Positions 1-64,000 of a stretch of 64,000 bases of DNA are shown here, piece by piece (positions within the stretch are counted from its first letter, which is position 1; the number at the start of each line of letters is the position of its first letter). Source of the stretch: Acidobacteriota bacterium (GTDB lineage Bacteria > Acidobacteriota > Thermoanaerobaculia > UBA5066 > Gp7-AA6); the NCBI GenBank assembly GCA_020199905.1, contig JAIVJS010000071.1:8668-72667 (forward strand), read 5' to 3'. The notes beneath the pieces were generated by a model. The model saw nothing but the letters and a program-made list of their open reading frames with translations, searched no databases and was not told the origin of the DNA. The position numbers and the translations under genes were made by a program.

Positions 1-593
1 AGCGTCTCCCGCGCGGTCACGCTGACCCGCTGGGCCTCTCCGCTCCGGCACTCCGGGTGAACGAACCCCGGGCGGCTCTCGTCGAACAGGAGAGGACCCG
101 CGACGGCGAGGGGAGCGCCGCAGACCGCGCATTCCGCCGGGCTCGGAAACAGACCGGACAGCTTCAGGATCCAGACGTCGAAATACGCGGCGGCGAGGTC
201 GGCGGGCGCTCCCGCGAAGAGCCCGTCGAGCGCGTGACGCGCCAGCCGGTAGAAGGGCTCGGCGGGCTCGGAGTCCGACACGAAGGTCTGGAGCGACTCG
301 GCGAACGCGGAGAGAAGCAGCCCCCGGTCGAGGTCCTTCGCGATCGGGAAGGAGGAGCGGATCACGTCGGCGGAGTTCAACGAGACGAGCTCGCGGCCCT
401 CCTTCTCGAAATAGAGGACCCGCGCCTCCGTCATCGGCTCGAGGGCGCCGGAAAACGCGCTCTTCGGCCCCCTCGACCCGCGCGCCACCCCTCGCTTCTT
501 TCCGGCGTCGCGCGTCAGAAAGACCACGATGCGATCGCGTTCCCGAAGGGGGTAGGTTCCGAGGATGAACGCGTCCGACGCGTGGTGGTGCAC
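1..593 (-). CDS. recO: DNA repair protein RecO, partial (N-terminal ~195 aa; C-terminus beyond window start)
   Basis: Reverse-strand translation from a GTG near 593 reads '...ILGTYPFRERDRIVVFLTRDAGKKRGVARG...KLSGLFPSPAECAVCG...', the RecO OB-fold N-terminus plus Cys zinc-finger region. The listed + ORF 57..638 is its antisense artefact. Confidence 0.6.
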   Translation of the reverse strand, partial: MHHHASDAFILGTYPLRERDRIVVFLTRDAGKKRGVARGSRGPKSAFSGALEPMTEARVLYFEKEGRELVSLNSADVIRSSFPIAKDLDRGLLLSAFAESLQTFVSDSEPAEPFYRLARHALDGLFAGAPADLAAAYFDVWILKLSGLFPSPAECAVCGAPLAVAGPLLFDESRPGFVHPECRSGEAQRVSVTARET

Positions 594-657
594 GAGGCGG
601 ATTATGATGTGAGATCCGCCGCCGCGTTTTCCGAATAAAAGAAGGCAGACTGGCTCA

Positions 658-1872
658 ATGGACATAGAATCATCAGGCAAAGCCCGCCAGGGGAGGCTTC
701 CTTCGTCGGTCGTGGCGCTGGGCTGGGTCTCGCTTCTCACCGACTTCGCGTCGGACATGATTTACCCGCTTCTGCCGGATTTCCTGACCCGCACCCTGGG
801 AGCCGGGCCGGCCACGCTCGGCCTGATCGAGGGCACCGCGGAAGCCACCGCCTCGGTCACGAAAATGGCGTCCGGCTGGTGGACGGACCGGAGCGGCCGG
901 AGGAAACCGCTCGTCGTGGCCGGATACACGCTCGCCGGAGTCGTGCGTCCTCTCGTCGGCTTCGCGACGAGCTGGGCGCAGGTCTTCGCGATCCGATTCG
1001 CGGACCGCGTGGGGAAAGGGATCCGGACGGCTCCGCGCGATGCGCTGCTCGCCGACCTCGTCCCTCCGGAGCGGCGCGGGCGCGCGTTCGGGCTCCAGCG
1101 CGCTATGGACAACGCGGGCGCCGTCATCGGACCGCTCGTCGCCGCCCTCCTCCTGAAGACGATCGCCCCGGACGAGCGGACCGTGTTTCTTCTCGCCCTC
1201 GTGCCGGGAGTGGTTGGCGTCGCCCTTCTCATCTGGAAGGTGCGCGAGGCGCCAGCCGCGTCGCCCGCTCGGCCCGCGACGACGGGCGCTCCGGCAGCGG
1301 AGCGGCTTCCGCGCGGCTTCCGGGTGGCGACCGCGATCTTCGTCCTGTTCACTCTCGCCAACTCGACGGACGCCTTCCTTCTGCTCCGCGCCCGCGACTC
1401 GGGCGTCGAGCTCTGGCAGATTCCCCTTCTCTGGGCGTTCTTCCACGCCGTGAAGGCCGCCGCCGGGGTGCCGGGAGGGATCCTGGCGGACCGGATCGGA
1501 CGGGTCCCGTGCGTGGCGATCGGATGGGCCGTGTACGCACTCTCGTACGCCGGGTTCGCGTGGGTCGCCGGGCCGCGAACGCTCTGGGCGCTCTTTGCGG
1601 TCTATGCGCTCTTCTTCGCGCTGACCGAGGGCGCCGAGCGCGCTCTGGTCGCCGATCTCGTCGGCGAGAAGCTCCGCGGCCGCGCCTACGGGATCTTCCA
1701 CGGGGCAATCGGGGCGGCGGCGCTGCCGTCCTCGATCCTGTTCGGGATCTGGTGGAAGGTCTTCGGACCGCGCACGGCGTTCTTGATCGGCGCCGCCCTG
1801 GCCGCGGCCGCGTGCGGCGCCCTCCTCGCCGCGCGAGCCATTCTGGCGCCGCCGCAGGAGTCTTCGCCCTGA
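658..1872 (+). CDS. MFS transporter
   Basis: 404-aa polytopic protein with MFS-like motifs ('...DRSGRRKPLVVAGY...', 12 predicted TM). Confidence 0.85.
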   Translation: MDIESSGKARQGRLPSSVVALGWVSLLTDFASDMIYPLLPDFLTRTLGAGPATLGLIEGTAEATASVTKMASGWWTDRSGRRKPLVVAGYTLAGVVRPLVGFATSWAQVFAIRFADRVGKGIRTAPRDALLADLVPPERRGRAFGLQRAMDNAGAVIGPLVAALLLKTIAPDERTVFLLALVPGVVGVALLIWKVREAPAASPARPATTGAPAAERLPRGFRVATAIFVLFTLANSTDAFLLLRARDSGVELWQIPLLWAFFHAVKAAAGVPGGILADRIGRVPCVAIGWAVYALSYAGFAWVAGPRTLWALFAVYALFFALTEGAERALVADLVGEKLRGRAYGIFHGAIGAAALPSSILFGIWWKVFGPRTAFLIGAALAAAACGALLAARAILAPPQESSP

Positions 1873-1943
1873 ACGCAGAAGAGCGTCCGGCGCCATGACT
1901 GACAACGGGGGCCTGAAAACTGACAGCTGATAACCTTTCACTC

Positions 1944-2168
1944 ATGGGTCCGGTCTGGCGCCTCGTCAAGGGTGAGAAGGACATGTGTCATCGGTGCGGG
2001 AAGGAGATCGTCGACTTCCCCGCCGTCGGCCGGGTCGTCGACTGGACCTTCCACCCTCAGGAAAAGTACTGCTGGGAGTGTTACCGGTACGTGGCGCCCT
2101 TCGTGGACGAGATCTCCCCTCAGTCGGAGACGCCGTTCCAGCCCGTCACCAAACCGGCCATCCCGTGA
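1944..2168 (+). CDS. small Zn-ribbon protein (CxxC-x24-CxxC)
   Basis: 74-aa ORF with four Cys in two CxxC pairs. Its stop overlaps the GTG start of the downstream radical-SAM gene (GTGA). Confidence 0.45.
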   Translation: MGPVWRLVKGEKDMCHRCGKEIVDFPAVGRVVDWTFHPQEKYCWECYRYVAPFVDEISPQSETPFQPVTKPAIP

Positions 2169-3310
2169 GCGGCCTCGAGTCCTTCCGCGGGTCCGATCTC
2201 GCTCCGATCGCTCGCAAGGTCTTCGGAGGAGAACGGCTCTCCTTCGACGACGGGGTCGCCCTCTTCTCGACCCGGGATTTCCTCGGGCTCGGGCGTCTGG
2301 CGAATCACGTCCGGGAAGAGCGTCACGGAAACGTCGCCTACTACAACGTCAACCGCTACCTGAACCCGACGAACCTCTGCTGGGTCGACTGCGCCCTGTG
2401 CGCCTGGGCGAAGAAGGTCAACGAGCCCGGCGGCTACGAGATGGGGATCGCCGAGGTCGTCGAGGAGGCCGGCAAGGGGTACTCGGAGGCCGTGACGGAA
2501 TTTCACATCGTCGGAGGGCTCCACCCGACCTGGCCGTTCGAGTACTACACCGGCCTGATGCGGGCCCTGAAAGAGCGCTACCCCGCCGTCCACCTGAAAG
2601 CGTGGACCATGGTCGAGCTCGACTGGATCGCGCGGATCGGAAGGAAATCGATTCCGGAGACGATCCGGGAGCTCAAGGCCGCGGGAATGGACTCGTGCCC
2701 GGGCGGCGGCGCGGAGATCTTCGAGAAGCGCGTGCGCGACGTGATCTGCGCGAACAAGATCACCGGCGAGGAGTGGCTGTCCATCGCGCGCGAGTGCCAC
2801 CTCCAGGGCGTGCGGACCAACGCGACGATGCTTTACGGGAGCGTCGAGACCGCGGAGGACCGCGTCGATCACCTGCTCCGCCTCCGGACGCTCCAGGACG
2901 AGACCGGAGGATTCACGGGCCTGATCCCGCTCGCCTTCCATCCCGAGAACACCCCTCTGGCGCACCTGCCCGAGACGTCCGGGCAGCTCGACCTCCGTGT
3001 GATCGCCGCATCGCGTCTGCTCTTCGACAACGTCCCGCACGTGAAGGCGTACTGGATCCAGATCGGAACGAAGCTCGCGCAGATCGCCCTCTTCTTCGGC
3101 GCGGACGATCTCGTTGGAACCGTCGTGGACGAGACGATCACGCATGCGGCCGGGGCGACGACGGCGTCGGGAATGACGCGCGCGGATTTCGAGCGGGTGA
3201 TCCGGGAGTCCGGCCGCGAGCCCTTCGAGCGGGACTCGACCTACCGCCGGGTCGTTCGCGAGACCGCCGCCCCCGCCCCCGTCGCCCCCGCTGAGCACGT
3301 GCTGGCCTAG
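2166..3310 (+). CDS. radical SAM menaquinone (futalosine pathway) enzyme, MqnC/MqnE family
   Basis: CxxxCxxC radical-SAM motif ('CWVDCALCAW') and full-length similarity to the cyclic dehypoxanthine-futalosine / aminofutalosine synthase family. GTG start overlaps the upstream stop. Confidence 0.8.
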
Positions 3311-3460
3311 GCCCGCGTTCTTCGATTTCGCGCTCCGGAAGATTGAGGGTACCCGGCGCTCATTTAACGGACGAACGCCCGGGATGCCTTCACGAAAAAC
3401 TGGCGCCCGCGGCGCTCGAGGCCCCCGGTAGGAGTCGGAACGAAACCCGGATCGTGTACC

Positions 3461-4408
3461 GTGAAGACCGTGGACCGCGGACGTCAAACCCGCCGAGGGA
3501 AGATCCTCCGTTCGCTGCCGGGGCTGGCGGCCCTCGCGCTCGCCTTCGGATGCTTCACGCACCGTTACCGGGACAACCCGAGAGTCGCCGTCGTGGCGGG
3601 AGATCCGCTCGTTCAGATGGCCCCGGCCGCCGACTTCAAGAGCGTGGACCGCGCGACGATGGTGCCGCTCGCGCGCCACACCCGAACTCCGCATAAAGAG
3701 GATCTCGTCCTCGGGATCGCCCTCTCGGGCGGCGCCCGGGCGTATCCCCTGGGGCTCCTCGATCGCTTCGAGATCGTCAACGACGAGATGGGAGACTCCT
3801 CCTACGTCGTCGTGCGCTGCGCTCTGACGGGAGTCGCGGCCGTGTGGAATCGCCGGCTTCGCGGTCGCACCCTCCTCTTCGAGAGCACCGGCGCCCTGTG
3901 GCGGGACACGCTCGTCTTTCGGGACCGAGAGACGGCGACGTACTGGTCGGCGGCGACCGGCGTCGCTCTCTCGGGACCCCTCGCGGGCGAGCGGCTTTCC
4001 GGGATCGCCGGGGTGGTGACGCGTGGCGGCCGATGGGGTGAAGCGCATCCGGAGTCGCTGTATCTCGATCTCGGAGAAAAGACCACGGCCCCGCTCCTGA
4101 TGAAGATCTATCGCCTCTCGGCGATGCAGGGCGTCTCGGGAGAGAAGACGTCCGACCGCCGGCACAAGCCGAAGGAGGAGATGCTCGTGCTGGCATCCGG
4201 CGACGAAGCCCTCGCGTTCACGCCCCGGCAGATCGAGCGCCGCGAGCGCGTCGACACCGAGATCGGCGGGGAGCGCGTCACGATCGAGTGGGAGCCGGAG
4301 CTCGCGGCGCCCCGGGCGTGCGCCTCCGACGGCAACGAGCGCCCGCTGTTTCCGATGTTCTGGTTTGCCCTCGACCGCCACTTCGCCACGGTCCGCACGC
4401 TGGACTGA
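3461..4408 (+). CDS. DUF3179-family lipoprotein
   Basis: Signal peptide with lipobox ('LALAFGC'). Central region has DUF3179-like motifs ('YWSAATGVALSGPLAGERL'). Confidence 0.6.
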   Translation: MKTVDRGRQTRRGKILRSLPGLAALALAFGCFTHRYRDNPRVAVVAGDPLVQMAPAADFKSVDRATMVPLARHTRTPHKEDLVLGIALSGGARAYPLGLLDRFEIVNDEMGDSSYVVVRCALTGVAAVWNRRLRGRTLLFESTGALWRDTLVFRDRETATYWSAATGVALSGPLAGERLSGIAGVVTRGGRWGEAHPESLYLDLGEKTTAPLLMKIYRLSAMQGVSGEKTSDRRHKPKEEMLVLASGDEALAFTPRQIERRERVDTEIGGERVTIEWEPELAAPRACASDGNERPLFPMFWFALDRHFATVRTLD

Positions 4409-4470
4409 ATTCGAAGCATCGGTCGAATCGACGATCCACTCGAGGGAGAGCCTCAGGACGCTTTCCCGCC

Positions 4471-4492
4471 TCTCCCCGCGCGCCGGGGAGAC
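4471..4492. terminator. GC-rich hairpin between convergent genes (candidate bidirectional terminator)
   Basis: 'tctccccg cgcg ccggggaga' 8-bp stem between the 3' ends of 3461..4408(+) and 4548..5183(-). Confidence 0.35.
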
Positions 4493-4547
4493 GGCCGGGG
4501 TGAGGGGCACCACTGACTTCAAATGAGATGCCGAGGAGAAGGCTCGC

Positions 4548-5183
4548 TTACGGCGTCCCCGCCGCGGCGTCGGCTTCGGCGGTGACGGCATCCAGAGCCG
4601 CCGCGATACGGGCGGCCGCTTCCTCGTCCGAGAGCTCGCGGGGGATCGGGAACGGATCTCCGTAGGCGACGACGTTGCGGGACAGAGGCAGGGGCAGCAG
4701 ATACCGGTCCCACGACGAAAGAAACCTGGGACGGGAGCTGGAGAAGGAGATCGGGAGAATCCAGGCGCCCGTCAGCCGCGCCAGCGCGACGGCTCCCGGC
4801 TGGACGACCCGCGCGGGGCCGCGGGGGCCGTCCACCGTCAGGGCGGCGTGTCGCCCGCGCCGAACCTCGCGGACCATTTCCCGAAGCGCGGCCCCGCCGG
4901 CCCTCGACGACGACCCTCGCGCCACCCGGTAGCCGTTTCGCTCGAGCCAGAGCGCGATGATCTCCCCGTCCTTCGACCGCGAGGCCATCGTGACGATGTC
5001 CTCGTTGCGGTGGGCCTGGATCGACAGGAACATGCGGCCATGCCAGAGAGCGAACAGAATCGGGACCCCGCGCTCCTGGAGGGACAGATAACGGTCGCGC
5101 CGCAGGAACTCGACCGAAAGGGTTCCGCGATACGCCCGGACCGCCGCGCCGAGCAGCCGCGACAGCGCCGGCGCGGACGTCAT
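4548..5183 (-). CDS. DUF374 / lysophospholipid acyltransferase-like protein
   Basis: 211 aa with the 'LFALWHGRM' and 'LTVDGPRGP' motifs typical of DUF374. Confidence 0.65.
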   Translation of the reverse strand: MTSAPALSRLLGAAVRAYRGTLSVEFLRRDRYLSLQERGVPILFALWHGRMFLSIQAHRNEDIVTMASRSKDGEIIALWLERNGYRVARGSSSRAGGAALREMVREVRRGRHAALTVDGPRGPARVVQPGAVALARLTGAWILPISFSSSRPRFLSSWDRYLLPLPLSRNVVAYGDPFPIPRELSDEEAAARIAAALDAVTAEADAAAGTP

Positions 5184-5225
5184 GGCCGTTGCGGCGATCT
5201 CATCGGCCCGGTTCCGGGCGCGCGG

Positions 5226-6092
5226 TCACGGCCTGCGGGCCGGAGCGGGGGCGGCGAACCTCGCCGCGACCCTGGCGAACACCCGCGGAATCACGTCCGG
5301 AACCGTCTTGACGCCTTTCGTGAAGACGGCCACGACGAAGTCCCCCCCGTCCGGAAGCACGATCCGCGCAACGAGGTGGTGGACGTCATAGGCGTCTCCG
5401 GACTTGGCCCACACGCGCGTTCCGGGCGGCAGTCCGTGCCCGGCGAGCCGCGCGTCTTCGAGCTCTCCGTCCTCGAGAGGTTTCTCCGACGTCACCTCGC
5501 GAGACAGAAGCCCCAGCATCTCCGCCGTGCCCGCCGGCCCCGCGATCTCGCCCCGAGCGATTGCCGCGAAGAGACGCGCCACGGCGTCCGGCGTCATCCG
5601 GTTGCGATTGCGCCCGCCGTCCCGGAACGCCTGCTCCCGTCCGTAGGCGTCCTCACAGAACGTCTTCTGATTCGCGTTCAAGTCCCGGTACCCGCGCTTC
5701 TCAAAGTACCGGTTGACGGCGTTGCGCTTCTCTTTCCAGCTCTCCCATTCGGGCCCGGTGATCTCGGGTCCGGAAGTCGTGCCGGTGATGGAGTCGACGA
5801 CGAAGCCGGTCGCGTCGTTGGAGGAGACGCGGATCATGTCGCGAACCGCCCGCGCGCGGCGGCGAGCGAGCACGATCCGGGTAACGAGGCCGCCGACGAC
5901 CGCAAAGGGGGCGCAGACCATGAAGAGGATGGAGTAATAGAAGCCGTTCGGGAGAGACGCCGTGCCACCGGCGTAGTCCGTGTCCGCCTTCGCGTCCCGG
6001 CAGAGAGGACAGGCGCCCGCGGCCGCGGGAACGAGCGACACCAGCAGCACGAGGAGGGCGAGCACTACGCCGAATCGAGCCAGCGGCTTCAC
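5226..6092 (-). CDS. membrane-anchored serine-hydrolase-like protein (class A beta-lactamase-like C-terminal KSG box)
   Basis: C-terminal 'KSGDAYDVHHLVARIVLPDGGDFVVAVFTKG' parallels the KTG/KSG box of class A beta-lactamases. N-terminal region has two TM segments and a CPLC motif. Start uncertain (ORF track 6158; a later GTG avoids overlap with DUF420). Confidence 0.4.
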   Translation of the reverse strand: MKPLARFGVVLALLVLLVSLVPAAAGACPLCRDAKADTDYAGGTASLPNGFYYSILFMVCAPFAVVGGLVTRIVLARRRARAVRDMIRVSSNDATGFVVDSITGTTSGPEITGPEWESWKEKRNAVNRYFEKRGYRDLNANQKTFCEDAYGREQAFRDGGRNRNRMTPDAVARLFAAIARGEIAGPAGTAEMLGLLSREVTSEKPLEDGELEDARLAGHGLPPGTRVWAKSGDAYDVHHLVARIVLPDGGDFVVAVFTKGVKTVPDVIPRVFARVAARFAAPAPARRP

Positions 6093-6102
6093 GCGGAAAA
6101 TC

Positions 6103-6543
6103 CTATCGGATCGCTCCCGGCGGGTAAAGGCGATAAAGCATCCAGTACACGACGACACCGGTCACTGACACGTAAGTCCACAGCGGAAGGGTCCAGCGCG
6201 CGATCCGGCGGTGGCGGTCGTCTCTCCGGCGAAGGCCGAGGTAGAGGGTGCGCAGAACCAGCGGAACGATGACCACCGCCAGGACGGTGTGCGTGAGCAG
6301 AATGGCGAAATAGACGGTCCGGACGGCCCCCTGGCCCGTAAATCGAACCGACCCCACGCGTGCGTGGTATGCGAGGTAGGAGGCCAGGAACACGGTGGAG
6401 GTCACGGCGGCGGCCAGCATCCATCGCCGGTGCGTCTCGATTCGGCCCCCGCGGACGGCCACATAGCCGAGAAGCAGGAAGAGGGCGCTGGCCGCGTTCA
6501 ACGCGGCGTTCCACGCGGGCACGTCGATCAGGCCGAAGCTCAA
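6103..6543 (-). CDS. DUF420 membrane protein (cytochrome-oxidase-associated)
   Basis: 146 aa, 4 TM. DUF420 proteins are commonly encoded next to cox/cta genes. Confidence 0.65.
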   Translation of the reverse strand: MSFGLIDVPAWNAALNAASALFLLLGYVAVRGGRIETHRRWMLAAAVTSTVFLASYLAYHARVGSVRFTGQGAVRTVYFAILLTHTVLAVVIVPLVLRTLYLGLRRRDDRHRRIARWTLPLWTYVSVTGVVVYWMLYRLYPPGAIR

Positions 6544-6598
6544 CGACGCGCGCCAGGTTCTTCGGATCGGCGAGGCCCGGACCGCGGCTCCCCGTGTC

Positions 6599-7238
6599 TC
6601 AAAAAAGATAGATGATCGTGAAGAGGACGATCCAGACCAGGTCGACGAAGTGCCAGTACAGGCCGACGGTCTCGATCCCCTGGTGGTAGGCCTGCGTGTA
6701 CTTCCCGAGCAGCGCCTTTCCCGTCACGAACGCCATGCAGATCACCCCGCACAGCACGTGGAATCCGTGGAAACCCGTGGTCGTGAAGAAGATGGAGCCG
6801 AAGAGGCTGACGTGCGGATTGAACCCTTCGTGCAGAAGCTTCCAGTACTCGACGCCCTGGATGCACAGGAAGAACGCGCCGAAGAGGACCGTCAGGCAGA
6901 GAAACAGCTTCATCTTCCGGTAGTCGGCACGCTGCACGGCGGCGAGCGCCTGCACCATCGTCACGGACGAGCAGATCAGCACGAACGTGTTGAACGCGGT
7001 CAGCGGGATGTTCAGCACCGTCCCTGGAACCGGCCAGAGCGGCGTCGCGAACCGAAGGACGATGTAGGAGCCGATCAACCCCGTGAAGAACATCACCTCG
7101 GAGCAGAGGAAGACCCACATCCCCATCTTGTCGTGGCGGATGCCGGTCGTCGTGTACTCCTCCTCGAGGTGGCCGGTCCCGTGCCCGGCGACGTGGCTCG
7201 GGCCACCTGCGGCGGAAAGCGCTACGGCGTGTTCCATG
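6599..7238 (-). CDS. coxC: cytochrome c oxidase subunit III
   Basis: 'MEHAVALS...GMWVFLCSEVMFFTGLIGSYIVLRF...HFVDLVWIVLF' is the canonical subunit III. ATG at about 7238; upstream part of the track ORF is non-coding. Confidence 0.9.
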
Positions 7239-7254
7239 GGTTCCTTTCTCGGCT

Positions 7255-7335
7255 CGATTCCCGGTCTGGTTGACCGCGGCGTACCGCGGCCGTCTCGCTC
7301 CCGTTGGTCGATCGACTCCCGTTTCCCGATCCTCA
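7255..7335 (+). repeat. dispersed ~80-bp intergenic repeat, copy A (core 'gttgaccgcggNgtaccgcggccgtctcgctcccgttggtcg')
   Basis: Near-identical to copies at 18850-18960, 41900-42010, 58690-58800 and (inverted) 52190-52262. Confidence 0.8.
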
Positions 7336-7650
7336 GGGTCTCGGCAGAAAGTGCTCCGCCATTCCGACGGACACGAGGATGGCTCCCAGAATCAGAGTCG
7401 AAGCGAAGATGATTCCGAGCGTCTTGCGCTCGAAGCGCAGGTGCATGAAGTAGAGAGCAACCAGAACCGCCTTGATGCCCGCGAGAATCACGAGCCCGCT
7501 GATCAGGAGGGCCTTCGGCGGCGTGAGGATCGTCGAATAGGCGACCTCGAAAACGGTGAAGCCGGCGAGCCACCAGAAGATGGTCATGTAGTTGGGGCCC
7601 TTATGGGCGCCGGCGTCGTGAAGGGGTTCGGCTTCGGGCTGTTCTTTCAT
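7333..7650 (-). CDS. cytochrome c oxidase subunit IV (small, 3-TM, aa3-type)
   Basis: 105 aa, hydrophobic, located between ctaB and coxC. Confidence 0.6.
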   Translation of the reverse strand: MKEQPEAEPLHDAGAHKGPNYMTIFWWLAGFTVFEVAYSTILTPPKALLISGLVILAGIKAVLVALYFMHLRFERKTLGIIFASTLILGAILVSVGMAEHFLPRP

Positions 7651-7663
7651 CAGGTTTCCTTCC

Positions 7664-7774
7664 TCAGGGGCGCGGGGCCCGCGACAGGATGAAGAGGACC
7701 GACCCGAAAAACAAGACTCCCGCGACCAGGATCAGAAAAAGCAGCGTCCGGCTCTTCCGCAGGGATTCCGACAT
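7664..7774 (-). CDS. small single-TM peptide (~36 aa) between ctaB and oxidase subunit IV
   Basis: 'MSESLRKSRTLLFLILVAGVLFFGSVLFILSRAPRP'. It fills the 7651-7779 gap and sits on the operon strand. Confidence 0.3.
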   Translation of the reverse strand: MSESLRKSRTLLFLILVAGVLFFGSVLFILSRAPRP

Positions 7775-7779
7775 CGCGA

Positions 7780-8661
7780 TCACCGGTCGAAGACCATCAG
7801 GCCGAGGAGGAGCGGCAGGTAGAGGATGGAAACCAGGAAGAGCCCCCGGGCGGCCGTGACGGAGCGAGCCCAGGCAAATCTCGCGGAACAGCCGAGAAAG
7901 ACGAGACCCAGGAGGAGGGCGCCCCAGAGGTAGAACCGCCCGGCGGAGACGAACGCGCCGGCGAACAGAGTCACCGGCAACAGGGCCGCCGAATACAGGA
8001 CCATCTGCCGCCCCGTCGACGAGCCGTCCTGGTCCGTGACGGTCAGCATCGGAAAGCCGCCGCGCGCATAGTCGTCGCGGAACATCCATCCGATCGCGAG
8101 GAAGTGCGGGAGCTGCCAGAAGAACAGGATCGCAAAGAGCCCCCACGCGCCGGCGTCGAGAGTCCCGCGGCTGGCCGCCCACCCCATCATCGGGGGCAGG
8201 GCGCCCGGAATGGCGCCCACCACCGTGCAGAGCGACGACACGCGCTTCATCGGGGTGTACACGAGAACGTAGCTTCCGAGAGCCGCGAGGCCCAGCCACG
8301 CCGAGAGCGGCTCCGCCGCAAAGAGCAGGGCGAGGCCGCCCCCGCAGAGAATCAGGCCGAAGGCGCGCGCGTCCTCCGCGGCGATGCGCCCCGCTGGAAC
8401 GGGGCGCTGGCGCGTCCGCTCCATGAGGGCGTCCGTAGCGCGCTCTCGATACTGGTTGAGCGCCGACGCTCCGCCGGAGACCAGCGCGGTCCCGGCGACG
8501 AGGGCGAAAAAGACGGCTGCGTCGAAGTGCCCGGGGCCAACGGCGTACCCGACGGCCGCCGTGATCACGACGAGAAACGTGATCCTCGGCTTGGCGAGCT
8601 CCAGGTAGTCGTTCGCGCGGGCGGGCGCGGCCGCGAGCGCCGCTCCGGGAACTACTTCCAT
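7780..8661 (-). CDS. ctaB: protoheme IX farnesyltransferase (heme O synthase)
   Basis: UbiA-family motifs ('NQYRERATDALMERTRQRPVPAGRI', 'YTPMKR'). Start 'MEVVPG' at about 8661 overlaps the ctaA stop. Confidence 0.9.
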   Translation of the reverse strand: MEVVPGAALAAAPARANDYLELAKPRITFLVVITAAVGYAVGPGHFDAAVFFALVAGTALVSGGASALNQYRERATDALMERTRQRPVPAGRIAAEDARAFGLILCGGGLALLFAAEPLSAWLGLAALGSYVLVYTPMKRVSSLCTVVGAIPGALPPMMGWAASRGTLDAGAWGLFAILFFWQLPHFLAIGWMFRDDYARGGFPMLTVTDQDGSSTGRQMVLYSAALLPVTLFAGAFVSAGRFYLWGALLLGLVFLGCSARFAWARSVTAARGLFLVSILYLPLLLGLMVFDR

Positions 8662-9644
8662 GCCATCGCTCCGCGGGGCGGCGGGACGGCTTCGGCCGCG
8701 CCGCGGCCTCCGGCGCGCGCCAGCGGGATCCTCCGCGCGCCGAGCGTCAGGGCGAGCGCGGTCGCCAGCAGGAGGGCGCCGGTGGCGACGTGTGCCGTGG
8801 CGATCGGAACGGCCTTCCGGGTCAGGACCGTCGCGCCGCCGAGGAGGATCTGCACGACGACGAGCAAAGCAAGACCGACGCCGGTTCGGGCCAGCCCGGG
8901 GCGGCGGGACCGCACCGCGGCGACGAGGCACGCGATCACCATTCCCGCGACCACGACCGCCCACACCCGGTGCGCGTAGTGGATCGCGACGGCGAAGGAG
9001 GTGATGTCAGGCACCACGCGGCCGAAGGCGAGCGGAAAGTCCGGAATGGCGAGCCCCGCCTTGTCATGGCGCATTACGGCGCCGATCAGGAGCTGCAGGA
9101 AGATGGCCGCGACGGCGGCCGCGCCGATGCGGGAGACGGCCGACGCTTCTGCGATCCCGCCGTCGCGCCACCGGGGCGAGGTCGCGAGCGCCAGGGTGAC
9201 CACGAGGCAGAAGAAGGTCTGGGCGAGACAGGCGTGCGCTACGGAGATCGCCGTCGGCAGGAGGAAGAGAACGGTCAGGCCGCCGAGGACGCCCTGCGCG
9301 ACGACGGCCGCCAGAGCCGCGTATCCGAGCCTCCGAACCCACGCCCGGGGCTCGCGCCGGGCGAGCCAGATTGCCAGCAGGACCGTCAGCAGTCCGACGG
9401 TCGTGGCGATCATCCGGTGGCCGTGCTCGTAGAAGATGCCTCCGACCATCGGCGGCATGAGCCTTCCGTACGAAAGGGGCCAGTCGGGGACGGAAAGGCC
9501 CGACTCGGTCGAGGTGACGAGCCCTCCCGCGACGATCAGCAGGAGCGTCGCGCAGGCCGTGAAGACGGCGAAGCGGTGCAGGCCGGCATTCTCCCCCGCG
9601 GCGCGGCCCGCGTCCCGCTTTCCGAATCCCCGCCGCGCCGCCAC
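8652..9644 (-). CDS. ctaA: heme A synthase (COX15/CtaA)
   Basis: 330 aa, 8 TM, with conserved His pairs ('FYEHGHRM', 'AIHYAHRV'). Confidence 0.85.
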   Translation of the reverse strand: MAARRGFGKRDAGRAAGENAGLHRFAVFTACATLLLIVAGGLVTSTESGLSVPDWPLSYGRLMPPMVGGIFYEHGHRMIATTVGLLTVLLAIWLARREPRAWVRRLGYAALAAVVAQGVLGGLTVLFLLPTAISVAHACLAQTFFCLVVTLALATSPRWRDGGIAEASAVSRIGAAAVAAIFLQLLIGAVMRHDKAGLAIPDFPLAFGRVVPDITSFAVAIHYAHRVWAVVVAGMVIACLVAAVRSRRPGLARTGVGLALLVVVQILLGGATVLTRKAVPIATAHVATGALLLATALALTLGARRIPLARAGGRGAAEAVPPPRGAMAWK

Positions 9645-9645
9645 G

Positions 9646-11421
9646 TCAGTGCGCGGAGGCGCGGACGGGCCCGGAGGGCGGCTCGCTCTGCGGCCAGTGG
9701 TCGTCGGCGCGCTCGGGCGCGGAGTACTCGTACGGCCCGCGATAGACGGTCGGGATCTCGGTGAAGTTCTCGTGCGGCGGAGGCGATGGCGTCTGCCACT
9801 CGAGCGTATTCGCCCGCCAGGGGTTGGGTCCCGCCACCTTGCCGCGGCGCATCGAAAGAAAGAAGTTCACGACGAGGATGACCTGGGCGGCGCCGAGCAC
9901 GAAGAGCGACAGGGTCATGAACTGATTCATCGGCTGCAGGTCTTTCAGATGCTCGTATTCGGTGTACGTGTAGATCCGGCGCTGCATGCCCCGCATCCCG
10001 AGGAAGTGCATCGGGAAGAAGACGAGGTTGAAGGTGATGAAGGTCAGCGCCCAGTGCACCTTTCCCCAGGTGTCATTCATCATCCGGCCGAACATCTTCG
10101 GGTACCAGAAATAGAGGCCGGCAAACGCGCCGAACAGCGAGCCGCCGAAGAGCACGTAGTGGATGTGCCCGACGATGAAGTAGGTGTCGTGAATGAAGAT
10201 GTCGACCGGCGTCGAGGCCATGAAGATCCCCGAGAGCCCGCCGATGACGAACATCGAGACGAACGACAGCGCCATCAGCATGGGGGTCGTGAACCGGATG
10301 CTGCCGCCCCAGAGCGTGCCGAGCCAGTTGAACGTCTTGATCGCCGACGGCACCGCGATGACCATCGTCGAGATCATGAACGTCGTGCCGAGGAGGGGGT
10401 TCATGCCGCTCTGGAACATGTGGTGCCCCCAGACGATGAACCCGAGCCCGGCGATCCCGATCATCGAGTACGCCATCGCCCGGTAGCCGAAGACGGGCTT
10501 GCGGGAGAAGACGGGCAGGACCTCCGAGGTGATGCCCATCGCGGGCAGGATCATGATGTAGACCTCGGGGTGGCCGAAGAACCAGAACAGGTGCTGCCAC
10601 AGGAGCGCCTGGCCTCCCCCGGCGTTCTTCAGCGGCTGGCCGGAAACGACGAGGCCGGCGGGGAGGAAGAAGGTGGTCCCGAGGACCCGGTCGAAGAGCA
10701 GCATGATCATCGCGCCCGAGAGGACCGGGAGGGCGAGGAGCAGCAGGATCGCCGTGATGAAGAGGGCCCACGTCGTGAGCGGCATGCGGAAGAAGGTCAT
10801 CCCCGGCGCCCGCATGTTGATGATCGTGGTGATGAAGTTGACCGAGGTCAGCAGTGACGAGAGGCCGAGGATCAGCAGCGCGATGAGCCAGAGCGTCTGC
10901 CCTTTCGGCTGGATCGCCGAGAGCGGGGCGTAGGAGGTCCAGCCGCCCGCCGCCGCGCCTCCCGTCACGAAGAACGACCAGATGATCACGACCGCGCCCG
11001 GCACCGCGGTCCAGAACGACGCCATGTTCAGGACCGGGAAGGCCATGTCGCGCGCGCCGATCTGGATCGGCACGACGAAGTTGCCGAACGCGCCGATCAA
11101 GATCGGCATGATCGCGAAGAAGATCATGATGGTCGCGTGCATCGTGAAGAGCGAGTTGTAGAACTCGGGAAGCATGTGCCCGCCGGGCATTCCCTCCGGC
11201 GCGAGCTTGCCCATGAAGGGGATGGCCTTCGTCGGCCAGGCGAGCTGCCAGCGCACGAGAATCGCGAGCAGGCCGCCCACGATCAGCATGAAGAGCGCGT
11301 AGAACATGTACTGCTTCCCGATCACCTTGTGGTCGAGCGAGAAGATGTACTTCCTCCAGAACGAGGTCGGGGCCGCGTGGACCCCGGGAGCGTGTTCGTG
11401 TGCGACGGCGACGGTGCTCAT
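9646..11421 (-). CDS. coxA: cytochrome c oxidase subunit I
   Basis: 591 aa. Canonical heme-copper oxidase subunit I motifs ('WFFGHPEVYIMILPAMG', 'HHMF'). Confidence 0.95.
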   Translation of the reverse strand: MSTVAVAHEHAPGVHAAPTSFWRKYIFSLDHKVIGKQYMFYALFMLIVGGLLAILVRWQLAWPTKAIPFMGKLAPEGMPGGHMLPEFYNSLFTMHATIMIFFAIMPILIGAFGNFVVPIQIGARDMAFPVLNMASFWTAVPGAVVIIWSFFVTGGAAAGGWTSYAPLSAIQPKGQTLWLIALLILGLSSLLTSVNFITTIINMRAPGMTFFRMPLTTWALFITAILLLLALPVLSGAMIMLLFDRVLGTTFFLPAGLVVSGQPLKNAGGGQALLWQHLFWFFGHPEVYIMILPAMGITSEVLPVFSRKPVFGYRAMAYSMIGIAGLGFIVWGHHMFQSGMNPLLGTTFMISTMVIAVPSAIKTFNWLGTLWGGSIRFTTPMLMALSFVSMFVIGGLSGIFMASTPVDIFIHDTYFIVGHIHYVLFGGSLFGAFAGLYFWYPKMFGRMMNDTWGKVHWALTFITFNLVFFPMHFLGMRGMQRRIYTYTEYEHLKDLQPMNQFMTLSLFVLGAAQVILVVNFFLSMRRGKVAGPNPWRANTLEWQTPSPPPHENFTEIPTVYRGPYEYSAPERADDHWPQSEPPSGPVRASAH

Positions 11422-11425
11422 GTCC

Positions 11426-12181
11426 TCAGTTTCTCCCGGGTTTGAGTGGCGGCGTCGGTTTGGCGGGGACCCCCTTCATCCGGTAGTGGCCGAGACCGCA
11501 GAGCTCGGCGCACGCGATCTCCCAGTGGCCGGTTCGCATGCCGTCGAACCAGATCCGCGTGGACATCCCGGGGACCGCGTCCTGCTTGACGCGGAACTCC
11601 GGAAGGAAGAAGGAGTGAATGACGTCCTTCGAGCGCAGAGTGGCGACCACGGGCCGGCCGACGGGAAAGTGCAGCTGATTCAGCGACACGATGTCGTCGG
11701 GTGTCCCGAACTTCCCGTCGGCGCCGGGATACTGGATCGTCCAGGAGAACTGCTCCCCCGTGATCTCGATCGGCAGCGCGTTGGCCGGCATGTTCTGCTT
11801 GATGTCGGCCCAGGTGCGGCGCGAGAGCAGCGCGAGCACGACACAGATCAAGGCGGGGATGATCGTCCAGATGACTTCGATCCGGTTGTTCCCGTGCGTG
11901 TACGTCGCCTTTCGGCCCTCGCGATGCCGGTACCGGAAGAGAAAGTAGAGCAGCATCGCCTCGACGATCACGAAGACGATCCCCGTGATCCAGAGAATCA
12001 GGCGGAACATGCCGTCGATCCGGGCGCTGTAGCTCGAAACGCCTTCCGGGAGCTGGAGCCAGCGGGGCAGCTCCGCCGCGCGGACGGCCGCCGCCGCGAA
12101 GAGCGCCGCGATGGAGAAAAGCCCCGTCCGGAGAGGCCTCCGGGCGGCGCGGACCGGTCCGAGTGCGTGCGTCTGCATCAC
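11426..12181 (-). CDS. coxB: cytochrome c oxidase subunit II (CuA; no fused cytochrome c domain)
   Basis: CuA ligand motif 'H...CAELCGLGHYRM'. Two N-terminal TM. No CxxCH. Confidence 0.9.
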   Translation of the reverse strand: MMQTHALGPVRAARRPLRTGLFSIAALFAAAAVRAAELPRWLQLPEGVSSYSARIDGMFRLILWITGIVFVIVEAMLLYFLFRYRHREGRKATYTHGNNRIEVIWTIIPALICVVLALLSRRTWADIKQNMPANALPIEITGEQFSWTIQYPGADGKFGTPDDIVSLNQLHFPVGRPVVATLRSKDVIHSFFLPEFRVKQDAVPGMSTRIWFDGMRTGHWEIACAELCGLGHYRMKGVPAKPTPPLKPGRN

Positions 12182-12203
12182 GGCGTGCGGCGTGGCCGGG
12201 GCG

Positions 12204-13010
12204 CTAACCCTTGAACCCGAAGTCGACCGTCTTCGTTTCCGTTCCGCTGACCGTCACGCTCGAGGTCTGCGTGCCGTACTTCTCATGCCACGCCTCGACC
12301 GTGTAGGTCCCGGGCGGCAGATTCTTGATCTCGAAGGTGCCCTGGTCGCTCGTCGTCGCGAAGAAGGGATGGGTGAAGACGCCGGCGTAGGCGCCCATCC
12401 ACTTGTGGACGTCGCACTTGAAGCGGACCGGGACCTCGGGCTTGTCGAACTTCTTGATCGTCTCCATTTTCGGGAACGGCTGGCCGATGTTGAACTCGGC
12501 GTTCACCTTCGGCAGCGCGTGGATGTTGTGGAGAGTCCCGTCGCTGTTGATGATCTTCAGGTCCTGCCCGGCCTGCAGACCGAACACGTGCGGGTGGTAC
12601 TGGCAGCCGCGCTGGTCCAGAGTGACCGCGGTCGTCGGAGCGGGGAACTTGCCCTGCACGTCCTTGACGTAGACCAGCACCCAGTCGAGAGTGCCGTTCG
12701 CGTTGACGACGGCCTCCTCCGTGTAGACGGGGGCGCTGTGCGCCGACTTGCAGAAGGCGTCCGCGTCCATCTTGATCGTCTCTTTCGCGGGGCTGCCGCC
12801 CGTGAAGGTGACCTTTCCGGTGAGCGTGGCGCCGCCCGTGGCGGGCGCGGCCGCCGGAGCGGTCCCGCCGGCGGGGGCCGCCGCGGCCGATTTCGCGGCG
12901 GGAGTGGCGTCTTCGTCCGCCTCCGCGTCCTCGTCTTTGCCGCCGCAGGCGGTCAGAGAGAGAGCGAGCGCGGGGACGAGAAGAAAAAGAAGCAGGGATC
13001 GCTTGAGCAT
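12204..13010 (-). CDS. lipoprotein, beta-rich, candidate cupredoxin-like type-1 copper protein (first gene of the oxidase operon)
   Basis: Lipobox 'LSLTAC'. Carries 'CQYHPH' and a C-terminal 'KCDVHKWM' (C-x2-H-x2-M, like the amicyanin ligand loop). Confidence 0.55.
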   Translation of the reverse strand: MLKRSLLLFLLVPALALSLTACGGKDEDAEADEDATPAAKSAAAAPAGGTAPAAAPATGGATLTGKVTFTGGSPAKETIKMDADAFCKSAHSAPVYTEEAVVNANGTLDWVLVYVKDVQGKFPAPTTAVTLDQRGCQYHPHVFGLQAGQDLKIINSDGTLHNIHALPKVNAEFNIGQPFPKMETIKKFDKPEVPVRFKCDVHKWMGAYAGVFTHPFFATTSDQGTFEIKNLPPGTYTVEAWHEKYGTQTSSVTVSGTETKTVDFGFKG

Positions 13011-13179
13011 CGATTCTCTCCTTGACGCCTTGCGAGGCGTTGCGACGTCGAATCCCTGGGAAGTCCCCGCGCCGGCGGCCTTCGAAGGGGCAGTCCGGGC
13101 GCCGAGATCGAGTGGGTCATGAGGTCGCGCGGATCATATAGAACGATCCGGGCCCTTTCAAGAATTAGACTTCCGGCTC

Positions 13180-14274
13180 ATGCCGACGACGCTCGAGGCG
13201 GAGGGGCTCGCCCGCTCGTGGGGCGAGCGCCGGATCTTTTCGGGCATCTCGCTCCAGGCCGAACGGGGCGTGGTCGGGATCGCGGGCGAGAACGGAAGCG
13301 GGAAGACGACTCTGCTGAAGATTCTCGCCTCGCTGCTGCGGCCGGATTCCGGGTCTGTGCGGATCCGCAGAGGCGGGAAGGATCTCTCGGGAGACGCGCG
13401 GCGCCGGGCGATCGGCTGGGCCGGTCCGGACCTCGCCTTCTACGACGAGCTCACGGCGGCGGAAAACCTCGCGTTCTTTCGCGCCGCGGGGGGCTGCCCC
13501 GCGCCGGATCCGGAGATTCGCGACCGCCTCTCGCGCGTCGGGCTGACGCCGGCCTCGGGGCGCGCCGTCGGCGCCTTCTCCACGGGGATGAGGCAGCGCC
13601 TCTCCTCCTTTCTCTCCCGCGCCTGGGCCGTCTGCGCCAAGGACGCCGCCACGGAACTCCGGCGGCGAGTCGCGACGGCCTCCGTCCTCTTCTTCGCGGC
13701 CGCCTGCCTGACGCTCGTTTCCTTCGCGATCGGCCCCTTCGGGGTCCCGCCCGAAGCGCGGGAGACCGTTTTCTCCGCCCTCCTCTGGGTCGTCCTGTTC
13801 TTCTCGGCCGCCACGGGCCTGCCCCGCGCGTTCGTCCGCGAGGAAGAGAGCGGCACCGCGCTCGCCCTTCGCCGCGTCGCGCCCGCCGCCCCCGTCCTCG
13901 CTGGAAAGACGCTTTTCAACTTCCTGCTCTTCTGCGCGATCGCGCTCGTGACGGCCCCGGCCTTCGCGCTGCTGCTCGGCTGGCAGATCGCGTCTCCGGC
14001 CTCGCTCGCGGGGGTCCTCCTCCTGGCGGGGTTCGGGCTCTCCGTCGTATCGACGTTTCTTTCCGCTTTGGTCGCCCGCGCCTCGCACAAGAGCGTGCTG
14101 TTCGTGCTCGTCTCCTTCCCCATCGTCGCGCCGCTTCTTCTCTCGGCCATCGCGGCGACCGTGGCCGCCTCGCGGGGCGAAGCTCCGTGGACTGCCCTGC
14201 GCGTCCTCGTGGCTTACGACGGCGCCGCCGCCTGCGGGGCGTATCTGCTCGCCGGAGCCGCGTGGGATGAATGA
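13180..14274 (+). CDS. ccmB: CcmA'-CcmB fusion: heme-exporter ATPase truncated after the signature motif, fused in frame to CcmB permease
   Basis: Walker A 'GENGSGKTT', Q-loop and signature 'FSTGMRQRLS' are present. Walker B, D-loop and H-loop are absent. The sequence continues directly into a CcmB-like 6-TM domain ('ELRRRVATASVLFFAA...'). Confidence 0.7.
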   Translation: MPTTLEAEGLARSWGERRIFSGISLQAERGVVGIAGENGSGKTTLLKILASLLRPDSGSVRIRRGGKDLSGDARRRAIGWAGPDLAFYDELTAAENLAFFRAAGGCPAPDPEIRDRLSRVGLTPASGRAVGAFSTGMRQRLSSFLSRAWAVCAKDAATELRRRVATASVLFFAAACLTLVSFAIGPFGVPPEARETVFSALLWVVLFFSAATGLPRAFVREEESGTALALRRVAPAAPVLAGKTLFNFLLFCAIALVTAPAFALLLGWQIASPASLAGVLLLAGFGLSVVSTFLSALVARASHKSVLFVLVSFPIVAPLLLSAIAATVAASRGEAPWTALRVLVAYDGAAACGAYLLAGAAWDE

Positions 14275-14353
14275 CCCGGAGGAATGGTTGAGCGTCGGGC
14301 GTTGAGCGTTCCCTCGGACGCCTCCCGCCTGCCGACTCCGCTTTATGTAAGCT

Positions 14354-15235
14354 TTGCCTCATGCAAACCGCGGAAACCTGCCGGAGGGCTCTCTGAGCTC
14401 GAAAGCGGGACAGCTCGACGCCGCGGCCGGGGACACGATCCTGCGGGAGGGCGAGACCGGCCGCGAGATGTACATCGTCGAGCAGGGCCGCGTCGAGGTG
14501 GTTTCCGGCCCTCCGGGAAGCGAACGGCAGCTCGGAGTCCTCGAGGCCGGGGACTTCTTCGGCGAGATGGCGATCTTAGACGACCAGCCGCGCGGCGCCA
14601 CCGTCCGCGCGCTGACGGCCTGCCGGTTTCTCCGCATCGACGAGGCGACGTTCGACCGGATGCTGCGGGAGTATCCCGAGATCGCGGTCCGGATGCTGCG
14701 CAAGCTCTCCGCGCGGCTGCGCCAGGCGTCCGCGAACCCGGAGATCGTCAGGCCCCCGTCGGCAGAGCTTCCCGCGCCGGTCTCGAAGCCGGACTCCCCG
14801 GCGGCAAGCTCGCCGCCGGCTCCGCTCGCGGCCGCAACCACGTCTCCGGCTCCGGAAGCCCCGGCGGCGGCGAGCGCGCCACCAGGCGTCTCCGCTCCCG
14901 CGCCGTCCGACGTCGGGGGCGTTCTCGTCGCCGTCCAGAGCGGGATGCGGTTCGTGCTCCCCTCCACGGACGAGATCAAGGTCGGCCGTTTCGATGCGGT
15001 GACCGGGGTCCATCCCGACGTGGACCTGACTTCGGTCGACACGAACAAGCTGACGAGCCGCCGCCACGCGCGCCTCGTGCGGGACCGCGGAAAGTTTCTT
15101 CTGAACGAGGAGATCGGCACGCCCAACGGCACGTTCGTCAATGAAACGCGCCTCCAGACCGGCGTGCCTGTGGCGCTCTCCCCCGGGGATCGCGTGCGCT
15201 TCGGCGACGTCGAGATGATCTTCCAGGCCGGGTAA
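14354..15235 (+). CDS. cNMP-binding (partial domain) + FHA domain protein
   Basis: TTG start. N-terminal cNMP domain begins mid-domain ('GDTILREGETGREMYIVEQGRVEV...FGEMAIL'), with an in-frame stop 2 codons upstream. C-terminal FHA ('SRRHARL...GTPNGTFVN'). Confidence 0.7.
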   Translation: MPHANRGNLPEGSLSSKAGQLDAAAGDTILREGETGREMYIVEQGRVEVVSGPPGSERQLGVLEAGDFFGEMAILDDQPRGATVRALTACRFLRIDEATFDRMLREYPEIAVRMLRKLSARLRQASANPEIVRPPSAELPAPVSKPDSPAASSPPAPLAAATTSPAPEAPAAASAPPGVSAPAPSDVGGVLVAVQSGMRFVLPSTDEIKVGRFDAVTGVHPDVDLTSVDTNKLTSRRHARLVRDRGKFLLNEEIGTPNGTFVNETRLQTGVPVALSPGDRVRFGDVEMIFQAG

Positions 15236-15286
15236 AGGGAAACGGAGCACGTCCTGGAGATCCGCGAGAGTCAGCGCGAGGGTTTC

Positions 15287-15757
15287 GTGGTCTTGGAGCT
15301 CGCCGGCCGGCTCGAGACGAAGACCGCGCACGCCTTCGAGCAGAAAGTCATCGAGCACCTGAGCGCGGGCGCGAGGCAGTTCGTCATCGACTTCAAGGAG
15401 GTCGAGTTCGTCAGCAGCGCCGGTCTTCGCGTCCTGCTCATGCTCGCCAAGAAGATCGGGGTCCGAGAAGGCACGGGTGCGCTGGCCCTCTCCTCCGTCA
15501 ACGACGCCGTGAAGCAGGTCCTGGACGTGTCCGGCTTCGCTTCCTTCTTCACTCTCGCCGCTTCGCCGGAGGCGGCGATCCAGGAGGCGTCGCGCCGCGC
15601 CAGCTCTCCCAGGATCCTCGAGCAGGCGGCGCGGGTCCTCGGCGTCCGGAAGCCCCCGGCCGCCGGATCGGGCGGCAAGGCGCCCGACTCCGAGATTCTG
15701 AACCGTGCCGCGTCGATCCTGAGATCCGGTCCCGATCAGAAGCCGAAGAAGCGCTAG
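15287..15757 (+). CDS. STAS-domain anti-sigma-factor antagonist (SpoIIAA-like)
   Basis: '...VVLELAGRLE...FVSSAGLRVLLML'. The likely true N-terminus 'LEIRESQREGF' starts at an in-frame CTG around 15254; no ATG is available. Confidence 0.75.
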   Translation: MVLELAGRLETKTAHAFEQKVIEHLSAGARQFVIDFKEVEFVSSAGLRVLLMLAKKIGVREGTGALALSSVNDAVKQVLDVSGFASFFTLAASPEAAIQEASRRASSPRILEQAARVLGVRKPPAAGSGGKAPDSEILNRAASILRSGPDQKPKKR

Positions 15758-15773
15758 ACGTTTCGGCCGCGGC

Positions 15774-17495
15774 TCAGCGCGGGCGGGGGTTCTGCGGGGC
15801 GCCGACCGGCGCCGCCCCCGAGCGCCGCCGGGTAGAACCGATCGACACCGGCCCGAAGGCGAGCAGCGTCAGATCGTCGCTCTGCGGCTCCCCTTTCGAA
15901 AACTCCCGGACGGCGTCGAGAACGGCAGCGAGGACCTCCTCCGGAGATCCCGGAGCGGCCCGGACCGCCGCCCGGAGGCGCTCGTCACCGAACAGCTGCT
16001 CCCTACGCCCGACGGCCTCGGAAATTCCGTCGGTGTAGGCCAGCACCGTGTCGCCCTCCGTCAGATCGAAGCCGGCCGTCAAAAACTCCGCATCCTCCTG
16101 CGCGCCGAGCGGGGCGCTGTGCGGGGACGCGAGAACGACGAGCGCGCCATCCGCTCTCCGCAGGACCGGAGGCATGTGCCCCGCGCTCGCGACGGTCAGG
16201 CGCCGGCGCGCCGGGTCGAGAACGAGAAGGACCGCGGTGACGAACATCCCGTCGTCGGCCATGTCGCGGCAGATTGCGCGGTTGACGCGCGCGAGGATCT
16301 CTCCCGGGTCGGCCACACCGGCGGAGTGGTAGCGGACTTCTCCCCTCACCTTCACCATGTAGAGCGCCGCCGAGACTCCCTTCCCCGACACGTCGCCAAC
16401 CGCGATCCCGAGCCGGCCCCCGGGCAGATCCAGAAAATCGTAGTAATCGCCGCCCACCTCGAGCGCGGGCTGGTAGTGCGCCCGGAAGTCGAAGCCTTCG
16501 CGGCGCGGCGGGGTCCTGGGCAGAAACCCGAACTGGATCCGGCGCGCGAGCGCGAGGTCCTGGTCGAGGAGCTCGCGGTCTAGGATCTCCCTGTGAAGGC
16601 GGGCGTTCGCGATGGCGAGCGCGGTCTGCCCCGCGACGCCGACGAGCAGCGCCAGGTCCTCTTCGTCGAACGCGCCGCGCTCGTGCGTCGAGTCGAGGCC
16701 GACGATCCCGTAGACGCGGTCCCGGGCGATCAGCGGAACGCAGAGAACGGATCGGATCCCGGCGATACGGATGCTCTTCTGGATCGCGAAGCGGTCGTCG
16801 CTCGCGGCGTCGAGGCTCAGGACGCCCCGGCGCGTCGTCAGAGCCTCGGAGACGATCGTGCGGCTGATCGCGATTTCGGACCTTTCGCCCGATCTCGTGC
16901 GGACCGAGCGCGACTGGAGCTCCTCCTCCCCCTCCCGCACCATGACGAAGCCGCGCTCCGCCTGCGGGAAGACCTCGAACAGCTTCTCGAGAATCGCGCG
17001 GAACATCGCGTCCTCGTCGACGGTTTCCGAGATCGCCGTCGCGATGCTCGACAGGACCTGGAGCTTTCGCCGCGCGCGGCCGAGCGCCTTCGCGTCCTTC
17101 TCGGGGCCGACGGCCCAGGCCGCCTCGGGATCTTCGGCCGGGAGGCTTCGAATCACAGACTGCAAGCGGTCGCTCAGCGTGACGACGGACATCCGGCGCT
17201 CCGCCGGCTTGGCCGCCGTCCCCCGCCGGAATTCGAGGAAGACCTCTCCCAGGCGGACCTGATCGCCGTCGCGAAGCCGCGTGAGGCGGGCCGCGGAGCG
17301 TCCGTTCACGCCCGTGCCGTTCTGGCTGCCGAGATCGCGGATCCACCATTCCCGGTTCTGCCGGGTCATCGCGGCATGCCGCCGCGAGATGGTGGGATCC
17401 TCGATCGACAGGCCGGACTCGAGACCTCGCCCGATCTCGATGTCGGATGAGAACTCGTACCGGCGTCCGGTCTTTTTCGCTATGAAAGTGGGCAT
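15774..17495 (-). CDS. FHA-GAF-PP2C protein phosphatase (RsbU/SpoIIE-like)
   Basis: N-terminal FHA ('ISRRHAAM...GSQNGTGVNG'), central GAF, C-terminal PPM phosphatase ('GDVSGKGVSAALYM', 'DGISEA'). Confidence 0.85.
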   Translation of the reverse strand: MPTFIAKKTGRRYEFSSDIEIGRGLESGLSIEDPTISRRHAAMTRQNREWWIRDLGSQNGTGVNGRSAARLTRLRDGDQVRLGEVFLEFRRGTAAKPAERRMSVVTLSDRLQSVIRSLPAEDPEAAWAVGPEKDAKALGRARRKLQVLSSIATAISETVDEDAMFRAILEKLFEVFPQAERGFVMVREGEEELQSRSVRTRSGERSEIAISRTIVSEALTTRRGVLSLDAASDDRFAIQKSIRIAGIRSVLCVPLIARDRVYGIVGLDSTHERGAFDEEDLALLVGVAGQTALAIANARLHREILDRELLDQDLALARRIQFGFLPRTPPRREGFDFRAHYQPALEVGGDYYDFLDLPGGRLGIAVGDVSGKGVSAALYMVKVRGEVRYHSAGVADPGEILARVNRAICRDMADDGMFVTAVLLVLDPARRRLTVASAGHMPPVLRRADGALVVLASPHSAPLGAQEDAEFLTAGFDLTEGDTVLAYTDGISEAVGRREQLFGDERLRAAVRAAPGSPEEVLAAVLDAVREFSKGEPQSDDLTLLAFGPVSIGSTRRRSGAAPVGAPQNPRPR

Positions 17496-17693
17496 TCGGC
17501 GGTGCGCGGAGCTCCGATTCGACCGTCAGGGAGAGCCCTTCGATTATAGCCGGGGGTACTTCGGGAAGGCCTTTGAGCATTTTCAGACGCGCGGGGGGGC
17601 GCGCGCCCAAAAACGGCGCGCGTCTCTTCCGCGAGTACGCGGGGCGCCGCTCGGGGCCTCGAAGTGTAGGATTTCCCCCGAAAGAGAGAGCGC

Positions 17694-18806
17694 ATGCGAG
17701 AAGACCTCGGCCAGATCGACGTCTCGATGATCGCGGACCTCGCGAGAATCAAGAAAGAGGAGGAGCTCCTCGAGGAGCGACTCGTCAAGATGGAGGCCGG
17801 GAAACAGAAGGTCTCCGCAAAGGTCTACCGGCGCGTGCGGGAGGACTACGAGTCCCGCCAGGCGTCTTTCCGCAACGAATCGATCCCCCTCCAGGACCGC
17901 GCGAGGCGCGAGTACCAGAAGCTGCGCGAGATCCGCGGAAAAGTCGAAGCGTCGCTCGAAGAGGTCGCCCTCGAGAAGGAAGAGCTCGAGTTCCGGCGCG
18001 ACCTCGGCGAGTACGCCGACGGGCAGTTTCAGGAGCGCCTCCACGAGTGCGAACAGCGCCTGGCGGAGCAGCGGGGCGAGCTCGAGCGGATCGACTCGAT
18101 GGGAAAGGACTTTCTGGACGCCTTCCACTCGGAAAAGGATCTGGAGACTCCTTCCTCCGAACCCGCGGCGGCTCCGGAGGCCACCGCATCCAAACCCGCG
18201 GCGCCGGCCCCGCCCGCGGGAGACGCCACGGCGATCCGCCCGTCTCCCTCCCTCACCCTTCCCTCGCAGCCGCTCGCCACCCCGTCGGAGGCGCTGCGCC
18301 CCGCCGGCGCGGCCCCCGGCGCCGAGCCGTCCGTCAGTGAGACCGTCATCGGGAGCGGCACGGCGAAAGGGGCGCCCCCTGCTTCTCCCGATGCCACCCG
18401 CATCGACGCGAGGGTGCGGGACTCGGTGGCCGCGACCCGGCCGCAGACCGTTCCGACGATGCGGACGGGGCCGCCGCCTCCGCCCGCCGGCCCTCCTCCC
18501 GCCGCGACGACGGCCCTCCCTCGCCCGAGGCTTCTCATCCCGGGCGAAGGCGGCACGAGTCGGGAGCATGTCCTCGCCCCCGGGACCACGTCGATCGGAC
18601 GGTCCCCCAAGAGCGACCTCTGCCTGCCGCAGGGCGAGGTCTCGCGGCACCACGCGGACATCAGCTTCGGCCCCGATGGCTACAAGGTGCTCGACATGGG
18701 GTCGCCCAACGGAATCTTCGTCAACGGGAAGCGGGTCAAAGAGCAGCTCCTCGCCGAAGGCGACGTCATCCTCATCGGGATGCAGAAGTTGACCTATCGG
18801 GCGTGA
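17694..18806 (+). CDS. coiled-coil / Pro-rich / C-terminal FHA domain protein
   Basis: N-terminal coiled coil, Pro/Ala-rich linker, FHA ('VSRHHADI...GSPNGIFVNG'). Confidence 0.75.
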   Translation: MREDLGQIDVSMIADLARIKKEEELLEERLVKMEAGKQKVSAKVYRRVREDYESRQASFRNESIPLQDRARREYQKLREIRGKVEASLEEVALEKEELEFRRDLGEYADGQFQERLHECEQRLAEQRGELERIDSMGKDFLDAFHSEKDLETPSSEPAAAPEATASKPAAPAPPAGDATAIRPSPSLTLPSQPLATPSEALRPAGAAPGAEPSVSETVIGSGTAKGAPPASPDATRIDARVRDSVAATRPQTVPTMRTGPPPPPAGPPPAATTALPRPRLLIPGEGGTSREHVLAPGTTSIGRSPKSDLCLPQGEVSRHHADISFGPDGYKVLDMGSPNGIFVNGKRVKEQLLAEGDVILIGMQKLTYRA

Positions 18807-18849
18807 GGGAATTTGAGAATCCGGTCTTGAGCGTCGAGCATCAGACCGG

Positions 18850-18960
18850 GAACGCTCAACCCTTCGATTCCCGATCTCGTTGACCGCGGAGTACCGCGGC
18901 CGTCTCCCTCCCGTCGGTCGCTCGGCTCCCGATTCCCGGCTCCGGTCCCGCTTACAGCCC
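18850..18960 (+). repeat. dispersed ~80-bp intergenic repeat, copy B
   Basis: 'gattcccgatctcgttgaccgcggagtaccgcggccgtctccctcccgtcggtcgctcggctccc'. Confidence 0.8.
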
Positions 18961-19404
18961 TCCGCCTTCCGCGCTCAGCGCCTGGCGCCCCAGTCTTTTC
19001 CTCAAGATGAGCCGGTTCCTCCCTCGCCGGCGCTCGTAGTGCTGCTCGTCGGTCAGTTTCTTCACGATCAGGATCCCCAGGCCGCCGATCGGACGGCCCT
19101 CGAGGGGGGCCGACGTATCCGGGTCCGCGCGCCCGAGCACGTCGAAAGCCCGGCCGTCGTCGGTGAACAGCATCTCCAGATATCCGCCCTGGACCGCCGC
19201 GGAGAATTCGACGCGGCGGCCGGCCGGACTCTTCCAGGCGTGCCGGCCGATGTTGGCAAGGATCTCGTCGAGGATCACGAGGACGTCCGAGCGCACGCGC
19301 CGGGGGAGGCCGCGTTCTTTCGCGAATCTCTCGAACCGCTCCGCGGCGCGGGTCCGCCCCGCTTCGGTGGCGGGCAGACGCAGCCGGAGCGGAGGGGCCT
19401 TCAC
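18952..19404 (-). CDS. anti-sigma regulatory factor Ser/Thr kinase (RsbW/SpoIIAB-like, HATPase_c)
   Basis: GHKL motifs ('ILDEILANIGRHA', 'DDGRAFD', 'GGLGILIV'). GTG start at about 19404 overlaps the stop of the upstream HExxH gene. Confidence 0.7.
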   Translation of the reverse strand: MKAPPLRLRLPATEAGRTRAAERFERFAKERGLPRRVRSDVLVILDEILANIGRHAWKSPAGRRVEFSAAVQGGYLEMLFTDDGRAFDVLGRADPDTSAPLEGRPIGGLGILIVKKLTDEQHYERRRGRNRLILRKRLGRQALSAEGGGL

Positions 19405-20561
19405 GAGAGGTCCCGCGGCTGACGCGGGCGCACCAGGCGCTCTCCGAGGTGGCCGCCCGCCGCCGCGAGCTCGTCCAGACGGAGCGACCCGAGAGCGATG
19501 ACGCGGGCGCGCACCGCCCGTTCTCCCCCGGCGGCGGACGGCGGCGGGAGAGCCGCGAGGCTCCGCGCGGCGTCGTGTACGAGTCGCGCGGCGACCGCGA
19601 GACCGTCGTCGGAGAGCGGAGGCGCTCCCCGATAGTTCTGGAGGCGGCCCCCCTCCCGATATTTCGGAAAGCTCTCGAGGCCGAAGAAACGCAGCGCCAG
19701 GTCCACCCTGTACTCGCCGAAAGCTCCGAGCAGCCCGACGTAGTCGGCGATGACCTCGTCCAGCAGGTTGTTGCGCATCGCCCCCGCCAGGCGGAAGGTC
19801 GCGTAGTGCGTCGCTTCGTGCGCCTGGCGGATTCTTCCGGAGAGCTCCAGCCATTCCCGTTCCTCGAAGCCGGCCTCCGAGGCCGGGACGCCGCTGTACG
19901 GACCCACGGAGAGGATGAGGAATCGGTCTTCGTAGATCTCCCGGCGGGCCGCGACGGCCGCGAATTCGCCGGACCAGTCACCGAACACGTTGGCCGCCTG
20001 CCACCTTCTCCGGTACTCGTTTAACCGGTCCCAGTTGTTCAGGCCGGTGACGATGCACGCTCCCATCGACGGCGGCACCGCGATGGGCTCGTTGCGCGCG
20101 GAGAACGCCCGGACGAGCGCCTCGAAGTCCGTTCGTTCGGGCGCGGTGAGGACGGGAACGGGGCCGGTGGGAGTCCGCGCGATCTCCAGGGTCACCCGAT
20201 CGGGCGCCGAGAGCGCGATCCCCGTGGCCTCGGGATCACCTTCGGGCCGGATCCCCCGGCGGGTCGCCTTCCTGTAGGCCTCCGTCGCGCTGATGCCCGG
20301 CCGGACGGGAAAGAGCAGCTGAGAGAAGCGGGCCGCCAGCGCGGGGATGGCGCCGGAGACGCGGGCCTCGTCCGCATACCGGGACCACGCCTCGAGATGC
20401 GGCTCCTCTCCGCCGGCGAACTCGAAGGCCCGCGCGGCCTGTTCCGGAGTGAAGAGCGGCGTGTCGTACGCAAACAGCTCCCGGATGACGTCCGGCGAAG
20501 CGCCGAGGGAAGCCAGGCGCCCGCCGCGAGCGGACGCCTCGGAATCGGCCGGCTCGCTCAA
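19401..20561 (-). CDS. hypothetical protein with zincin-like HExxH motif ('AHEATHYATF...LDEVIAD')
   Basis: 386 aa. Lies between the FHA-cNMP ABC transporter and the RsbW-like kinase on the same strand. No family confidently recognised. Confidence 0.55.
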   Translation of the reverse strand: MSEPADSEASARGGRLASLGASPDVIRELFAYDTPLFTPEQAARAFEFAGGEEPHLEAWSRYADEARVSGAIPALAARFSQLLFPVRPGISATEAYRKATRRGIRPEGDPEATGIALSAPDRVTLEIARTPTGPVPVLTAPERTDFEALVRAFSARNEPIAVPPSMGACIVTGLNNWDRLNEYRRRWQAANVFGDWSGEFAAVAARREIYEDRFLILSVGPYSGVPASEAGFEEREWLELSGRIRQAHEATHYATFRLAGAMRNNLLDEVIADYVGLLGAFGEYRVDLALRFFGLESFPKYREGGRLQNYRGAPPLSDDGLAVAARLVHDAARSLAALPPPSAAGGERAVRARVIALGSLRLDELAAAGGHLGERLVRPRQPRDLS

Positions 20562-20729
20562 CCGGCTTCCAGCCCGCGGGTGCGAAAGGGATGCGGCCGT
20601 CGTGTCCGGTGTTTTGCCTTTTGTGGATGAAGCGGGTCACCGGCGCGCGCTTCTTCCGATTCGCGGTTTTGCGGGCAAAAGGCGGTCCACCAGAGCTTGC
20701 GCCGGCTCACGCCCTTTCTCAGCAACCTG

Positions 20730-23700
20730 CTAGACCTGCTGGCGCCGCGCGAGCTCGGCGAAGAGCCCGTTCTTCTTCATCAGCTCGTCGTACGACCCGA
20801 CCTCCGCCACGACGCCGTTCTGCAGGTAGCAGATGCGGTCCGCGTTGGCGATCGTCGACAGTCGGTGCGCGATGCAGATCCGCGTCGAGTTCATCTTGTC
20901 CATGCTCTGCGTGACCGTCGCCTGGGTCTTGTTGTCGAGCGCGCTGGTGGCTTCATCCAGAAACAGGATCTTCGGCTTGTTGACGATGGCGCGCGCGATC
21001 ATCAGCCGCTGCTTCTGCCCGCCGGAGAATCCCCCGCCGCCCTCGCTGACGTAAGTGTGCATCTGCATCGGCATCTCCCGGATGTCCTCGGCGAACCCGG
21101 CCGCCTCCGCCGCTTCCCACGCTTCGTCGATCGTGCGGGAAGAAGTGCCGACGATGTTCCGGTAGATGTCGGAGGGAAGGACGCGATTGTCCTGGAGCAC
21201 GACGCCGAGCTGCTGCCGGACGAGGCGCGTGTCGAGCGCCGCGAGATCCTGCCCGTCGTAGTAGATGCCGCCCTTCTCGGCCGTCTCGAAACCCAGCATC
21301 AATCGCATCAGGGTGGACTTCCCGGAGCCCGAGCCGCCGACGAACGCCACGAACTCGCCCGGCTCGATCTTCAGCGACACGTCCTGGAGGATCCAGGGGC
21401 CGTCTTCGACGTATCGGAACCACACGTGGGAGATCTCTATCTCGCCTTTCAGGGTTCCGGGCGCGGTCTTCGTATCGTCGATCTCGGGGGGCGTCGTCAG
21501 GATCGGCTTCAGGCGCTCCCAGATGGGAACGGCCTTCAGCATGCCGAGCGAAGCGTCCGAGAGCGACTGCATCGCCACGAGGAAGAGAGCGAAAGCGGTC
21601 GAGAATCCGATGAACTGGCCGGTCGAAATGCTCGAAGGAATTCCCTTGGCCGCTGCGCCCGTCTGCACGCTGACCAGCGTGAAGAAGATCGCCATCGAGG
21701 AAAGAATCGGGTACGCGGAGTTGAAGACGGAAACGGTATTCTGGATCTGACCCGCCTTGAATGCCAGGCGCCGCTGATCCGAAAACTCCTTCGCCCAGAC
21801 CCGGAAGCCGTGGTCTTCCGCGCCGGAGACCCGGAGCTTGCCGACGCCCGAGATCAGCTGGAGAACGAGGCCGGTGATCCTTCCCTTCATGGTGAGCTGG
21901 TCGCGCTGGTAACGGAGCTGGAGATAGTTCGCGACGGTCGTGAACGTGACGAACACGATCGTCAACCCGATCCCCAGAAGCGCGAGCGGGAGGCTGTACG
22001 TGAGCATCAGCACCACGTAGAAGATCGACGACATGGCTCCCAGGATCGCGCTGACTCCGGCGCCCGCCAGCAGGTGGCGGATAGCGTCGATTCCCTGCGC
22101 GCGGTCGGCGAGATCTCCGGACGAGTACTTGCGGAAGAACGTGGAAGGCAGGTCGAGAAGCCGATCCCACATCGCCGCCTGCACGGAATAATCCATCTTG
22201 CCCTGAACCCGGAGCACGGCGATGCTCTGCGTCAGTTTGAAGGCGATGGACGCGAGCGCGCCGATCACGAGAGCGATGCAGAACTGCACGAGCATTCCGC
22301 GCTCAGCCTGCGGGATCGCCGTGTCGAAGAGCCTTCCCGTGAAGTACGGCGTCATGGCGGCCAGGATTCCCATTCCGGCCCCCATGAGCGCCAGCGTGAT
22401 GAACTCCCGCCCGAGGCCGCGCACGCCGAACTTCAGGACGTGTTTGACGGTCAGGAGGCCATCGGGGAACCGGCGGTAGAACACCCACCCGAACGGCTGG
22501 AGCTTCGTCGCGAGCTCCGCGGTGATCGGCTCCCGCCGCCCCGTCTTGCCGTCGACCCACTCATACGACGTCGGCCCGGTCGGGAGGAGCGCCACCGGGT
22601 CCTTCGTCTCCTCGCTCCGGGCGAGAATCGGCCCCTGATCCTGCTCCCACCAGTTGTCTCGAAGCGCGACCTGGCGCGTCCGGAAGCGCGAGAGCGTGGC
22701 GACGGCGTGGAGATGGTCTTCGAAACTGCGCTCGGCGGCCGTCTCCGCCGGCTTGCGGGCCTCCATGCCGAGCTCTTCGCAGACCGCGCGGCACGCCTGA
22801 AACACCGGCTCCGCCTCGCCGAACGTCGCCCGCGTCTTGCTCTTTCCCGAGCTGGCGAGGACCGCGCCGATGTCCTTGTAGGCCGCTTCCCGCGCGGCGT
22901 TCAGGTTTTCGGACTTGTTCTTCTGCCGGTTGAACTCGTCGACCGATGCGAGCCTCTTGTTCAGGAACTCGCATTCGCAGAGAGCCTGGTGGAACGCGTC
23001 GAGCCCGCGCCAGAGCTCGGGACGCGCCAGGACGGCGGCGCTCGAACGCGGATTCAACGAGAGGCCCTCGACGGAGGATTCGATCCAGGTGTCCCGCGTC
23101 ACCGGAAAGAGGATGGCGCCGGCGCCCGGCAGGACTTCCGCCATGCTCACGAAGAGAAGCGCGCCGCCGCGGACCTCCACCCAGAGGACGCCCTTCTGAG
23201 CCCGGGCGCGTCCCTGGAAAGGAAGCATCGCCGGCTCTCCGTCCATGAGATCCACCGAGGCCGGTCCGGAAGGCAGGTCGCGGACGAGAGACTTCGAGAG
23301 GCCGGTCACCCACGTCTCGACGAGCGTCGAAATTCGCTCCGCGTGCTTCCCGGACGTCGCGAGTTCCGCGAGCCTCCCGCGCGAGATCATCCGCAGCTTG
23401 GTTCCCGTCTTCCCGGCGGCGAGAAACCCCGAGCCGAGGCCGTAGCCCGCGACGTCCATCCCGAAGAGAGCCTGGCCGGTCTCGACGCTGACGAAGTGCG
23501 TGCGCGCGCCCGCCTCGCCGTCCTTCAGGGGAACCGTGAAGATCTCGAGCCGGCCCTCCTCGACGATCCACATCGCGTTCGGATCGTCCAGGAGAAACGG
23601 CTGGTTGCCGGCGACCGGGATCGGCTCTCCTTCGTCTTCGAGGCGCACGGAGAGCGCCAGCCGTATGCTCTCGAGCATCTCGCGGCGCGGAATCTGCGCG

Positions 23701-24086
23701 GTCTGTACGAGGTCGAGGTCGTCTCCTTCGGGCTCGTCGTCGCGGAAGAACTCGAGCACGGTCCCGCCGACTCGGAAGCGGTCCAGGTGGTCGAGAGGAG
23801 CCTGCTGGACCCGTTGGTCGCCGATCCACGTCCCGTTGGCGCTGCCGAGGTCCGTCAGCAGGTAGCCCGTCGCCGTCTTTTCGACGCGGGCGTGCCGGCG
23901 CGAGACGCTCGGGTCGGGCACGACGGCGTCGCCCTCGACCCTCCCGATGACGCAGCTGTCCGCGGCCGTGAACTCGCGCCCCAGGGTCGCCGCGCCGCCC
24001 TCGACCGCGCGGAGGCGGAATCCGCCTGCCGCCACCGGCCGGAGCCGGATGATCTGAGTGGCTTCGAGATCGGGCTCGGTGCTCAT
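20730..24086 (-). CDS. NHLM-bacteriocin-system-type ABC transporter with N-terminal FHA domain and cNMP-binding-like domain, then TMD and NBD
   Basis: FHA ('SRRHARV...DLGSANGTWIGD'), cNMP-like ('MWIVEEGRLEIFTV'), 6-TM exporter domain, intact NBD (Walker A 'GGSGSGKST', 'FSGGQKQR', '[12 protein letters not shown]'). Confidence 0.9.
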   Translation of the reverse strand: MSTEPDLEATQIIRLRPVAAGGFRLRAVEGGAATLGREFTAADSCVIGRVEGDAVVPDPSVSRRHARVEKTATGYLLTDLGSANGTWIGDQRVQQAPLDHLDRFRVGGTVLEFFRDDEPEGDDLDLVQTAQIPRREMLESIRLALSVRLEDEGEPIPVAGNQPFLLDDPNAMWIVEEGRLEIFTVPLKDGEAGARTHFVSVETGQALFGMDVAGYGLGSGFLAAGKTGTKLRMISRGRLAELATSGKHAERISTLVETWVTGLSKSLVRDLPSGPASVDLMDGEPAMLPFQGRARAQKGVLWVEVRGGALLFVSMAEVLPGAGAILFPVTRDTWIESSVEGLSLNPRSSAAVLARPELWRGLDAFHQALCECEFLNKRLASVDEFNRQKNKSENLNAAREAAYKDIGAVLASSGKSKTRATFGEAEPVFQACRAVCEELGMEARKPAETAAERSFEDHLHAVATLSRFRTRQVALRDNWWEQDQGPILARSEETKDPVALLPTGPTSYEWVDGKTGRREPITAELATKLQPFGWVFYRRFPDGLLTVKHVLKFGVRGLGREFITLALMGAGMGILAAMTPYFTGRLFDTAIPQAERGMLVQFCIALVIGALASIAFKLTQSIAVLRVQGKMDYSVQAAMWDRLLDLPSTFFRKYSSGDLADRAQGIDAIRHLLAGAGVSAILGAMSSIFYVVLMLTYSLPLALLGIGLTIVFVTFTTVANYLQLRYQRDQLTMKGRITGLVLQLISGVGKLRVSGAEDHGFRVWAKEFSDQRRLAFKAGQIQNTVSVFNSAYPILSSMAIFFTLVSVQTGAAAKGIPSSISTGQFIGFSTAFALFLVAMQSLSDASLGMLKAVPIWERLKPILTTPPEIDDTKTAPGTLKGEIEISHVWFRYVEDGPWILQDVSLKIEPGEFVAFVGGSGSGKSTLMRLMLGFETAEKGGIYYDGQDLAALDTRLVRQQLGVVLQDNRVLPSDIYRNIVGTSSRTIDEAWEAAEAAGFAEDIREMPMQMHTYVSEGGGGFSGGQKQRLMIARAIVNKPKILFLDEATSALDNKTQATVTQSMDKMNSTRICIAHRLSTIANADRICYLQNGVVAEVGSYDELMKKNGLFAELARRQQV

Positions 24087-24087
24087 C

Positions 24088-26172
24088 TCAGTGGGCCGCG
24101 ATCAGGTATTTGTAGAAACCCTCGACGTCTTTCATGCCGTCGTGAGTCCCGCGCTGGACGATCTTCCCGCGATCCATGATGACGATCTCGTCCGCGTCCC
24201 GGATCGTGGAGAGCCGGTGGGCGATGATGATGCAGGTGCAGCCGCGCCGCCGGAGGGCGTCGTCGATCGTCGCCTCGGTGCTCGGGTCGAGCGCGCTCGT
24301 CGCCTCGTCCAGCAGGAGAATGGTCGGGCCGAGGGACAAAGCGCGCGCGATTTCCAGGCGCTGGCGCTGCCCTCCCGAGAAGTTACCCCCGCCCTCCTCG
24401 ACCGCCGCCCCGTATCCACCCTCGCGCGCCTCGATCACCTCGTGAATCTCGGCGTCGCGGCACGCGCGGGAGATCGTCGTCGTGGGAATCGTCGAGTCCC
24501 ACATCGAGACGTTCTCGCGGACCGTGCCCGAGAAGGGTCGACTTGCCGCTGCCGCTCATTCCGACGAGGGCGACGCGCTGGCCGGGCTTGATGACGAGGT
24601 TGAAGTTCTCGATGAGCGGCTTTTCGAGCGGGCTGTACCCGAAGGTCACGTTGCGGAGCTCGACGTGGCCGGTGAGCTTCAGGACCGCCCGGTCATCCTT
24701 CTCCTGCTCCTTCTCGCGGGAGTAGAGCGCGTCCTGCGGGTATCGGAGCACGTCGTCCAGCCGATTCATGTCCGCTTCGAGCTCCTGGAGGCTTCCGCCG
24801 AAGGAGACGAAGGAGTTGAGCGGCCGGGTGAAGCTGGCGACGAGAGTCTGATAAGCAACGAGCATCCCGACGGTGAGCTGGCCGTTCATCACCTTCAGCC
24901 CGCCGATCAGGAGCACGAGAGTCGTCGTCAGGGTGTTGACGAGCGGCGGGACGACGCCGACGGCTTCGCCGAGGATGCCGAGTGTCTGATCGGCCTTCAG
25001 CGCCTTCGCCTGGTATCCCGACCAGCGCCCGAAGAACTCCGTCTCACCGCCGGTCGCCTTCAGGGTCTCGATCATCTTCAGGCCGTTCATCGCGGTGCCC
25101 ATGAGCTTCCCGTGGTCTTGGGTGAGCCGGCGGCTCGCGTCGACCCGCTTTCTGGAAACGATTTTCACGGCAACGATGTTCAGGGCCGAGACTCCCATGA
25201 CGACGAGAGTCAGCGTCACGTCATACACGAACATGAGTGCCGCGTAGAACAGGATGAGAACGCAGTCGAGCGCGGTCGTCGCGAGCTTCCCCGAGACGAG
25301 ATGCGCCACCTTGTCGTTGATGAGGACCCGCCCTCCGATCTCGCCCGCGTACCTCTGGGAGAAGTAAGAGACGGGAAGCCGCAGGACGTGGTGAAAGAAC
25401 TGGCTCGACGTCTTCAGCGCGAGTTTCGTCTCCAGGCGCAGCAGGTAGTAGTCCTGGAGCCAGGTCAGGATCATGCGGATGACCGCGGTCGCGGCCATGC
25501 CCATCAGCAGCGACTTCAGGATCCCGGCGCGGTTGGACACCAGGTACTCATCGATGAAGATCCGGGCGAACGTCGGCACGATCAGGCCCGGGATCACGAG
25601 CGCGACGCCGCACAGGAAAACGAAGAGAAGCGCCGCCTCGGAGCCCTGAAGGCGCCGCCGAAGCGCCGCTCCCATGCTCGGCTTCTCTCCGCCCTTCGTG
25701 AACTCGGGTCCCGGCTCGAACGTCAGGACGACGCCGGAAAAGGACGCGTCCACGTCCTCCATGGTGACGACGCGCGGCCCCTGCGCCGGATCCTTCAGGA
25801 AGACCTTGCCCTTGCTTCCGAACCCTTCGAGGACGAGGAAGTGGTTGAAGTTCCAGAACAGGATGACGGGGAACTTCTGGACGTAGAGATCGTCCAGCTC
25901 GTACTTGTAGCCCTTCGCGACGAGCCCGTACTTGCGGGCCGCCTTCATGATGTTGCTCGCCTTGCTCCCGTCGCGCGAGACGCCGCACGCGACCCGCAGC
26001 TCCTCGAGCGGCACGATCTTCCCGTAGTACGCCAGGATCATCGCGAGAGCCGCCGCGCCGCATTCGACCGCCTCCATCTGGAGGATGGTCGGCGTCTTGA
26101 CCCGACGATGCTGAGGCTTCTTCGGGGTGGCGGGCGCTTCGTCGGTCTCGGGCTGCTTCTGAGCTTCCACGT
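24088..26172 (-). pseudogene. C39-peptidase-domain ABC transporter (bacteriocin/lanthipeptide leader-cleaving exporter), NBD disrupted
   Basis: N-terminal C39 domain ('ECGAAALAMILAYYG') and TMD intact. After Walker A ('[10 protein letters not shown]'), about 43 aa including the Q-loop are missing and the frame shifts by +1. The rest of the NBD ('FSGTVRENV...FSGGQRQR...[11 protein letters not shown]...IIIAHRL') is in ORF 24088..24504. Likely GTG start about 26172. Confidence 0.7.
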
Positions 26173-26177
26173 GCCGC

Positions 26178-27329
26178 CTAGCCCCCGCCGAGGGACCTCT
26201 TGACCACGGGCAGGACGTAGGAAATGGGCGTACGGCTCTCGACAACGACCGACGCCGTCGCCAGGGTGCCGCTGTTGACCTGGGTCGGCGGGCCCTTGGA
26301 CGACGACCACCGGTAACCTGAAGGGGTCGACGCGTCGGGGATGAGCGTCGCGACGGCCTCGATCGGGGCGCTCTTCCCCATGAGCGTCTCGACGAGCTTG
26401 TCGTTGCGAAGCACTTTTCTCAGCCCTTCCGGCGTCACCGGAAACTCCGAAACCGACTTCACCTTCCCGACGAGGAATCCGTACTCTTCCGCCTTCACCG
26501 TCGTGGGAGAAATGCGGACCTGCATTCCGGGGCGGACCTTCTTGCCCTCCCCCGCCGGAATGTAGATCACCGTTTCCAGGGGAGCATTCAGAGGCTCGAG
26601 CGTCAGCAGCCGGGTCCCCGGGCTGATCATGTTCCCGCCGGAGCTCGTGACCTCGAGGACTCTCCCGTCATAGGGGCTCCGGATGTCGGTAGACGACGCC
26701 AGCTGCTCTTCGAGTTCTTTGAGCTGGCGCTTCAGATCCTCGACGCGGATCACCTGCCCGGACTGGGAATCCTTGTTCTGCGAGATGAGCGCCTCCGTCG
26801 AGGCCAGCTGCTCCTGAGTCCGCAGCAGCGTCCCGTTGGTCAGGAGGCCCCGGGCGACGAGCCGCTGCTGGACGCCCACTTTTTCCCGCAGCGCCCGCGC
26901 CTGCGCCTGGTACTGGCCGACGATCGAGCTTCCCCGCTGCCCCGACGCGGTCCTCTGCGCTTCGAGCTGGACGAGCCCGGCTTTCGTGTTGGCGATCTTG
27001 AGGGTGAGCTCCGGCTGGGCGATCTTCGCGACCACCTGACCCTTCTTGATCCGGTCGCCGGCCGCCACGAGCACCTGTTCGATGCGCCCCTGCGCCCCGG
27101 AGCTCACGTCATAAACGGCGGCCCCTCGGATCAGCATCCCCTGCCCGTCGACGCGAATGCCGATCGAGCCCACGACGCTCCAGACGACGACGAAAGCGAG
27201 GATGATCCCGGTGCCGACCAGCGCAATCCACCCCGTCGGAGACGTCACGCGCATCATCACGTCGAGCTGCTCGGGAGAGGACAGCTTTTCGAGAGCGCTT
27301 TTCCGAAAAAGCCCTTCGCCTATACCCAT
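26178..27329 (-). CDS. HlyD-family secretion protein (NHLM bacteriocin system membrane-fusion protein)
   Basis: Single N-terminal TM, coiled-coil, beta-barrel MFP architecture. Start 'MGIGEGLF' at about 27329. Confidence 0.85.
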   Translation of the reverse strand: MGIGEGLFRKSALEKLSSPEQLDVMMRVTSPTGWIALVGTGIILAFVVVWSVVGSIGIRVDGQGMLIRGAAVYDVSSGAQGRIEQVLVAAGDRIKKGQVVAKIAQPELTLKIANTKAGLVQLEAQRTASGQRGSSIVGQYQAQARALREKVGVQQRLVARGLLTNGTLLRTQEQLASTEALISQNKDSQSGQVIRVEDLKRQLKELEEQLASSTDIRSPYDGRVLEVTSSGGNMISPGTRLLTLEPLNAPLETVIYIPAGEGKKVRPGMQVRISPTTVKAEEYGFLVGKVKSVSEFPVTPEGLRKVLRNDKLVETLMGKSAPIEAVATLIPDASTPSGYRWSSSKGPPTQVNSGTLATASVVVESRTPISYVLPVVKRSLGGG

Positions 27330-27574
27330 GACTGCTCCCGCTGTGTGCCGACGATGGTAGCCCTTTCCGAGCCGCTCGCGATCGAAATCCTGGGAACCTG
27401 ACCTCGCGATCTCCTGCCGCGCGCGGCGATCCTCCCGCCGCCAGCGGAATGCCCGGTCGGATTCTGAGCGGGAGACTTCGCCAGTCCCGCCGGTCCCCCG
27501 CAAATGGAAGCCAGGCGCTCGCGTTCTCGCTTCGGTCTCACCGCGCTCGCGACGGACATTTCTCGGACAGGCTC

Positions 27575-30500
27575 CTAGCGGGAGCCCGTCAGCTCGTAGA
27601 TCCGCGGGTCCACCTCTCCGAACGTGATGTCGCGATCCGTCCGGCTGTAGGGCAGCAGCGAACCGGTCTCGAAACGCAGACGGGTCACGTCCGAGGCGAA
27701 AGTCTGGCGCGCCGACACCGAGTCGAGGAGCGCGGAAGTGAGATCCCGCTCCGTCAGAATCGCGTCGAGCAGGCTGATTTCCCCGGAGCGATACTGCTCG
27801 AAAGAGTTTCGGATCGTCTCCTCGTAGTACCCCGCGGCGGCCCGCCGCCGTTCCGCCTCCCGGGCGGATTCGCGGGCCGAATTGGCCGCCTGCACGGTGT
27901 TCGCCTGGACGGTCCGCTCGAGATCCCTCGCGGCGATTCCACTCGAGGCGAGAGAGGACTCCGCCTGGAGCAGGAGGCCCCGCTGCACGTTGTTCTTGAA
28001 CGGCAGGGCGAGCCGCAGGTTCACCTGGAAACTCGGGCCCGTGTATTTGCCTCCGAAGGCATTCTTGTATCCCCGGAGGTAGAAGACGCTTCGCGCCGTA
28101 TCGCTCACGTTCCCGGCGGCGTCCCTCGTGAACGCCTCGAACCGGCTCCGGTAGTCCGCCTGCAGCGTGACGCCGAGGCTCGGCCTCAGGTTCACCCGGG
28201 CCGACTGCACGAGCGCGTCCGCGGCGCGCTCCCGCTCGCGCAGCGACTTCACATCCCCGCGCGCGCGCACCGCTCCTTCGACCAGGTCCCTCAGAGACTG
28301 CTCGTCCAGCCGCGCCGCCGACGGCGCTTCCGGCAGCGAGTCCGCGGCGAGCGGCGCATTCCCCATCGCCGTGACGTCGAGCCCGATCGCGCGCGCGAGA
28401 TCGACCCGCGCGTTGGCGAGGGCGCCGCGCGCGCCGGCCACGGCCGCCTCCGCTTCGGCTCGCCGGGCTCGCACGCGATCGAGCTCCGCCCGGGGGATCT
28501 CGTCCCCCTGCACGAGAGCCTCGGAGAGCTGATGGATCCGCCCCTGCGCGCCGGCCGACCGGTCGAGGAGGGTGAACCGCTCCTCTGCGGCGGCGAGCCT
28601 CCAGTACGCCTGCAGGGTGTCGCGCACGCTCTGCGAGGCGATCTGGGCCAGGAAGTCGAGCGACGCCTCATAGTTCAGTTTCGCGGCTCTCAGGGCGGCC
28701 TCCGTCGCGACGTAGCCGAACCCGCGAAGCAGCGGCGCGTCTACGGAGAAACCGAGCACCGCGGTGTAGGAGGTCGGGATGCCGCGGCCGCCGAACGAAG
28801 CGGTGTCGCTCTTGCCTTCGAAGTTGTTCCGGAGGCCCTGGGCGAGAATGATGGGCGACACGATCAGACCGTTGTGAAGCGGGATGTCGTATCGCAGATC
28901 CAGGGTCAGCGTGTCGCGGATGTCGTTGCGAGGCAGAGGCCCGAGCCGCGCGAGAGACTCGTAGGCGCGGCCGGACACCTCTCGAGCGCCGGCGTCGAAC
29001 CGGGTGAGCAGGTCCGCGTAGAAATCGTTGTAGCGCTTCTGGGCGGCCTGAATGTCGGCGCGCTCGGCCGCGTTCGGGTCGTTGGCGGCCAGCGCGGCCA
29101 GCACATCCTCGAAATTGCGGCGCGCCAGCGCTCCCTGCACCACCGACGGCTGGATGTTGGTGCCGCTGACGTCCAGGCAGATCGTCACGCCGTTGACGGT
29201 GAACGTCGAGCCGGAGCACGGCCCGAAATATTTGTAGGAGTTCGCTTTCCCCTGGGCGAGCGAGGTTTCGATGTCGGTCGCGACCTGAGCGAGCACGTCG
29301 CCGAGGGTCTTCAGCGCGTAGCGGCGTTGTACCTCGGGAGTCAGAGGACCTCGCAGCAGGAAACCGATCGCCCGGTCGTAAGAGGGCATGAACACGACCG
29401 CGCTGTCGAAGAACCCGAGCGCCTCCTGGTAGAGGCCGAGGCGGAGGGCGACGTCCTGTCTCGCGAGCTGGATCTGCGGCTGCAGGTCGAGCGTCCGGCG
29501 AACCGCGTCCGCCAGCCGGATCCTCTCGCCGGCCGGTTCCGGCGGAGCGTAGGGGCCGACCGGGGCCGAGGGCGGGGCGAACTGGCCGAAGGCCGCGCCC
29601 GATGCGGGCGGCTCCGCGCGCCGGGCAACGGGCGCCCCGGGCTTTCCGGAGACCCTTCGGCGTCCAGGCCGCGCCTCGGCGGGAACGGAGGCTGTCCTGC
29701 CCCCCGAGGCAACGCCGGGCGCTGTCGGTTTCGGCGGAGGCCCGGCGGCCGGGCTGATCGAGCCGGCGGTCACCGCCGGACGGGGCGTCGTCGCGGGCAC
29801 GAGCGTCGGAGTCACCCGCCGCGTCACGGAGGGGGCCGCTGTCTCGCGGCGCGTCGCGGGCGGCGTCGTGATCCGAGCCGGGGTGGGTCCCGCCGCCTCG
29901 CGGACGAGGGTCCCGCTCTCGAACCGGAGCTGCGCGAGGAGAGTCGCGTACTGCTGGCGCGCCAGCGCGTAAGTGATGAGAGCGCCGGTCTGGAGCTGTT
30001 GCGTCAGGATCGTGTCGATGAGCGAGGACTGGCCGCTCCGGAACATCTCGTTCTCCGACTCGATCGTGCGGCCGTAGTAGTCGACAGCCTCCCGCGCCCT
30101 CTGCACCTGATCGGCCGTCTCCTGGAGAGACCGCAGGAACTGCACGACGTTCGCCTTGATGTTGCGGTCGAGGTCCGTCGCCGTGATCGACCGCTGCTTC
30201 AGGGTCGCGTCCCGCTGCTCGAGACGGCCCCTCGCGGCGTGGTTCCCGAACGGCTTTTCGAAGTCGAGGGCGACGGAGAAGCTCGGCGCGCTCCAGCCGC
30301 GGCCCGTGTTTCCGATCCGCCGCTCCGCGACGGTTCCGGCGGTGATCGGGCTGTGAAGGTCGAGCCGGGGCCGCAGGTCCGTCTCGGCGGCGCGCAGCAG
30401 GACGCCTCCTGACTCGATCAGCTTGCGCGCCGCGAGGCGGTCGTACCGGCGGTCGACGGCGCTCGTGATCAGCTCGTCGGGGCTCGCGCGGCGAAGGACC

Positions 30501-31562
30501 GCGGGGTCTGTCGGTCCCGGGAACGCGTCGGCCGCGAGCGGGGCGTTCGCCTCTTCGAGGACCGAGAGCCCCATGGCGCGGGCGAGGTTGACGCGCGCTT
30601 CGTTGACGGCGCGCGCGGCGTTGAAGACGAGGCTCTGGTCCCCCGCCTGGCTCGCGAGCACACGCGCCCGTTCGGAGCGCGGGATCTCGTCGCCGGAAAT
30701 GAGCGCGTTGGTGACGTCGACGCGCCGGTTCTGGAGCTCGACCGACTTTCTGGCGATGTCCAGCTGCTCCAAACTGCTCGAGGTTCCGCTTGCCCTTGAA
30801 GCGGTCCGACTCGAAGCTCCCCTTGAAGATGAGTCCCGGGGTGATGCCGTTGCGCGCCGGCTGGATCAGCTGGAGATCGATGTTGCCCGCGATGCTCTGG
30901 TTTTCCTTCGGGAGGGGACCGAGATCCGCGAGCTTCTGCCGCTCGCTCGCGAGCTCGATCTCGGATTGATTGAAGACACGCTGGTTGGTCGAGAGCCCGC
31001 GCGCTATCAGGTCCCGTCGGAGGTTCTCGTAGATCGCCCTCACTTCCGGGTCGGTCGTGTTTCGGATCGTCGTATTGAGGATGTCGAACTGGGTCTGCTC
31101 GCCCGTATCCGTCAGGCGGAAGCCGGTCGGATCGAGCGCGAGGCGCTGGTACTCGCCGATCGCCGACTGCGCGGTGTCGCGTGTCTGCGTGATGTCGGCG
31201 ATGCTCTTCTGAATGTCCGTGCGACGTTTCTGCTCCGCGATCACCTGCGACCGGGTCAGGGCCGTCTGGGTGAGCGAAAAGTTCAGGTTCCCGAGGAGAG
31301 TGAGATCGAAACGGCCGGTTTCCGTCTGCGCCACACCCTCCTGCAGCCGCGTCTGCTGCTCGGAGAGCTTGATGTTGGGATCGTGCTGGAGCGTGAGCCG
31401 CACGGCGTCGATCAGGGAAATGCGGTTGTCCGGAAACGTCAGCGCGGGAGGGTCGTAGGGCGCCGCCGGAGCGTCCCGGTGCGTGTCCGCGGCGAGCAGC
31501 GGACCGCACGATACGGCCATCAGGAGAACGATCGGACGCAACCGCGCGGGCAACGCGTTCAT
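27575..31562 (-). CDS. tandem double TolC-like outer-membrane factor (two complete OMF units joined by Pro/Ala/Thr-rich linker); first unit interrupted by a 10-nt insertion/frameshift
   Basis: Frame A (from 31562) has a signal peptide plus the TolC N-half up to '...KGKRNLEQ'. Frame B (30772 downward) carries the TolC C-half, a ~130-aa linker and a second full TolC-like unit without a signal peptide. Deleting 'caaactgctc' at about 30768-30777 joins the frames to '...RNLEQLDIARK...'. Confidence 0.65.
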
Positions 31563-34457
31563 CTGCGGACTCCTTTGTCGGCGGCCGAAGGCGCCGGCGA
31601 AGAATTTCGATGTAAGGACTGAACAAAACGTAGCATCGGCGCGCGAGCGGCGTCAAGGCCGCGACCGCCGCGAGGGGACTCTTCGAAGAGCAGCACGCAC
31701 GGAAGAAAATCGGGCGCCGCGGACCTCAAGAGCGCATAGCCGATTCCCGAGAGCCCGCGGAAGAAGCCGGGGTCGGCCGGGGCGGAATCGTTTCCCTCGT
31801 TTTCGAGGCGGAAGCTTCCGCGGGCGATCGCGGCGTGCAGCAGGGCGGCGATCCGAAGGTCCGCCGCGCGGCGCCAGTCGTCGCGCCCCGCGGCCTGCCC
31901 GGCCGCGAGGAAGATCTCCGCGAGTCCGGCGTTTCCGCAGCAGAGATGGTCCGTCGAGAGAAGGCCGGTCGCCAGGGCGGCGGACATCGCGCGCTCGAGC
32001 TCGCCCGAGAGGGACGGGTCCGGAGACCGGGCGAGCATTCCCGCGCGAGCGAGAGCGATTCCCGGAGCGCCGTGACACCACGCCTTCATGAAGACCGGCG
32101 GACGGCTCGGAACGGGCGAAAGCACGGGCCAGTTGCCCTGCGCCGCGTCGTACAGGCTTTCCTCGTAAAGACGCGCCTCTGCGGCGGCGGCGGCGAACCG
32201 TTCTCGGCCCCCCGCCTCGGAGAGCCGCGCGAGCGCCAGAGAGATGCCCGCCGCTCCGTGCGCCAGACCGGCCAGGCACGTCCCGCCCGGCGACTCCCAA
32301 CCCCATCCGCCGCCGGTGATCCGCTTCGCCCCCGCGAGCAGAGAGTCGCCGCACACCGTTGCGGCTTCGAGCGCCGCCGGATCGCCCGTCAGCCCGTAGA
32401 GCGCCAGCAGTCCGAGCGCGGCGCCCGCCGCGCCGCCCTCGACGTCCGGTATCGCGGTGCCGCCGATCCGCGCGCCGGTGATGCGCGCGGCCGCGCGGCG
32501 CGCGAGCCGCAGGAAGTCGGGGTCGCCCGAGATCGAGGCGATGGCCGCGAGACCGTATACGAGCGAGCCCGTTCCGTCGCCGGCCCCGATCGACTCTCCG
32601 GGCGCCGGTGCCGCGTCTTCCCCGTCCGCGTCCAGGGCGTGCGCGATCGGCCGGCAGACCTCGCGCGCCGCCTCCAAAAACGAGGAGTCCTTCGCGACGG
32701 ACGCCAGGGCCGCGAAGAAGACCGCGATGCCGGCGGCCCCCGAATAGAGGCCCGTCCCGCCGGCCGCCGGCCGCGCGGCCAGAGTCCTCCTCACGTCCTC
32801 CCCGATCCCGCGCGCGAGCCGCAGGAGCTCCGAGGGAGAGAAGCCCGGGTCGCCGGGCGGCCGGCCGGATCGGGATGAGGGCGGAGCGAGCCTCGGACGG
32901 AGCCACGCGACCTGACCCGCCAGGCCTTCTTCCGACATCGCGGCCAGCCGTCGCCTCGCGGCCTCCAGCCCCGACCGCACGATGCGTCCCTCGATCGGAT
33001 CGCCTCCCGCCACGGGAATTTCGCGAGCGTCCACCGGGACGCGGAAGTACGGGACGTCGAGCCTCTCCAGCGCGGAGCGCTCTTCCTGCGTGAGACGCCA
33101 CAGCGCCGGCGGTCGATCGTCTTCGCGGAAGACACGGTTCAGAGAATCGATCGCGAAGCTGCGCGAGACGCCATCGCGAAGGTGCCCCGGCGCGGCGAGC
33201 TCAAGGAGGAGGCGGGCGTAGGTCTCACTCGCGCGAAGCACCAGGCGCGTCGAGATGCCGGCGAAGGCATCGAGCGGACCGCCGGGCGAGCCAATCCCGC
33301 GGCGATGTTCGATCAGGGCGCGATAGGCGTCGGAGAACCCGCGCTCGAGTTCCTCCGGGAAATCGTCCGGCAGGAGAGCGTGCCCGTCAAAAATCGGAAG
33401 ATTCATCGGGCTGGCCGGGGAGGTCGCAGCGGTCGTCTCCATCGCGTCCGTGCCGGGACGGGGGAAGGTCGGCCTCACCGCCGCCGCGCCGCCCCGCAGA
33501 CCGGACAGCTCCGAGACGTCCCCCGACCGCTCGACCCGCGGCGACGTGAGAAGGCCCGAGCGAAGCGCCGACTCGCGCCACTCCCGCGCGAACCGGCCGA
33601 TCGCGCCCGATCGTCCCTCGTCCGCCGCCGCGAACTCCGGCTGCAGCGCCGACTCGGCATCGACGATCGCGGGGCCATCGGCCGACCCGATCACGTTCTC
33701 GACATGGAGGTCGTCCAGACCCATGAGCCAGGCGGCGCAGAGGAGAGCGCCCGACCGGCGGACATAGGCGCGGGCGCCGCCCTCCTCCGCGAGAGCCCCG
33801 CGCTCGATGAGCTCGAAGTATCCATAGTCGTCCCGGGAAAGGGCCACGACGGGCCGCAGCCCCAGGGAGGGGACGCGCCCGCCGAGCCAGGAGAGGAACC
33901 CGTCCCACGCCGCTTCCGCCCGCGGGTCCCGGGGCTTGTAGACGACCGCCGCGCCATTTTCGAATCGGAGAACGCTGACCGTGCGGCCTCCCCGGTGACG
34001 GTCGGAAATCGACGGAACGATCCCGATGACGGGCCCCTCCGCTCGGAAGCGCTCCGCCAGCGCCCTCCGATCGGCGGAGAGGCGCGCCGCGAGTTCGTTC
34101 GTCGTGTCGACCCAGCTCTCCGACAGGATGGCGAGCTGCCGGGCGAGGACCCGGAAAGGCGACGCCGGCATCGACATCGACCGGGAGCGCGGTGTCCCCG
34201 CGCGCGGCCCGGGAAAGGTAGGACGCGAAGACCGCCGTCCACGGAGGCAGCGCGCCGCCCGGGAAGGTGACGGGAACGGCCAGCGCCGCGTTGACCCGCG
34301 CCTCGTCGAGACCGTCCCACGCGAGCCGACGGGCGAACGCGTCCTCCCGCCCTCCCGCCACCATGCGAGCCCACCCCGCGAGTCGCGGGTCGGTTTCCGG
34401 ACCGGGGACCGGTTCGCGGATGCCTCGGGCGAGATCGAGTCTCTCGTCCAGGCTCAT
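31559..34457 (-). CDS. lanM: class II lanthipeptide synthetase LanM (dehydratase DUF4135 + LanC-like cyclase); apparent frameshift near the 5' end
   Basis: LanC-like C-terminus ('WCHGAPGIALA', 'CCGNAGLAEIFL', 'GxxHGxxG'). DUF4135 region ('RTVSVLRFENGAAVVYKPRD'). The first ~90 aa with a LanM-like N-terminus ('RLAWDGLDEARVNAAL') lie in ORF 33387..34457 in another frame; the switch is around 34165-34200. The 5' end overlaps the TolC start (ATGA). Confidence 0.8.
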
Positions 34458-34514
34458 CGCGCGAGCGGCGATCTCCGCGACCCGGTCGAAGGTCAGAGCG
34501 CCTCCACGAAGGAA

Positions 34515-34549
34515 GCGAGGCCACCTTCCATGCCGGAAGGTGGCCTCGT
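34515..34549 (-). terminator. strong 14-bp GC-rich hairpin between precursor gene and lanM (candidate attenuator / processing site)
   Basis: 'cgaggccaccttcc atgcc ggaaggtggcctcg', a perfect 13-14-bp inverted repeat, 25 nt downstream of the precursor stop and 60 nt upstream of the lanM start. Confidence 0.5.
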
Positions 34550-34571
34550 CGCAATCCCGAGATGCGGAGAG

Positions 34572-34892
34572 TTAGACGAGCTTGATTTCGACGTGGGTGT
34601 TGATCCCGCCCTGCGCCTTGTTGCAGTTGTGGTCCAGGAAGCCCCCGGCCACCATCTCGAGCGCGCTGTCGGAGAGCTCCGCGCCGGCCTTCGGCACGAA
34701 GGGGACGACCACGTAGAGCGTGTCGGCCGTTTCCTCGACCGCCTTGACCTTCATGCCCGAGGGGAGGGTCGTGTTCAACTGCTTCTCCATCGTGCCCTTC
34801 GGATCCTTCATGAGCGCCTCGCGATACTTGGGGTCGTTCGCCGCGAACTTTCCGAGAAGATCCTGAATCTCTCCGCGACTGATGTCGGCCAT
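34572..34892 (-). CDS. lanA: NHLP (nitrile-hydratase-leader-peptide) family lanthipeptide precursor
   Basis: Leader 'MADISRGEIQDLLGKFAANDPKYREALMKDPKGTMEKQL...VKAVEETADTLYVVVP...ELSDSALEMVAGG' matches the NHLP leader consensus and ends in a GG cleavage motif. Predicted core 'FLDHNCNKAQGGINTHVEIKLV'. Confidence 0.85.
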   Translation of the reverse strand: MADISRGEIQDLLGKFAANDPKYREALMKDPKGTMEKQLNTTLPSGMKVKAVEETADTLYVVVPFVPKAGAELSDSALEMVAGGFLDHNCNKAQGGINTHVEIKLV

Positions 34893-34950
34893 GGGAACCT
34901 CCTTCGATGTTCAGCCGGAAGTGGCTGAGCTCTTTGTTTGCCCGGAGAGA

Positions 34951-34968
34951 TTGCACGCCGGGTGCCAC
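34951..34968 (-). promoter_or_regulatory. sigma-54 (-24/-12) promoter upstream of the precursor gene
   Basis: Minus-strand 'gTGGCACccggcgTGCAat': GG-N10-GC spacing with good -24 (TGGCAC) and -12 (TGCA) matches, about 60 nt upstream of the ATG at 34892. A sigma-54 activator gene lies immediately upstream. Confidence 0.6.
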
Positions 34969-35086
34969 GGCTCTTTTCCAGTAAACGAAAGAAAACAGAT
35001 GGCTTAGACATGAGACGTTGAAATGGCGTGGAGGTGCGGCTCCATTTGAAGGAGCCACCGCTCCAGAGGAGCGTCCGAGAAGCAGG

Positions 35087-36154
35087 TCAGGGCTTCAGGT
35101 CGTGGTGCCGGAGAAAATCCATCAGCTTCTGATAGTCGGCCGAAGGCAGCCGGAACACGTGGAGTAGCTGCCTGTAGCTCCCTCCGGCGTCGAACAGCCC
35201 CTGCCGGATGAGCGCCTTCACCTGAGAACGATTCAACGTGCGGTCCAGAAACGGCGAGTGCACGAGCTCCCAGAAGCCCCCGCCGTTGGAAGTCATCCGC
35301 CGGTAGAGGTCGTGCGACGGGTCTTCGCTTCCCGGGGGGCCCTCCGAGAGATGGGCCATGAAGTGCTGCGGCTCTATCAGATCGCTGTCCGCCAGCGCGT
35401 ATCCCGTCGTGGTGACGCTGATGAGCTCGCGAACGTTGCCCGGCCATTCGTAGTCCTCGAGCATCTTGAGAGACGCCTGGGAAAAACGCCGGGAGGCTCC
35501 GTACTGCGCGCGCAGCCTCTGCAGGGTGTGCTCGAGGAGATAGAACCAGTCGTTCTCCCGCTCTCTCAACGCGGGAACGCGGATCAGGAAGTAGCAGAGG
35601 CGGTGGTAGAGATCGTGTCGAAATCCGGCGCTCGCGATCAGCTGGGTCAGGGGCCGGTTCGTGGCGGCGACGATCCGCACGTTCACCGATTGAGTGATCT
35701 CGGAGCCGAGCGGCTGGAACTCCCCGTTGGCCAGCGAGCGCAGGAGCATCACCTGCGCGCTCATGTGGAGGTCTCCGATCTCATCTAAAAAGATCACTCC
35801 CCTGTCCGCCGTCTCGAAGCATCCGCGGCGATCCGAGGAAGCGCCCGTGAAGCTGCCCTTCTTGTGTCCGAAGAGCTCGCTGACGGTCAGGTTGCCTTCG
35901 ACGTACTGCGGACAATTGACCGAGACGAAGGGCTTTCCCCGCCGCGGGCCCATCAGGTAGACCGCCTGCGCCAGCGCCTCCTTGCCCGAACCGCTCTCGC
36001 CGGTGATGAGGACGGGCTCGTTGAACGACGCGACCTTTTCGATCGTCTTCTGTATGTCCAGAAACTTCGCCGCCGCGCCGACCATCTCGACGGCTCGCCG
36101 GTATCCCCATTCGGTGATCGAGGCTTTGCGCACGCGCAGCGCAAAATCGCTCAT
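35087..36154 (-). CDS. sigma-54-dependent transcriptional activator lacking an N-terminal sensor/receiver domain (PspF-like architecture)
   Basis: AAA+ sigma-54 activator motifs ('VLITGESGSGKE', 'GSFTGA' which is GAFTGA-like, 'FLDEIGDL', 'VRIVAATN') and a C-terminal HTH. The protein starts about 20 aa before Walker A ('MSDFALRVRK'). Confidence 0.85.
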   Translation of the reverse strand: MSDFALRVRKASITEWGYRRAVEMVGAAAKFLDIQKTIEKVASFNEPVLITGESGSGKEALAQAVYLMGPRRGKPFVSVNCPQYVEGNLTVSELFGHKKGSFTGASSDRRGCFETADRGVIFLDEIGDLHMSAQVMLLRSLANGEFQPLGSEITQSVNVRIVAATNRPLTQLIASAGFRHDLYHRLCYFLIRVPALRERENDWFYLLEHTLQRLRAQYGASRRFSQASLKMLEDYEWPGNVRELISVTTTGYALADSDLIEPQHFMAHLSEGPPGSEDPSHDLYRRMTSNGGGFWELVHSPFLDRTLNRSQVKALIRQGLFDAGGSYRQLLHVFRLPSADYQKLMDFLRHHDLKP

Positions 36155-36254
36155 CGCCTCCGGCGAGTAAGAGCTCAAGAGACCCCTCCCTGGGACGGCG
36201 GGACGAGCGGTGCCGCCGTCCCGCGATCTGCCTCGGTCCTCGTGCTTGTGTGAG

Positions 36255-36370
36255 GGAATCTTAGTCGGGAAACGGGAAACGGGGAAACGGGAAACGACCG
36301 AGCAGGCAGCGCGGCCCCGTTCCGTCTCCCGCCTCCCGCCTTCCCCCTGCCGCCTGCCGGGCTGCGCCGA
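36255..36370. repeat. composite heptanucleotide tandem-repeat block: (GGGAAAC)n then (CTCCCGC)n
   Basis: 'gggaaacgggaaacggggaaacgggaaacg' and 'ctcccgcctcccgccttccccctgccgcctgcc', in the divergent region between the sigma-54 activator and ccmC. Confidence 0.8.
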
Positions 36371-36397
36371 GGCGCCGCAGCGCCGCGTATAAGCTCT

Positions 36398-37075
36398 TTG
36401 GGTATGAAGATTCTGAAGCTCCTGCTCCTCCCGGGAATGGCGGCCATGGTCGCCGCGGCCTTCCTCTGGCCGCGCCCGGCAGAGGGATTTCTCGGCGAGT
36501 CTTCGCGAATCGTCTTTTTTCACGTCCCGTGCGCCTGGACGGCGAGCCTCGCGTTCCTGGTCGCGGCCGGGTACTCCGCAGCCTATCTGGCGCGAGGCAA
36601 CCCGTGGCATGACGAGATCGCGGCGTCGGCCATCCGCCTCGGCGTGCTCTTTGCCGTGCTCACGCTCGTCACGGGATCCCTCTTCGCCAGGATCATGTGG
36701 GGCGCGTACTGGAACTGGGACCCGCGGGAGTCCTCTTTTCTCCTGCTCCTCTTCCTCTACGGCGCTTATCTGTTCCTCCGCGCCGCCATCGACGACACCG
36801 TCCGCCGAGGGCGGATCGCGGCGGCCTATGCCCTCTTTGCCGCCGTGCTCATGCCGTTTCTCGTTTTCGTGGCCCCCCGCGTGACGGCCTCGCTTCACCC
36901 TCAGACCGTCATCAACCCGCAGGGAAAGATCCTGATGGACACCCCGACGCGGGTCGTTTTCTTCGCCGGGCTCGCCGGCTTTACCGCCGTCTTTCTCTGG
37001 ATTCTGTCGCTCGACGCTCGCGCATCGCGACTGGTTCGGACAGCGCGAGAAAGGGCGGCCCGGGCTTCCATCTGA
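36398..37075 (+). CDS. ccmC: cytochrome c-type biogenesis heme exporter protein CcmC
   Basis: WWD motif 'WGAYWNWDPRE', 6 TM. Confidence 0.85.
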   Translation: MGMKILKLLLLPGMAAMVAAAFLWPRPAEGFLGESSRIVFFHVPCAWTASLAFLVAAGYSAAYLARGNPWHDEIAASAIRLGVLFAVLTLVTGSLFARIMWGAYWNWDPRESSFLLLLFLYGAYLFLRAAIDDTVRRGRIAAAYALFAAVLMPFLVFVAPRVTASLHPQTVINPQGKILMDTPTRVVFFAGLAGFTAVFLWILSLDARASRLVRTARERAARASI

Positions 37076-37168
37076 CCGGGCGGAAATGTCCTTTCCTGAA
37101 GCCGCGTTGCATCCGGTGATTCTCGATGCCTGTTTGCTTTTGACCGCCGGGACGGAGACACTCCTTCC

Positions 37169-37279
37169 ATGAACAGCCTGGGGTTCCTGGCCGCCGTGAA
37201 CGTGGTCGTCTGGGCCGGACTCTTCTTCTATCTCTGGCGCCTGGACCGGCGCATTTCCGAGCGGGAGCGCGAGCGATGA
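37169..37279 (+). CDS. ccmD: heme exporter protein CcmD (small, 36 aa)
   Basis: 'MNSLGFLAAVNVVVWAGLFFYLWRLDRRISERERER', single TM. Stop overlaps the ccmE ATG. Confidence 0.55.
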   Translation: MNSLGFLAAVNVVVWAGLFFYLWRLDRRISERERER

Positions 37280-37686
37280 AAAAGGGCTACTGGATTGCCG
37301 CCGTCCTCGCCGCGGGGTTCATTCTTCTGGGAGTCACGGCCTTTCAAAAAACGCTCACGCCGTACCTCTCCTTCGACGAGGCCCGCCGCGCGCGAGGCAC
37401 CGTGCAGGTGATGGGCAGCCTCGACAAGCAGAGCGACCGGTACGACACCGGCCGGCAGGAGCTCTCGTTCGACATACTGGACGGGTCCGGCCACCGGATG
37501 CCCGTCGTCTATCGAGGGATCAAGCCGGGGAACTTCAAGGACGCAATCTCGGTCGTCGCCATCGGCCGCTATCAGAAGGGCCGCATCGACGCGGAGCGTC
37601 TTCTGGTCAAGTGCCCTTCCAAGTACCAGGGCGCGGAAGTCGAGAAGGCCTATGGGGCGTCTCCGAAGGCGGTGGGTCGGACCTGA
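37276..37686 (+). CDS. ccmE: cytochrome c maturation heme chaperone CcmE, CxxxY variant
   Basis: N-terminal TM plus OB-fold. The heme-binding motif is 'VKCPSKY' (CxxxY) in place of the canonical HxxxY. Confidence 0.8.
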   Translation: MKKGYWIAAVLAAGFILLGVTAFQKTLTPYLSFDEARRARGTVQVMGSLDKQSDRYDTGRQELSFDILDGSGHRMPVVYRGIKPGNFKDAISVVAIGRYQKGRIDAERLLVKCPSKYQGAEVEKAYGASPKAVGRT

Positions 37687-40043
37687 TGTCCTACTTCTGG
37701 CCCGGCGTGGCCGCCATCTGGGGCGCCCTGGCCGCCGGGACGGCCTCTCTCGTTCTCTATCTCCGGGCCGACCGCGGACGACCGCACCTCATTCCCCTGG
37801 CGCGCAGCGCCTACGCCGCGTTCGCGACCTGCATCGTGGCGGCGTGCGGGGTTCTCCTGGCGCTCCTTCTCCAGCACCGCTTCGACGTCTCGTACGTCAA
37901 TGCCTATTCGGCCCGCGACCTTCCCCTTCACTTCCTGATCTCGTCTTTCTGGGGAGGCCAGGAAGGATCGTTCCTGCTCTGGTGCTTCTGGGGCGCGATC
38001 ATCGGGCTCGTCGTCTGGCGCAGCGCGAAGGAGCAGGAGGCCCCCGTGATGGTGGTCTACCTCGCGACGTTCCTCGGAATCGTGGCGATTCTCTGCCGCC
38101 AGAGCCCCTTCCGCGTTCTCCCGGGCGCCCCTCCCGCCGACGGCGTCGGATTGAATCCACTGCTTCAGGACCCGTGGATGGTCATCCACCCGCCCGTCAT
38201 GTTCTCGGGCTTCGCCTCGCTCTCCGTCCCGTTCGCGTTCGCCATCGCGGCGCTCTGGAAGAAACGATGGGACGGATGGGTCACGCGTGCGATCCCCTGG
38301 GCCCTGTTCACCTTCGTGACGCTCGGGACCGCCATCCTGATGGGCGGGTACTGGGCGTACAAGACGCTCGGGTGGGGCGGCTACTGGGGATGGGATCCCG
38401 TCGAGAACACGAGCCTCGTCCCCTGGCTCTTCACCGCGGCACTCGTCCACGGGATGTTCCTCCAACGCGTGAAGAAGCGGCATCGCAAGGTCAACCTCAT
38501 CCTCGCGTGCGTCTCATACGTCGCGATCCTGTACGGGACGTTTCTCACGCGGTCCGGAGTCCTGGCGGACTTCTCCGTGCATTCGTTCATCGACCTGGGA
38601 ATCACGGGGTGGCTCGTCGGCATCCTCCTCGGGTTCCTCGTCGGGTCCGCCGCCCTGATCGGGTGGAGATGGCGCTCGATACCCTCGGTGCAGGAGGAAG
38701 ACCCGGCGCTTCTCTCCCGCAGCGTTCTCTTCATCCTCGGGATCGCGGCGTTCTGCGCGCTCGGGTTCGTGATCCTCCTCGGAACGTCGGCGCCGCTCCT
38801 GACCCGGCTGACCGGGAACCCGTCGCAGGTCCAGGCGAGCTTCTACAACCAGACGACGTCCCCCGCCGCGGCGCTGCTGGTCCTGCTCGCGGCGCTCGTT
38901 CCGTTCGTCTCCTGGAAGGGCGACACGGCCGGATCCCTCGCCCGCAGCGCCCGCCGGTCTCTGCTCGTCGGCGGGGCGATTCTGGTCGTCGCCGCGATCG
39001 CGGGAGCGCGCGATCCGCTGACCCTCGTCCTCCTCTTTTTCGCCGCGTTCTCGGCGGACATGAATCTGCGGGCGGTCACCCGCAAGGCGCGCACCGGGAA
39101 GTTCGGCGGCGCCGGCGGGTACCTCGCGCACGTCGGGGTCGGCATCTTCCTCGCCGGAGTGGCTGTTTCGGGCGTCTACGCGAAGTCCACCCGCATGACC
39201 CTTCCCGCCGGCAAACCGGTCCGAGCGGGCGACTCGACGCTCACGTTTCTCCGCGTCGTGCCGGGAACGGCGACGTCGAAGCAGGCGATGGAAGTGCGCG
39301 TCGAGTCCGCCGGCGGAAGAGTCGGCTATCTCTATCCGAAGATGTACGTGAATTCGAAAACGAACCAGTTGATGGCAAACCCCGCGATCCGCAACTCTCC
39401 CCTGTTCGATTTCTACGTCGCCCCGCAGTCCTACGATCCGGGGCAGGCCGAGCAATTCGGCCGCGAGGTGCGGCTGACGAAAGGCACGACGACGAACATC
39501 GAGGGGACGGGATTCACCTTCCGCGAGTTCAACGCCGATCGCGCCGCGATGCTGCGGGGCGAAAAGTCGATGCTGGTGCTGACCGAGCTGACCGTGACTC
39601 CGCCCGACGGCACGAAGCACGACATCACGGCGCGCTACGTCTTCCACACCGACGGCCAGCCGGCGGACTCGCCGGAGGTCGCGATACCCGGCCTCTCGAA
39701 TGCGTTTCTCCAGGTCCTGGCCGTTTCGCCCACCGACGGCGCCGTCGTCCTCAAGATGCGCGGCGTCTCCAGGGACCCCGCCGCCGAGCACCAGGCCGCG
39801 ACCGTCGAGAGCCTCTCGGTCGACGTGACCCGCAAGCCTCTGATCTCTCTCGTCTGGGGAGGGTTCTACGTGATGATGGCGGGCGCCCTGCTCGCGCTCG
39901 TCAAACGGTCGCGGGAGGCGCGCCGCGCCGTCGCCGCTCTGGAAGCCGAGCCCGGACCGCGCATCCCGGCGGGCTCGACGGCCCCGGGGACCGCCCCCGC
40001 CGTCGGTCCGGCCGTGCCCGTGCATCTTCGCTCCCCCCTCTGA
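37686..40043 (+). CDS. ccmF: cytochrome c-type biogenesis protein CcmF (with C-terminal extension)
   Basis: WWD motif 'WGGYWGWDPVEN', multiple TM. ATG at 37686 overlaps the ccmE stop. About 785 aa. Confidence 0.9.
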   Translation: MSYFWPGVAAIWGALAAGTASLVLYLRADRGRPHLIPLARSAYAAFATCIVAACGVLLALLLQHRFDVSYVNAYSARDLPLHFLISSFWGGQEGSFLLWCFWGAIIGLVVWRSAKEQEAPVMVVYLATFLGIVAILCRQSPFRVLPGAPPADGVGLNPLLQDPWMVIHPPVMFSGFASLSVPFAFAIAALWKKRWDGWVTRAIPWALFTFVTLGTAILMGGYWAYKTLGWGGYWGWDPVENTSLVPWLFTAALVHGMFLQRVKKRHRKVNLILACVSYVAILYGTFLTRSGVLADFSVHSFIDLGITGWLVGILLGFLVGSAALIGWRWRSIPSVQEEDPALLSRSVLFILGIAAFCALGFVILLGTSAPLLTRLTGNPSQVQASFYNQTTSPAAALLVLLAALVPFVSWKGDTAGSLARSARRSLLVGGAILVVAAIAGARDPLTLVLLFFAAFSADMNLRAVTRKARTGKFGGAGGYLAHVGVGIFLAGVAVSGVYAKSTRMTLPAGKPVRAGDSTLTFLRVVPGTATSKQAMEVRVESAGGRVGYLYPKMYVNSKTNQLMANPAIRNSPLFDFYVAPQSYDPGQAEQFGREVRLTKGTTTNIEGTGFTFREFNADRAAMLRGEKSMLVLTELTVTPPDGTKHDITARYVFHTDGQPADSPEVAIPGLSNAFLQVLAVSPTDGAVVLKMRGVSRDPAAEHQAATVESLSVDVTRKPLISLVWGGFYVMMAGALLALVKRSREARRAVAALEAEPGPRIPAGSTAPGTAPAVGPAVPVHLRSPL

Positions 40044-40126
40044 GCCCGGGCACCGAACGCCGTCCCGGCCCTCTTTGGCGGCATCCGGAACGGATCCTGC
40101 ATTTGGGGTTGTCTGGAGTGTGGATT

Positions 40127-41059
40127 ATGAAGACTCGAATGATCACCCTGGCGCTCCTCGTCTCCGGGGTCGCCGGATTCGCCGGGGCCCGGGCCCTCTA
40201 TCGCATCGATCTGCGGGGCAACACGTCGATCCTGACCCGGGATGAGCCCGTCGCGCACGGGAGTGTTCTCCTGTTCCACCGGCACCCGGACGGCCGGCTG
40301 ACCGGCGTGCCCTCGGAGTCGGTCGCCGGCGTCACGGCCGTGAGCGGATCCACAACAGTTCGGTCGACGACCACGACGGTCGCGAAGGCGCCGCGACTCG
40401 CGCGCACGGTCGCAACGCCCGCCGCGGCGGCGCCCGCCCGTCCGCTGGCGCCCGGCGAGGCCACCACGATCGGCACGACCGGCGGCGACGGCGCGCCGGG
40501 TTCCGCGCAGCCGCGGAATGCCGCCCAGCCTTCGGGAGCGCCGAGCCCCTCGGGCGACATCCGGGCGCGCGCCGCCGTGGATGCCCAGGTGTTCCCGGGT
40601 GACCTTCCCGCTCAGACCGGTAACACGGCCGGGGGCTCCGCGAACGGCACGATGAACGGCACGACGGCGATCAATCCGACGCTGACGGCGCCCGCGAACA
40701 CAACCGGGGCGACCGCGGCCAGCGCTTCCACCCCGGGCGCGTCGCAGCCGGTCGGCCCGAACGGGTTCCCGACGACGTCCGGCCCGGGCCCGCAGCCCGG
40801 AGCGGCGCAGCCGGTCAATCCCAACGGGTTCCCGGCGACGGGAACGGGGACGCCCGGCACGGCGACCGCCGGAACGGCGACGACCGGGACGGACATCGGC
40901 ACGGCGGCGGGTCAGACCGGAGCCACGACCTCGAATCAGGGCACGGCGAATCAGAACAATTCCAACGGGACGGCCACGACCACGGCTCCGGCCAACCCGA
41001 AAGCGAATCCTCCCGCCAACAACGGGGGCAAGCCCAACGGCTCGGGAAAGTCCAACTAA
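40127..41059 (+). CDS. secreted protein: conserved N-terminal 'LYRID...FHRHPDGRL' domain + long Thr/Gly/Ala/Asn/Pro-rich low-complexity tail
   Basis: Signal peptide 'MKTRMITLALLVSGVAGFAGA'. N-domain is paralogous to 49291..49866. Confidence 0.55.
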   Translation: MKTRMITLALLVSGVAGFAGARALYRIDLRGNTSILTRDEPVAHGSVLLFHRHPDGRLTGVPSESVAGVTAVSGSTTVRSTTTTVAKAPRLARTVATPAAAAPARPLAPGEATTIGTTGGDGAPGSAQPRNAAQPSGAPSPSGDIRARAAVDAQVFPGDLPAQTGNTAGGSANGTMNGTTAINPTLTAPANTTGATAASASTPGASQPVGPNGFPTTSGPGPQPGAAQPVNPNGFPATGTGTPGTATAGTATTGTDIGTAAGQTGATTSNQGTANQNNSNGTATTTAPANPKANPPANNGGKPNGSGKSN

Positions 41060-41091
41060 CCCGTCGCTCGGCCTCAGGCTCTCATCGCGAT

Positions 41092-41120
41092 CCGCCCGGC
41101 CCCGCCGGGCGGATTTGTCT
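41092..41120. terminator. GC hairpin + T-rich tract between convergent genes
   Basis: 'ccgcccggccccgccgggcgg' followed by 'atttgtctc'. Confidence 0.4.
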
Positions 41121-41866
41121 CAGCCGAACGGAATTTCGACTTCGAGCCCGTCCCGAGCGGCGACGGCGCGGCATTGCGGCGCGGACTTCCGGGCGAGCTC
41201 CTCGATCGCGATCTCGAGGTCCCGATCCCCCATCCCGATCGGCGCTTCGCCGAAATGCGAAAACACCGCCTCCGGCACCCGGGCTTTTCCCAGCCACCCG
41301 AGCTGGGCCCGGATCGTGGTGTGGCCGACGAGAACACCGCTTCCATGGCGCCGCACCAGAGACGCGGTGAGCGTCGACCCGTCGCCGACATAGGCGTCGG
41401 CGCCCGCGAGGGCCTGGTCGCGTGCCGCGGCGTTCTCGAAGCTCACGATGTCGCCCGAGTAGACGAGGGTTCCCTCCGGCGTCTCGATCCGGGCGGCGAT
41501 ACAGGGGCATCGAAGAGAGTGGACGACGTCGAACGTCGTGAGCCGAAACGGGCCGAGAGTCTGCGCGACACCGGGCACGGAGCGGACCCGCTTCGCGATC
41601 GGGAATTCGGAGAGCAGCGCATGCGTGGCCTCCGACGCGAGGACGGGAACGTCGGTGCCCTCCGCGAGTCCCCACGCGTGATCGGGATGCGCGTGCGACA
41701 CGAAGACGGCGTCGGGGGCGATCTTCGCCAGCCCGCCCCGGCGGTTCTCCCCGAAATCGCACAGCAGCCGGAAACCGGCCGCCTCGATCGTGAACGCCGA
41801 GTGGCCGGCGTGCGACGGCGACGTCGCGTCGACGTATCCCTTCGTGCCGAAGAAGCGGAGGAGCAT
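41120..41866 (-). CDS. MBL-fold metallo-hydrolase
   Basis: 'HAHPDH' metal-binding motif. Confidence 0.8.
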   Translation of the reverse strand: MLLRFFGTKGYVDATSPSHAGHSAFTIEAAGFRLLCDFGENRRGGLAKIAPDAVFVSHAHPDHAWGLAEGTDVPVLASEATHALLSEFPIAKRVRSVPGVAQTLGPFRLTTFDVVHSLRCPCIAARIETPEGTLVYSGDIVSFENAAARDQALAGADAYVGDGSTLTASLVRRHGSGVLVGHTTIRAQLGWLGKARVPEAVFSHFGEAPIGMGDRDLEIAIEELARKSAPQCRAVAARDGLEVEIPFG

Positions 41867-41899
41867 GGGGAGAAGAGTAGTCGAGCGTTGAGCGTTGGT

Positions 41900-42010
41900 C
41901 GTTCAGGACCAATTCCCGATTGCCGGTCCAGTTGACCGCGGAGGACCGCGGCCGTCTCGCTCCCGTTGGTCGCTCGGCTCCGTTTTCCGTTTCCGGATCT
42001 CCGATCCCCG
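41900..42010 (+). repeat. dispersed ~80-bp intergenic repeat, copy C (preceded by CGTTGAG heptamer repeats at 41871-41898)
   Basis: 'aattcccgattgccggtccagttgaccgcggaggaccgcggccgtctcgctcccgttggtcgctcggctcc'. Confidence 0.8.
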
Positions 42011-42023
42011 GTACCATTCCCGC

Positions 42024-42881
42024 ATGCGCGTCGGCGATCTGCGGCTCGACATCGTGGCGGACGCTCACTTCCGGCTGGACGGCGGCGCCATGTTCGGCGT
42101 CGTTCCGAAGGTGCTCTGGGAGCGGAAGTTTCCAGCGGACGACAAGAACCGGATCGGTCTCGCCACCAACTGCCTCCTCGTGCGGGGGGAAGGCTTCACC
42201 GCTCTCGTCGAATGCGGCCTCGGGGCGAAGTGGGATGACCGGGGACGGGAGCTGTACGCGATCGCCAGCTCGCCGACTCTCGGCGCATCGCTCGCCGCCC
42301 TCGGGGTCAAGGCGGAGGAAATAGACGCCCTCGTGCTCTCGCACCTTCACTTCGACCATGCCGGGGGCGCGACGCGCCTCGAGAACGGCCGGGCGGTCCC
42401 GGCCTTTCCGAACGCGACCCTCTACGTCCAGTCCGAGGAGCTCGCCCACGCTCGCGCGCCTCATGAGCGCGATCGCGCCTCGTACGACGCGGCGAACTGG
42501 GAGCCCTATGCGGCGGCGGGGCGGCTCGAAGGCCTCGACGGCGAGGTCGAGGTCCGGCCGGGACTGCGCGTCGTTCCGCTCCCGGGACACAACGCGGGGA
42601 TGCAGGCGGTTCGCATCGACTCGGGCGCGCAAACGGCCTTCTATTTTGCCGACGCGCTTCCCACCTCAGCGCACGTTCCCCTGCCCTGGATGATGGGATA
42701 CGACCTCTATCCGGTCGAGCTGCTCGAAAACAAGAGGCGTCTGCTCGCCGAAGCCGTCCGCGAACGGTGGCTGTGCGTCTTCGAGCACGATCCGGATGTC
42801 CCATGGGGAGTCATCGTCGACGAGCCGGACGGGAAGAGGCGCGTCCACGTCGTGCCGGTTCTCCAGGAACACTTCGACTGA
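42024..42881 (+). CDS. MBL-fold metallo-hydrolase
   Basis: 'HLHFDH' motif. Divergent from the other MBL gene. Confidence 0.8.
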   Translation: MRVGDLRLDIVADAHFRLDGGAMFGVVPKVLWERKFPADDKNRIGLATNCLLVRGEGFTALVECGLGAKWDDRGRELYAIASSPTLGASLAALGVKAEEIDALVLSHLHFDHAGGATRLENGRAVPAFPNATLYVQSEELAHARAPHERDRASYDAANWEPYAAAGRLEGLDGEVEVRPGLRVVPLPGHNAGMQAVRIDSGAQTAFYFADALPTSAHVPLPWMMGYDLYPVELLENKRRLLAEAVRERWLCVFEHDPDVPWGVIVDEPDGKRRVHVVPVLQEHFD

Positions 42882-42927
42882 AAAGCGCCACGCGGGCCTT
42901 CCTGCGGCTCCGCCCCTCCAGGGGACT

Positions 42928-44907
42928 ATGATCCTTTCCCTCCTCTTCCTCTCCGTTCCGGCCCTGCTGACTTACGTCCTCTTGGATCGCGCGTCGCTCT
43001 TCCGGTCGGGGCTCGCGCGAGGCTTCGCCGCGTGGGTCTTCGGGACGTTCGCCGCGACCACCGCCGTCTATGGCGTGGCGATGAGCCTCGCTCCCTGGAC
43101 GGACGGGGTGCTTCGTAAGGCCGCTCTCGCCATTGTCGCGGCTTCGGCGGGCGGCCTCCTTGTCGCGCGCCGGTCCGCCCTCCGATCCGCCCGCGCGATC
43201 GCTTTCTTCCGGCCGACGCGGGCCGCAGCCGGAAAGGCTCTCTTTCTGATCGCCTGCGGCGCGTTCTCGTTTTTCTTCTACCGGCCCCACATGGCTCAGA
43301 CGCCGGAGGCCCTCTTCCGCAGCCCCGTCTACTGGGACCTGAACGTGCACGCACCCATCGTCCAGAACTTCGCGTTCGGCGACAACTTCCCGGCGCAGAA
43401 CGAGTCCTTCGCCGGGGCTCCGGAGACGTACCACTTCTTCTTCGACCTCCTGACCGCCGTCCCGGTGGCGTTCGGAGTGCGGCTCGCCCCCGCGTTCCTG
43501 CTCGTCAGCGCGGCGAGCCTTTTCGCGGTGCTCGGACTTCTCGCGGGCTTCGCGGAGGAGCTCGGCGGCGGTCCCGGCGCCGGCATGCTGGCGGCCATGC
43601 TCGCGTGCACGTCGAGCAGCCTGCGTTTCGTAGACGCCCTCGCGCCCCGCGCCGGCCGCTCTCTCACCGGCGGTGTCGCAGACCTTTTGACGCGCCGCGA
43701 CCATCCGTATCTCGCCTCGTTCGTCGCCGGGAATCCGTTCGCCTACAACGGGACGATGTTCAACCTCTTCTATTTTCTGGAAGAGCGCCAGCTCGTCTTC
43801 GCTTCCGCATTCCTTCTCTCCTCCGTTCTTCTACTTTCGACGCGCGACCGATGGAGCATCCCGTTCTGTGTGGCCGCGGGGGCCGCGTTCGGGCTGTTCG
43901 CGCTCTGGCACCTGTTCGTCACGATCTCTCTCGGCCTGGCGATCGTGTGGCTCCTCGCCGCGGCGCCCGGGCGCCGGAAGACCGCGGCGGTCCTGATCGG
44001 GATGGCCATCTCGGGGGGCGCGTTCCTGGCGTGGGTCGCGTGGGTCTCGCGGCCGGAATTCTTCGTCCCGGGCGGCCGCCCCGCGCTGCGCTGGAACCCG
44101 GCGTTCTCGACGATGCCGGGCGGGCCGCCCTTCTCGCTGTTCCACGCACTCGGATACTGGCTCTACGGCTGGGGGCTCAAGGCGATCCTCGGGGTGGCGG
44201 GCCTCATCGTGGCGTATCGGCGCCGCCCGCGCCTCTTCGACGCGCTCGCGTCGATTCTCGTTCCCACTTTTCTGCTGGTGAACACCGTGCAGGTGCTCCC
44301 GCTGTCCGTTTACGACAATCACAAATGGCTGCGCCCGATGAACCTCTTCCTCGACCTCGCCGCGGGGCTCTTCGTGACGGAGAAGATCTGGCGCTGGCGC
44401 CGCCACGTCGCGGTCCGCCGGGCCGCGCTCGCGGCCTCCATGGCCCTGATGACCTTCTCCGGCGTCCTCGAGCTCGTTCCGTTCTGGCGCAGCCGGCCAA
44501 CGGTCTTCTACGCGCCTTACCCGACCGGGCTGACGCGCGTCGTGCGAGAGCTCACGGCGCCGAGGGACGTCTTCGCGTCGTTCGAAGCCAACGCCCTCCA
44601 CATGGCGGGCCGCAGACTCTTCCTCGGCAACGACTCGGACGAGCGGGGGACGGCCTCCCTGGTCGCCTCAGCCGGCTTCGACGTCGCCAGGAGGCAAAAG
44701 GAGCTGATCGACCTCTACGGCGCTACGACCCGGCGGCAGTTCTGCGACGTCGCCCGCCGCAACGGGATCGCGTGGGTCGAAGTCGAGCGAGGGCGGAAGG
44801 CCGCCTCCGGGGCAGACGGCCGCGCGCCCGGATTCGAGGCTCTCTCTCCTCACGGCCGACTCCTCCACTTCCTCGACGTGGAGAGCTTCTGCGGGATCAG
44901 GCCGTAG
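42928..44907 (+). CDS. large polytopic membrane protein (about 14 TM; possibly a PMT/ArnT-like glycosyltransferase fold)
   Basis: 659 aa, many TM helices. ATG at about 42928. Confidence 0.5.
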   Translation: MILSLLFLSVPALLTYVLLDRASLFRSGLARGFAAWVFGTFAATTAVYGVAMSLAPWTDGVLRKAALAIVAASAGGLLVARRSALRSARAIAFFRPTRAAAGKALFLIACGAFSFFFYRPHMAQTPEALFRSPVYWDLNVHAPIVQNFAFGDNFPAQNESFAGAPETYHFFFDLLTAVPVAFGVRLAPAFLLVSAASLFAVLGLLAGFAEELGGGPGAGMLAAMLACTSSSLRFVDALAPRAGRSLTGGVADLLTRRDHPYLASFVAGNPFAYNGTMFNLFYFLEERQLVFASAFLLSSVLLLSTRDRWSIPFCVAAGAAFGLFALWHLFVTISLGLAIVWLLAAAPGRRKTAAVLIGMAISGGAFLAWVAWVSRPEFFVPGGRPALRWNPAFSTMPGGPPFSLFHALGYWLYGWGLKAILGVAGLIVAYRRRPRLFDALASILVPTFLLVNTVQVLPLSVYDNHKWLRPMNLFLDLAAGLFVTEKIWRWRRHVAVRRAALAASMALMTFSGVLELVPFWRSRPTVFYAPYPTGLTRVVRELTAPRDVFASFEANALHMAGRRLFLGNDSDERGTASLVASAGFDVARRQKELIDLYGATTRRQFCDVARRNGIAWVEVERGRKAASGADGRAPGFEALSPHGRLLHFLDVESFCGIRP

Positions 44908-44926
44908 CCGCGCGGTCCGGCTCGAA

Positions 44927-46099
44927 TCAGACTTCCCGCAAGGCCGTCGTGATCTTCAGCCGCGACGCGCGCCACGCCGGGAAGAATCCTCCGAACACGC
45001 CCATCGCGAGCGAGAACGCGATCCCTCCGGCGATCAGCGGGGGCGTCAGGCGGAAGTTGAACAGGACTTCGGAGAAGGTCCGGAAGTTCATGGTCCCCGT
45101 CGGCTTCGTCAGGATCAGATTGAAGAGGATGAACGCCAGCGTCGTCCCCGCGATGCCGCCCGCCACGCAGAGCAGGAGGGCCTCGAGGATGAAGGAGGCG
45201 AGCACCGATCTCCGCGAGAATCCGATCGCCCGGAGAGTTCCGATCTCGCGCGTCCGCGCCGAGACCTGCGCGTACATCGTGTTCATGGCGCCGAACGACG
45301 CCCCGATGGCGGTGAAGACGCCGACCAGGATCGCGAGCACCTTGATCGGCGCCCCCGTCACCATCTGCTCCTCGTAGTACTTCTTCTCCGTCTTTCCCTC
45401 GAGCTTCAGCCGCTGATCGCCCTTGACGGTCTCGATGTATCGGGCCGCCGCGTCCGGGTCACTGGCGCGGACGAAGACGGAGGAGAAGATCGGCCGCTTG
45501 GACTGCGCCTGCAGGTCTTTGGCGTCCACCCAGATCTCGGATTCGTACGCGCTGCCGGACCCGTCGAAGTGACCCACGATGATCCATCGGAAGGCGCCGG
45601 ATTTGATCCGGTCCCCGATCCCCATCCCCGCGAATCGCGTCGCGAGATTCTTCGACACGATGGCCTCGTTGGTGCCCGGATTCATGATGCGCCCGTCGAC
45701 GATCCGGACTCCCGGCCGCATCTCGAAACCGACCGGCCCGACGCCGCGGATCTGAACGTTCGAGCTCTTTCCATCCTGCCTGGGAATGTTGATGAGCGTC
45801 AGGAGCTCGGGGGAGACGAGCGGCTCGCCCTTGGCGTTGCGCTCGATCCCGGGAAGCGCGCGGATCATCTCGTAGGCATCCCGTGTCACGACGCTCTGCA
45901 TTTCCGCCTGGGAGCCGACGCGCATCGTGAGGACGTTGCGCGTGGACGCATTCACGGAGAGGGTCCGATTGACGCCCTGCCAGAGGGCGAGCACGAAGAG
46001 GAACACCGTCACGACGAGACAGATGACCAGGACCGTCATGCCGGTCGAGACCTTCCGATTGACGAGATTGCGCGCGTTGTACTTGATCGGGATCGCCAT
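44927..46099 (-). CDS. ABC transporter permease, FtsX/MacB-like
   Basis: 4-TM FtsX-like with a large periplasmic loop. Confidence 0.85.
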   Translation of the reverse strand: MAIPIKYNARNLVNRKVSTGMTVLVICLVVTVFLFVLALWQGVNRTLSVNASTRNVLTMRVGSQAEMQSVVTRDAYEMIRALPGIERNAKGEPLVSPELLTLINIPRQDGKSSNVQIRGVGPVGFEMRPGVRIVDGRIMNPGTNEAIVSKNLATRFAGMGIGDRIKSGAFRWIIVGHFDGSGSAYESEIWVDAKDLQAQSKRPIFSSVFVRASDPDAAARYIETVKGDQRLKLEGKTEKKYYEEQMVTGAPIKVLAILVGVFTAIGASFGAMNTMYAQVSARTREIGTLRAIGFSRRSVLASFILEALLLCVAGGIAGTTLAFILFNLILTKPTGTMNFRTFSEVLFNFRLTPPLIAGGIAFSLAMGVFGGFFPAWRASRLKITTALREV

Positions 46100-46100
46100 G

Positions 46101-47267
46101 TCACACCACCTGCCGCAGGCCGTCGACGATGCGGATCCGGCTCGAACGGATCGCCGGCACGAACCCCGCGAGCACCCCGACCCCGACGGAGATCAGGAAG
46201 GCGGCGAGCAGCACCGATCCCGTCACCTTGAAGTTGATGAGGAAAGGCGCCATGGGCGTCGTCGCCATGCCCTTGACCATTCCCGGCACGAAGAGATATT
46301 TCGCGAGCACGACCCCGAGGAGCCCGCCCAGAAGCGACATCAGCACGGCTTCCGAGAGGATGAACCCCAGGATGTGCCCCGGCCGGAACCCCAGCGTCCG
46401 CATGACCGAGATCTCCGTGACGCGCTCCCGGGCCGACATGGCCACGGTGTTGGCGACGATGAGAGTCACGGCGAAGAGGATGATCAGGGAGATCCAGCGG
46501 ATCAGGCCCTTGATGTTGCCCATCATCTCCATGAAGGACGCCTGGAACTGCTTTTCCGTGAGCGTCTTCGTCGGCGCGTCGCTGTTCTCGAACATCTTAT
46601 CGATCGTGGACGTCACCCGCGGCAGATCGGCGGCGTCGGCGACCTTCAGGTAGTAGATGCCGGTCACCCTGTTCGCCCCGAACCACTTCGCCTGATTCAG
46701 ATATTCGTTGTGGAAAAACGCGTTCGACTCGTCGCCGGACCGGTAAGCGCCGACGAACACGAGATCGAGCGTCACGGGAATGTACGTCCCGCGCAGCATG
46801 ATGTGCTCGCCCTTCTTCCAGTGGAACTTGTTCACGAGGCTCTGTCCGGCGACGAAGGAATTCTGCGTCGCACGGAACTCCTTCTCGATCGCGGGGTCGA
46901 TCGTCGCGTCGTCGAAGAGCTTGGTGAAGAAGATTTCGGGGTCGCAGGAGAGCTGCCCGAAGAAGTTTTCGGGCTTGTCGTCCCTGTAGACGCCGCCGAA
47001 CCAGATTTGCGGCGAGACCGCGACGACCCCGGGGATCTGCTCGATCCGCTGCCGCTGAGAGAGCGGAAGGAAATTCGCGAGCCCCGTCGCATGCTGCACG
47101 ACGAGCCGGTTGGACCCGCGGTTGCCCGACGGATCCTGCTCCATGGCCTGCAGCAGGCATGTGAGGACGACGATCAGGACGAGGACGAGCACGATCGAGC
47201 CGGTCGTCAGGACCGTGCGCGTCTTCTTGCGGAAGACGTTTCGCCAGACCAGGTTGAAGAACTTCAT
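46101..47267 (-). CDS. ABC transporter permease, FtsX/MacB-like
   Basis: Paralogue of the downstream permease. Confidence 0.85.
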
Positions 47268-47977
47268 GCCTTCCTGGCGGCCCCGGCCTCGGTCTGCTCA
47301 TCGGCATGGAGAACGCCCTTGTCGAGGTGGACCATGCGGTGAGCGCGCGCCGCGGCCTTCGGGTCGTGCGTCACCATGACGATCGTCTTACCGAACTCGG
47401 CGTTCAAGCGGTTCAAAAGAACGAGGATCTCTTCGGCGGACTTCGCGTCGAGGTCTCCCGTCGGCTCATCGGCGACGAGAATCGCGGGGTCGGAGACGAT
47501 CGCGCGAGCGATCGCGACACGCTGCTCCTGGCCGCCCGAGAGCTGGCGGGGGTAGTGGTCCATCCGGTCCTCGAGGCTCACGATCTTCAGCGCCGTCTCG
47601 ACATGCCGCCGGCGCTCGGCGCGCTTTAAGGGGGTCAGGAGCAGCGGGAGCTCCACGTTCTCGAACGCGGTCAGCACGGGCAGCAGGTTGTACAACTGGA
47701 AAATGAAGCCCACCGTCCGCGATCTCCAGCGGGCGAGCTCGCTCTGCCCGATGCGGGCGATGTCCTTTCCCCCGATGACGATCCGCCCCCGCGTCGGCTG
47801 GTCGATCCCGGCAATCAGATTCAGGAGCGTCGTCTTGCCTGAACCGGACGGACCCATGAGCGAGACGAACTCGCCCTGAAGGATCTCGAGGTTGACGTCG
47901 TTTAACACCGGGATTTCCAGCGCGTCGCGCCGGTAAACCTTCTCGACGTGCTCGATGGCGATCAGCGGTTCTGCCAT
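47264..47977 (-). CDS. ABC transporter ATP-binding protein (MacB/LolD-type)
   Basis: '[12 protein letters not shown]', '[14 protein letters not shown]', 'ADEPTGDLD'. Confidence 0.9.
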
Positions 47978-48015
47978 GGGACCTCCTTCTCTCTCCTCGC
48001 GTGCCCGAACCCTTC

Positions 48016-49182
48016 CTAGCCGGCGCTCTCCGTCTCCGTGCGGACCCGATCCCCTTCGCGAAGGTGTACCGCGGCCGGCGCCGCGACGAGCTTCTCTCCG
48101 CCCTGGAGGCCCGACGTGACTTCCACCTGGCCCTGCACTTCGCCCCCCGCCTGGACGGGAAGAAAGCGCGCCTTGCCTTCGACTACCCTGAAGACCCCGG
48201 TCTTTCCATCCGAGGCGGCGAGCGCGCTCTTCGGCACCAGGATCCTGGAACGGTGGATCTTTCCCGACGTCGGCTCCGACGTAAACGCCACGCGGGCGGA
48301 AAGGTCGGGCAGGATCTTCTCATCCCCGTCGTCGATCGCGACCTTGACGCGGACCGTCGCCTTCTGCCTGTCGGCCGCCGGGACGATCTGCCTCAGGTGA
48401 CCGTGGTAAGTCTTGTCGGGCACGGCATCGAGGGAGATCTCCGCCGGCTGGCTCGGCGCCAGGCGCGAGAGGTTGGATTCGTTGACGTCGGCGCCGACGT
48501 AGAGCGAGGAGAACTCGACGAGCGTCACGATCGCCCCTCCCGAGCCGCCGCCGGAGGGGGACGAGCCGAAAGGAGAGACCGCCTCCCCGACGAAGGCCCG
48601 CTTGGCGGTCACGACTCCCGCAAAAGGAGCCCGGATTTCCGTGTAGTCGAGGAGCGCCCGCACGTAGTCGACGCGCGCGCGCGTCGAGGATTCCTGGGCG
48701 ACGGCCGAATCGAGAACCGACTGGGGCGCCAGCCCTTCCGCCCTGAGCGACCTCTGCCGGGCGAGCTCAGCCCGCGCGTTGACCCAGGCCGCTCGGGCTT
48801 CGGAGAGCTGGGCGTCGATGTCGGTGTGATCCAGGCGGGCGACGACTTCTCCCTTCCGGACCCGCGAGCCCTCCGTGACGTTCAACTGGGTGATTCGGGA
48901 CGTGATCTTCGGCGACAGGTCCGCCTTGCGCTCCGCCTCCACGTACCCGGTCGCCGTGAGAACGGTCGTGGCCTGCCCTTCGGTGACGACGGAAGCGGTC
49001 ACGAGGTCGACCTTCTTCGGCCGCAGCGAGCGGCCGGCGAAGAAGTAGGCCGCTGCCCCGGCCGCCACGATCATGATCGCCCCGAGAAGCAGCCAGCCGC
49101 GGGCTCCGCCCGATTTCTCGGGCTCCCGGTGGATCCTCAGCGCGGAGAGGTCCGTCCCCGCACGGTCTCGTTCCTGGCTCAT
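48016..49182 (-). CDS. efflux periplasmic adaptor (MacA/HlyD family)
   Basis: N-terminal TM plus biotinyl-lipoyl-like and beta-barrel MFP domains. Confidence 0.85.
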
Positions 49183-49290
49183 GACTCGGAGCCCGACATT
49201 CTATGTTGCTCGATCCCGGAAGTTCAGTGGACCGGCGGGTGCGTCCTCTCGAGTCGGGGGCGGGAGAGAGCCCGTATAATCGAGGGCTCC

Positions 49291-49866
49291 ATGCTGCGCT
49301 TGCGGCTCGCCGTCGCCGTGATCTTCGTCCTGGCGGCCGCCGCCGTCCCGCCCGGGGCGGGGGCAGCCGACTCCGCCGCCTCGCCGCTGTATCGCATCGA
49401 GACGGCCGGCCGAGCGGTTCTCTGGTCGCGTGACCGTCCGCTGCAGAGCGGGGACCAGGTGTCTTTCCACCAGCACCCCGGGGGCACGCTCGTCAGCATG
49501 CGCCGATCCGACATCGTGCGCGTATCGATCGAAAGAATGGTTTCGGCGCCATCCGCCTACATCGACGTCGGCGTCACGGGCGCGGGCCGGCGGGAGGCCG
49601 CCGCGCCCGCCGGCGGAAAGTCCGCCCCGACCGTCGGGAGGTCGGCGCGTAACGAGCCTCCCGGACCGGGCGCGCGGGCGGACGGAACGGCGCTCTTCAA
49701 TCCCGACCGCAAGTACCAGCCCGACATCGACTCCAAGCGCGTGCCGGGCCTGAGCACCGGAATGCCGAATTCCGCCAACGACTACCGCGAGGGACGGACC
49801 GTGGCGTATCCCGCCGCGCCGGCGACCCAGGCGGCGCCCGGCGAGCCACCGAAGGGGCCGCAGTAG
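49291..49866 (+). CDS. secreted protein with 'LYRIE...FHQHPGGTL' N-domain (paralogue of 40127..41059)
   Basis: Signal peptide plus shared ~50-aa N-terminal domain. Confidence 0.5.
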   Translation: MLRLRLAVAVIFVLAAAAVPPGAGAADSAASPLYRIETAGRAVLWSRDRPLQSGDQVSFHQHPGGTLVSMRRSDIVRVSIERMVSAPSAYIDVGVTGAGRREAAAPAGGKSAPTVGRSARNEPPGPGARADGTALFNPDRKYQPDIDSKRVPGLSTGMPNSANDYREGRTVAYPAAPATQAAPGEPPKGPQ

Positions 49867-49879
49867 CCGCGGGGAAGAA

Positions 49880-49975
49880 GGTCGATCGTCGAGCGTTCAG
49901 CGTTGAGCGTTCGTTGCGAAGACGGGGATTTCCCTGGGCTTGCTTTTCGGTCTGGACGCTCAACGCCTAACGCTG
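49880..49975. repeat. long inverted repeat built from (CGTTGAG/CGTTCAG)n heptamers; candidate bidirectional terminator
   Basis: 'cgagcgttcagcgttgagcgttcg' ... 'gacgctcaacgcctaacgctgaac', between convergent 49291..49866(+) and lpdA(-). Confidence 0.6.
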
Positions 49976-49988
49976 AACCGTCCCCGGC

Positions 49989-51395
49989 CTAAATGTGGAT
50001 TGCGTGCCCGGCTACGGCCTCCGCCGCCTCATGCATCGCTTCGGACAGCGTGGGGTGCGCGTGGATCGTTCGGACCAGCTCTTCCGACGTCGCCTCGAGG
50101 CGGAGGGCGGCGCCCGCCTCTGAGATGAGCTCGGTGGCCTTCGGGCCGATGATGTGGACGCCGAGCACCTCGTCGTATTTCTTCTCCGCCACGATCTTCA
50201 CGAAGCCCGCCGTCTCGTTGATGATCCGCGCCTTGCCGATCGCGGAGAAGGGGAACTTCCCGACCACGACGTCGTAGCCGCGCTCGCGTGCCTTCGCTTC
50301 CGTCAATCCGATCGAGCCGATCTCCGGCGAGCAGTACGTGCAACCGGGCACCTGGTCGTAATTCAACGGCGGAGGGTTCTTGCCCGCCAAGTGCTCGACC
50401 GCGACGATCCCTTCGGCGGAGGCCACGTGGGCGAGCCAGGCCGTCGGCACGACGTCTCCGATCGCGTAGATGCCCGAGACGTTCGTGCGCATCATTCCGT
50501 CGACGCGGATGTACCCGCGGTCAGTCGCGACTCCGGCGGCCTCGAGACCGATGCCCTCCGAGAGGGGCTTCCGGCCCACGGCCAGGAGCATCTTTTCGGC
50601 GCGGAACGTCTCCGTCTTTCCGCCTGAGGTTCGAGCGAGCACCTCGACGCCGTTGTCCATCTTCGTGACCTTCTCGACGCGCGTGTCCACGTAAACGGCG
50701 ATTCCCTGCCGCTTGAAGGAGGCGGCGAGCTCGCGGGAAATCTCCTCGTCCTCGACGGGCACGATTCGCGGCAGCACTTCGATGACGGTCGCCTTCGACC
50801 CGAAGCGGGCGAACATCGAAGCGAACTCGACACCGACGGCGCCGGAGCCGATCACCAGGAGGGACTTGGGCACTTCCGCGAGATCCAGGATGGAGTCGGA
50901 AGAAAGGATGGTGCGGTGGTCGATGTCGATCCCCGGAAGCGACCGGGGCGAGGAGCCGGTCGCCAAAAGGATGTTCTTCGCGCCGAACTCCGATTCCGAC
51001 CCGTCGGCCGCTTTGACCGCCACCCGCCCCGGCCCCGCGATCCGGCCGAATCCGGGCGTGACGTCGACGCGGTTCTTCTTCATGAGGTACGAGACGCCGT
51101 TGGAGCTCTGGCGGACCACCTTCTCCTTGTGTTTCTGCGCCCCCGCCATCTCGAGCTTGATCTCACGGGCCATGACCCCGATGTCGGCGCCGTGGCGTGC
51201 CTCCTCGAGGAGGTCGGCGGTGTGGAGGAGGGCCTTCGTCGGGATACATCCGCGCAGGGTGCAGACGCCGCCGAGTCTCGGCTCGAGCTCGATCACCTGC
51301 ACGGAGAGTCCGAGCTGCGCCGCCCGGATCGCGGCGACGTAGCCGCCGGGTCCGGAACCGATGATCGAAACGTCGTAAGTCTTCGATTCGTTCAT
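49989..51395 (-). CDS. lpdA: dihydrolipoyl dehydrogenase
   Basis: FAD motif 'GSGPGGY', redox-active 'GGVCTLRGCIPTK', C-terminal 'HAHPTLSE'. Confidence 0.9.
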   Translation of the reverse strand: MNESKTYDVSIIGSGPGGYVAAIRAAQLGLSVQVIELEPRLGGVCTLRGCIPTKALLHTADLLEEARHGADIGVMAREIKLEMAGAQKHKEKVVRQSSNGVSYLMKKNRVDVTPGFGRIAGPGRVAVKAADGSESEFGAKNILLATGSSPRSLPGIDIDHRTILSSDSILDLAEVPKSLLVIGSGAVGVEFASMFARFGSKATVIEVLPRIVPVEDEEISRELAASFKRQGIAVYVDTRVEKVTKMDNGVEVLARTSGGKTETFRAEKMLLAVGRKPLSEGIGLEAAGVATDRGYIRVDGMMRTNVSGIYAIGDVVPTAWLAHVASAEGIVAVEHLAGKNPPPLNYDQVPGCTYCSPEIGSIGLTEAKARERGYDVVVGKFPFSAIGKARIINETAGFVKIVAEKKYDEVLGVHIIGPKATELISEAGAALRLEATSEELVRTIHAHPTLSEAMHEAAEAVAGHAIHI

Positions 51396-51439
51396 GAATG
51401 GATCCTCATCCGAGGGCGGAGGTTATCAGCACTTGCCGA

Positions 51440-51632
51440 GGGCGAAGGGCGAAGGCGAAAGGCGAAAGACCCGGGGCGGGGGCACGGGCCGAAGGGCGCT
51501 CGGTTGAGCGGGGCCCGTCAATTCGAACCGATTTCGATCTGGGCTCTTCGTTTCCCGTTTCTCGTTTCCCGTTTCTCGTTTCCCGATTTCCGGGTCCTTC
51601 CGCCTACCCCCTCCCGCCTTCCGCCTCCCGTC
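51440..51632. repeat. composite heptamer repeat block: (GGCGAAG)n, (CGTTTCC/CGTTTCT)n, (CTCCCGC)n
   Basis: 'ggcgaagggcgaaggcgaaaggcgaaag', 'cgtttcccgtttctcgtttcccgtttctcgtttccc', 'ctcccgccttccgcctcccg'. Confidence 0.8.
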
Positions 51633-52178
51633 TCACGTGTCCACACCCTCACCCGGCGCGGTCGGGTCCGTCCTCAGGGCTTCGTTGAAACGGTTGAAGT
51701 AGGCGAAGAGTCCCACCACGCAGGCGATCTCGACCACCTCGCCCTCTTCGAAATGCCGGCGCAGCTCGGCGAACGTCGCGTCGGACACCTGGCTGGCGTT
51801 GCTGGTCATCTCGAGGCCGAAGCGCAGCGCCGCTTTTTCCCGCGGATCGAACGGTCCATTCTCGAAATCGAGCAGCTTCGCGATCTGATCCGGCGTCGCT
51901 CCCAGCCGCTCTGCCAGAGCGGTGTGCGAACGCGTTCAATAGTGGCAGGCGTTCGCGAGCGAGGTCTGAAGGGCGAGCAGCTCCTTCAGCTTCAGGGAAA
52001 CGGTGCCCGATCCCATCACGGCGGAGAAATGCGCGTCCATGGTGGAAAGGATCCAGGGCCGGTGCGCGAACACGCGGTACTGGTTCGGGATGTTTCCCCG
52101 CTCCGCGATCTTCCGTTCGAAGGCGTCGCGCGCCGCGCCCGACACCGCAGACCGTCCGACCCGGCTGATCCGCGCCAT
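51633..52178 (-). CDS. AhpD-like / carboxymuconolactone-decarboxylase-family peroxidase-related protein, candidate selenoprotein (in-frame UGA at 51936-51938)
   Basis: ORF 51936..52178 ends 'SLANACHY' at a TGA. The same frame continues 'TRSHTALAERLGATPDQIAKLL...DPREKAALRFGLEMT...' to a stop at about 51633. Together these give the CMD-family active site C-x-x-[U]-x-x-x-H. Confidence 0.65.
51895..51932 (-). promoter_or_regulatory. candidate bacterial SECIS hairpin immediately 3' of the in-frame UGA
   Basis: mRNA: UGA-acg-cgUUCGCacaCCGCUCuggcaGAGCGGcugggaGCGAc. A 6-bp upper stem with 5-nt loop on a 4-bp lower stem, starting about 5-13 nt after UGA. Confidence 0.45.
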
Positions 52179-52189
52179 GGGAGAACGCT

Positions 52190-52346
52190 ATCAGAGGCCG
52201 GGAGCCGCGCGACCAGCGGGAGCGAGACGGCCGCGGTACTCCGCCGTCAACTCGATCGGGGACGGGAAACGGGAACGGGAAACGACGGGAGATACGTCGT
52301 CATGCCGTTCCGCGTTCGCCCTTCGCCTCCCGCCTCCCGCCTCCCG
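52190..52346 (-). repeat. dispersed ~80-bp repeat copy E (inverted orientation) followed by (GGGAAAC)n and (CTCCCGC)n heptamer arrays
   Basis: Minus strand reads 'gagttgacggcggagtaccgcggccgtctcgctcccgctggtcgcgcggctccc'. 52262-52346 holds 'gggaaacgggaacgggaaacg' and 'cgcctcccgcctcccgcctcccgcc'. Confidence 0.8.
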
Positions 52347-52367
52347 CCCAGTTAGAATGCATCCCCT

Positions 52368-53501
52368 ATGCGAAGCCCTTCCTGGAGGCGGCTCCTCCTT
52401 CTCACGGCCGCGTTTGCGGCCGCCTGCGGCGGGGAGCAATCCACCGGCACGCAGGGAATCAAGATTGGCTTCTTCGGCGCGCTGACGGGGCCGCAGGCGA
52501 CGTTCGCGCTCTCCGGGAAAAACGGGGCGAAGCTCGCGATCGACGAGATCAACGCGAAGGGGGGCGTGCTCGGCAAGAAGCTCGAGATGCTCTCCGAAGA
52601 CGACCGCAACGAGCCGTCGGAGGCCGCGTCGGCAGTATCGAAGCTCATCACGCGCAACCACGTCGTCGCCCTGATCGGCGAAAACGCGTCGTCCCGCTCC
52701 CTCGCGGCGGCGCCGATCGCGCAGTCGTATCAGGTTCCGATGGTCTCTCCCTCGTCCACCAACGTCGAGGTGACGAAGAAGGGCGACTACATCTTCCGCG
52801 TCTGCTTCATCGACCCGAGCCAGGGAAAGGCTCTCGCCGTGTTTGCCCGGCAGAACCTGAAGGCGGAGACGGCGTCGATTCTCATCGACTCGAAAAGCGA
52901 CTACAGCGTGGGTCTCGCGGAGGCGTTCCGAACGTCGTTCACGGGACAGGGCGGGCGGGTTCTCTCGGAGGTCAAGTACGCCGAGGGAGACAGCGACTTC
53001 AGCGCCCAGCTCACTTCGATCGATCCAGGCAAGCCGGACGTGCTGTTCGTCCCCGGGTACTATACCGACGCGGGGCTGATCGCCCGGCAGGCCCGGGGCC
53101 TCGGGATGAAGGCCGTGCTTCTCGGGGCCGACGGCTGGGATTCGCCGAAGCTGGCCGAGATCGGTGGCGCGGCCGTCGAAGGCGCGTACTTCTCCAATCA
53201 TTATTCGGTGGACGATCCCGCGCCGGCCGTTCGGGCTTTCGTGGAGGTCTACAGGAAGACTTACGGCTCCGAGCCGGACTCGATCGCCGCGAGCTCCTAC
53301 GACGCGGCGGGCGTCATCGTCGACGCGATCCGCCGCGCGGGCTCGACCGAAGGCAAGCGCCTGCGCGATGCCCTGGCGGCGACCAAAGACTTCCCGGGCG
53401 TGACCGGAACCATCACCATGGACGCGGACCGGAATCCGACGAAGCTGCCGGTCATCCTGAAAGTGGAGAACGGCCGGACGAAGTTCGCCGCGAGGCCGTA
53501 G
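52368..53501 (+). CDS. ABC transporter substrate-binding lipoprotein, Liv/branched-chain amino acid (PBP type I) family
   Basis: Lipobox 'AAACGG'. Type I periplasmic binding fold ('KIGFFGALTGPQA', 'VVALIGENASS'). Confidence 0.85.
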   Translation: MRSPSWRRLLLLTAAFAAACGGEQSTGTQGIKIGFFGALTGPQATFALSGKNGAKLAIDEINAKGGVLGKKLEMLSEDDRNEPSEAASAVSKLITRNHVVALIGENASSRSLAAAPIAQSYQVPMVSPSSTNVEVTKKGDYIFRVCFIDPSQGKALAVFARQNLKAETASILIDSKSDYSVGLAEAFRTSFTGQGGRVLSEVKYAEGDSDFSAQLTSIDPGKPDVLFVPGYYTDAGLIARQARGLGMKAVLLGADGWDSPKLAEIGGAAVEGAYFSNHYSVDDPAPAVRAFVEVYRKTYGSEPDSIAASSYDAAGVIVDAIRRAGSTEGKRLRDALAATKDFPGVTGTITMDADRNPTKLPVILKVENGRTKFAARP

Positions 53502-53580
53502 AAGCTGTCAGCCATCAGCTCTCAGCTGTCAGCATGAGAAAAGCCGCTCGACTGAGAGCTGAAAGCTGAGAGCTCAGAGC
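53500..53580. repeat. (CTGTCAG/CTCTCAG)n heptamer array forming a long imperfect palindrome; candidate bidirectional terminator
   Basis: 'gctgtcagccatcagctctcagctgtcagc' ... 'gctgagagctgaaagctgagagctcagagc' between convergent genes. Confidence 0.6.
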
Positions 53581-54224
53581 TACTTTCCCTCGATCACGAA
53601 CTCGTCGAAGGTCATGATCCCGGGTCCGGCGGTCCCGATTCCCGCCCGGCCGGCGGCCGGGGCCGTATCCTGCGCCTCGAAGAGAGGCTTGCCTTCCCAG
53701 GCGGCGGCCACCCGCGGTCCGGACAGCTCGACGGTCAGAACTCCCCACTCCCGCGGCGTTTCCGAGGTGGCCCGGGCGAGCTCCGTCGTCCTGCCGGCCC
53801 GCGACTGGAGGAGCCGCGCCTGACCGGTCACCGGGTCGATCAGCACGGCCAGGTAGTTCTTCTCGTCCGCCAGACGAAAGACGATTCCTCCGGTGCCCGA
53901 AAGCTTCTTGATTCCCAGGGACAGAGTCCCGTCGCGGAGCGTTACGCTGCGCCGCAGCGCGGCGCCGATCGACTCCGTGGGACGCGACGAAACGACCTGG
54001 CTGATCGCGTTCGGGGCCGAGGGCGGATTGAATTCCGCGACCACCTTCCACGACGTTTCGCCCGGAGCGCCGAGCGCCACGAAATCGAAGAAGGCGGGCT
54101 CGCGCATGACGGCGTCCGAGTCGAAATGATTCCGGAGCTTCTCCCCCGGGGCGGCGGCCGGCAGGAGGCTCATCAGGGCAAGAGCCAGCGCGCCCGGCCA
54201 GAGAAATCGGCTGTGTCGCTCCAT
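53580..54224 (-). CDS. secreted hypothetical protein (possible DUF1080/lectin-like beta-sandwich)
   Basis: Signal peptide 'MERHSRFLWPGALALALMSLLPAAA'. No catalytic motifs recognised. Confidence 0.5.
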   Translation of the reverse strand: MERHSRFLWPGALALALMSLLPAAAPGEKLRNHFDSDAVMREPAFFDFVALGAPGETSWKVVAEFNPPSAPNAISQVVSSRPTESIGAALRRSVTLRDGTLSLGIKKLSGTGGIVFRLADEKNYLAVLIDPVTGQARLLQSRAGRTTELARATSETPREWGVLTVELSGPRVAAAWEGKPLFEAQDTAPAAGRAGIGTAGPGIMTFDEFVIEGK

Positions 54225-54264
54225 TCTGGCGGACAAACAAGCGAGTTGTCCTAATATTCCCCCC

Positions 54265-54543
54265 GTGCCACAAACCAGACGCTCCTACGCCGCCGAGTAC
54301 GAAGGATTCCGGTTCCGCATGGAGCCGGACGACGTTTCCACGCTGAAGGCCCTTCCGGATTTCGAGGGCCGTGAAGAGCCGGCCGTCGCGGAGGACTTTC
54401 TACGCGCTCATGCGGAGAAGTGGTCCGACGCGCTGACCGCCGCCGGCGCGCATCCGGGCGAATTCGCCGTCAGCCTGGATACCCATCAACGCCGGGCGCG
54501 TCTGCTCCAGGGGCCGACCGTGATCTTCATCGCGGAGATCTGA
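54265..54543 (+). CDS. small hypothetical protein (domain shared with C-terminus of 54655..55365)
   Basis: 'YEGFRFRMEPDDVSTLKALPDF' resembles 'YRESGGYRMRLEPADLTRLRELPGS' in the neighbouring gene. Confidence 0.45.
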   Translation: MPQTRRSYAAEYEGFRFRMEPDDVSTLKALPDFEGREEPAVAEDFLRAHAEKWSDALTAAGAHPGEFAVSLDTHQRRARLLQGPTVIFIAEI

Positions 54544-54548
54544 AGCAG

Positions 54549-54607
54549 GCTGTCAGCCGTCAGCTGTCAGCCGTCAGCTCTCAGCTCTCACCTCTCAGCT
54601 CTGAGGC
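54549..54607. repeat. heptanucleotide microsatellite (NNTCAGC)x8
   Basis: 'ctgtcagccgtcagctgtcagccgtcagctctcagctctcacctctcagctctgagg'. Confidence 0.8.
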
Positions 54608-54654
54608 GATCGCGTTTCTAAGCCCGTACCCGTTTCGCCGTTCGCCGACTCTCT

Positions 54655-55365
54655 TCAAAAACTCAGGATCGAGCGAATCTTCTTCTCGACGGCGAGAAAG
54701 GCCTGCCGCGAGTACGGGTCCACCACGACGCGCACGTCGGCCGGCGCCGGAACGTCTTCCGCGAGGGAGGCGGTGAAACGATCCGTCTGGCCGTCGAAGA
54801 AGGTTTCCCCGAGCTCGCGATCGGTCTTTCCCTTCGACCCGGGGAGCTCCCGCAGCCGCGTCAGATCCGCGGGCTCGAGTCGCATCCGATAGCCCCCGGA
54901 CTCGCGATACACGGGCTCGCTCGACGCGATCAGATCGGGACGCGGCCCTCGCGGAGCCCGCGGGCGGTCCTCGCGCCGGCGCGGCTGTCCCGCGGCCGGT
55001 GCGTCCGACGGGCGCGCCGGTGTCTCCACGAGCGCTGTCGCGGGCGCCGGAGCCGCCGGCCCCGGCGCGGACGGGGGCAGGGCGGAAGGAAAAGGCGGCT
55101 GGAGCGCGGGAGACGCGGCAGATCGGGCGTCCGGGGCCCGGCCGGGGCCTGGCTCCAGGAACGGCACTCGTTCGGGAGCCGGAGCGGCCGCGGCCGCTGG
55201 CTCCGCGATGGCGGATGCGTTCGGATTGGACGAGTCGCGCGGGAGCTCGGGAAAGGCGGTCGGAGCGGATTCCGGCACGGGCACGGGCGCGGCCATGGAG
55301 GGGGCGGCCGTTTCCTCCGCGGCGGCGGGAGCCGGAACGGGAGGGAAAACGGGCTCGTCCGTCAT
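54655..55365 (-). CDS. Pro/Ala-rich protein with conserved C-terminal domain, translationally coupled to acyl-CoA dehydrogenase
   Basis: ATG overlaps the ACAD stop (ATGA). N-terminal about 150 aa is Pro/Ala low complexity. C-terminus is paralogous to 54265..54543. Confidence 0.5.
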   Translation of the reverse strand: MTDEPVFPPVPAPAAAEETAAPSMAAPVPVPESAPTAFPELPRDSSNPNASAIAEPAAAAAPAPERVPFLEPGPGRAPDARSAASPALQPPFPSALPPSAPGPAAPAPATALVETPARPSDAPAAGQPRRREDRPRAPRGPRPDLIASSEPVYRESGGYRMRLEPADLTRLRELPGSKGKTDRELGETFFDGQTDRFTASLAEDVPAPADVRVVVDPYSRQAFLAVEKKIRSILSF

Positions 55366-56510
55366 GCTTCCGCCAGGACGTTTTTCGAGATCACGATCCG
55401 CTGAATCTCGCTCGTCCCCTCGTAAATCGTCGTGACGCGCGCATCGCGATAGAAGCGCTCGACCGGGTATTCGCGGGAGTACCCGTAGCCTCCGAAAATC
55501 TGCACCGCTCGCGCGGCGATCGTGTTGGCGGCTTCCGTGGCGAAAACCTTCGCCATCGACGCCTCCTTGGAAAACCTCACGCCGGGCTTCTCGGACAGGA
55601 GCGCGGCCCGGTAAGTCAGGAGCCGGGCTGCGTCGATCTGGACCTTCATGTCGGCAATCTGGAACGCGATGATCTCGTGCTCCGCGAGCTTCCGGCCGAA
55701 CGTCTCCCGGGTCTTCGCGTACTCCGTCGAGGCGTCGTAGCACGCGCGGGCGATCCCCACGCCCTGCGCGGCGATGCCGATCCTGGAATGGTCGAGCGTC
55801 GTCATCGCGATACGAAATCCGTCTCCCTCGGCCCCGAGGCGGCGCGACTCGGACAGCCGCAGATCTTCGAGATAGATCGACGCGGTCTTCGATGATCGGA
55901 GACCCATCTTGTCCTCGGGCGGCCCGATGCGAAGTCCCTCGTCGGCGGCGGAGACGAGAAACCCGGTGATACCCCGGGTGCCGGCGGCCGGGTCCGTCAT
56001 CGCCATGACGAGATACCACCCCGCTTCTCCGGCGTTCGTGATCCATGCCTTGGATCCGTTCAAGACGTATCCGTTCCCGTCGCGGATCGCGCGGGTTTTC
56101 TGGTTGGCGGCGTCCGAGCCGGACTGCGGCTCCGTGAGGGCGTACGCTCCCAGGCTCTTTCCCGACGCGACCTCCGAGAGGATCGTCTTCTTCTGCTCGT
56201 CGGAGCCGTACTTCCAGACCGGGAAGCAGAAGACGGAATTCGTGACCGACACGATCACGGCCACCGACGCGCAGACGCGCGCGAGCTCCTCGATCACGAG
56301 GATGTAGGAGAGCGCATCGGCGGCGGACCCGCCGTACTCCTCGGGCACCATCATCCCGAGAATGCCGAGCCCGGCCAGAGAGTCGATGACCGCGCGCGGG
56401 AATTCTTCCTTTCGCTCGCGCTCGGCGACGCCGGGAGCGATCTCCGTCGCGGCGAACTCCGCGACGACGTCGCGAATCCGCTTCTGGTCCTCGGTCAGGT
56501 CGAAGTTCAC
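55362..56510 (-). CDS. acyl-CoA dehydrogenase
   Basis: Full-length ACAD ('MNFDLTEDQ...', 'YALTEPQSGSDA', 'GGYGYSREYPVERFYRDARVTTIYEGTSEIQ'). Confidence 0.9.
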   Translation of the reverse strand: MNFDLTEDQKRIRDVVAEFAATEIAPGVAERERKEEFPRAVIDSLAGLGILGMMVPEEYGGSAADALSYILVIEELARVCASVAVIVSVTNSVFCFPVWKYGSDEQKKTILSEVASGKSLGAYALTEPQSGSDAANQKTRAIRDGNGYVLNGSKAWITNAGEAGWYLVMAMTDPAAGTRGITGFLVSAADEGLRIGPPEDKMGLRSSKTASIYLEDLRLSESRRLGAEGDGFRIAMTTLDHSRIGIAAQGVGIARACYDASTEYAKTRETFGRKLAEHEIIAFQIADMKVQIDAARLLTYRAALLSEKPGVRFSKEASMAKVFATEAANTIAARAVQIFGGYGYSREYPVERFYRDARVTTIYEGTSEIQRIVISKNVLAEA

Positions 56511-57379
56511 GGTTTGGACCCGCCGTGAGGCGCGGCCGGTCCGGCGCCCGGACCCGGACCCGCCGGACCCGCGTTCCCACCGGCCCCCCCGCGCCCGCGC
56601 CTCCGTCGGCGCGAACGGCGTCTGCGCCCGCCCGCGCCCGGTGCCGGCGCTCCCGGGGCGCCCGCGGCGTCCTCGGCCGTCAGCGCCGCGCCCGGCCGGA
56701 GGGGCGGTCTGCCCGGCCCGGCCGCTGGCGGAACGGGCGGCCGAGGCTCACGCGATGGCGCGGCGGCCGAGGCGCCGCCGCGTTCGCGCTCCGGCCGGTT
56801 CGGCGGACGCGTTCCGCGGGCTCCGTCTCTGCGCTGTCCGCCTCCACCCCCGCGTCCGGAGGCCGGGCGGCCTTCACCGGCCGGCTCGCGAGGCGGCGCA
56901 GCGCGGCCCGCTCCGCGGGCGGGCTCGCGCCCACCCGCCGGCGTCTCCCGCGCCCCGCCGCGCCCTTCGCGGCCTCCGCGGCGTCCCCGCCGCTTCTCCT
57001 TGCGGGGCTCCGGGGTGTCCACCCAGCCGTCCTCGAGGTGGCGAAACGTCACGACGATCTCCGTGCGGGCGGCGCGGGCCTGGAGAAACGCCAGTACCCG
57101 CGATCGCAGCGGCGAGATCGGGTTCTCGACCAGGGAGGGGAGCCGCTCGGCGTCGAAGAGCACCATGCGCGTCCACCCGACGGTCTTCTTCCGCCCGTCG
57201 GCGGCCTCGAGAGTCATGACGAAGAGGTCGCGCTCGTGATCGAGGCCATGCTCCCGATAGGTGAAGTCCGGGAACGCCTCGCGGCAGAGGCCCTTCAGGA
57301 ACTCGAGGTTCTTCTCTCCCCCCTCGAGGGTCTGTTCCATCGAGACCACGCGGTCCCGAAACATCCGTGTCTGCGGCAT
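56507..57379 (-). CDS. protein with ~110-aa N-terminal domain and ~180-aa Arg/Gly/Pro-rich disordered tail, coupled to ACAD genes
   Basis: 'MPQTRMFRDRVVSMEQTLEGG...' followed by an RG/RGG/PG-rich tail. Stop overlaps the ACAD ATG. Confidence 0.45.
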   Translation of the reverse strand: MPQTRMFRDRVVSMEQTLEGGEKNLEFLKGLCREAFPDFTYREHGLDHERDLFVMTLEAADGRKKTVGWTRMVLFDAERLPSLVENPISPLRSRVLAFLQARAARTEIVVTFRHLEDGWVDTPEPRKEKRRGRRGGREGRGGARETPAGGREPARGAGRAAPPREPAGEGRPASGRGGGGGQRRDGARGTRPPNRPERERGGASAAAPSREPRPPVPPAAGPGRPPLRPGAALTAEDAAGAPGAPAPGAGGRRRRSRRRRRGRGGAGGNAGPAGPGPGAGPAAPHGGSKP

Positions 57380-57384
57380 GCGGG

Positions 57385-58557
57385 TTATCCGATCGCGAGG
57401 CCGGCGTCCCGGAAGATCTCGCGGGCGATGATCAGCCGGTGTATCTCGCTCGTTCCTTCGTAGATCTCGGTGATCCTGGCGTCGCGAAAGTTCCGCTCCA
57501 CCGGGTACTCCTTGGTGTAGCCGTAACCCCCGTGGATCTGGAGGGCCTTCGTCGTGACGCGCTGTGCCATCTCCGCGGCGAACAGTTTGGCCTCCGCCGC
57601 CTCCAGGCCGTAACGGCCGCCGTTCTTCTTCGTCATGTCCTTGACCGCCGCCGCCCGCCGGGTCAGAAGCCGCGCCGCGTCGACGTCGGTCGCCATGTCG
57701 GCCAGGTAGAAGCGGATCACCTGGAACTCCGCGATCGCCTTGCCGAACGCGCGCCTCGCCTTCGCGTACCGGACGGCGGCCTCCATCGCCTCGGTCGCGA
57801 TCCCGACCGCCTGTGCGGCGATGCCGATGCGGCCGCCGTCGAGAGTCGACATCGCGATCTTGAAGCCGTCGCCCTCGTTTCCGAGCATGTTCTCCGCCGG
57901 GACCAGCACGTCGGTCAGGAAGATCTCGACCGTTCCGGAGGCGTTGACTCCGAGCTTCACCTGATGGCGGGACCGGTCGAACCCGGGCGACGCGGCGTCG
58001 ACCAGGAAAGCGGAGATCCCGCGCGATTTCTTCTCCGGGCTCGTCATCGCGAACAGAACGCAGACGTCGGCGTCCGACCCGCAGGTGATGAAGACTTTCT
58101 GGCCGGAGATCTTCCAGTGACCGCCCTCGCTCACGGCCCGCGTCTGCTGATTGGCGGCGTCCGATCCCGCGTTGGGCTCCGTCAGGGCGAAGCAGCCGAG
58201 CTTCTCCCCTTTCGCCAGCGGCTCCAGGAATCTCGTCTTCTGGTCGGCGTTTCCGAATTTCTCGATCGGATCGCAGACTAAGGAGTTGTTCACCGAGAGG
58301 ATCACCCCGAGATTGGCGCAGACGCGCGAGATCTCCTCGATCACGATCGAGTACGCCACGACGTCCATCCCGGAGCCCCCGTGCTCGACGGGAACGGAGA
58401 CGCCCGCCAGGCCGAGCTGGCCGGCCTGGTGGAAGAGGTCCTTCGGAAATTCCCCCGACTGGTCGATGACGGCCGCGCGGGGCCGCACGACGTTCTCGGC
58501 AAACTCCCGGACCGCCGACTGGAGGAGGCTCTGGTCCTCCGTGAGGTCGAAATTCAT
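57385..58557 (-). CDS. acyl-CoA dehydrogenase (paralogue)
   Basis: 'MNFDLTEDQSLLQ...FALTEPNAGSDA...GGYGYTKEYPVERNFRDARITEIYEGTSEIH'. Confidence 0.9.
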   Translation of the reverse strand: MNFDLTEDQSLLQSAVREFAENVVRPRAAVIDQSGEFPKDLFHQAGQLGLAGVSVPVEHGGSGMDVVAYSIVIEEISRVCANLGVILSVNNSLVCDPIEKFGNADQKTRFLEPLAKGEKLGCFALTEPNAGSDAANQQTRAVSEGGHWKISGQKVFITCGSDADVCVLFAMTSPEKKSRGISAFLVDAASPGFDRSRHQVKLGVNASGTVEIFLTDVLVPAENMLGNEGDGFKIAMSTLDGGRIGIAAQAVGIATEAMEAAVRYAKARRAFGKAIAEFQVIRFYLADMATDVDAARLLTRRAAAVKDMTKKNGGRYGLEAAEAKLFAAEMAQRVTTKALQIHGGYGYTKEYPVERNFRDARITEIYEGTSEIHRLIIAREIFRDAGLAIG

Positions 58558-58561
58558 GGGA

Positions 58562-58800
58562 GCCGGAGTATAGGCCGAAGGCGCGGGAGGCGGGAGGCGG
58601 GAGGGCGAAGGCGGAGAAGCTCTCAGCTGTCAGCTCTCAGCTTCCCGCCGGCGCCGGTCGCCGGACGATCCGGCGAAAGGCGAAACAAGATCGGGGCAGC
58701 GGCGTCTCTTTCAATTCCCGATCTAGTTGACCGCGGAGTACCGCGGCCGTCTCGCTTCCGTAGGTCGCTCGGTTCCCGGATCCCGTTCTCCGGCCCGCCT
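58562..58800. repeat. heptamer block ((GCGGGAG)n, (CTCAGCT)n) plus dispersed ~80-bp repeat copy D (58690-58800)
   Basis: 'gcgggaggcgggaggcgggagggcgaaggcggag', 'ctctcagctgtcagctctcagc', and 'aattcccgatctagttgaccgcggagtaccgcggccgtctcgcttccgtaggtcgctcggttccc'. Confidence 0.8.
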
Positions 58801-59986
58801 ACCGCCTGCCGCCTTCCGTCCTCATCATCCACATCCCCTTCAGGTACTCCCCCTCCGGGCAGTCGATCGAGACGGGATGATCGGGTCCGGCCCCCTGACG
58901 CGCGAACAGCGAAAACTCGGAGCCCGATTCGATCTCCGCGGCGAAGACGATCTGCTGGAAGAGTGTCGCGTCGACCGCGCCGGAGCAGGAACAGGTCAGG
59001 AGGAGGCCGCCCGGCGCGATGAGCCGCATCGCGAGACGGTTGATGTCCTTGTAACCGCGCGCTGCGCGGTCCACGTCCGCGCGCTTCTTGGCGAACGCAG
59101 GCGGGTCGCACACGACGGCATCCCAGCTCTCTCCGGCGGCGACACGCCGCCGGAGATCCTCGAATACGTCGGCGCGAACGAAGTCGTCGCTGCCCGAGTC
59201 GAACCCGTTCGCGCGGCGGTGTTCGCCGGCGAGATCGAGCGCGGCTTCCGACGCATCGACATCGACGGCTCGCGACGCGCCTCCCGCGAGCGCGGCGACG
59301 GAGAATCCTCCCGAGTAGGAGAAGAGGTTCAGAACCCGGCGGCCGGCGGCCAGCGACCTGAGTCGCGACCGGTTTTCCCGCTGGTCGAGGAAGAACCCCG
59401 TCTTCTGCCCCGACGCGAGGTCCGCGAAGAAGCGCAGGCCGTTCTCGCGGAAAGGAACTCGGGAGTGCGGTCCGTCCGGCGGCGGACCGGAGGCTCCCGG
59501 CGCGCTCCCGACGCGTTCCGCTCCCGTCCGGCGGACGATCACCTTCTCGAGCTCGAACGCGCGCAGCGCCTCCCGCTCGAAGAGCGATCCCGACGCTTCC
59601 ACTCCTCCGGCGGACAGCTCGAGGACGCCCGTCGCTCCGTAAACGTCGAGGGTGACGCCCGGACACCGGTCTCCTTCGGAATTGATCGCGCGGAATCCCG
59701 TCGTCTCGGGAGGAAGGATTGCGGCGCGCATCTTCCGCGCCGAATCGAACCGCTCTCCGAACTGACCCGGACTCACCGAAGCCTCCCCGAAGACCCAGAG
59801 CCTCGCGACGATCTGCGATTCCGGGGAATAGGCGCCCGCGGCGAGCCGTTCCCCGTCCGCCGAGACGACTTCCGCCCACGCGTCGCCACCGTCGCCCTCC
59901 CGGCGGGCCACAGCCCCCGAAAAGAGCCAGGGGTGCCGCCGGCGGACGGAAGCGTCCCGCCCCGCCTTCAGAACGAGCCGGATCAC
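58799..59986 (-). CDS. rlmI: 23S rRNA m5C methyltransferase RlmI-like (PUA + class I SAM MTase)
   Basis: N-terminal PUA-like region and SAM-MTase motifs ('LNLFSYSGGFSVAA', 'VCDPPAF'). Confidence 0.75.
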   Translation of the reverse strand: MIRLVLKAGRDASVRRRHPWLFSGAVARREGDGGDAWAEVVSADGERLAAGAYSPESQIVARLWVFGEASVSPGQFGERFDSARKMRAAILPPETTGFRAINSEGDRCPGVTLDVYGATGVLELSAGGVEASGSLFEREALRAFELEKVIVRRTGAERVGSAPGASGPPPDGPHSRVPFRENGLRFFADLASGQKTGFFLDQRENRSRLRSLAAGRRVLNLFSYSGGFSVAALAGGASRAVDVDASEAALDLAGEHRRANGFDSGSDDFVRADVFEDLRRRVAAGESWDAVVCDPPAFAKKRADVDRAARGYKDINRLAMRLIAPGGLLLTCSCSGAVDATLFQQIVFAAEIESGSEFSLFARQGAGPDHPVSIDCPEGEYLKGMWMMRTEGGRR

Positions 59987-60126
59987 CGCGCGAGGCCGCG
60001 GGCCAGGCCGCGAACGACGGACCTCAACAAACGGGGCCGGAGGTCCGTATCAACGGGGGAACACACCTGATCTCCTCCTCGGCCCCTCGCAAGAGGGGCC
60101 TTCTTTTTCGCCAGGCGTCCGGAAGG

Positions 60127-60876
60127 TCAGGGCTGGTTGAGGCTCCAGTCGTACTCCAGGAATTCCGGCTCGGAGGCGAAGCCCGCGAGCCAGGTCGCGG
60201 TCGCGGGGTCCGAAACAAATTTCGCGAGGTCCTTCACGAGGGAGCCGCCCCCGTCGCGCTCGAACTCCTTGCGGTTCCAGAAGAAGATCTTCGACAGAGA
60301 GACCTTTCCCTTCTGACGGTCGATCGAGTTCTTCGAAGCGTCGTTCACGAATGCCCGCCCCTGCCGATCGAGCTCCGCGGACAACCCGGCCGCCGTGTAG
60401 GCCTTGCCGGCCAGCGGCGGGCAGGACCTGGAGGCGCAGACGATCGCGAAATGGATTCGCGCGTCCTTGTCCTCGCGGAGCTTGTTCTCGATCCCGTCGA
60501 GCGTCAGCATTTCCCCGCCCACCTTGTGAGTCACCTTTTTGAACGCGCCGTCGATGTCGAGAATGCTCTTCGTCGGGTAACGGTCGAGGACAGTTGCGAC
60601 GGCGCACGCGTTGTAGGCGTTGATGTAGAACGCCTTCTTCTCTTCCGGCGACATCTTCGACGGATCGGCGTCGCCGACATTGGCGAGATACGCCGCGAGC
60701 CGCTTCTTGTCCTGGCCCGTCGCCCCCGCGTAATCAAACCCCCCGTTCCGCGCCCGCGCCTGAAGGATGGCGTCGAACACGGCGTTGTCCGGGGGCGCGG
60801 CGGCCGCGATCGCGGAAAGACCCCATGCGGCCAGAAACAGGCAGACCATGGAGGCGCGCGTCGTGTTTGTGCTCAT
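60127..60876 (-). CDS. DUF547-domain secreted protein
   Basis: Signal peptide. 'AFYINAYNACAV' and 'IHFAIVCASRSCPPL' are DUF547 hallmarks. Confidence 0.7.
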   Translation of the reverse strand: MSTNTTRASMVCLFLAAWGLSAIAAAAPPDNAVFDAILQARARNGGFDYAGATGQDKKRLAAYLANVGDADPSKMSPEEKKAFYINAYNACAVATVLDRYPTKSILDIDGAFKKVTHKVGGEMLTLDGIENKLREDKDARIHFAIVCASRSCPPLAGKAYTAAGLSAELDRQGRAFVNDASKNSIDRQKGKVSLSKIFFWNRKEFERDGGGSLVKDLAKFVSDPATATWLAGFASEPEFLEYDWSLNQP

Positions 60877-60937
60877 GTGATCTCCTCGTCGAATCGTATA
60901 CGGACGGCCGCCCGCCGTGGATTCCGGGAGGCGGCGG

Positions 60938-61963
60938 TCAGAACGCGGAGAGGATGCCGTACGAGAGCGCTCCGATCGCGCCCGCCATGGGAATGGTGAG
61001 GACCCACGCGTAGACGATCTGGGACGCGACCCCCCATCGGACAGCGGAAAAGCGCTGTGTCGCGCCGACGCCGATGATCGACCCGGTAATGGTGTGCGTC
61101 GTGGACACGGGAATGCCCCAGATCGAGGCGATCAGAACGGTAAGCGCCCCTCCGGTCTCGGCGCAGAACCCCGAGAAGGGCTTCAACTTCGTGAGCCGGC
61201 TGCCCATCGTTCGCACGATCCTCCAGCCGCCGGTCAGCGTCCCGAGCGCGATCGCCGCGTGGGCGGCGAGCACGATCCAGATCGGAATGGTCTTCACGTT
61301 CGGCAGATACATGAAGTGAAGGGATGACGACGGGTCCGCGAACACGGTCCTGTTGGCCACGAGAAGCCCGGCGATGATCCCCATCGTCTTCTGGGCGTCG
61401 TTCGTTCCGTGCGACAGCGAAAAGAACGCCGCGGAGACGAGCTGCGCCCGGCGAAACCAGCGGTCGACCGACGCGTAGGCGGCGCGCCGGAACGTCCAGG
61501 ATACCGCGACCATCAGGCCGAACCCGAAGATCATCCCGATGAGCGGCGAGAGAACGATGAAGGAGAGCGTCCTCACCCACGCCGCGCCCGGCACGATCGC
61601 TTTGATGCCGACGCGCGCGATCGCGGCGCCGGAATATCCGCCGATCAGGGCGTGCGACGAGGACGATGGAATGCCGAAGTACCAGGTGATGAGGTTCCAG
61701 AGAATGGCGCCGATGAGGCCGCCGAGCACGACGTTCGAGTTGACGACGTTCACGTCGATCAAGCCGGACCCGATTGTCCTCGCGACGGCCGTTCCGAAGA
61801 CGAAGGCCGCGACGAAGTTGAAGAATGCGGCCCAGAAGACCGCCATCAGCGGCGAGAGAACGCGCGTCGACACGACCGTGGCGATGGAGTTCGCCGAGTC
61901 GTGCATCCCGTTGATGAAGTCGAAGACGAGCGCCACCCCGATGATGGCCAGGATGAAGATCAC
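60938..61963 (-). CDS. pitA: inorganic phosphate transporter, PiT family
   Basis: 'GMHDSANSIATVVSTRVL' and 'SHGTNDAQKTMGII' PiT signature repeats. Confidence 0.9.
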   Translation of the reverse strand: MIFILAIIGVALVFDFINGMHDSANSIATVVSTRVLSPLMAVFWAAFFNFVAAFVFGTAVARTIGSGLIDVNVVNSNVVLGGLIGAILWNLITWYFGIPSSSSHALIGGYSGAAIARVGIKAIVPGAAWVRTLSFIVLSPLIGMIFGFGLMVAVSWTFRRAAYASVDRWFRRAQLVSAAFFSLSHGTNDAQKTMGIIAGLLVANRTVFADPSSSLHFMYLPNVKTIPIWIVLAAHAAIALGTLTGGWRIVRTMGSRLTKLKPFSGFCAETGGALTVLIASIWGIPVSTTHTITGSIIGVGATQRFSAVRWGVASQIVYAWVLTIPMAGAIGALSYGILSAF

Positions 61964-62020
61964 GCGCGCCCCGGCGGGCGCAGCCGCGCGCGAAAGAAAG
62001 AGGGCATCATCGCGCGGGCG

Positions 62021-62635
62021 TCAGGAATGCTTGAGAACGACGCTCTCGAGGACGTGCGCGACCCCCTCGCACTGGTCGATGCAGGCTTCCATGTTCTCGT
62101 AGACGTCCTTCCACTTGATGATCTCGATGGTGTCGATTCCGCCGCGGAACAGGGAAGCGACGGCCTCGTGGTAGGCGACGTCTCCCTCGTTCTCGAGCTG
62201 CTTGATCCGGATGCAGTGCTCGATCACGCCCTTCTGCGTCCTGAGATCCGCGACGGCCTCGACGAGCTCTCCCGTGACGGTGACGATCACCTGCGCGAGA
62301 CGCTTGGAGATGGGAGTCGGCTCGTTGATGTTGTAGAGAACGAGCCGCCGGACGGTGCCGTCGATCAGATCGATGACGTCGTCCAGGCGCACGGCCAGGC
62401 GGTGGATGTCTTCCCGGTCGATCGGGGTGATGAACGTCCGGTCGATCCCGCGCAGGATCTGGTGCGAGATCTCGTCGCACTCGTGTTCCAGCCTCTTGAT
62501 CTGGTCGGCGACTCCCGCGACCGGCGACTCGCCGCTGAAGAAACGAGCCAGCATCCGCGCGCTCTCGTGGATGCGGCGCGCCAGCTCCGAGAACTGATCG
62601 AAGTACTTCTCCTCGCGGGGAAGGATATTGAACAC
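62021..62635 (-). CDS. DUF47 (PhoU-like) phosphate-transport regulator, partner of PiT
   Basis: Typical DUF47 located upstream of pit. Confidence 0.8.
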   Translation of the reverse strand: MFNILPREEKYFDQFSELARRIHESARMLARFFSGESPVAGVADQIKRLEHECDEISHQILRGIDRTFITPIDREDIHRLAVRLDDVIDLIDGTVRRLVLYNINEPTPISKRLAQVIVTVTGELVEAVADLRTQKGVIEHCIRIKQLENEGDVAYHEAVASLFRGGIDTIEIIKWKDVYENMEACIDQCEGVAHVLESVVLKHS

Positions 62636-62970
62636 ATGGCCTCCGGAAAAGTCGGCGGCATGCTATCGCACGCTTCACGCCGTTTTTGCTTCCCGGGAGC
62701 GAGCCGGTCCAACCCGCGCGACCTCGAACGGTTTCCGGCGCGTCCTCCGCGCGTCTCAGGGAAGGCGGGCGGTCCGATTGGCGCTGAATGAGGCCGACAG
62801 ATGCACGGCTTCGGCTGGATCGGGATCCGCGTCTGCCAGCGTCTCGGCGGCGGCGGCGATCGAGGCGATTCGTCGCCGTCGGACCCGAGAGCCGCCGAAG
62901 GCATTCCCGGACGTGCCGCCTGCGAGGCCCCCCTGGTGGCGCTTGAATTGCAGCGTCTCCTGGGAGTCCC

Positions 62971-63804
62971 ATGAAGACCATCGCGCACATCTCGGATCTC
63001 CACTTCGGGCGCATCGATCCGGAGACCCTGGAGCCGCTGCGGAAGGCGATCGTCGAGTTATCCCCGGACCTCGTCGTGGTCACGGGAGACCTCACTCAGC
63101 GCGCGCGCCGCCGCCAGTTCCAGGAGGTGCGCGAGTTTCTGGACGGTCTTCCGAAGCCGCAGATCGTGGTCCCGGGGAATCACGACGTGCCCCTCTACAG
63201 GGTCGTGGCGCGATTCCACCATCCGTTTCGTCTGTTCCGCCGGTACATCACCGACGATCTCGAACCGTCGTACTCCGACGACGAGATCGCCGTCGTCGGG
63301 ATCAACACGGCCCGCTCGTGGACCACGAAGTTCGGCCGGATCAACCGCGAACAGGCGCGGCGCACCCATGCTCGATTTCGCGCTTCCGGTCCGGGCATCA
63401 CGCGGATCGTGGCGACCCACCACCCCTTCGATCTGCCGGAGGGCTCAGACGCGCGTGACATCGTAGGGCGCGCCCGGATGGCGATGGAGGTCCTGGCGGA
63501 GTGCGGCACGGACCTCTTTCTGGCCGGCCACGTCCATCGAAGCCACTCCGGCCAGACGGCGGCGCGGTACCGGATCGCTGGCCACTCCGCGCTGTTTCTC
63601 ACGGCCGGGACGGCCACTTCGACGCGCGGACGGGGAGAAACGAACTCGTTCAACTGGATCCGGATCGCAAAGCCGCTGCTCGACGTCCGCCGCCACACTT
63701 TCCTCCGCGAGTCAGGAACCTTTGTCCCCCTGGAGGAGCAGCTCTTCGAGCACACGGAGGCCGGCTGGGCGAAACGGCAGGCCGCCGCTCTCACGGCACC
63801 CTGA
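62971..63804 (+). CDS. metallophosphoesterase (calcineurin-like)
   Basis: 'ISDLHFG', 'VVTGDL', 'GNHD', 'GHVH' motifs. Confidence 0.8.
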   Translation: MKTIAHISDLHFGRIDPETLEPLRKAIVELSPDLVVVTGDLTQRARRRQFQEVREFLDGLPKPQIVVPGNHDVPLYRVVARFHHPFRLFRRYITDDLEPSYSDDEIAVVGINTARSWTTKFGRINREQARRTHARFRASGPGITRIVATHHPFDLPEGSDARDIVGRARMAMEVLAECGTDLFLAGHVHRSHSGQTAARYRIAGHSALFLTAGTATSTRGRGETNSFNWIRIAKPLLDVRRHTFLRESGTFVPLEEQLFEHTEAGWAKRQAAALTAP

Positions 63805-64000
63805 CGCGGAGGCCTGCCGCGACCACCGCGACCTCGATGGGCGGCGCGAGCCACGACAGCTCGCCGTCCGTGGCGACCTGGATCCGGCGGCGAGGCGAAT
63901 CGAGCCGCAGCCGGGGCGTCGCAAGCGACTGGAAGTCACCGAACGTCCCCGCGACTCCCAGAACGTAACGCGTCATCGCGAGGGCGAACGCGCCGCGCGT
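63791..64000 (-). CDS. diacylglycerol-kinase-family lipid kinase, C-terminal fragment (5' end beyond window)
   Basis: C-terminal '...RIQVATDGELSWLAPPIEVAVVAAGLRVRVP' resembles the DAGK_cat/YegS C-terminus ('vDGE...lrv'). Confidence 0.4.
   Translation of the reverse strand, partial: TRGAFALAMTRYVLGVAGTFGDFQSLATPRLRLDSPRRRIQVATDGELSWLAPPIEVAVVAAGLRVRVP

Follow-up and report, generated by a model that had tools for sequence, protein, structure and literature searches.

Results

The window analyzed here, a 64,000-nucleotide stretch of an Acidobacteriota assembly, carries on its minus strand a series of features in the order sigma-54 activator, -24/-12 promoter, NHLP precursor, hairpin, LanM, TolC-like outer-membrane factors, HlyD, C39 ABC exporter, FHA ABC exporter, DUF7005 (HExxH) protein and RsbW-like kinase. 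Profile scores for each gene agree with the gene content and order given in a first-pass annotation made from the sequence alone, and the curated cut-offs are exceeded in the window by TIGR03793, TIGR03897, TIGR03794 and TIGR03797, with TIGR03796 exceeding its own only in a sibling assembly. The interval originally assigned to the locus, 20730-36154, holds the main genes, but two that the annotation itself had named, those for the HExxH protein (19401-20561) and the kinase (18952-19404), fall outside it. Nor is the locus complete, as had been claimed, since four genes (LanM, OEP1, OEP2 and ABC1) are broken by 131-335-nt deletions; the window sequence as given encodes no intact cassette. The order EBP-NHLP-LanM-OEP1-OEP2-HlyD-ABC1-ABC2-DUF7005-kinase is also found in the related loci L003, L004, L006, L007, L009, L013, L014 and L018, and variant gene orders occur in L015-17, Verrucomicrobiota and Rhodanobacteraceae.

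At the head of the cassette lies the gene for a sigma-54 enhancer-binding protein (EBP; 35087-36178, minus strand, with an alternative ATG start at 36154). It encodes an AAA+ core and lid (PF00158, 190.9 bits; AAA_lid_14, 60.9 bits) with a GSFTGA loop in its translation, and it has no N-terminal receiver or sensor domain. The corresponding gene call in the sibling assembly is 363 aa long, and EBP homologues flank the cassette in the Verrucomicrobiota and Rhodanobacteraceae loci as well. A sigma-54 type -24/-12 promoter, TGGCACccggcGTGCA (TGGCAC-N5-GTGCA; 34952-34967, minus strand), is located 75 nt upstream of the precursor ATG, and in 17 related loci, counted among those with upstream sequence, an equivalent TGGCAC/T-N5-xTGC element precedes the first precursor gene at a distance of 54-98 nt. 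The sigma-54 control proposed in the first-pass annotation is thus well founded, both in the conservation of this correctly spaced element and in the identity of the adjoining EBP. When the spacer between the EBP and precursor genes is compared among the window, L003, L006 and L007, conservation is highest at a pair of palindrome-like elements, TGGAGCggtgGCTCC and TGGAGCcgcaccTCCA (35029-35065, minus strand; roughly 60-115 nt 5' of the -24 element), which form a candidate upstream activator site that the EBP may bind.

The precursor gene (34572-34892, minus strand) encodes 106 aa with an NHLP leader, scoring 61.6 bits against TIGR03793 (cut-off 50.9) with residues 8-84 aligned to profile positions 4-77 of 77. 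The leader ends in ...LEMVAGG and is followed by a core of 22 residues, FLDHNCNKAQGGINTHVEIKLV, containing one Cys and one Thr. A protein identical to the precursor is present in two public MAGs. The core motif C-x4-GG-x2-T, with its single Cys, is kept across LanM identities of 33-100% and occurs in 9 of the 150 best cluster representatives, and the cores of the Verrucomicrobiota relatives are Cys-free. After the precursor stop is a GC-rich stem-loop of 13-14 bp (34516-34548, minus strand; -30.4 kcal/mol), a candidate attenuator or transcript-stabilizing hairpin. All Acidobacteriota-type relatives have a stem of -25 to -40 kcal/mol, differing in sequence, behind their last precursor gene. The terminator scan does not call the window hairpin because its T tract is weak, so that the hairpin here has no proper U tract. 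Given this conserved strong hairpin and intergenic gaps of 245 nt before HlyD and 168 nt before DUF7005, the single transcription unit of the first-pass annotation can only be regarded as putative.

LanM is represented by two pieces in different frames: an N-terminal fragment (34151-34457, minus strand), corresponding by tblastn to aa 1-102 of the 1057-aa sibling LanM, and the remainder (31559-34150, minus strand; aa 195-1057), which includes the DUF4135 dehydratase and LanC-like cyclase. Between 34150 and 34151, a deletion of 275 nt removes aa 103-194 and shifts the frame, such that the window contains no single uninterrupted full-length LanM ORF. The window LanM scores 570 bits against TIGR03897 (cut-off 304), 280 bits against DUF4135 (PF13575) and 168 bits against LANC_like (PF05147), and the intact 1057-aa sibling gene scores 592 bits against TIGR03897. 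Its cyclase motifs, GLAHGAAG, WCHGAPG and LCCGNAG, include the ProcM-type CCG zinc motif, which is conserved (cf. PMC8524650). The NHLP-family and class II LanM assignments of the first-pass annotation are both confirmed by the profile searches it had suggested, the former also by the Gly-Gly end of the leader.

Of the two TolC-like factors that follow, OEP1 is present as an N-terminal fragment with a signal peptide (30771-31562, minus strand; about aa 1-268; 99% identity to the sibling OEP1 by tblastn) and a C-terminal fragment (29898-30770, minus strand; about aa 335-632). OEP2 is present as aa 88-862 (27575-29897, minus strand; tblastn; PF02321 OEP), its start codon and signal peptide missing. 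OEP1 is interrupted between 30770 and 30771 by a 209-nt deletion. A second deletion, of 335 nt between 29897 and 29898, crosses the OEP1/OEP2 junction, eliminating the OEP1 stop along with the OEP2 start and signal peptide and leaving the C-terminal OEP1 fragment in frame with the OEP2 remnant. The sibling OEP2 begins MKRFLAGAVLALVGAALAVA, and the sibling, like every relative examined (>20), encodes the two OEPs in separate genes that each have a signal peptide of their own. The 1065-aa ORF at 27575-30772, previously read as a fused TolC-TolC factor, is therefore rejected as a natural fusion; it exists only because the 335 nt over the OEP1 stop and OEP2 start are missing. Next is an intact gene for the 383-aa HlyD-type periplasmic adaptor of the NHLM system (26178-27329, minus strand), which scores 332 bits against TIGR03794 (cut-off 156.2) and is 100% identical to the sibling protein.

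ABC1, the C39-peptidase ABC exporter, is likewise split. Its first piece (24536-26170, minus strand; aa 1-546) comprises the peptidase (PF03412, 117 bits) with its catalytic Cys motif VECGAAAL, the transmembrane domain and Walker A, and matches TIGR03796 at profile positions 1-521 with 750.2 bits. The second (24088-24535, minus strand, other frame; aa 590-737) matches positions 575-709 with 232.8 bits. A 131-nt deletion between 24535 and 24536 accounts for the missing aa 547-589, which lie between Walker A and the signature motif; the window has no counterpart to profile positions 522-574, and neither piece reaches the TIGR03796 cut-off of 853.3, which the intact sibling ABC1 exceeds at 1093.5 bits. 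ABC2 (20730-24086, minus strand; 1118 aa) is intact and consists of an FHA domain (aa 46-107; E=2e-14), a predicted CRP/CNB-like barrel (about aa 150-270) and an NHLM ABC2 permease/ATPase (TIGR03797, 910.2 bits; cut-off 709.4). The NHLM two-ABC/HlyD set of the first-pass annotation accordingly stands as a set of families, with TIGR03796 above cut-off in the sibling and as two sub-cut-off pieces in the window. The same annotation described ABC2 as an FHA and cNMP fusion, of which the FHA part holds. This domain carries the canonical GR...SxxH...NG residues, its PDB matches include the FHA-ABC transporter Rv1747 (6cah, 6ccd), and it is doubled in L056. The cNMP part finds no family-level support: Pfam cNMP_binding (PF00027) gives no match at E<=1 in the window ABC2 or in any of 24 relatives, and the position of the phosphate-binding Arg reads G-F-L-A. 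The CRP/CNB likeness of the modeled barrel is a resemblance at the level of fold only, seen in the structure model, and not membership of the cNMP family.

Downstream of ABC2 lies the gene for a 386-aa DUF7005 protein (19401-20561, minus strand; PF22541, 398.5 bits) with an HExxH...E...D pattern, in which H248, E249, H252, E269 and D273 show no variation among 121 sequences. Its AF2 model has a pLDDT of 95 and only weak similarity to PDB entries, and the protein is a candidate zincin-like metalloprotein. DUF7005 also adjoins NHLP/LanM genes in cyanobacteria and Verrucomicrobiota. The start of the next gene, encoding a 150-aa RsbW/SpoIIAB-like Ser/Thr kinase (HATPase_c_2; 18952-19404, minus strand; PF13581, 71.6 bits), overlaps the DUF7005 stop, and in many relatives DUF7005 and HATPase_c_2 are fused. 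The HExxH protein and RsbW-like kinase of the first-pass annotation are both recovered by these scores.

The regulatory neighborhood extends further, to about 14354. It includes a 370-aa protein with a C-terminal FHA domain (17694-18806, plus strand; 63.1 bits), which the sibling and the Vicinamibacterales locus L056 share, and a 573-aa FHA-GAF-PP2C (SpoIIE-type) phosphatase (15774-17495, minus strand; SpoIIE PF07228, 177.6 bits; GAF_2, 74 bits; FHA, 58.8 bits), which is kept beside the cassette in L051, L054 and L056. These are followed by a STAS anti-sigma-antagonist-like protein with a phosphorylatable VSSAG motif (15254-15757, plus strand; TIGR00377, 72.5 bits vs 53.45) and a protein combining a canonical cNMP-binding domain (CRP-like match; FGE...PRGATV cassette) with an FHA domain (14354-15235, plus strand), both conserved in L054 and L056. 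The latter protein also has a weak match, below cut-off at 46.6 bits, to the TIGR03896 "bacteriocin-type transport-associated" family. Three parts of a partner-switching system are present, namely an HATPase_c_2 kinase, a STAS protein with a phosphorylatable Ser and a PP2C phosphatase, and the kinase/STAS/FHA-GAF-PP2C/cNMP-FHA set adjoins the exporter in L051, L054 and L056. No sigma factor gene or other kinase/STAS target was found in the listed neighborhoods.

Discussion

The current study suggests that the locus is a copy of a cassette, conserved in Acidobacteriota (Thermoanaerobaculia), for the synthesis and export of a small class II lanthipeptide, probably under phospho-gated control, and that the deletions in its LanM, OEP1, OEP2 and ABC1 genes are assembly artefacts, a reading we consider probable as a whole. 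It is built upon family memberships, gene order, conservation among relatives, promoter, hairpin and core motifs, and domain folds. The cassette has the known NHLP/NHLM scaffold, with a LanM of the ProcM-like (CCG) type; NHLP genes have been associated with LanM and a three-gene transporter (PMC2887384). Three features appear undescribed in the literature searched: the conserved one-Cys/one-Thr core (C-x4-GG-x2-T), the constant pair of OEP genes and the conserved regulatory module, which comprises DUF7005 (often kinase-fused), STAS, FHA-GAF-PP2C and cNMP-FHA proteins. The first-pass annotation had likewise seen the interest of the locus in the regulatory layer added to a known scaffold, and this layer proves to be conserved and larger than was then evident.

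Several steps can be proposed for how such a cassette would operate. Firstly, the receiver-less sigma-54 activator would bind the upstream palindrome pair and drive the -24/-12 promoter before the NHLP precursor gene, and the strong hairpin 3' of that gene would set a high precursor:enzyme transcript ratio. Secondly, the ProcM-like (CCG) LanM would dehydrate the single conserved core Thr and then add the single conserved Cys, 9 residues upstream, to yield one methyllanthionine ring. Thirdly, the C39 domain of ABC1 would cut after the leader Gly-Gly, and the peptide would cross both membranes via ABC1 and ABC2, presumably acting as a heterodimer, together with the HlyD adaptor and the two TolC-like factors. 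Lastly, export or production is probably gated post-translationally, with the kinase, STAS protein, FHA-GAF-PP2C phosphatase, cNMP-FHA protein and the FHA and CNB-like domains of ABC2 as candidate components.

One uncertainty concerns the deletions. Relative to the sibling assembly, which served as the reference and is 99.4-99.9% identical with all genes intact, LanM is short of 275 nt in the window, OEP1 of 209 nt and the C39 ABC gene of 131 nt, and 335 nt are missing across the OEP1/OEP2 junction; outside the cassette, 213 nt are missing at a COX2/COX1 junction and 245 nt at CcmA/CcmB. These deletions could be real, in which case LanM, the two outer-membrane factors and the processing ABC would be inactive and the strain would hold a decaying, non-functional remnant. 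Loss of secondary-metabolite loci is frequent, and four of the six deletions seen are clean losses within 9.6 kb of the cassette, each of a length that is 2 mod 3, with none relative to the sibling in the 10.7 kb upstream. We nevertheless regard decay as improbable, and the six deletions as most likely assembly artefacts, because similar deletions strike the cox and ccm genes of the same window. In L001, a third assembly of the same species, the deletions form another set, which includes one in ccmF, and the public gene calls for L001 match its DNA. Furthermore, identity to the intact sibling persists beyond the junctions with no point nonsense mutations, and over one stretch of the window identity falls to 96%, which is what a strain-chimeric MAG consensus would be expected to show. 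If the deletions are artefacts, the organism probably carries an intact cassette.

A second question is whether the product is a lanthipeptide in the strict sense. The core Cys is N-terminal to the Thr, which is the less common ring direction and counts against the proposed ring; with only one Thr and one Cys so placed, the product could be merely dehydrated or unmodified. LanM might only dehydrate the Thr, or have its main substrates encoded elsewhere, leaving the Cys for a disulfide-linked dimer or metal binding. This alternative would accord with the known ability of ProcM-type enzymes to act on many unlinked precursors and with the Cys-free Verrucomicrobiota cores; many LanM-associated NHLP cores likewise lack Cys, as noted by Haft et al. 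(PMC2887384). Yet the Cys and Thr are the two invariant modifiable residues, at fixed spacing, across otherwise very divergent cores, conservation extends to the cyclase domain and its zinc ligands, and the sole NHLP gene found in the 64-kb window is the one directly upstream of LanM. We therefore think this alternative rather unlikely and favor the single-ring lanthipeptide.

Similar odds apply to the possibility that the kinase, STAS, PP2C, FHA and cNMP genes form an independent stress-signaling module that is a mere neighbor of the exporter. Synteny and gene fusions are what tie these genes to it, whereas modules of the partner-switching kind occur widely and mostly act on sigma factors or other outputs; some module genes lie on the opposite strand, and a Nostoc DUF7005 locus has no kinase, STAS or PP2C genes. 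What makes mere proximity doubtful is that the set travels with the exporter in both Thermoanaerobaculia and Vicinamibacterales despite rearranged orientation, that DUF7005 joins both sides through its kinase fusions and its position next to NHLP/LanM genes, and that ABC2 itself contains an FHA domain, or two in L056. Finally, a complete single operon with a natural TolC-TolC tandem fusion and a true cNMP-binding domain in the second ABC protein is highly implausible, for although the window does contain an ORF with OEP repeats at both ends and an ABC2 middle domain that is CNB-like in fold, that ORF is created by a deletion that takes the OEP1 stop and OEP2 signal peptide, the frameshifting 209-nt deletion separates the N-terminal part of the ORF from the OEP1 start, all relatives examined have two OEP genes, LanM and ABC1 are themselves split, none of the 25 ABC2 family members gives the Pfam match, and the position of the phosphate-binding Arg reads G-F-L-A.

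When the proposed gated lanthipeptide cassette is compared with known systems, one close counterpart is the NHLP/NHLM system with LanM (Haft, Basu & Mitchell 2010, PMC2887384; e.g. Nostoc sp. PCC 7120), with which it shares the TIGR03793 precursor, the TIGR03794/03796/03797 trio, an adjacent LanM, a Gly-Gly cleavage site and a short core. Unlike those hypervariable cores, the core here is conserved with exactly one Cys and one Thr; the cassette adds two TolC-like genes, a sigma-54 activator and promoter, DUF7005 and the partner-switching/FHA module, and its host phylum is Acidobacteriota. The prochlorosin system (ProcM with Nif11-leader ProcA) and the CCG-type LanMs (PMC8524650) share the three-Cys CCG zinc site, a long protein-like leader and a Gram-negative host. 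However, prochlorosin biosynthesis employs one enzyme for dozens of hypervariable, mostly unlinked substrates with Nif11 leaders, whereas one to three near-identical NHLP-leader precursors with a conserved, predicted single-ring core are found here directly upstream of the enzyme.

The regulatory genes are reminiscent of RsbW/RsbV/RsbU and SpoIIAB/SpoIIAA/SpoIIE in comprising an HATPase_c_2 kinase, a STAS antagonist with a conserved Ser and a PP2C (SpoIIE-family) phosphatase. They differ in several respects: there is no cognate sigma factor in the vicinity, fusion or translational coupling links the kinase to DUF7005, FHA domains occur on the phosphatase and on other partners, and the module is syntenic with a peptide exporter. 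In Mycobacterium tuberculosis, Rv1747 is an ABC exporter with N-terminal FHA domains that is under Ser/Thr phosphorylation control. The shared placement of one or more FHA domains on the cytoplasmic N-terminus of an ABC exporter implies that transport may be subject to phosphothreonine-dependent control here too, although the ABC family and cargo are unrelated, the candidate kinase is of the GHKL RsbW type rather than Hanks-type, and a CNB-like domain is predicted between the FHA domain and the transporter. Lastly, an ABC exporter, membrane-fusion adaptor, outer-membrane factor and GG-cleaving C39 domain are features shared with HlyB/HlyD/TolC type I secretion and double-glycine bacteriocin exporters; in contrast to these, the cassette encodes a pair of ABC proteins that differ from each other, and its two OEPs, also distinct, are unusually long (648 and 862 aa).

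Results

The cassette lies on the minus strand of the window, which has a G+C content of 64-73% and whose closest relatives are metagenome-assembled genomes (MAGs) of the Acidobacteriota class Thermoanaerobaculia. A myxobacterial origin, which the G+C content had suggested, is rejected on the basis of these relatives. Profile matches to each family demonstrate that the gene list and order proposed in the first-pass annotation are correct, far beyond chance. A sigma-54 enhancer-binding protein (EBP; 35087-36178; PF00158, 190.9 bits), which contains the GSFTGA loop and is devoid of an N-terminal sensor domain, is followed by a -24/-12 element, TGGCACccggcGTGCA (34952-34967), a 106-aa nitrile-hydratase-leader-peptide (NHLP) precursor (34572-34892), a GC-rich hairpin of 13-14 bp (34516-34548), LanM, TolC-like outer-membrane factor (OEP) sequence (27575-31562), the NHLM HlyD adaptor (26178-27329), a C39-peptidase ABC protein (ABC1; 24088-26170; TIGR03796), an FHA-bearing ABC protein (ABC2; 20730-24086), a DUF7005 protein with the HExxH sequence HEATH (19401-20561; PF22541, 398.5 bits), and a 150-aa HATPase_c_2 kinase (18952-19404; PF13581, 71.6 bits). 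The proposed NHLP leader with its terminal AGG is borne out by TIGR03793 (61.6 bits; cut-off, 50.9) and by its EMVAGG end, the LanM by TIGR03897 (570 bits) together with DUF4135 and LANC_like matches, and the NHLM transporter families by TIGR03794 for HlyD (332 vs 156.2 bits) and TIGR03797 for ABC2 (910 vs 709.4 bits).

The locus had also been described as complete and as encoding a fused TolC-TolC protein, neither of which withstands comparison with the sibling contig JBHEMI010000081.1. The two sequences are 99.4-99.9% identical over >30 kb, and an identical copy of the precursor protein is found in two public MAGs, the sibling being one of them. In the sibling, LanM (1057 aa), OEP1 (648 aa), OEP2 (862 aa, bearing a signal peptide of its own, MKRFLAGAVLALVGAALAVA), HlyD (383 aa), ABC1 (737 aa; TIGR03796, 1093.5 bits vs a cut-off of 853.3), and ABC2 (1118 aa) are all intact. 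Relative to these genes, four stretches are absent from the window: 275 nt at 34150/34151, which eliminates LanM residues 103-194 and leaves the first 102 residues in another frame, 209 nt at 30770/30771 (OEP1 residues 269-334), 335 nt at 29897/29898 (the last part of OEP1 together with OEP2 residues 1-87), and 131 nt at 24535/24536 (ABC1 residues 547-589, which lie after Walker A and ahead of the signature motif). The apparent fusion, a 1065-aa ORF, arises because the 335-nt deletion brings parts of the two OEP genes together in frame; every related locus examined has two separate OEP genes. At all four gaps, the more distant loci L003-L006 and L014 match the sibling and not the window. With four truncated genes, the window copy is unusable as is for expression, for which intact versions can be found on the sibling contig.

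Such gaps are not confined to the cassette. Relative to the sibling, the window is also missing 213 nt at the COX2/COX1 junction (11471/11472; COX2 residues 237-321 and the COX1 start) and 245 nt at 13602/13603 (from the C-terminal end of CcmA into the start of CcmB). L001 (GCA_020200255.1), the other public assembly of this species, contains five gaps that form a set distinct from that of the window and measure 31-335 nt (25675-25834, 33914-34150, 37539-37569, 38864-39198, and 44348-44526 in window coordinates), including 335 nt in ccmF, and one of their boundaries coincides with the LanM junction of the window at 34150/34151. The L001 gaps reside in the record itself, since the deposited gene calls agree with its DNA. 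Furthermore, positions 10666-11474 of the window are 96% identical to the sibling, compared with 99.8% elsewhere, which suggests a strain-chimeric consensus. It is improbable that the gaps are real and that the cassette has been pseudogenised; because the gaps are scattered, assembly-specific, and also found in housekeeping genes, assembly artefacts are a likelier explanation than targeted decay. Additional frameshifts were suspected at four places at which stop-to-stop ORFs overlap on the same strand (7780-11475, 11426-13133, 44927-47297, and 60127-62020). Judging from Pfam coverage, most of these overlaps are upstream ORF extensions in GC-rich DNA; among the suspected sites, the cox junction at 11471/11472 did prove to carry a deletion.

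A scan with the HlyD protein yielded 48 loci. The order EBP-NHLP(x1-3)-LanM-OEP1-OEP2-HlyD-ABC1-ABC2-DUF7005-kinase is repeated in Thermoanaerobaculia and in other Acidobacteriota loci, and LanM identity among the loci sharing this order ranges from 100% down to 33%. In Verrucomicrobiota the cassette is rearranged (exporter-EBP-[DUF7005]-NHLP-LanM-like). The stretches retrieved from Rhodanobacteraceae contain EBP and exporter genes and yielded neither an NHLP nor a LanM gene. One acidobacterial locus, L031, encodes two tandem HlyD paralogues, and its FHA domain is encoded apart from ABC2, upstream of ABC1 (8905-11140 and 11212-11481 of that locus).

Among these loci, the core peptides vary in length and sequence, and a C-x4-G-G-x-x-T motif is retained in all Acidobacteriota-type cores as well as in one Verrucomicrobiota core; one further core has C-x4-G-x-G-T instead. 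The cores normally contain a single Cys and have a strand-like tail after the motif segment. The core encoded in the window is FLDHNCNKAQGGINTHVEIKLV, and those of other loci include ...TYTCNTSTGGFNTRNEFQSTVKLV and ...VTCNDAKGGFMTYIQIEASLVG. The motif occurs in 9 of the 150 best NHLP-family representatives (50%-identity clusters). The LanM cyclase retains the acid/base His and the CCG motif, the latter being typical of ProcM-like LanMs with a three-Cys zinc site (PMC8524650). The simplest product would presumably have one methyllanthionine ring connecting core Cys6 to dehydrated Thr15, with the Cys N-terminal to the Thr, which is the less usual ring direction. The cores of NHLP and Nif11 peptides have been described as hypervariable (PMC2887384); in contrast, the family described here has a conserved core, which suggests that the peptide has a specific target. 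Five Verrucomicrobiota loci with a related cassette (L022, L025, L032, L034, and L035) encode Cys-free NHLP cores, such as FLSAENNTFLGPDSSL, and have no hairpin after the precursor; their LanM-like gene matched over the dehydratase part only, and these loci stop short of its C-terminus.

The FHA domain attributed to ABC2 is well founded, as it contains the canonical GR...SxxH...NG residues (E=2e-14) and the FHA domains of Rv1747, an ABC transporter, are among its PDB sequence matches. For the cNMP domain claimed in the same protein, Pfam cNMP_binding gave no match with E<=1 in any of 25 family members; an hhalign comparison of ABC2 with E. coli CRP placed the domains in the expected register at E=0.11. 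A homologue search with ABC2 residues 1-430 recovered mostly generic FHA proteins, the middle domain being covered by two truncated relatives only, and the middle domain used as the sole query gave no matches. The structure model of this domain is consequently based upon a three-sequence alignment and has only modest confidence.

Beyond the region first annotated, the regulatory neighbourhood includes an FHA protein (17694-18806, plus strand), an FHA-GAF-PP2C phosphatase (15774-17495, minus strand), a STAS antagonist with a VSSAG phospho-site (15254-15757, plus strand; TIGR00377, 72.5 bits vs 53.45), and a canonical cNMP-binding and FHA protein (14354-15235, plus strand). The same set is located beside the exporter in L054, from a distant Thermoanaerobaculia genome, and in L056, from Vicinamibacterales, in which ABC2 has two FHA domains. 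Since the set travels with the exporter, this partner-switching-type module belongs to the cassette. The module has no obvious sigma-factor output and, from synteny and gene fusions, we infer that it would gate export via phosphothreonine-FHA contacts. DUF7005 and the RsbW-like HATPase_c_2 domain form a single polypeptide of ~510-540 aa in dozens of Acidobacteriota proteins (for example, L054 10001-11593), thus providing a Rosetta-stone link for the two window genes, which are separate but overlapping. In two Nostocaceae loci (L052/L053, 10001-18952), the neighbours of DUF7005 are two NHLP peptides with Cys-free cores, a LanM, a radical SAM enzyme, a Nif11 peptide, and a cNMP-binding protein, which extends the link between DUF7005 and NHLP/LanM to three phyla.

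Of the related loci with available upstream sequence, 17 have a TGGCAC/T-N5-xTGC element 54-98 nt ahead of their first precursor gene. The spacer between EBP and promoter contains a conserved TGGAGC...(G)CTCCA palindrome pair (35029-35065), which is a plausible candidate for the activator site. All Acidobacteriota-type loci have a stem of -25 to -40 kcal/mol after the last precursor gene; the stem sequences are unrelated between loci and are often followed by a T-rich tail. The window hairpin has a weak tail, and a generic terminator scan makes no call there. Generic terminator and sigma-70 promoter scans performed at chance level, and an Rfam search of 13000-37500 identified no RNA family.

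Discussion

CCG-type LanMs are well known, and NHLP/LanM clusters are usually seen as producing hypervariable peptides whose export is simple. In the current family, by contrast, distant Acidobacteriota, joined by at least one Verrucomicrobiota locus, share one unchanging short core motif, and the exporter is always accompanied by two outer-membrane factors of its own, in addition to sigma-54 and kinase/STAS/phosphatase/FHA wiring. This combination suggests that the peptide acts on a specific, conserved target and that its release is tightly controlled. The first-pass view of a known scaffold with a new regulatory layer agrees with the literature: a 2010 paper (PMC2887384) already described an NHLP leader combined with LanM and the TIGR03794/03796/03797 exporter, whereas full-text searches found nothing linking partner switching or sigma-54 to lanthipeptides, nothing on the cassette, or on any lanthipeptide, in Thermoanaerobaculia, and nothing on DUF7005. 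The scaffold itself is ordinary; in the literature searched, no description was found of the conserved core with its predicted single ring, of the pair of built-in OEPs, or of the conserved sigma-54 and kinase/STAS/PP2C/FHA/DUF7005 layer. DUF7005 also gains a concrete genomic context from its NHLP/LanM clusters in three phyla and its fusion to an RsbW-like kinase.

A more speculative and rather doubtful reading is that the cassette could be a signalling device and not an antibiotic cluster, with a conserved, presumably single-ring peptide, phospho-relay-gated secretion, and sigma-54 as the transcriptional arm. In such a device, the RsbW-type kinase (coupled to DUF7005), the STAS protein, the FHA-GAF-PP2C phosphatase, and the cNMP-FHA protein would act upon the FHA and CNB-like N-terminus of ABC2. 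If true, this would constitute a new post-translational control mode for RiPP export as well as a peptide-signal system in Acidobacteriota.

Two minor observations concern other parts of the window. Segments of two other window genes (40127-40345 and 49390-49548, both plus strand), one of which encodes a 310-aa protein without a Pfam match, are 38-45% identical to the first 72 residues of intact OEP2, which comprise the signal peptide and a short domain. Lastly, two tandem MacB-type permeases (FtsX plus MacB_PCD) and an ABC ATPase are encoded upstream of the ccm genes (44927-47962, minus strand) and appear unrelated to the cassette.

Follow-up and report, generated by a model that had tools for sequence, protein, structure and literature searches.

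The gene for an NHLP-family C39-peptidase exporter in the window (the whole stretch of 64,000 nt analysed here) lacks exactly 131 nt of its ATPase domain, and this gap is most likely an assembly dropout, a technical cause that we infer with a probability of about 0.7. The gap is private to one assembly, while the assembly of its closest relative carries a different gap that overlaps the same site. The preliminary description of this DNA had concluded that the exporter gene was either a pseudogene or wrongly assembled at this point; both are possible, and the further private gaps reported below favour an assembly error. The 131 nt would thus have been lost during assembly, scaffolding or polishing of the contig rather than mutated in the organism, in whose real genome the gene probably encodes an intact NHLP-family exporter of 737 aa.

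The exporter gene and its missing segment

The exporter gene begins with a GTG start codon at 26170 and has its true stop at 24088, the ORF as listed being 24383-26245. It is 2083 nt long in the window, compared with 2214 nt for the intact orthologue. As written, the gene consists of the following parts:

24088..26170, minus strand: NHLP-family C39-peptidase/permease/ATPase exporter gene, TIGR03796 (profile and Pfam searches, orthologue alignment)
24536..26170, minus strand: N-terminal part, codons 1-545, in frame (translation, profile and Pfam matches)
24535..24536, minus strand: deletion junction, a clean single gap with no microhomology (DNA alignment)
24383..24535, minus strand: out-of-frame tail of the N-terminal ORF, ending in GGRGGRG and a stop codon (translation)
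24088..24534, minus strand: C-terminal 148 codons and stop, in the +1 frame (translation)

The N-terminal part encodes the C39 peptidase, with its catalytic Cys37 located in QMEAVECGAAAL, followed by a membrane domain of six helices, and it extends into the ATPase domain as far as Walker A (GMSGSGKST). From 24640 to 24383 the reading continues in frame A and closes on GGRGGRG and a stop, the nonsense tail comprising 48 residues, and the remainder of the ATPase domain is readable in the +1 frame. This C-terminal part carries FSGTVRENV, the signature motif FSGGQRQR, Walker B and the H-loop (IIIAHRLS). 

DNA alignment was carried out between the window, contig JBHEMI010000081.1 (L081, 99.8% identical; hereafter JBHEMI) and four relatives of 85-89% DNA identity. 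It places the missing 131 nt between 24536 and 24535 on the minus strand, equivalent to positions 11636-11766 of JBHEMI. The position, the size of approximately 130 nt, the +1 shift and the loss of the Q-loop given in the preliminary description were therefore correct. That description had also proposed a comparison with orthologues: the stretch is kept in JBHEMI, in five relatives of 85-89% identity and in every orthologue examined. The best of these orthologues (P0001, 737 aa, 99% identical) was found by protein search in Thermoanaerobaculia MAG GCA_046262695.1, on contig JBHEMI010000081.1, and its NCBI name is that of the TIGR03796 family. Nearly all of the exporter homologues listed are likewise about 737 aa in length. 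Residues 546-589 of P0001 (VAKVV...VDQDIFL), which include the Q-loop Gln and fill the whole interval from Walker A to the conserved FSGT, are absent from the window, and the 148 residues that follow the gap are all identical to those of P0001 (148/148). Rescue of the exporter by programmed frameshifting was ruled out, as 44 conserved residues are physically absent from the DNA.

Searches with the NCBIfam profile TIGR03796 showed the N-terminal fragment to match positions 1-521 (750.2 bits) and the C-terminal fragment positions 565-709 (253.2 bits). Profile positions 522-564 (43 positions) are absent and the two halves of the ATPase domain lie in different frames; neither fragment alone reaches the curated cut-off of 853.3 bits. 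The C39 domain (PF03412, match 2-132/133, E 5e-34) and the membrane domain (PF00664, ABC_membrane, match 2-274/274) bear out the earlier statement that the peptidase and transmembrane regions are intact. The ATPase domain is incomplete, with PF00005 (ABC_tran) matching only at 2-28 and 71-137, and the exporter of the window thus has no continuous ATPase domain running from Walker A through Q-loop, signature and Walker B to the H-loop. In the intact paralogous transporter, which matches TIGR03797 at 2-685/686, 44 residues occupy this interval, close to the 43 or so estimated previously.

The lanthipeptide export cluster

The exporter belongs to a typical class II lanthipeptide export cluster with an NHLP-leader precursor, a locus of known kind. 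Genes matching TIGR03794 and TIGR03797 and an NHLP-leader precursor, the expected neighbours of a TIGR03796 protein, are all nearby. The members of the cluster besides the exporter are:

20730..24086, minus strand: partner ABC transporter, TIGR03797, with N-terminal FHA domain, 1118 aa, intact (910 bits, positions 2-685/686)
26178..27329, minus strand: HlyD-type adaptor, TIGR03794, 383 aa as called in JBHEMI (profile, 332 bits)
27575..30772, minus strand: artificial fused ORF of two outer-membrane (OEP/TolC-like) genes (alignment with JBHEMI)
31559..34457, minus strand: LanM class II lanthipeptide synthetase, gapped (alignment with JBHEMI)
34572..34892, minus strand: NHLP-leader precursor peptide, 106 aa (sequence and neighbourhood)
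35087-36178: sigma-54 activator (cluster member)

It has been described that the TIGR03794/TIGR03796/TIGR03797 transport set is linked to NHLP/Nif11 precursors and LanM (Haft, Basu & Mitchell 2010, PMC2887384, where the set was defined), and its arrangement with lanthionine clusters was described in the same work. The precursor peptide in the window possesses a nitrile-hydratase-like leader ending in EMVAGG, followed by a 22-residue core, FLDHNCNKAQGGINTHVEIKLV; the C39 domain is expected to act on it. In the intact system the C39 domain of the exporter would cleave this precursor after the VAGG motif. The exporter, its FHA-bearing partner ABC transporter, HlyD and two TolC-like proteins would then export the LanM-modified lanthipeptide. 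Intact, as in the sister genome, the system is an NHLP/LanM export cluster of known type, in which the FHA-bearing partner transporter is the less common element. The partner transporter (20730-24086) has an N-terminal extension of approximately 425 aa that contains the FHA domain.

Breakage in the window extends to LanM and both outer-membrane genes of the cluster, which went unmentioned in the preliminary description. Genes for FHA, cNMP-binding-FHA, GAF-SpoIIE phosphatase, STAS, HATPase_c_2 kinase and DUF7005 proteins were identified within 14354-20561. The set resembles a partner-switching or phospho-signalling module and is a possible regulator of the export cluster. An intergenic repeat of approximately 110 nt is present in two copies of 86% identity (18863-18971 and 58710-58818), with a conserved core, GAGACGGCCGCGGTACTCCGCGGTCAAC, that contains a short palindrome. 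Scanning the window against Rfam gave no match, for this repeat or elsewhere.

Private gaps in the window and in its sister assembly

Over a comparable length of approximately 48 kb, the window was set against two references, JBHEMI (99.5-99.8% identity) and contig JAIVJB010000030.1 of assembly GCA_020200255.1 (hereafter JAIVJB). The latter is the closest relative of the window, with an identity of 99.6-100% per aligned block, mostly at least 99.88%. No mention of the sister assembly accessions was found in the literature. Beyond the 131 nt of the exporter gene, the window shows five further private gaps: stretches of 275, 209, 335 and 245 nt and the 3' end of COX2 are missing.

Three of these lie in the cluster and were located by comparison with JBHEMI. 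LanM lacks 275 nt at the junction 34151|34150, and the first of the two outer-membrane genes lacks 209 nt at approximately 30771|30770. A stretch of 335 nt at approximately 29898|29897 comprises the stop codon of this gene together with the first 88 codons of the second gene; its absence removes the stop and so creates the OEP1-OEP2 fusion ORF of 1065 aa at 27575-30772. The other two gaps affect housekeeping genes with essential respiratory roles, outside the cluster:

13180..14274, plus strand: ccmA-ccmB read-through ORF (comparison with JAIVJB)
11426..12181, minus strand: COX2, with its 3' end replaced (comparison with JAIVJB)

From ccmA, 245 nt are absent at the junction 13602|13603; they encode all of CcmA from Walker B onwards as well as the beginning of CcmB. 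The result is an apparent in-frame fusion, whose product matches ABC_tran at 3-118/137 and then CcmB. The COX2 sequence of the window breaks off behind YRMKG (at about 11468), from where it passes directly to a point just upstream of COX1, while JAIVJB goes on with FVTVETDEEFNKWI; no length can be assigned to this loss, as the JAIVJB contig ends there. Compared with JBHEMI, the window is free of gaps from 34.2 to 46.2 kb, and from 14.1 to 24.5 kb there is only a single difference of one 7-nt repeat unit. At 14335 the window has one copy fewer than JBHEMI of the tandem unit CGGCAGG. This difference is of the ordinary slippage type and is the sole small private indel seen in the window.

JAIVJB has eight private gaps of its own, of 355, 179, 338, 31, 236, 160, 180 and 203 nt. 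The 355-nt gap corresponds to window positions 56471-56825, that of 179 nt to 44348-44526 and that of 203 nt, in ccmA, to 13369-13571, and the 338-nt gap falls in ccmF; the acyl-CoA dehydrogenase region is also affected. Two of the eight lie in the C39-ABC gene, one of 160 nt (window 25675-25834) and one of 180 nt in the ATPase domain, and no gene was called across this region in the JAIVJB record. Not a single gap is common to two assemblies, and JBHEMI is free of gaps, being the longest of the versions at each site.

The window and JAIVJB share approximately 30 derived SNPs relative to JBHEMI. As they nevertheless have no gap in common, the gaps were not inherited from an ancestor of these two. 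In the region covered by all three sequences, the ratio of private large gaps to private SNPs is 3:19 for the window and 5:10 for JAIVJB, with the window's 7-nt indel lying outside this region. Twelve of these 19 SNPs occur in one hypervariable linker, the twelve window-private SNPs clustered at 29643-29835 in the Pro/Ala-rich linker of the outer-membrane ORF. The aligned blocks are otherwise 99.5-100% identical and contain no small-indel noise. The 13 gaps are on average 221 nt long (31-355 nt); nine of the lengths equal 2 mod 3, three equal 1 mod 3 and one is a multiple of 3, a distribution with a post hoc p of approximately 0.03.

Three of the window's gaps abut or overlap a different gap of JAIVJB, a degree of co-localisation for which placement simulation gave p of approximately 0.009. 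In LanM, the 275-nt gap of the window and the 236-nt gap of JAIVJB abut within 1 nt at JBHEMI 60563 (merged-reference position 12304). In the ATPase domain of the exporter, the 131-nt gap of the window overlaps the 180-nt gap of JAIVJB with differing end points. In ccmA, the gaps of the two assemblies lie on either side of 31 nt that both keep and that code for the signature motif. Such co-localisation suggests that the breakpoints depend on the site and arise repeatedly in assemblies independent of one another.

Origin of the gaps and comparison with known systems

Several candidate causes were sought at the junctions. The window contains no Ns, so nothing in it confirms a reading as stripped scaffold gaps. 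Repeat-mediated misjoining found no support, as the 18-mers at all junctions are without another close match in the window, and hairpin-mediated slippage likewise, the DNA fold of the deleted segment with its flanks being unremarkable (z = -1.6). The GC content of the deleted segments (0.59-0.73) does not differ consistently from that of the flanks (0.65-0.74), so that dropout through GC bias was also discarded. Breakpoints at 21-mers shared with related genomes gave no consistent pattern, the LanM region being uncovered by these relatives. Microhomology is present at two junctions (4 nt and 2 nt) and missing from most.

Sightings of the junction elsewhere were looked for in two collections. 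The 25-nt junction of the exporter gene had no match among JGI contigs; an adjacent 32-nt control shared with JBHEMI also had none, so this negative is uninformative, the population being missing from that collection. A search of 5.8 billion proteins with a 93-aa query covering the frameshift tail recovered no carrier, the hits being confined to broken ABC fragments of other genomes that are unrelated to it.

Substitutions outnumber indels in the mutation spectra of bacteria, and most indels there measure 1-10 nt. Given such spectra, the almost all-deletion spectrum seen here, with lengths of 31-355 nt, is not natural, and this argues for assembly dropout. One frame-breaking gap per 6-8 kb would, if extrapolated, amount to hundreds of broken genes genome-wide. 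By the same extrapolation, such a density of gaps, with ccmA, ccmF and COX2 among the genes hit, would be incompatible with a viable free-living genome. Counting against dropout, a de Bruijn assembler cannot make a junction of this sort without supporting reads.

It is unlikely that the lesion is instead a real strain-specific pseudogene, in which 131 bp of the ATPase domain were lost within a decaying, dispensable lanthipeptide cluster. The exporter is disrupted relative to its intact orthologues, and the deletion bias of bacterial pseudogenes is established. In keeping with relaxed selection, a single accessory cluster contains four of the six gaps in the window, all inside 10 kb (24.5-34.2 kb), and the flanks of this interval, as given above, are without gaps on one side and show only the 7-nt difference on the other. 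The breakage also affects LanM and the two outer-membrane genes, and after one loss the rest of the cluster would be free to decay. The clean alignment, devoid of small-indel noise, and the 4-nt and 2-nt microhomologies also sit well with a biological deletion. Against this, gaps of the same kind are present in ccmA and COX2 of the window and in ccmA and ccmF of the sister assembly, so they are not confined to dispensable genes; the eight gaps of the sister assembly are all different ones, and deletions are far more numerous relative to SNPs than in natural spectra. The complete identity of the 148 residues beyond the lesion to the intact orthologue shows no sign of subsequent decay, an observation of low statistical power at such divergence. 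In addition, none of the 5.8 billion proteins searched was found to carry the frameshift tail of the junction. Were the lesion real, the product would retain the peptidase and the membrane domain, while ATP could be neither bound nor hydrolysed, no peptide would be exported, and the whole pathway (LanM, exporter and outer-membrane parts) would be dead.

Far less probable still is real heterogeneity of the Thermoanaerobaculia population, with sub-clonal deletions of around 200 nt at recurrent, sequence-determined fragile sites. These could arise, for example, from site-specific double-strand breaks and end joining, with each assembly having sampled another subset, a scheme to which we give very little credence. 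The co-localisation of window and JAIVJB gaps at three sites with differing end points is as this would predict, as is the general lack of microhomology at the junctions, which resembles end joining. It would mean that a given gene has deletions that vary between closely related cells and are adjacent to one another or overlap. However, neither a nuclease nor a target motif or repeat came to light at the junctions, assemblers normally take the majority path so that minority deletions should not recur, and JBHEMI is without any gap; recurrent technical breakpoints also explain the co-localisation.

With assembly dropout as the favoured explanation, the main value of these observations is as a quality warning: both the contig of the window and assembly GCA_020200255.1 need checking at the level of reads. 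Calls of pseudogenes, gene loss or gene fusion (such as OEP1-OEP2 and CcmA-CcmB) are unsafe in either assembly without those reads. A real lesion would be an ordinary event, namely the inactivation in one strain of a known type of lanthipeptide export cluster.

In several respects the gaps resemble the dropouts of metagenome-assembled genomes: they are private, many per contig, 31-355 nt in length, set within sequence of more than 99.5% identity and break unrelated genes. They differ from the usual dropouts of this kind in that the junctions are without Ns or repeats, that gaps co-localise between two assemblies and that nine of 13 lengths equal 2 mod 3. As regards the transporter itself, its combination of C39 domain, six transmembrane helices and nucleotide-binding domain, and its substrate with a double-glycine leader, are like those of the PCAT/AMS family (PCAT1, LahT). 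PCAT1 and LahT are homodimeric exporters of the Gram-positive type. Unlike these, the present locus has a second, peptidase-less ABC paralogue and further partners of the HlyD and TolC-like types, a set that suggests a hetero-oligomer reaching across both membranes. The locus also resembles the NHLP/Nif11 export system (PMC2887384), with the same three-gene set lying beside a GG-ending NHLP-leader precursor and LanM. The locus departs from that system in that the C39-bearing transporter is short of 44 residues, the Q-loop among them, and in the window is divided between two frames, that the second ABC transporter carries the FHA-bearing extension of about 425 aa, and that two TolC-like genes are present in the cluster.

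Follow-up and report, generated by a model that had tools for sequence, protein, structure and literature searches.

The gene that concerns us lies on the minus strand at positions 51633–52178 of the window, by which we mean the whole 64,000-nucleotide stretch of acidobacterial DNA that was analysed. Read from 52178 to 51633, the frame runs from an ATG at 52178 through 80 codons, an in-frame TGA at codon 81 (51936–51938, minus strand), a further 100 codons and a terminal TGA (51635–51633), for a length of 181 sense codons with UGA-81 included. Its translation, the Pfam CMD domain and the colinear homologues indicate that the gene is complete. A first-pass annotation of this DNA had proposed the same frame, with the residues ...SLANACHY-UGA-TRSHTALAERLG... 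flanking the UGA, and the minus-strand translation bears it out, with the correction that 100 codons, rather than the 98 counted there, follow the UGA. The putative redox motif is C78-H-Y-U81-T-R-S-H85 (CxxUxxxH), which falls inside the CMD/AhpD-core domain.

Conventional gene finding does not recover this reading frame. As the first-pass annotation had pointed out, open reading frame callers split the gene in two, listing one fragment of 80 aa (51936–52178) and another of 58 aa (51633–51809), and NCBI carries the same fragments as separate 'hypothetical protein' entries, MCA1581819.1 and MCA1581818.1. In one JGI record the UGA is translated as Trp. The composition is of the coding type in the halves on either side of the UGA, with GC3 values of 0.85 and 0.81. 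When the window was scanned for in-frame TGA codons flanked on either side by coding-like sequence, codon 81 was the only one found besides two ordinary gene junctions, and by this criterion the window holds no second selenoprotein gene. Of 40 genes in the window 23 end in TGA, more than in any other stop codon, and UGA has therefore not been reassigned.

Assignment of the protein to the CMD/AhpD family, also proposed earlier, is confirmed by two models that score above their curated cut-offs: Pfam PF02627 (CMD; 54.3 bits against 23, 1.4e-14), which matches residues 45–120 and so crosses the UGA, and TIGR00778 (AhpD core domain; 45.3 bits against 27.8). Against TIGR01926 ('peroxidase-related enzyme', cut-off 81.8 bits) the window protein scores 80.4 with U replaced by C, and two orthologues score 92.0 (L050) and 70.3 (L012). 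A homologue search returned 373 homologues, the best of which is a colinear protein of 181 aa, and the Cys-form orthologues are all single 181-aa proteins. AhpD-core structures in the PDB match with E values as low as 2.5e-14 and with the CxxC aligned; UGA-81 falls at the second Cys of this motif both in the Cys orthologues and in the solved structures 2prr, 2pfx and 2o4d, in agreement with the original placement of the UGA at the second Cys of CxxCxxxH.

Our view of the fold comes from an AlphaFold model of a Cys orthologue (P0009) that is 76% identical to the window protein and stands in for it. The model (pLDDT 95.7) has an all-helical AhpD-core fold with the active-site helix at H79–91, and Foldseek matches it to 2prr, 6k40, 2pfx and 3c1l at TM scores of 0.84–0.87. 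In topology it corresponds to the 'peroxidase-related' structures 2prr, 2pfx and 6k40 (TM ~0.85) rather than to M. tuberculosis AhpD, 1knc (TM ~0.58). The predicted active site is like those of M. tuberculosis AhpD and P. aeruginosa PA0269 in having a helix-turn-helix and a five-residue proton relay, the residue roles of which have been defined for these two proteins (PMC3141380). Glu36, Cys48, Tyr50, Cys51 and His55 of PA0269 correspond to Glu66, Cys78, Tyr80, Sec81 and His85 in the window protein, and E66 is at least 90% conserved. In contrast to these Cys-based enzymes, the window protein would have Sec in place of the second Cys.

We mapped codon 81 by tblastn in 163 related loci and in the window, 164 in total. 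A TGA stands there in 39 and a Cys codon (TGC/TGT) in 116, with Gly in six more and Ser in the other three; every one of the 39 TGA forms reads CxxUxxxH. These comprise the window, 11 species-representative Acidobacteriota genomes from lineages labelled Thermoanaerobaculia and Terriglobales, 26 loci from a metagenome scan and one JGI contig, with protein identities to the window protein that range from about 55% to 94%. Cys78 is retained in all of the Sec forms and lost in 106 of the 116 Cys forms (97 being TxxC). Downstream of the UGA, dN/dS is 0.06–0.31 over codons 82–181 and 0.06–0.25 over codons 82–123, a stretch lying ahead of the first downstream ATG; there are no further stops. On the evidence of these alignments, the sequence past the UGA is under purifying selection and hence is translated.

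The UGA is followed, 13 nt downstream, by a hairpin at 51906–51922 (minus strand), CCGCUCU-GGC-AGAGCGG, which can be drawn with a 7-bp stem and a GGC tip or, alternatively, with a 6-bp stem and the loop UGGCA (CCGCUC-UGGCA-GAGCGG). The UGA and this upper hairpin recur jointly in 38 further independent sequences: all seven pairs are intact in 39/39 TGA forms versus 1/125 non-TGA forms. Across the TGA forms 266/266 base-pair cells are paired, in eight sequence variants that are each fully paired. Three of the pairs carry 44 compensatory changes that are double-sided (exchanges CG/UA/UG, UA/CG and CG/UA), and none of 500 shuffles reached the covariation score. The same stretch is the lowest window of the gene in third-codon-position entropy (0.13 versus a gene mean of 0.93). 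The Ala89 codon illustrates this constraint, being GCA in 20 of 21 TGA forms versus GCC in 21 of the 26 close forms that lack the TGA. A SECIS-like hairpin 3' of the UGA had been suggested in the first-pass annotation, and both its SECIS-type distance and the restriction of the compensatory changes to UGA orthologues uphold that suggestion.

The bacterial SECIS consensus calls for a loop of 3–9 nt with a G within its first two positions, an upper stem of 4–16 bp, a UGA-to-loop distance of 16–37 nt and an MFE of -7.5 kcal/mol or below (PMC13188914 Fig. 2). Every corresponding value here lies within those ranges (PMC13188914): 3–5 nt for the loop, 6–7 bp for the stem, 19–20 nt from UGA to loop, and an MFE of -9.8 kcal/mol for the 17-mer to -22.1 kcal/mol for a 57-nt fold. 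The loop UGGCA also matches the pattern N1-G-[G/U]-N-N2 with N1:N2 paired. The z-score of the 57-nt fold is modest in this G+C-rich context (-2.06), and that of a 101-nt stretch is -0.28. A generalised form of the hairpin pattern occurs once in the window versus 0.04 occurrences expected by chance. Rfam yields nothing, either in the whole window at the gathering threshold or in a permissive search of 51840–51990, which is no surprise given the diversity of bacterial SECIS elements.

In the predicted MFE structure the core hairpin is extended by a lower stem to span 51894–51934 (minus strand), a helix that is only partly conserved, its lower pairs being broken in many relatives. Of the stem-loop as first described, CCGCUC-UGGCA-GAGCGG is conserved; the UCGC/GCGA lower stem is present in this sequence and not conserved in others, being paired in just 73% of cells over 38 distinct relatives. 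Since neither lower stem is conserved across relatives, we rejected both as required parts of the SECIS element. Three 'fossil' hairpins are found beside non-UGA codons, for Cys (L088), Gly (L015) and Ser (L011), and these point to losses of Sec.

Directly downstream on the same strand, 237 nt away, is a dihydrolipoyl dehydrogenase gene, lpd (49989–51395), whose product scores 576 bits with TIGR01350 (cut-off 408.8). The intervening spacer (51396–51632) is filled with period-7 tandem repeats (TRF rows 51437–51634) and contains no terminator-like site; it is part of the locus and lies outside the selenoprotein mechanism. In one relative (L002) the gap between the two genes is only 30 nt. The order cmd→lpd is found in 12 of the 15 Sec loci with enough flanking sequence, and also among those relatives in the Thermoanaerobaculia-like clade that have Cys, and is absent from two Sec-containing clades. 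The neighbours of Sec forms in other clades, namely a VWA protein, an arylsulfotransferase and an anti-sigma/STAS pair (L050, L104, L141), are uninformative. Mycobacterial AhpD is reduced in an Lpd-dependent manner, and the lpd gene adjoining cmd in the window recalls that system; judged by gene order, its product is a possible electron donor or reductant for the window protein. Unlike the mycobacterial system of AhpC, AhpD, lipoyl carrier and Lpd, however, the 40 window ORFs scanned with Pfam include no ahpC or lipoyl-carrier (E2) gene: none has an AhpC-TSA or Redoxin domain or the E2 domain of 2-oxoacid dehydrogenases. Genes for the AhpC and lipoyl E2 partners could lie in other parts of the genome.

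Pfam likewise finds no SelA, SelB or SelD among the 40 window ORFs or in 10-kb extensions of both window ends, ARAGORN shows no tRNA, and thus no tRNA-Sec, in the window or in 27 loci, and no sel machinery was found in any related locus retrieved. A literature search on Thermoanaerobaculia together with selenocysteine returned nothing relevant. At the level of the phylum, Acidobacteriota are documented users of Sec (PMC1794560 Table 2; PMC12013277 Table 2).

AhpD-like proteins with CxxU are an established selenoprotein family, as had been claimed (PMC2398784 Table 2; PMC13188914). The family (COG2128 / TIGR01926) was first described from the Sargasso Sea and GOS metagenomes. The window gene resembles this family in its PF02627/TIGR00778 domain, in a CxxU motif with Sec in second position, in its abundant Cys homologues and in a bacterial SECIS element just downstream. 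The U of a reference member, MCB9421940.1, aligns with residue 81 of the window protein; the two proteins are, however, only 22% identical, and the window gene belongs to a distinct acidobacterial orthologous group with a conserved SECIS sequence of its own. An AhpD-like selenoprotein is also listed for a Sec-using acidobacterium, Occallatibacter riparius DSM 25168 (PMC12013277 Data S1). That protein, from the same phylum and family, likewise has a U that aligns with residue 81, in the motif C-P-Y-U-L-D-S-H as compared with C-H-Y-U-T-R-S-H here. Because its identity to the window protein is only 28% over 154 residues, we regard it as the product of a different gene, in a paralogous subfamily. 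The best NCBIfam model over residues 1–170 is NF053654, 'YciW-related (seleno)protein', a family flagged as containing selenoproteins; at 83.3 bits against a cut-off of 310, the window protein is not a member.

We considered whether the UGA might instead mark a broken gene or a genuine end of translation. A pseudogene, or a TGA that is a sequencing or assembly error for TGC/TGT (Cys), would fit with the single base that separates TGA from the TGC of most orthologues and with the public annotation of the halves as two hypothetical proteins. However, the TGA is also present in 38 other independently assembled sequences with 55–94% protein identity, a divergence that excludes a single misassembled template for all of the TGA forms; purifying selection acts on the downstream half, which contains neither further stops nor frameshifts; and the hairpin with its compensatory changes strictly accompanies the TGA. 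Damage or error is thus effectively refuted, its probability being close to nil. It is also very unlikely that the UGA is a true stop, after which a separate C-terminal protein would begin at an internal start such as the ATG at 51809 (the 58-aa ORF). ORF callers and the NCBI annotation show exactly the two products that this arrangement predicts, but a single CMD domain (residues 45–120) crosses the UGA, codons 82–123 are still constrained ahead of the internal ATG (dN/dS 0.06–0.25), the Cys-form orthologues are all single 181-aa proteins, and an 80-residue N-terminal protein would end within the active-site helix of the model.

We also considered site-specific read-through of the UGA as something other than Sec. 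An opal-suppressor tRNA such as an allo-tRNA might read the codon, or a tRNA-Sec-like tRNA(Cys) might deliver Cys there, and the hairpin would then stimulate read-through. In favour are reports from Acidobacteria of 8/4 and 9/3 tRNAs that may be nonsense suppressors, and from other phyla of opal suppressors that are selC*-type tRNA(Cys) (PMC5389517); in addition, no Sec machinery was seen in the window, its 10-kb extensions or the related loci. Against this, Sec and Cys are the only residues that make chemical sense at the recoded site, that of the catalytic Cys, and the hairpin fits the SelB-type bacterial SECIS consensus in loop sequence, size and spacing. A general opal suppressor would be costly where most genes normally end in TGA, as they do in the window; the study that reported selC* tRNAs did not find them in Acidobacteria (PMC5389517); and Acidobacteriota both use Sec and have an AhpD-like selenoprotein (PMC1794560; PMC12013277). 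On balance we consider such read-through very unlikely. Recoding outside the canonical SelB/tRNA-Sec route, in which an acidobacterial allo-tRNA or a tRNA-Sec-like tRNA(Cys) reads the UGA and the hairpin serves as a local signal for read-through, has in our estimate a very slim chance of being correct; if true, the locus would be a conserved, structured, non-Sec site of bacterial stop-codon recoding.

The reading that we favour, and consider very probable from comparative sequence evidence, is that the locus specifies a single AhpD-like thiol/selenol oxidoreductase of 181 residues, with UGA-81 recoded to selenocysteine. In these alignments the UGA stands at the catalytic Cys position and is kept in 39 sequences, the downstream half is translated, and a covarying hairpin is specific to the UGA forms; dependence on SelB and tRNA-Sec, the chemistry and the link to Lpd are what we infer beyond this. 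In the mRNA, the 17-nt stem-loop would form 13 nt downstream of the UGA and, by analogy with characterised bacterial SECIS elements, its G-containing apical loop would be bound by SelB carrying Sec-tRNA(Sec). The hairpin-bound SelB would then deliver Sec to a ribosome with the UGA in its A site; for this we assume that SelA, SelB, SelD and tRNA-Sec are present in the genome. Sec81 would thereby be placed in the AhpD proton-relay constellation Glu66–Cys78–Tyr80–Sec81–His85, where it may act as the attacking nucleophile, with Cys78 resolving the intermediate as a selenenylsulfide. Reducing equivalents may come from dihydrolipoyl dehydrogenase, the product of the next gene downstream.

AhpD-like selenoproteins with a CxxU motif have been on record since 2005, and the window gene is therefore a new subfamily within this kind of selenoprotein rather than a new kind. 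The general picture of bacterial selenoproteins is unaltered by these findings. With split entries at NCBI and a JGI record that reads the UGA as Trp, an active-site selenoenzyme is invisible in the annotation of these acidobacterial genomes. With 39 Sec and 125 non-Sec forms, and a short, well-defined SECIS element in eight covarying variants, this one orthologous group is a clean natural data set. The lpd gene conserved downstream points to a possible electron donor that is open to biochemical tests, and the retention of Cys78 in the Sec forms, in contrast to its loss from most of the Cys forms, is a testable hint as to how Sec and Cys chemistry may differ within the AhpD fold.

The AhpD-like gene lies on the minus strand, with an ATG at 52178 and a TGA stop at 51635-51633, and its translation gives 80 codons, an in-frame TGA (51938-51936) and a further 100 sense codons, rather than the 98 that the first-pass annotation had counted after the UGA. 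The sequence around this codon translates as ...SLANACHY-UGA-TRSHTALAERLG..., just as that annotation had read it, and the ORF listing does split the gene in the way it described, into pieces of 80 aa (51936-52178) and 58 aa (51633-51809). In the NCBI records these pieces are separate "hypothetical protein" entries from Acidobacteria MAGs (MCA1581819.1 and MCA1581818.1), the gene calls of GCA_020200255.1 show an identical split, and the AhpD-like selenoprotein gene is unannotated in public records. In composition both halves look like coding DNA (GC3 = 0.85 and 0.81), and this is the single in-frame TGA in the whole window, other than at adjacent-gene junctions, with coding sequence on both sides. 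TGA is the most frequent normal stop in the window, ending 23 of 40 genes; thus, the genetic code is without reassignment.

Profile matching, carried out with Cys placed at residue 81, agrees with the CMD/AhpD assignment made from the sequence at first reading. The Pfam CMD model (PF02627) hits residues 45-120, a stretch that includes the UGA, at 54.3 bits (cut-off 23), and TIGR00778, the AhpD core domain, scores 45.3 bits (cut-off 27.8). For TIGR01926, "peroxidase-related enzyme", the protein scores 80.4 bits against a cut-off of 81.8, which the orthologue at the related locus L050 exceeds with 92.0 bits. The top full-length model is NF053654, "YciW-related (seleno)protein", but membership of that family was rejected, at 83 bits versus a cut-off of 310. 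The AhpD-core structures 2prr, 2pfx and PA0269/2o4d match with E = 1e-12 to 2.5e-14, and their C-x-x-C-x-x-x-H motif aligns with C78-H-Y-U81-T-R-S-H85, which places the UGA at the second active-site Cys, as had been proposed. The five proton-relay residues of PA0269 and M. tuberculosis AhpD (PMC3141380) correspond to E66, C78, Y80, U81 and H85. We considered the fold through a structure model of a Cys orthologue (P0009, 76% identical to the window protein), which is all helices with a pLDDT of 95.7 and superimposes on 2prr, 6k40 (Deinococcus AhpD), 2pfx, 3c1l and the debrominase Bmp8 with a TM of about 0.85.

A protein search returned 373 homologues, the top ones being colinear, 181 aa long and labelled Acidobacteriota or Thermoanaerobaculia. 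Codon 81 was mapped by tblastn in the DNA of 80 loci from species-representative genomes and 80 from metagenomes, and the counts cover 163 loci plus the window. The codon is TGA, presumably Sec, in 39; Cys in most others (TGC in 109, TGT in 7); Gly as GGC in 5 and GGA in 1; and Ser as AGC in 2 and TCC in 1. The TGA forms are 94% to about 55% identical to the window protein, all 39 have C78 and H85, and they occur in 11 separate species-level genomes labelled Acidobacteriota, Thermoanaerobaculia or Terriglobales (L004-L009, L012, L030, L050, L057 and L068). Among the 116 Cys-81 forms, CxxC is found in 10 and TxxC in 97. The latter, orthologues in L026-L083 and L107-L163 that belong to a Terracidiphilus/Acidobacteriaceae clade, read T-P-Y-C-L-A-S-H, and with Thr for Cys at residue 78 these 97 therefore have an active site with one Cys. 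Cys78 is kept in six of the nine Gly or Ser forms.

The hairpin that had been noticed 3' of the UGA is present in every TGA form. Its core, CCGCUCU-GGC-AGAGCGG (51922-51906, minus strand), begins 13 nt past the UGA and can equally be read as a UGGCA loop on a 6-bp stem. It satisfies all the published bSECIS criteria (PMC13188914 Fig. 2: loop 3-9 nt, stem 4-16 bp, spacing 16-37 nt, MFE <= -7.5 kcal/mol, loop pattern N1-G-[G|U]-N-N2 with N1:N2 paired), with the loop U-G-G-C-A fitting the pattern, a spacing of 19-20 nt and an MFE of -9.8 kcal/mol for the 17-mer (-22.1 kcal/mol for the 48 nt from the UGA). No Rfam family matched it. The UCGC/GCGA lower stem described at first reading does exist in the window; both it and the lower helix of the MFE fold are broken in many relatives, and we rejected them as required parts of the element. 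Because the fold z-score against shuffles is just -2.06 in G+C-rich DNA, stability by itself is weak proof, and it is the comparative evidence that decides the case for the hairpin. Seven in-register pairs are found in 39 of 39 TGA forms versus 1 of 125 non-TGA forms. The 39-sequence alignment contains eight hairpin variants, with pairing in 266/266 cells and double-sided exchanges on three pairs (CG 23/UA 11/UG 4; UA 22/CG 16; CG 21/UA 17); shuffles and slid registers all fall far below its 44 compensatory cells. Part of these exchanges alter amino acids (TALAER, TVLAER, TVLARR), so RNA pairing is maintained at a cost to the protein. Synonymous sites at the hairpin are also frozen: third-position entropy over codons 86-91, at 0.13 bits, is lower than in any other window of the gene (gene mean 0.93), and the Ala89 codon is GCA in 20/21 TGA forms versus GCC in 21/26 close non-TGA forms.

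These observations bear on how else the in-frame UGA might be explained. A sequencing error or a pseudogene is excluded by the recurrence of TGA at this codon in 39 sequences, 11 species-level genomes among them, by the covarying hairpin and by selection on the downstream half. When the window is compared pairwise with other TGA forms, dN/dS is 0.06-0.31 over codons 82-181, and 0.06-0.25 over codons 82-123, a stretch upstream of any internal ATG that contains no further stops. These values therefore exclude a pseudogene, and equally a true stop with two separate products, as does the single domain that crosses the UGA. Recoding to something other than Sec, by acidobacterial allo-tRNAs or a selC*-type tRNA(Cys) (PMC5389517), is unlikely: the hairpin is of the SelB type, the UGA stands at a catalytic position and TGA normally serves as a stop.

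We found no tRNA in the 64-kb window or in 27 related loci; SelA, SelB and SelD were likewise missing from the window ORFs scanned and from the 10 kb beyond either window end. Support for Sec use from the literature is at the phylum level only: Acidobacteria scored positive for selenoproteins in a 2006 survey (PMC1794560 Table 2), Occallatibacter riparius is listed as a Sec user whose three selenoproteins include an AhpD-like protein with C-P-Y-U (PMC12013277), and Sec-containing hydrogenases have been reported from Acidobacteriota MAGs (PMC13582414). Taken as a whole, the window gene is very probably a genuine selenoprotein gene.

In a rough neighbour-joining tree of 138 of the sequences, TGA forms occupy several separate positions. 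Three non-TGA forms still have the hairpin, each with the GCA loop codon: L088 (1036-1578; TGC, Cys; 7/7 pairs), whose sister is the Sec form L089, and L015 (3001-3543; GGA, Gly) and L011 (1871-2413; TCC, Ser), both with 6/7 pairs and next to the Sec form L012. The simplest reading of this rough tree is that these loci recently lost Sec to Cys, Gly and Ser, and may retain decaying SECIS "fossils".

The next gene downstream, after a spacer of 237 nt and in the same orientation, encodes dihydrolipoyl dehydrogenase (lpd, 49989-51395; TIGR01350, 576 bits), with no terminator-like site found in between, and a periplasmic binding protein gene lies upstream, divergent from the selenoprotein gene. Of the 15 Sec loci whose flanks are long enough, 12 have the order cmd->lpd, as do the Cys forms of the Thermoanaerobaculia-like clade; this order is absent from the L050/L100/L104 and L141/L147 clades. 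AhpC and lipoyl-E2 genes were not found among the 40 window ORFs scanned. As a hypothesis drawn from gene order, and suggested by the mycobacterial AhpD/Lpd system, Lpd could be the electron source for the AhpD-like protein.

Period-7 short tandem arrays fill many intergenic gaps of the window (36266-36359, 51437-51634, 52257-52348, 53503-53581, 54549-54602 and 58572-58642), with CGGGAAA, CCGCCTC, GGCGAAA, CGTTTCC, AGCTGTC and GCTCTCA among their units; those flanking the selenoprotein gene are mutual inverted copies (51548-51572 versus 52262-52285). They look like insertions, because the cmd-lpd gap shrinks to 30 nt in the relative L002. Also encoded are a class II lanthipeptide-type cluster (24383-26245, 31559-34177 and 34572-34892, minus strand), with a LanM-like synthetase (DUF4135 + LANC_like), a C39-peptidase ABC exporter and, as candidate precursor peptide, a small protein that is nitrile-hydratase-alpha-like in one region; and a series of FHA-rich signalling genes (14354-24086) comprising cNMP-binding + FHA, STAS, FHA-GAF-SpoIIE phosphatase, FHA and DUF7005 proteins and an ABC transporter of 1118 aa that carries an FHA domain at its N-terminus. 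Cytochrome c oxidase genes (COX1, COX2, COX3, DUF420 and CtaA; 6103-12181, minus strand) suggest that the host of the selenoprotein is aerobic or microaerobic.

AhpD-like (COG2128/TIGR01926) and CMD-like CxxU selenoproteins are long-known families (PMC1088965; PMC2398784 Table 2; PMC13188914 table), as the first-pass annotation had stated for the AhpD-like ones, and they have their superfamily and way of working in common with the window gene. The listed AhpD-like members are 22-28% identical to the window protein, which sits at the edge of TIGR01926; that of O. riparius is 28% identical, with its U aligned to residue 81. The gene is thus best regarded as a new subfamily, or a new member, within these established selenoproteins. 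Its nearest match, P0001, shows "W" at residue 81 where its contig has TGA (L001:355-900, JGI Ga0683344_0459097), and the gene caller therefore applied a TGA=Trp code. In other words, full-length "W" variants in protein databases can conceal selenoprotein genes.
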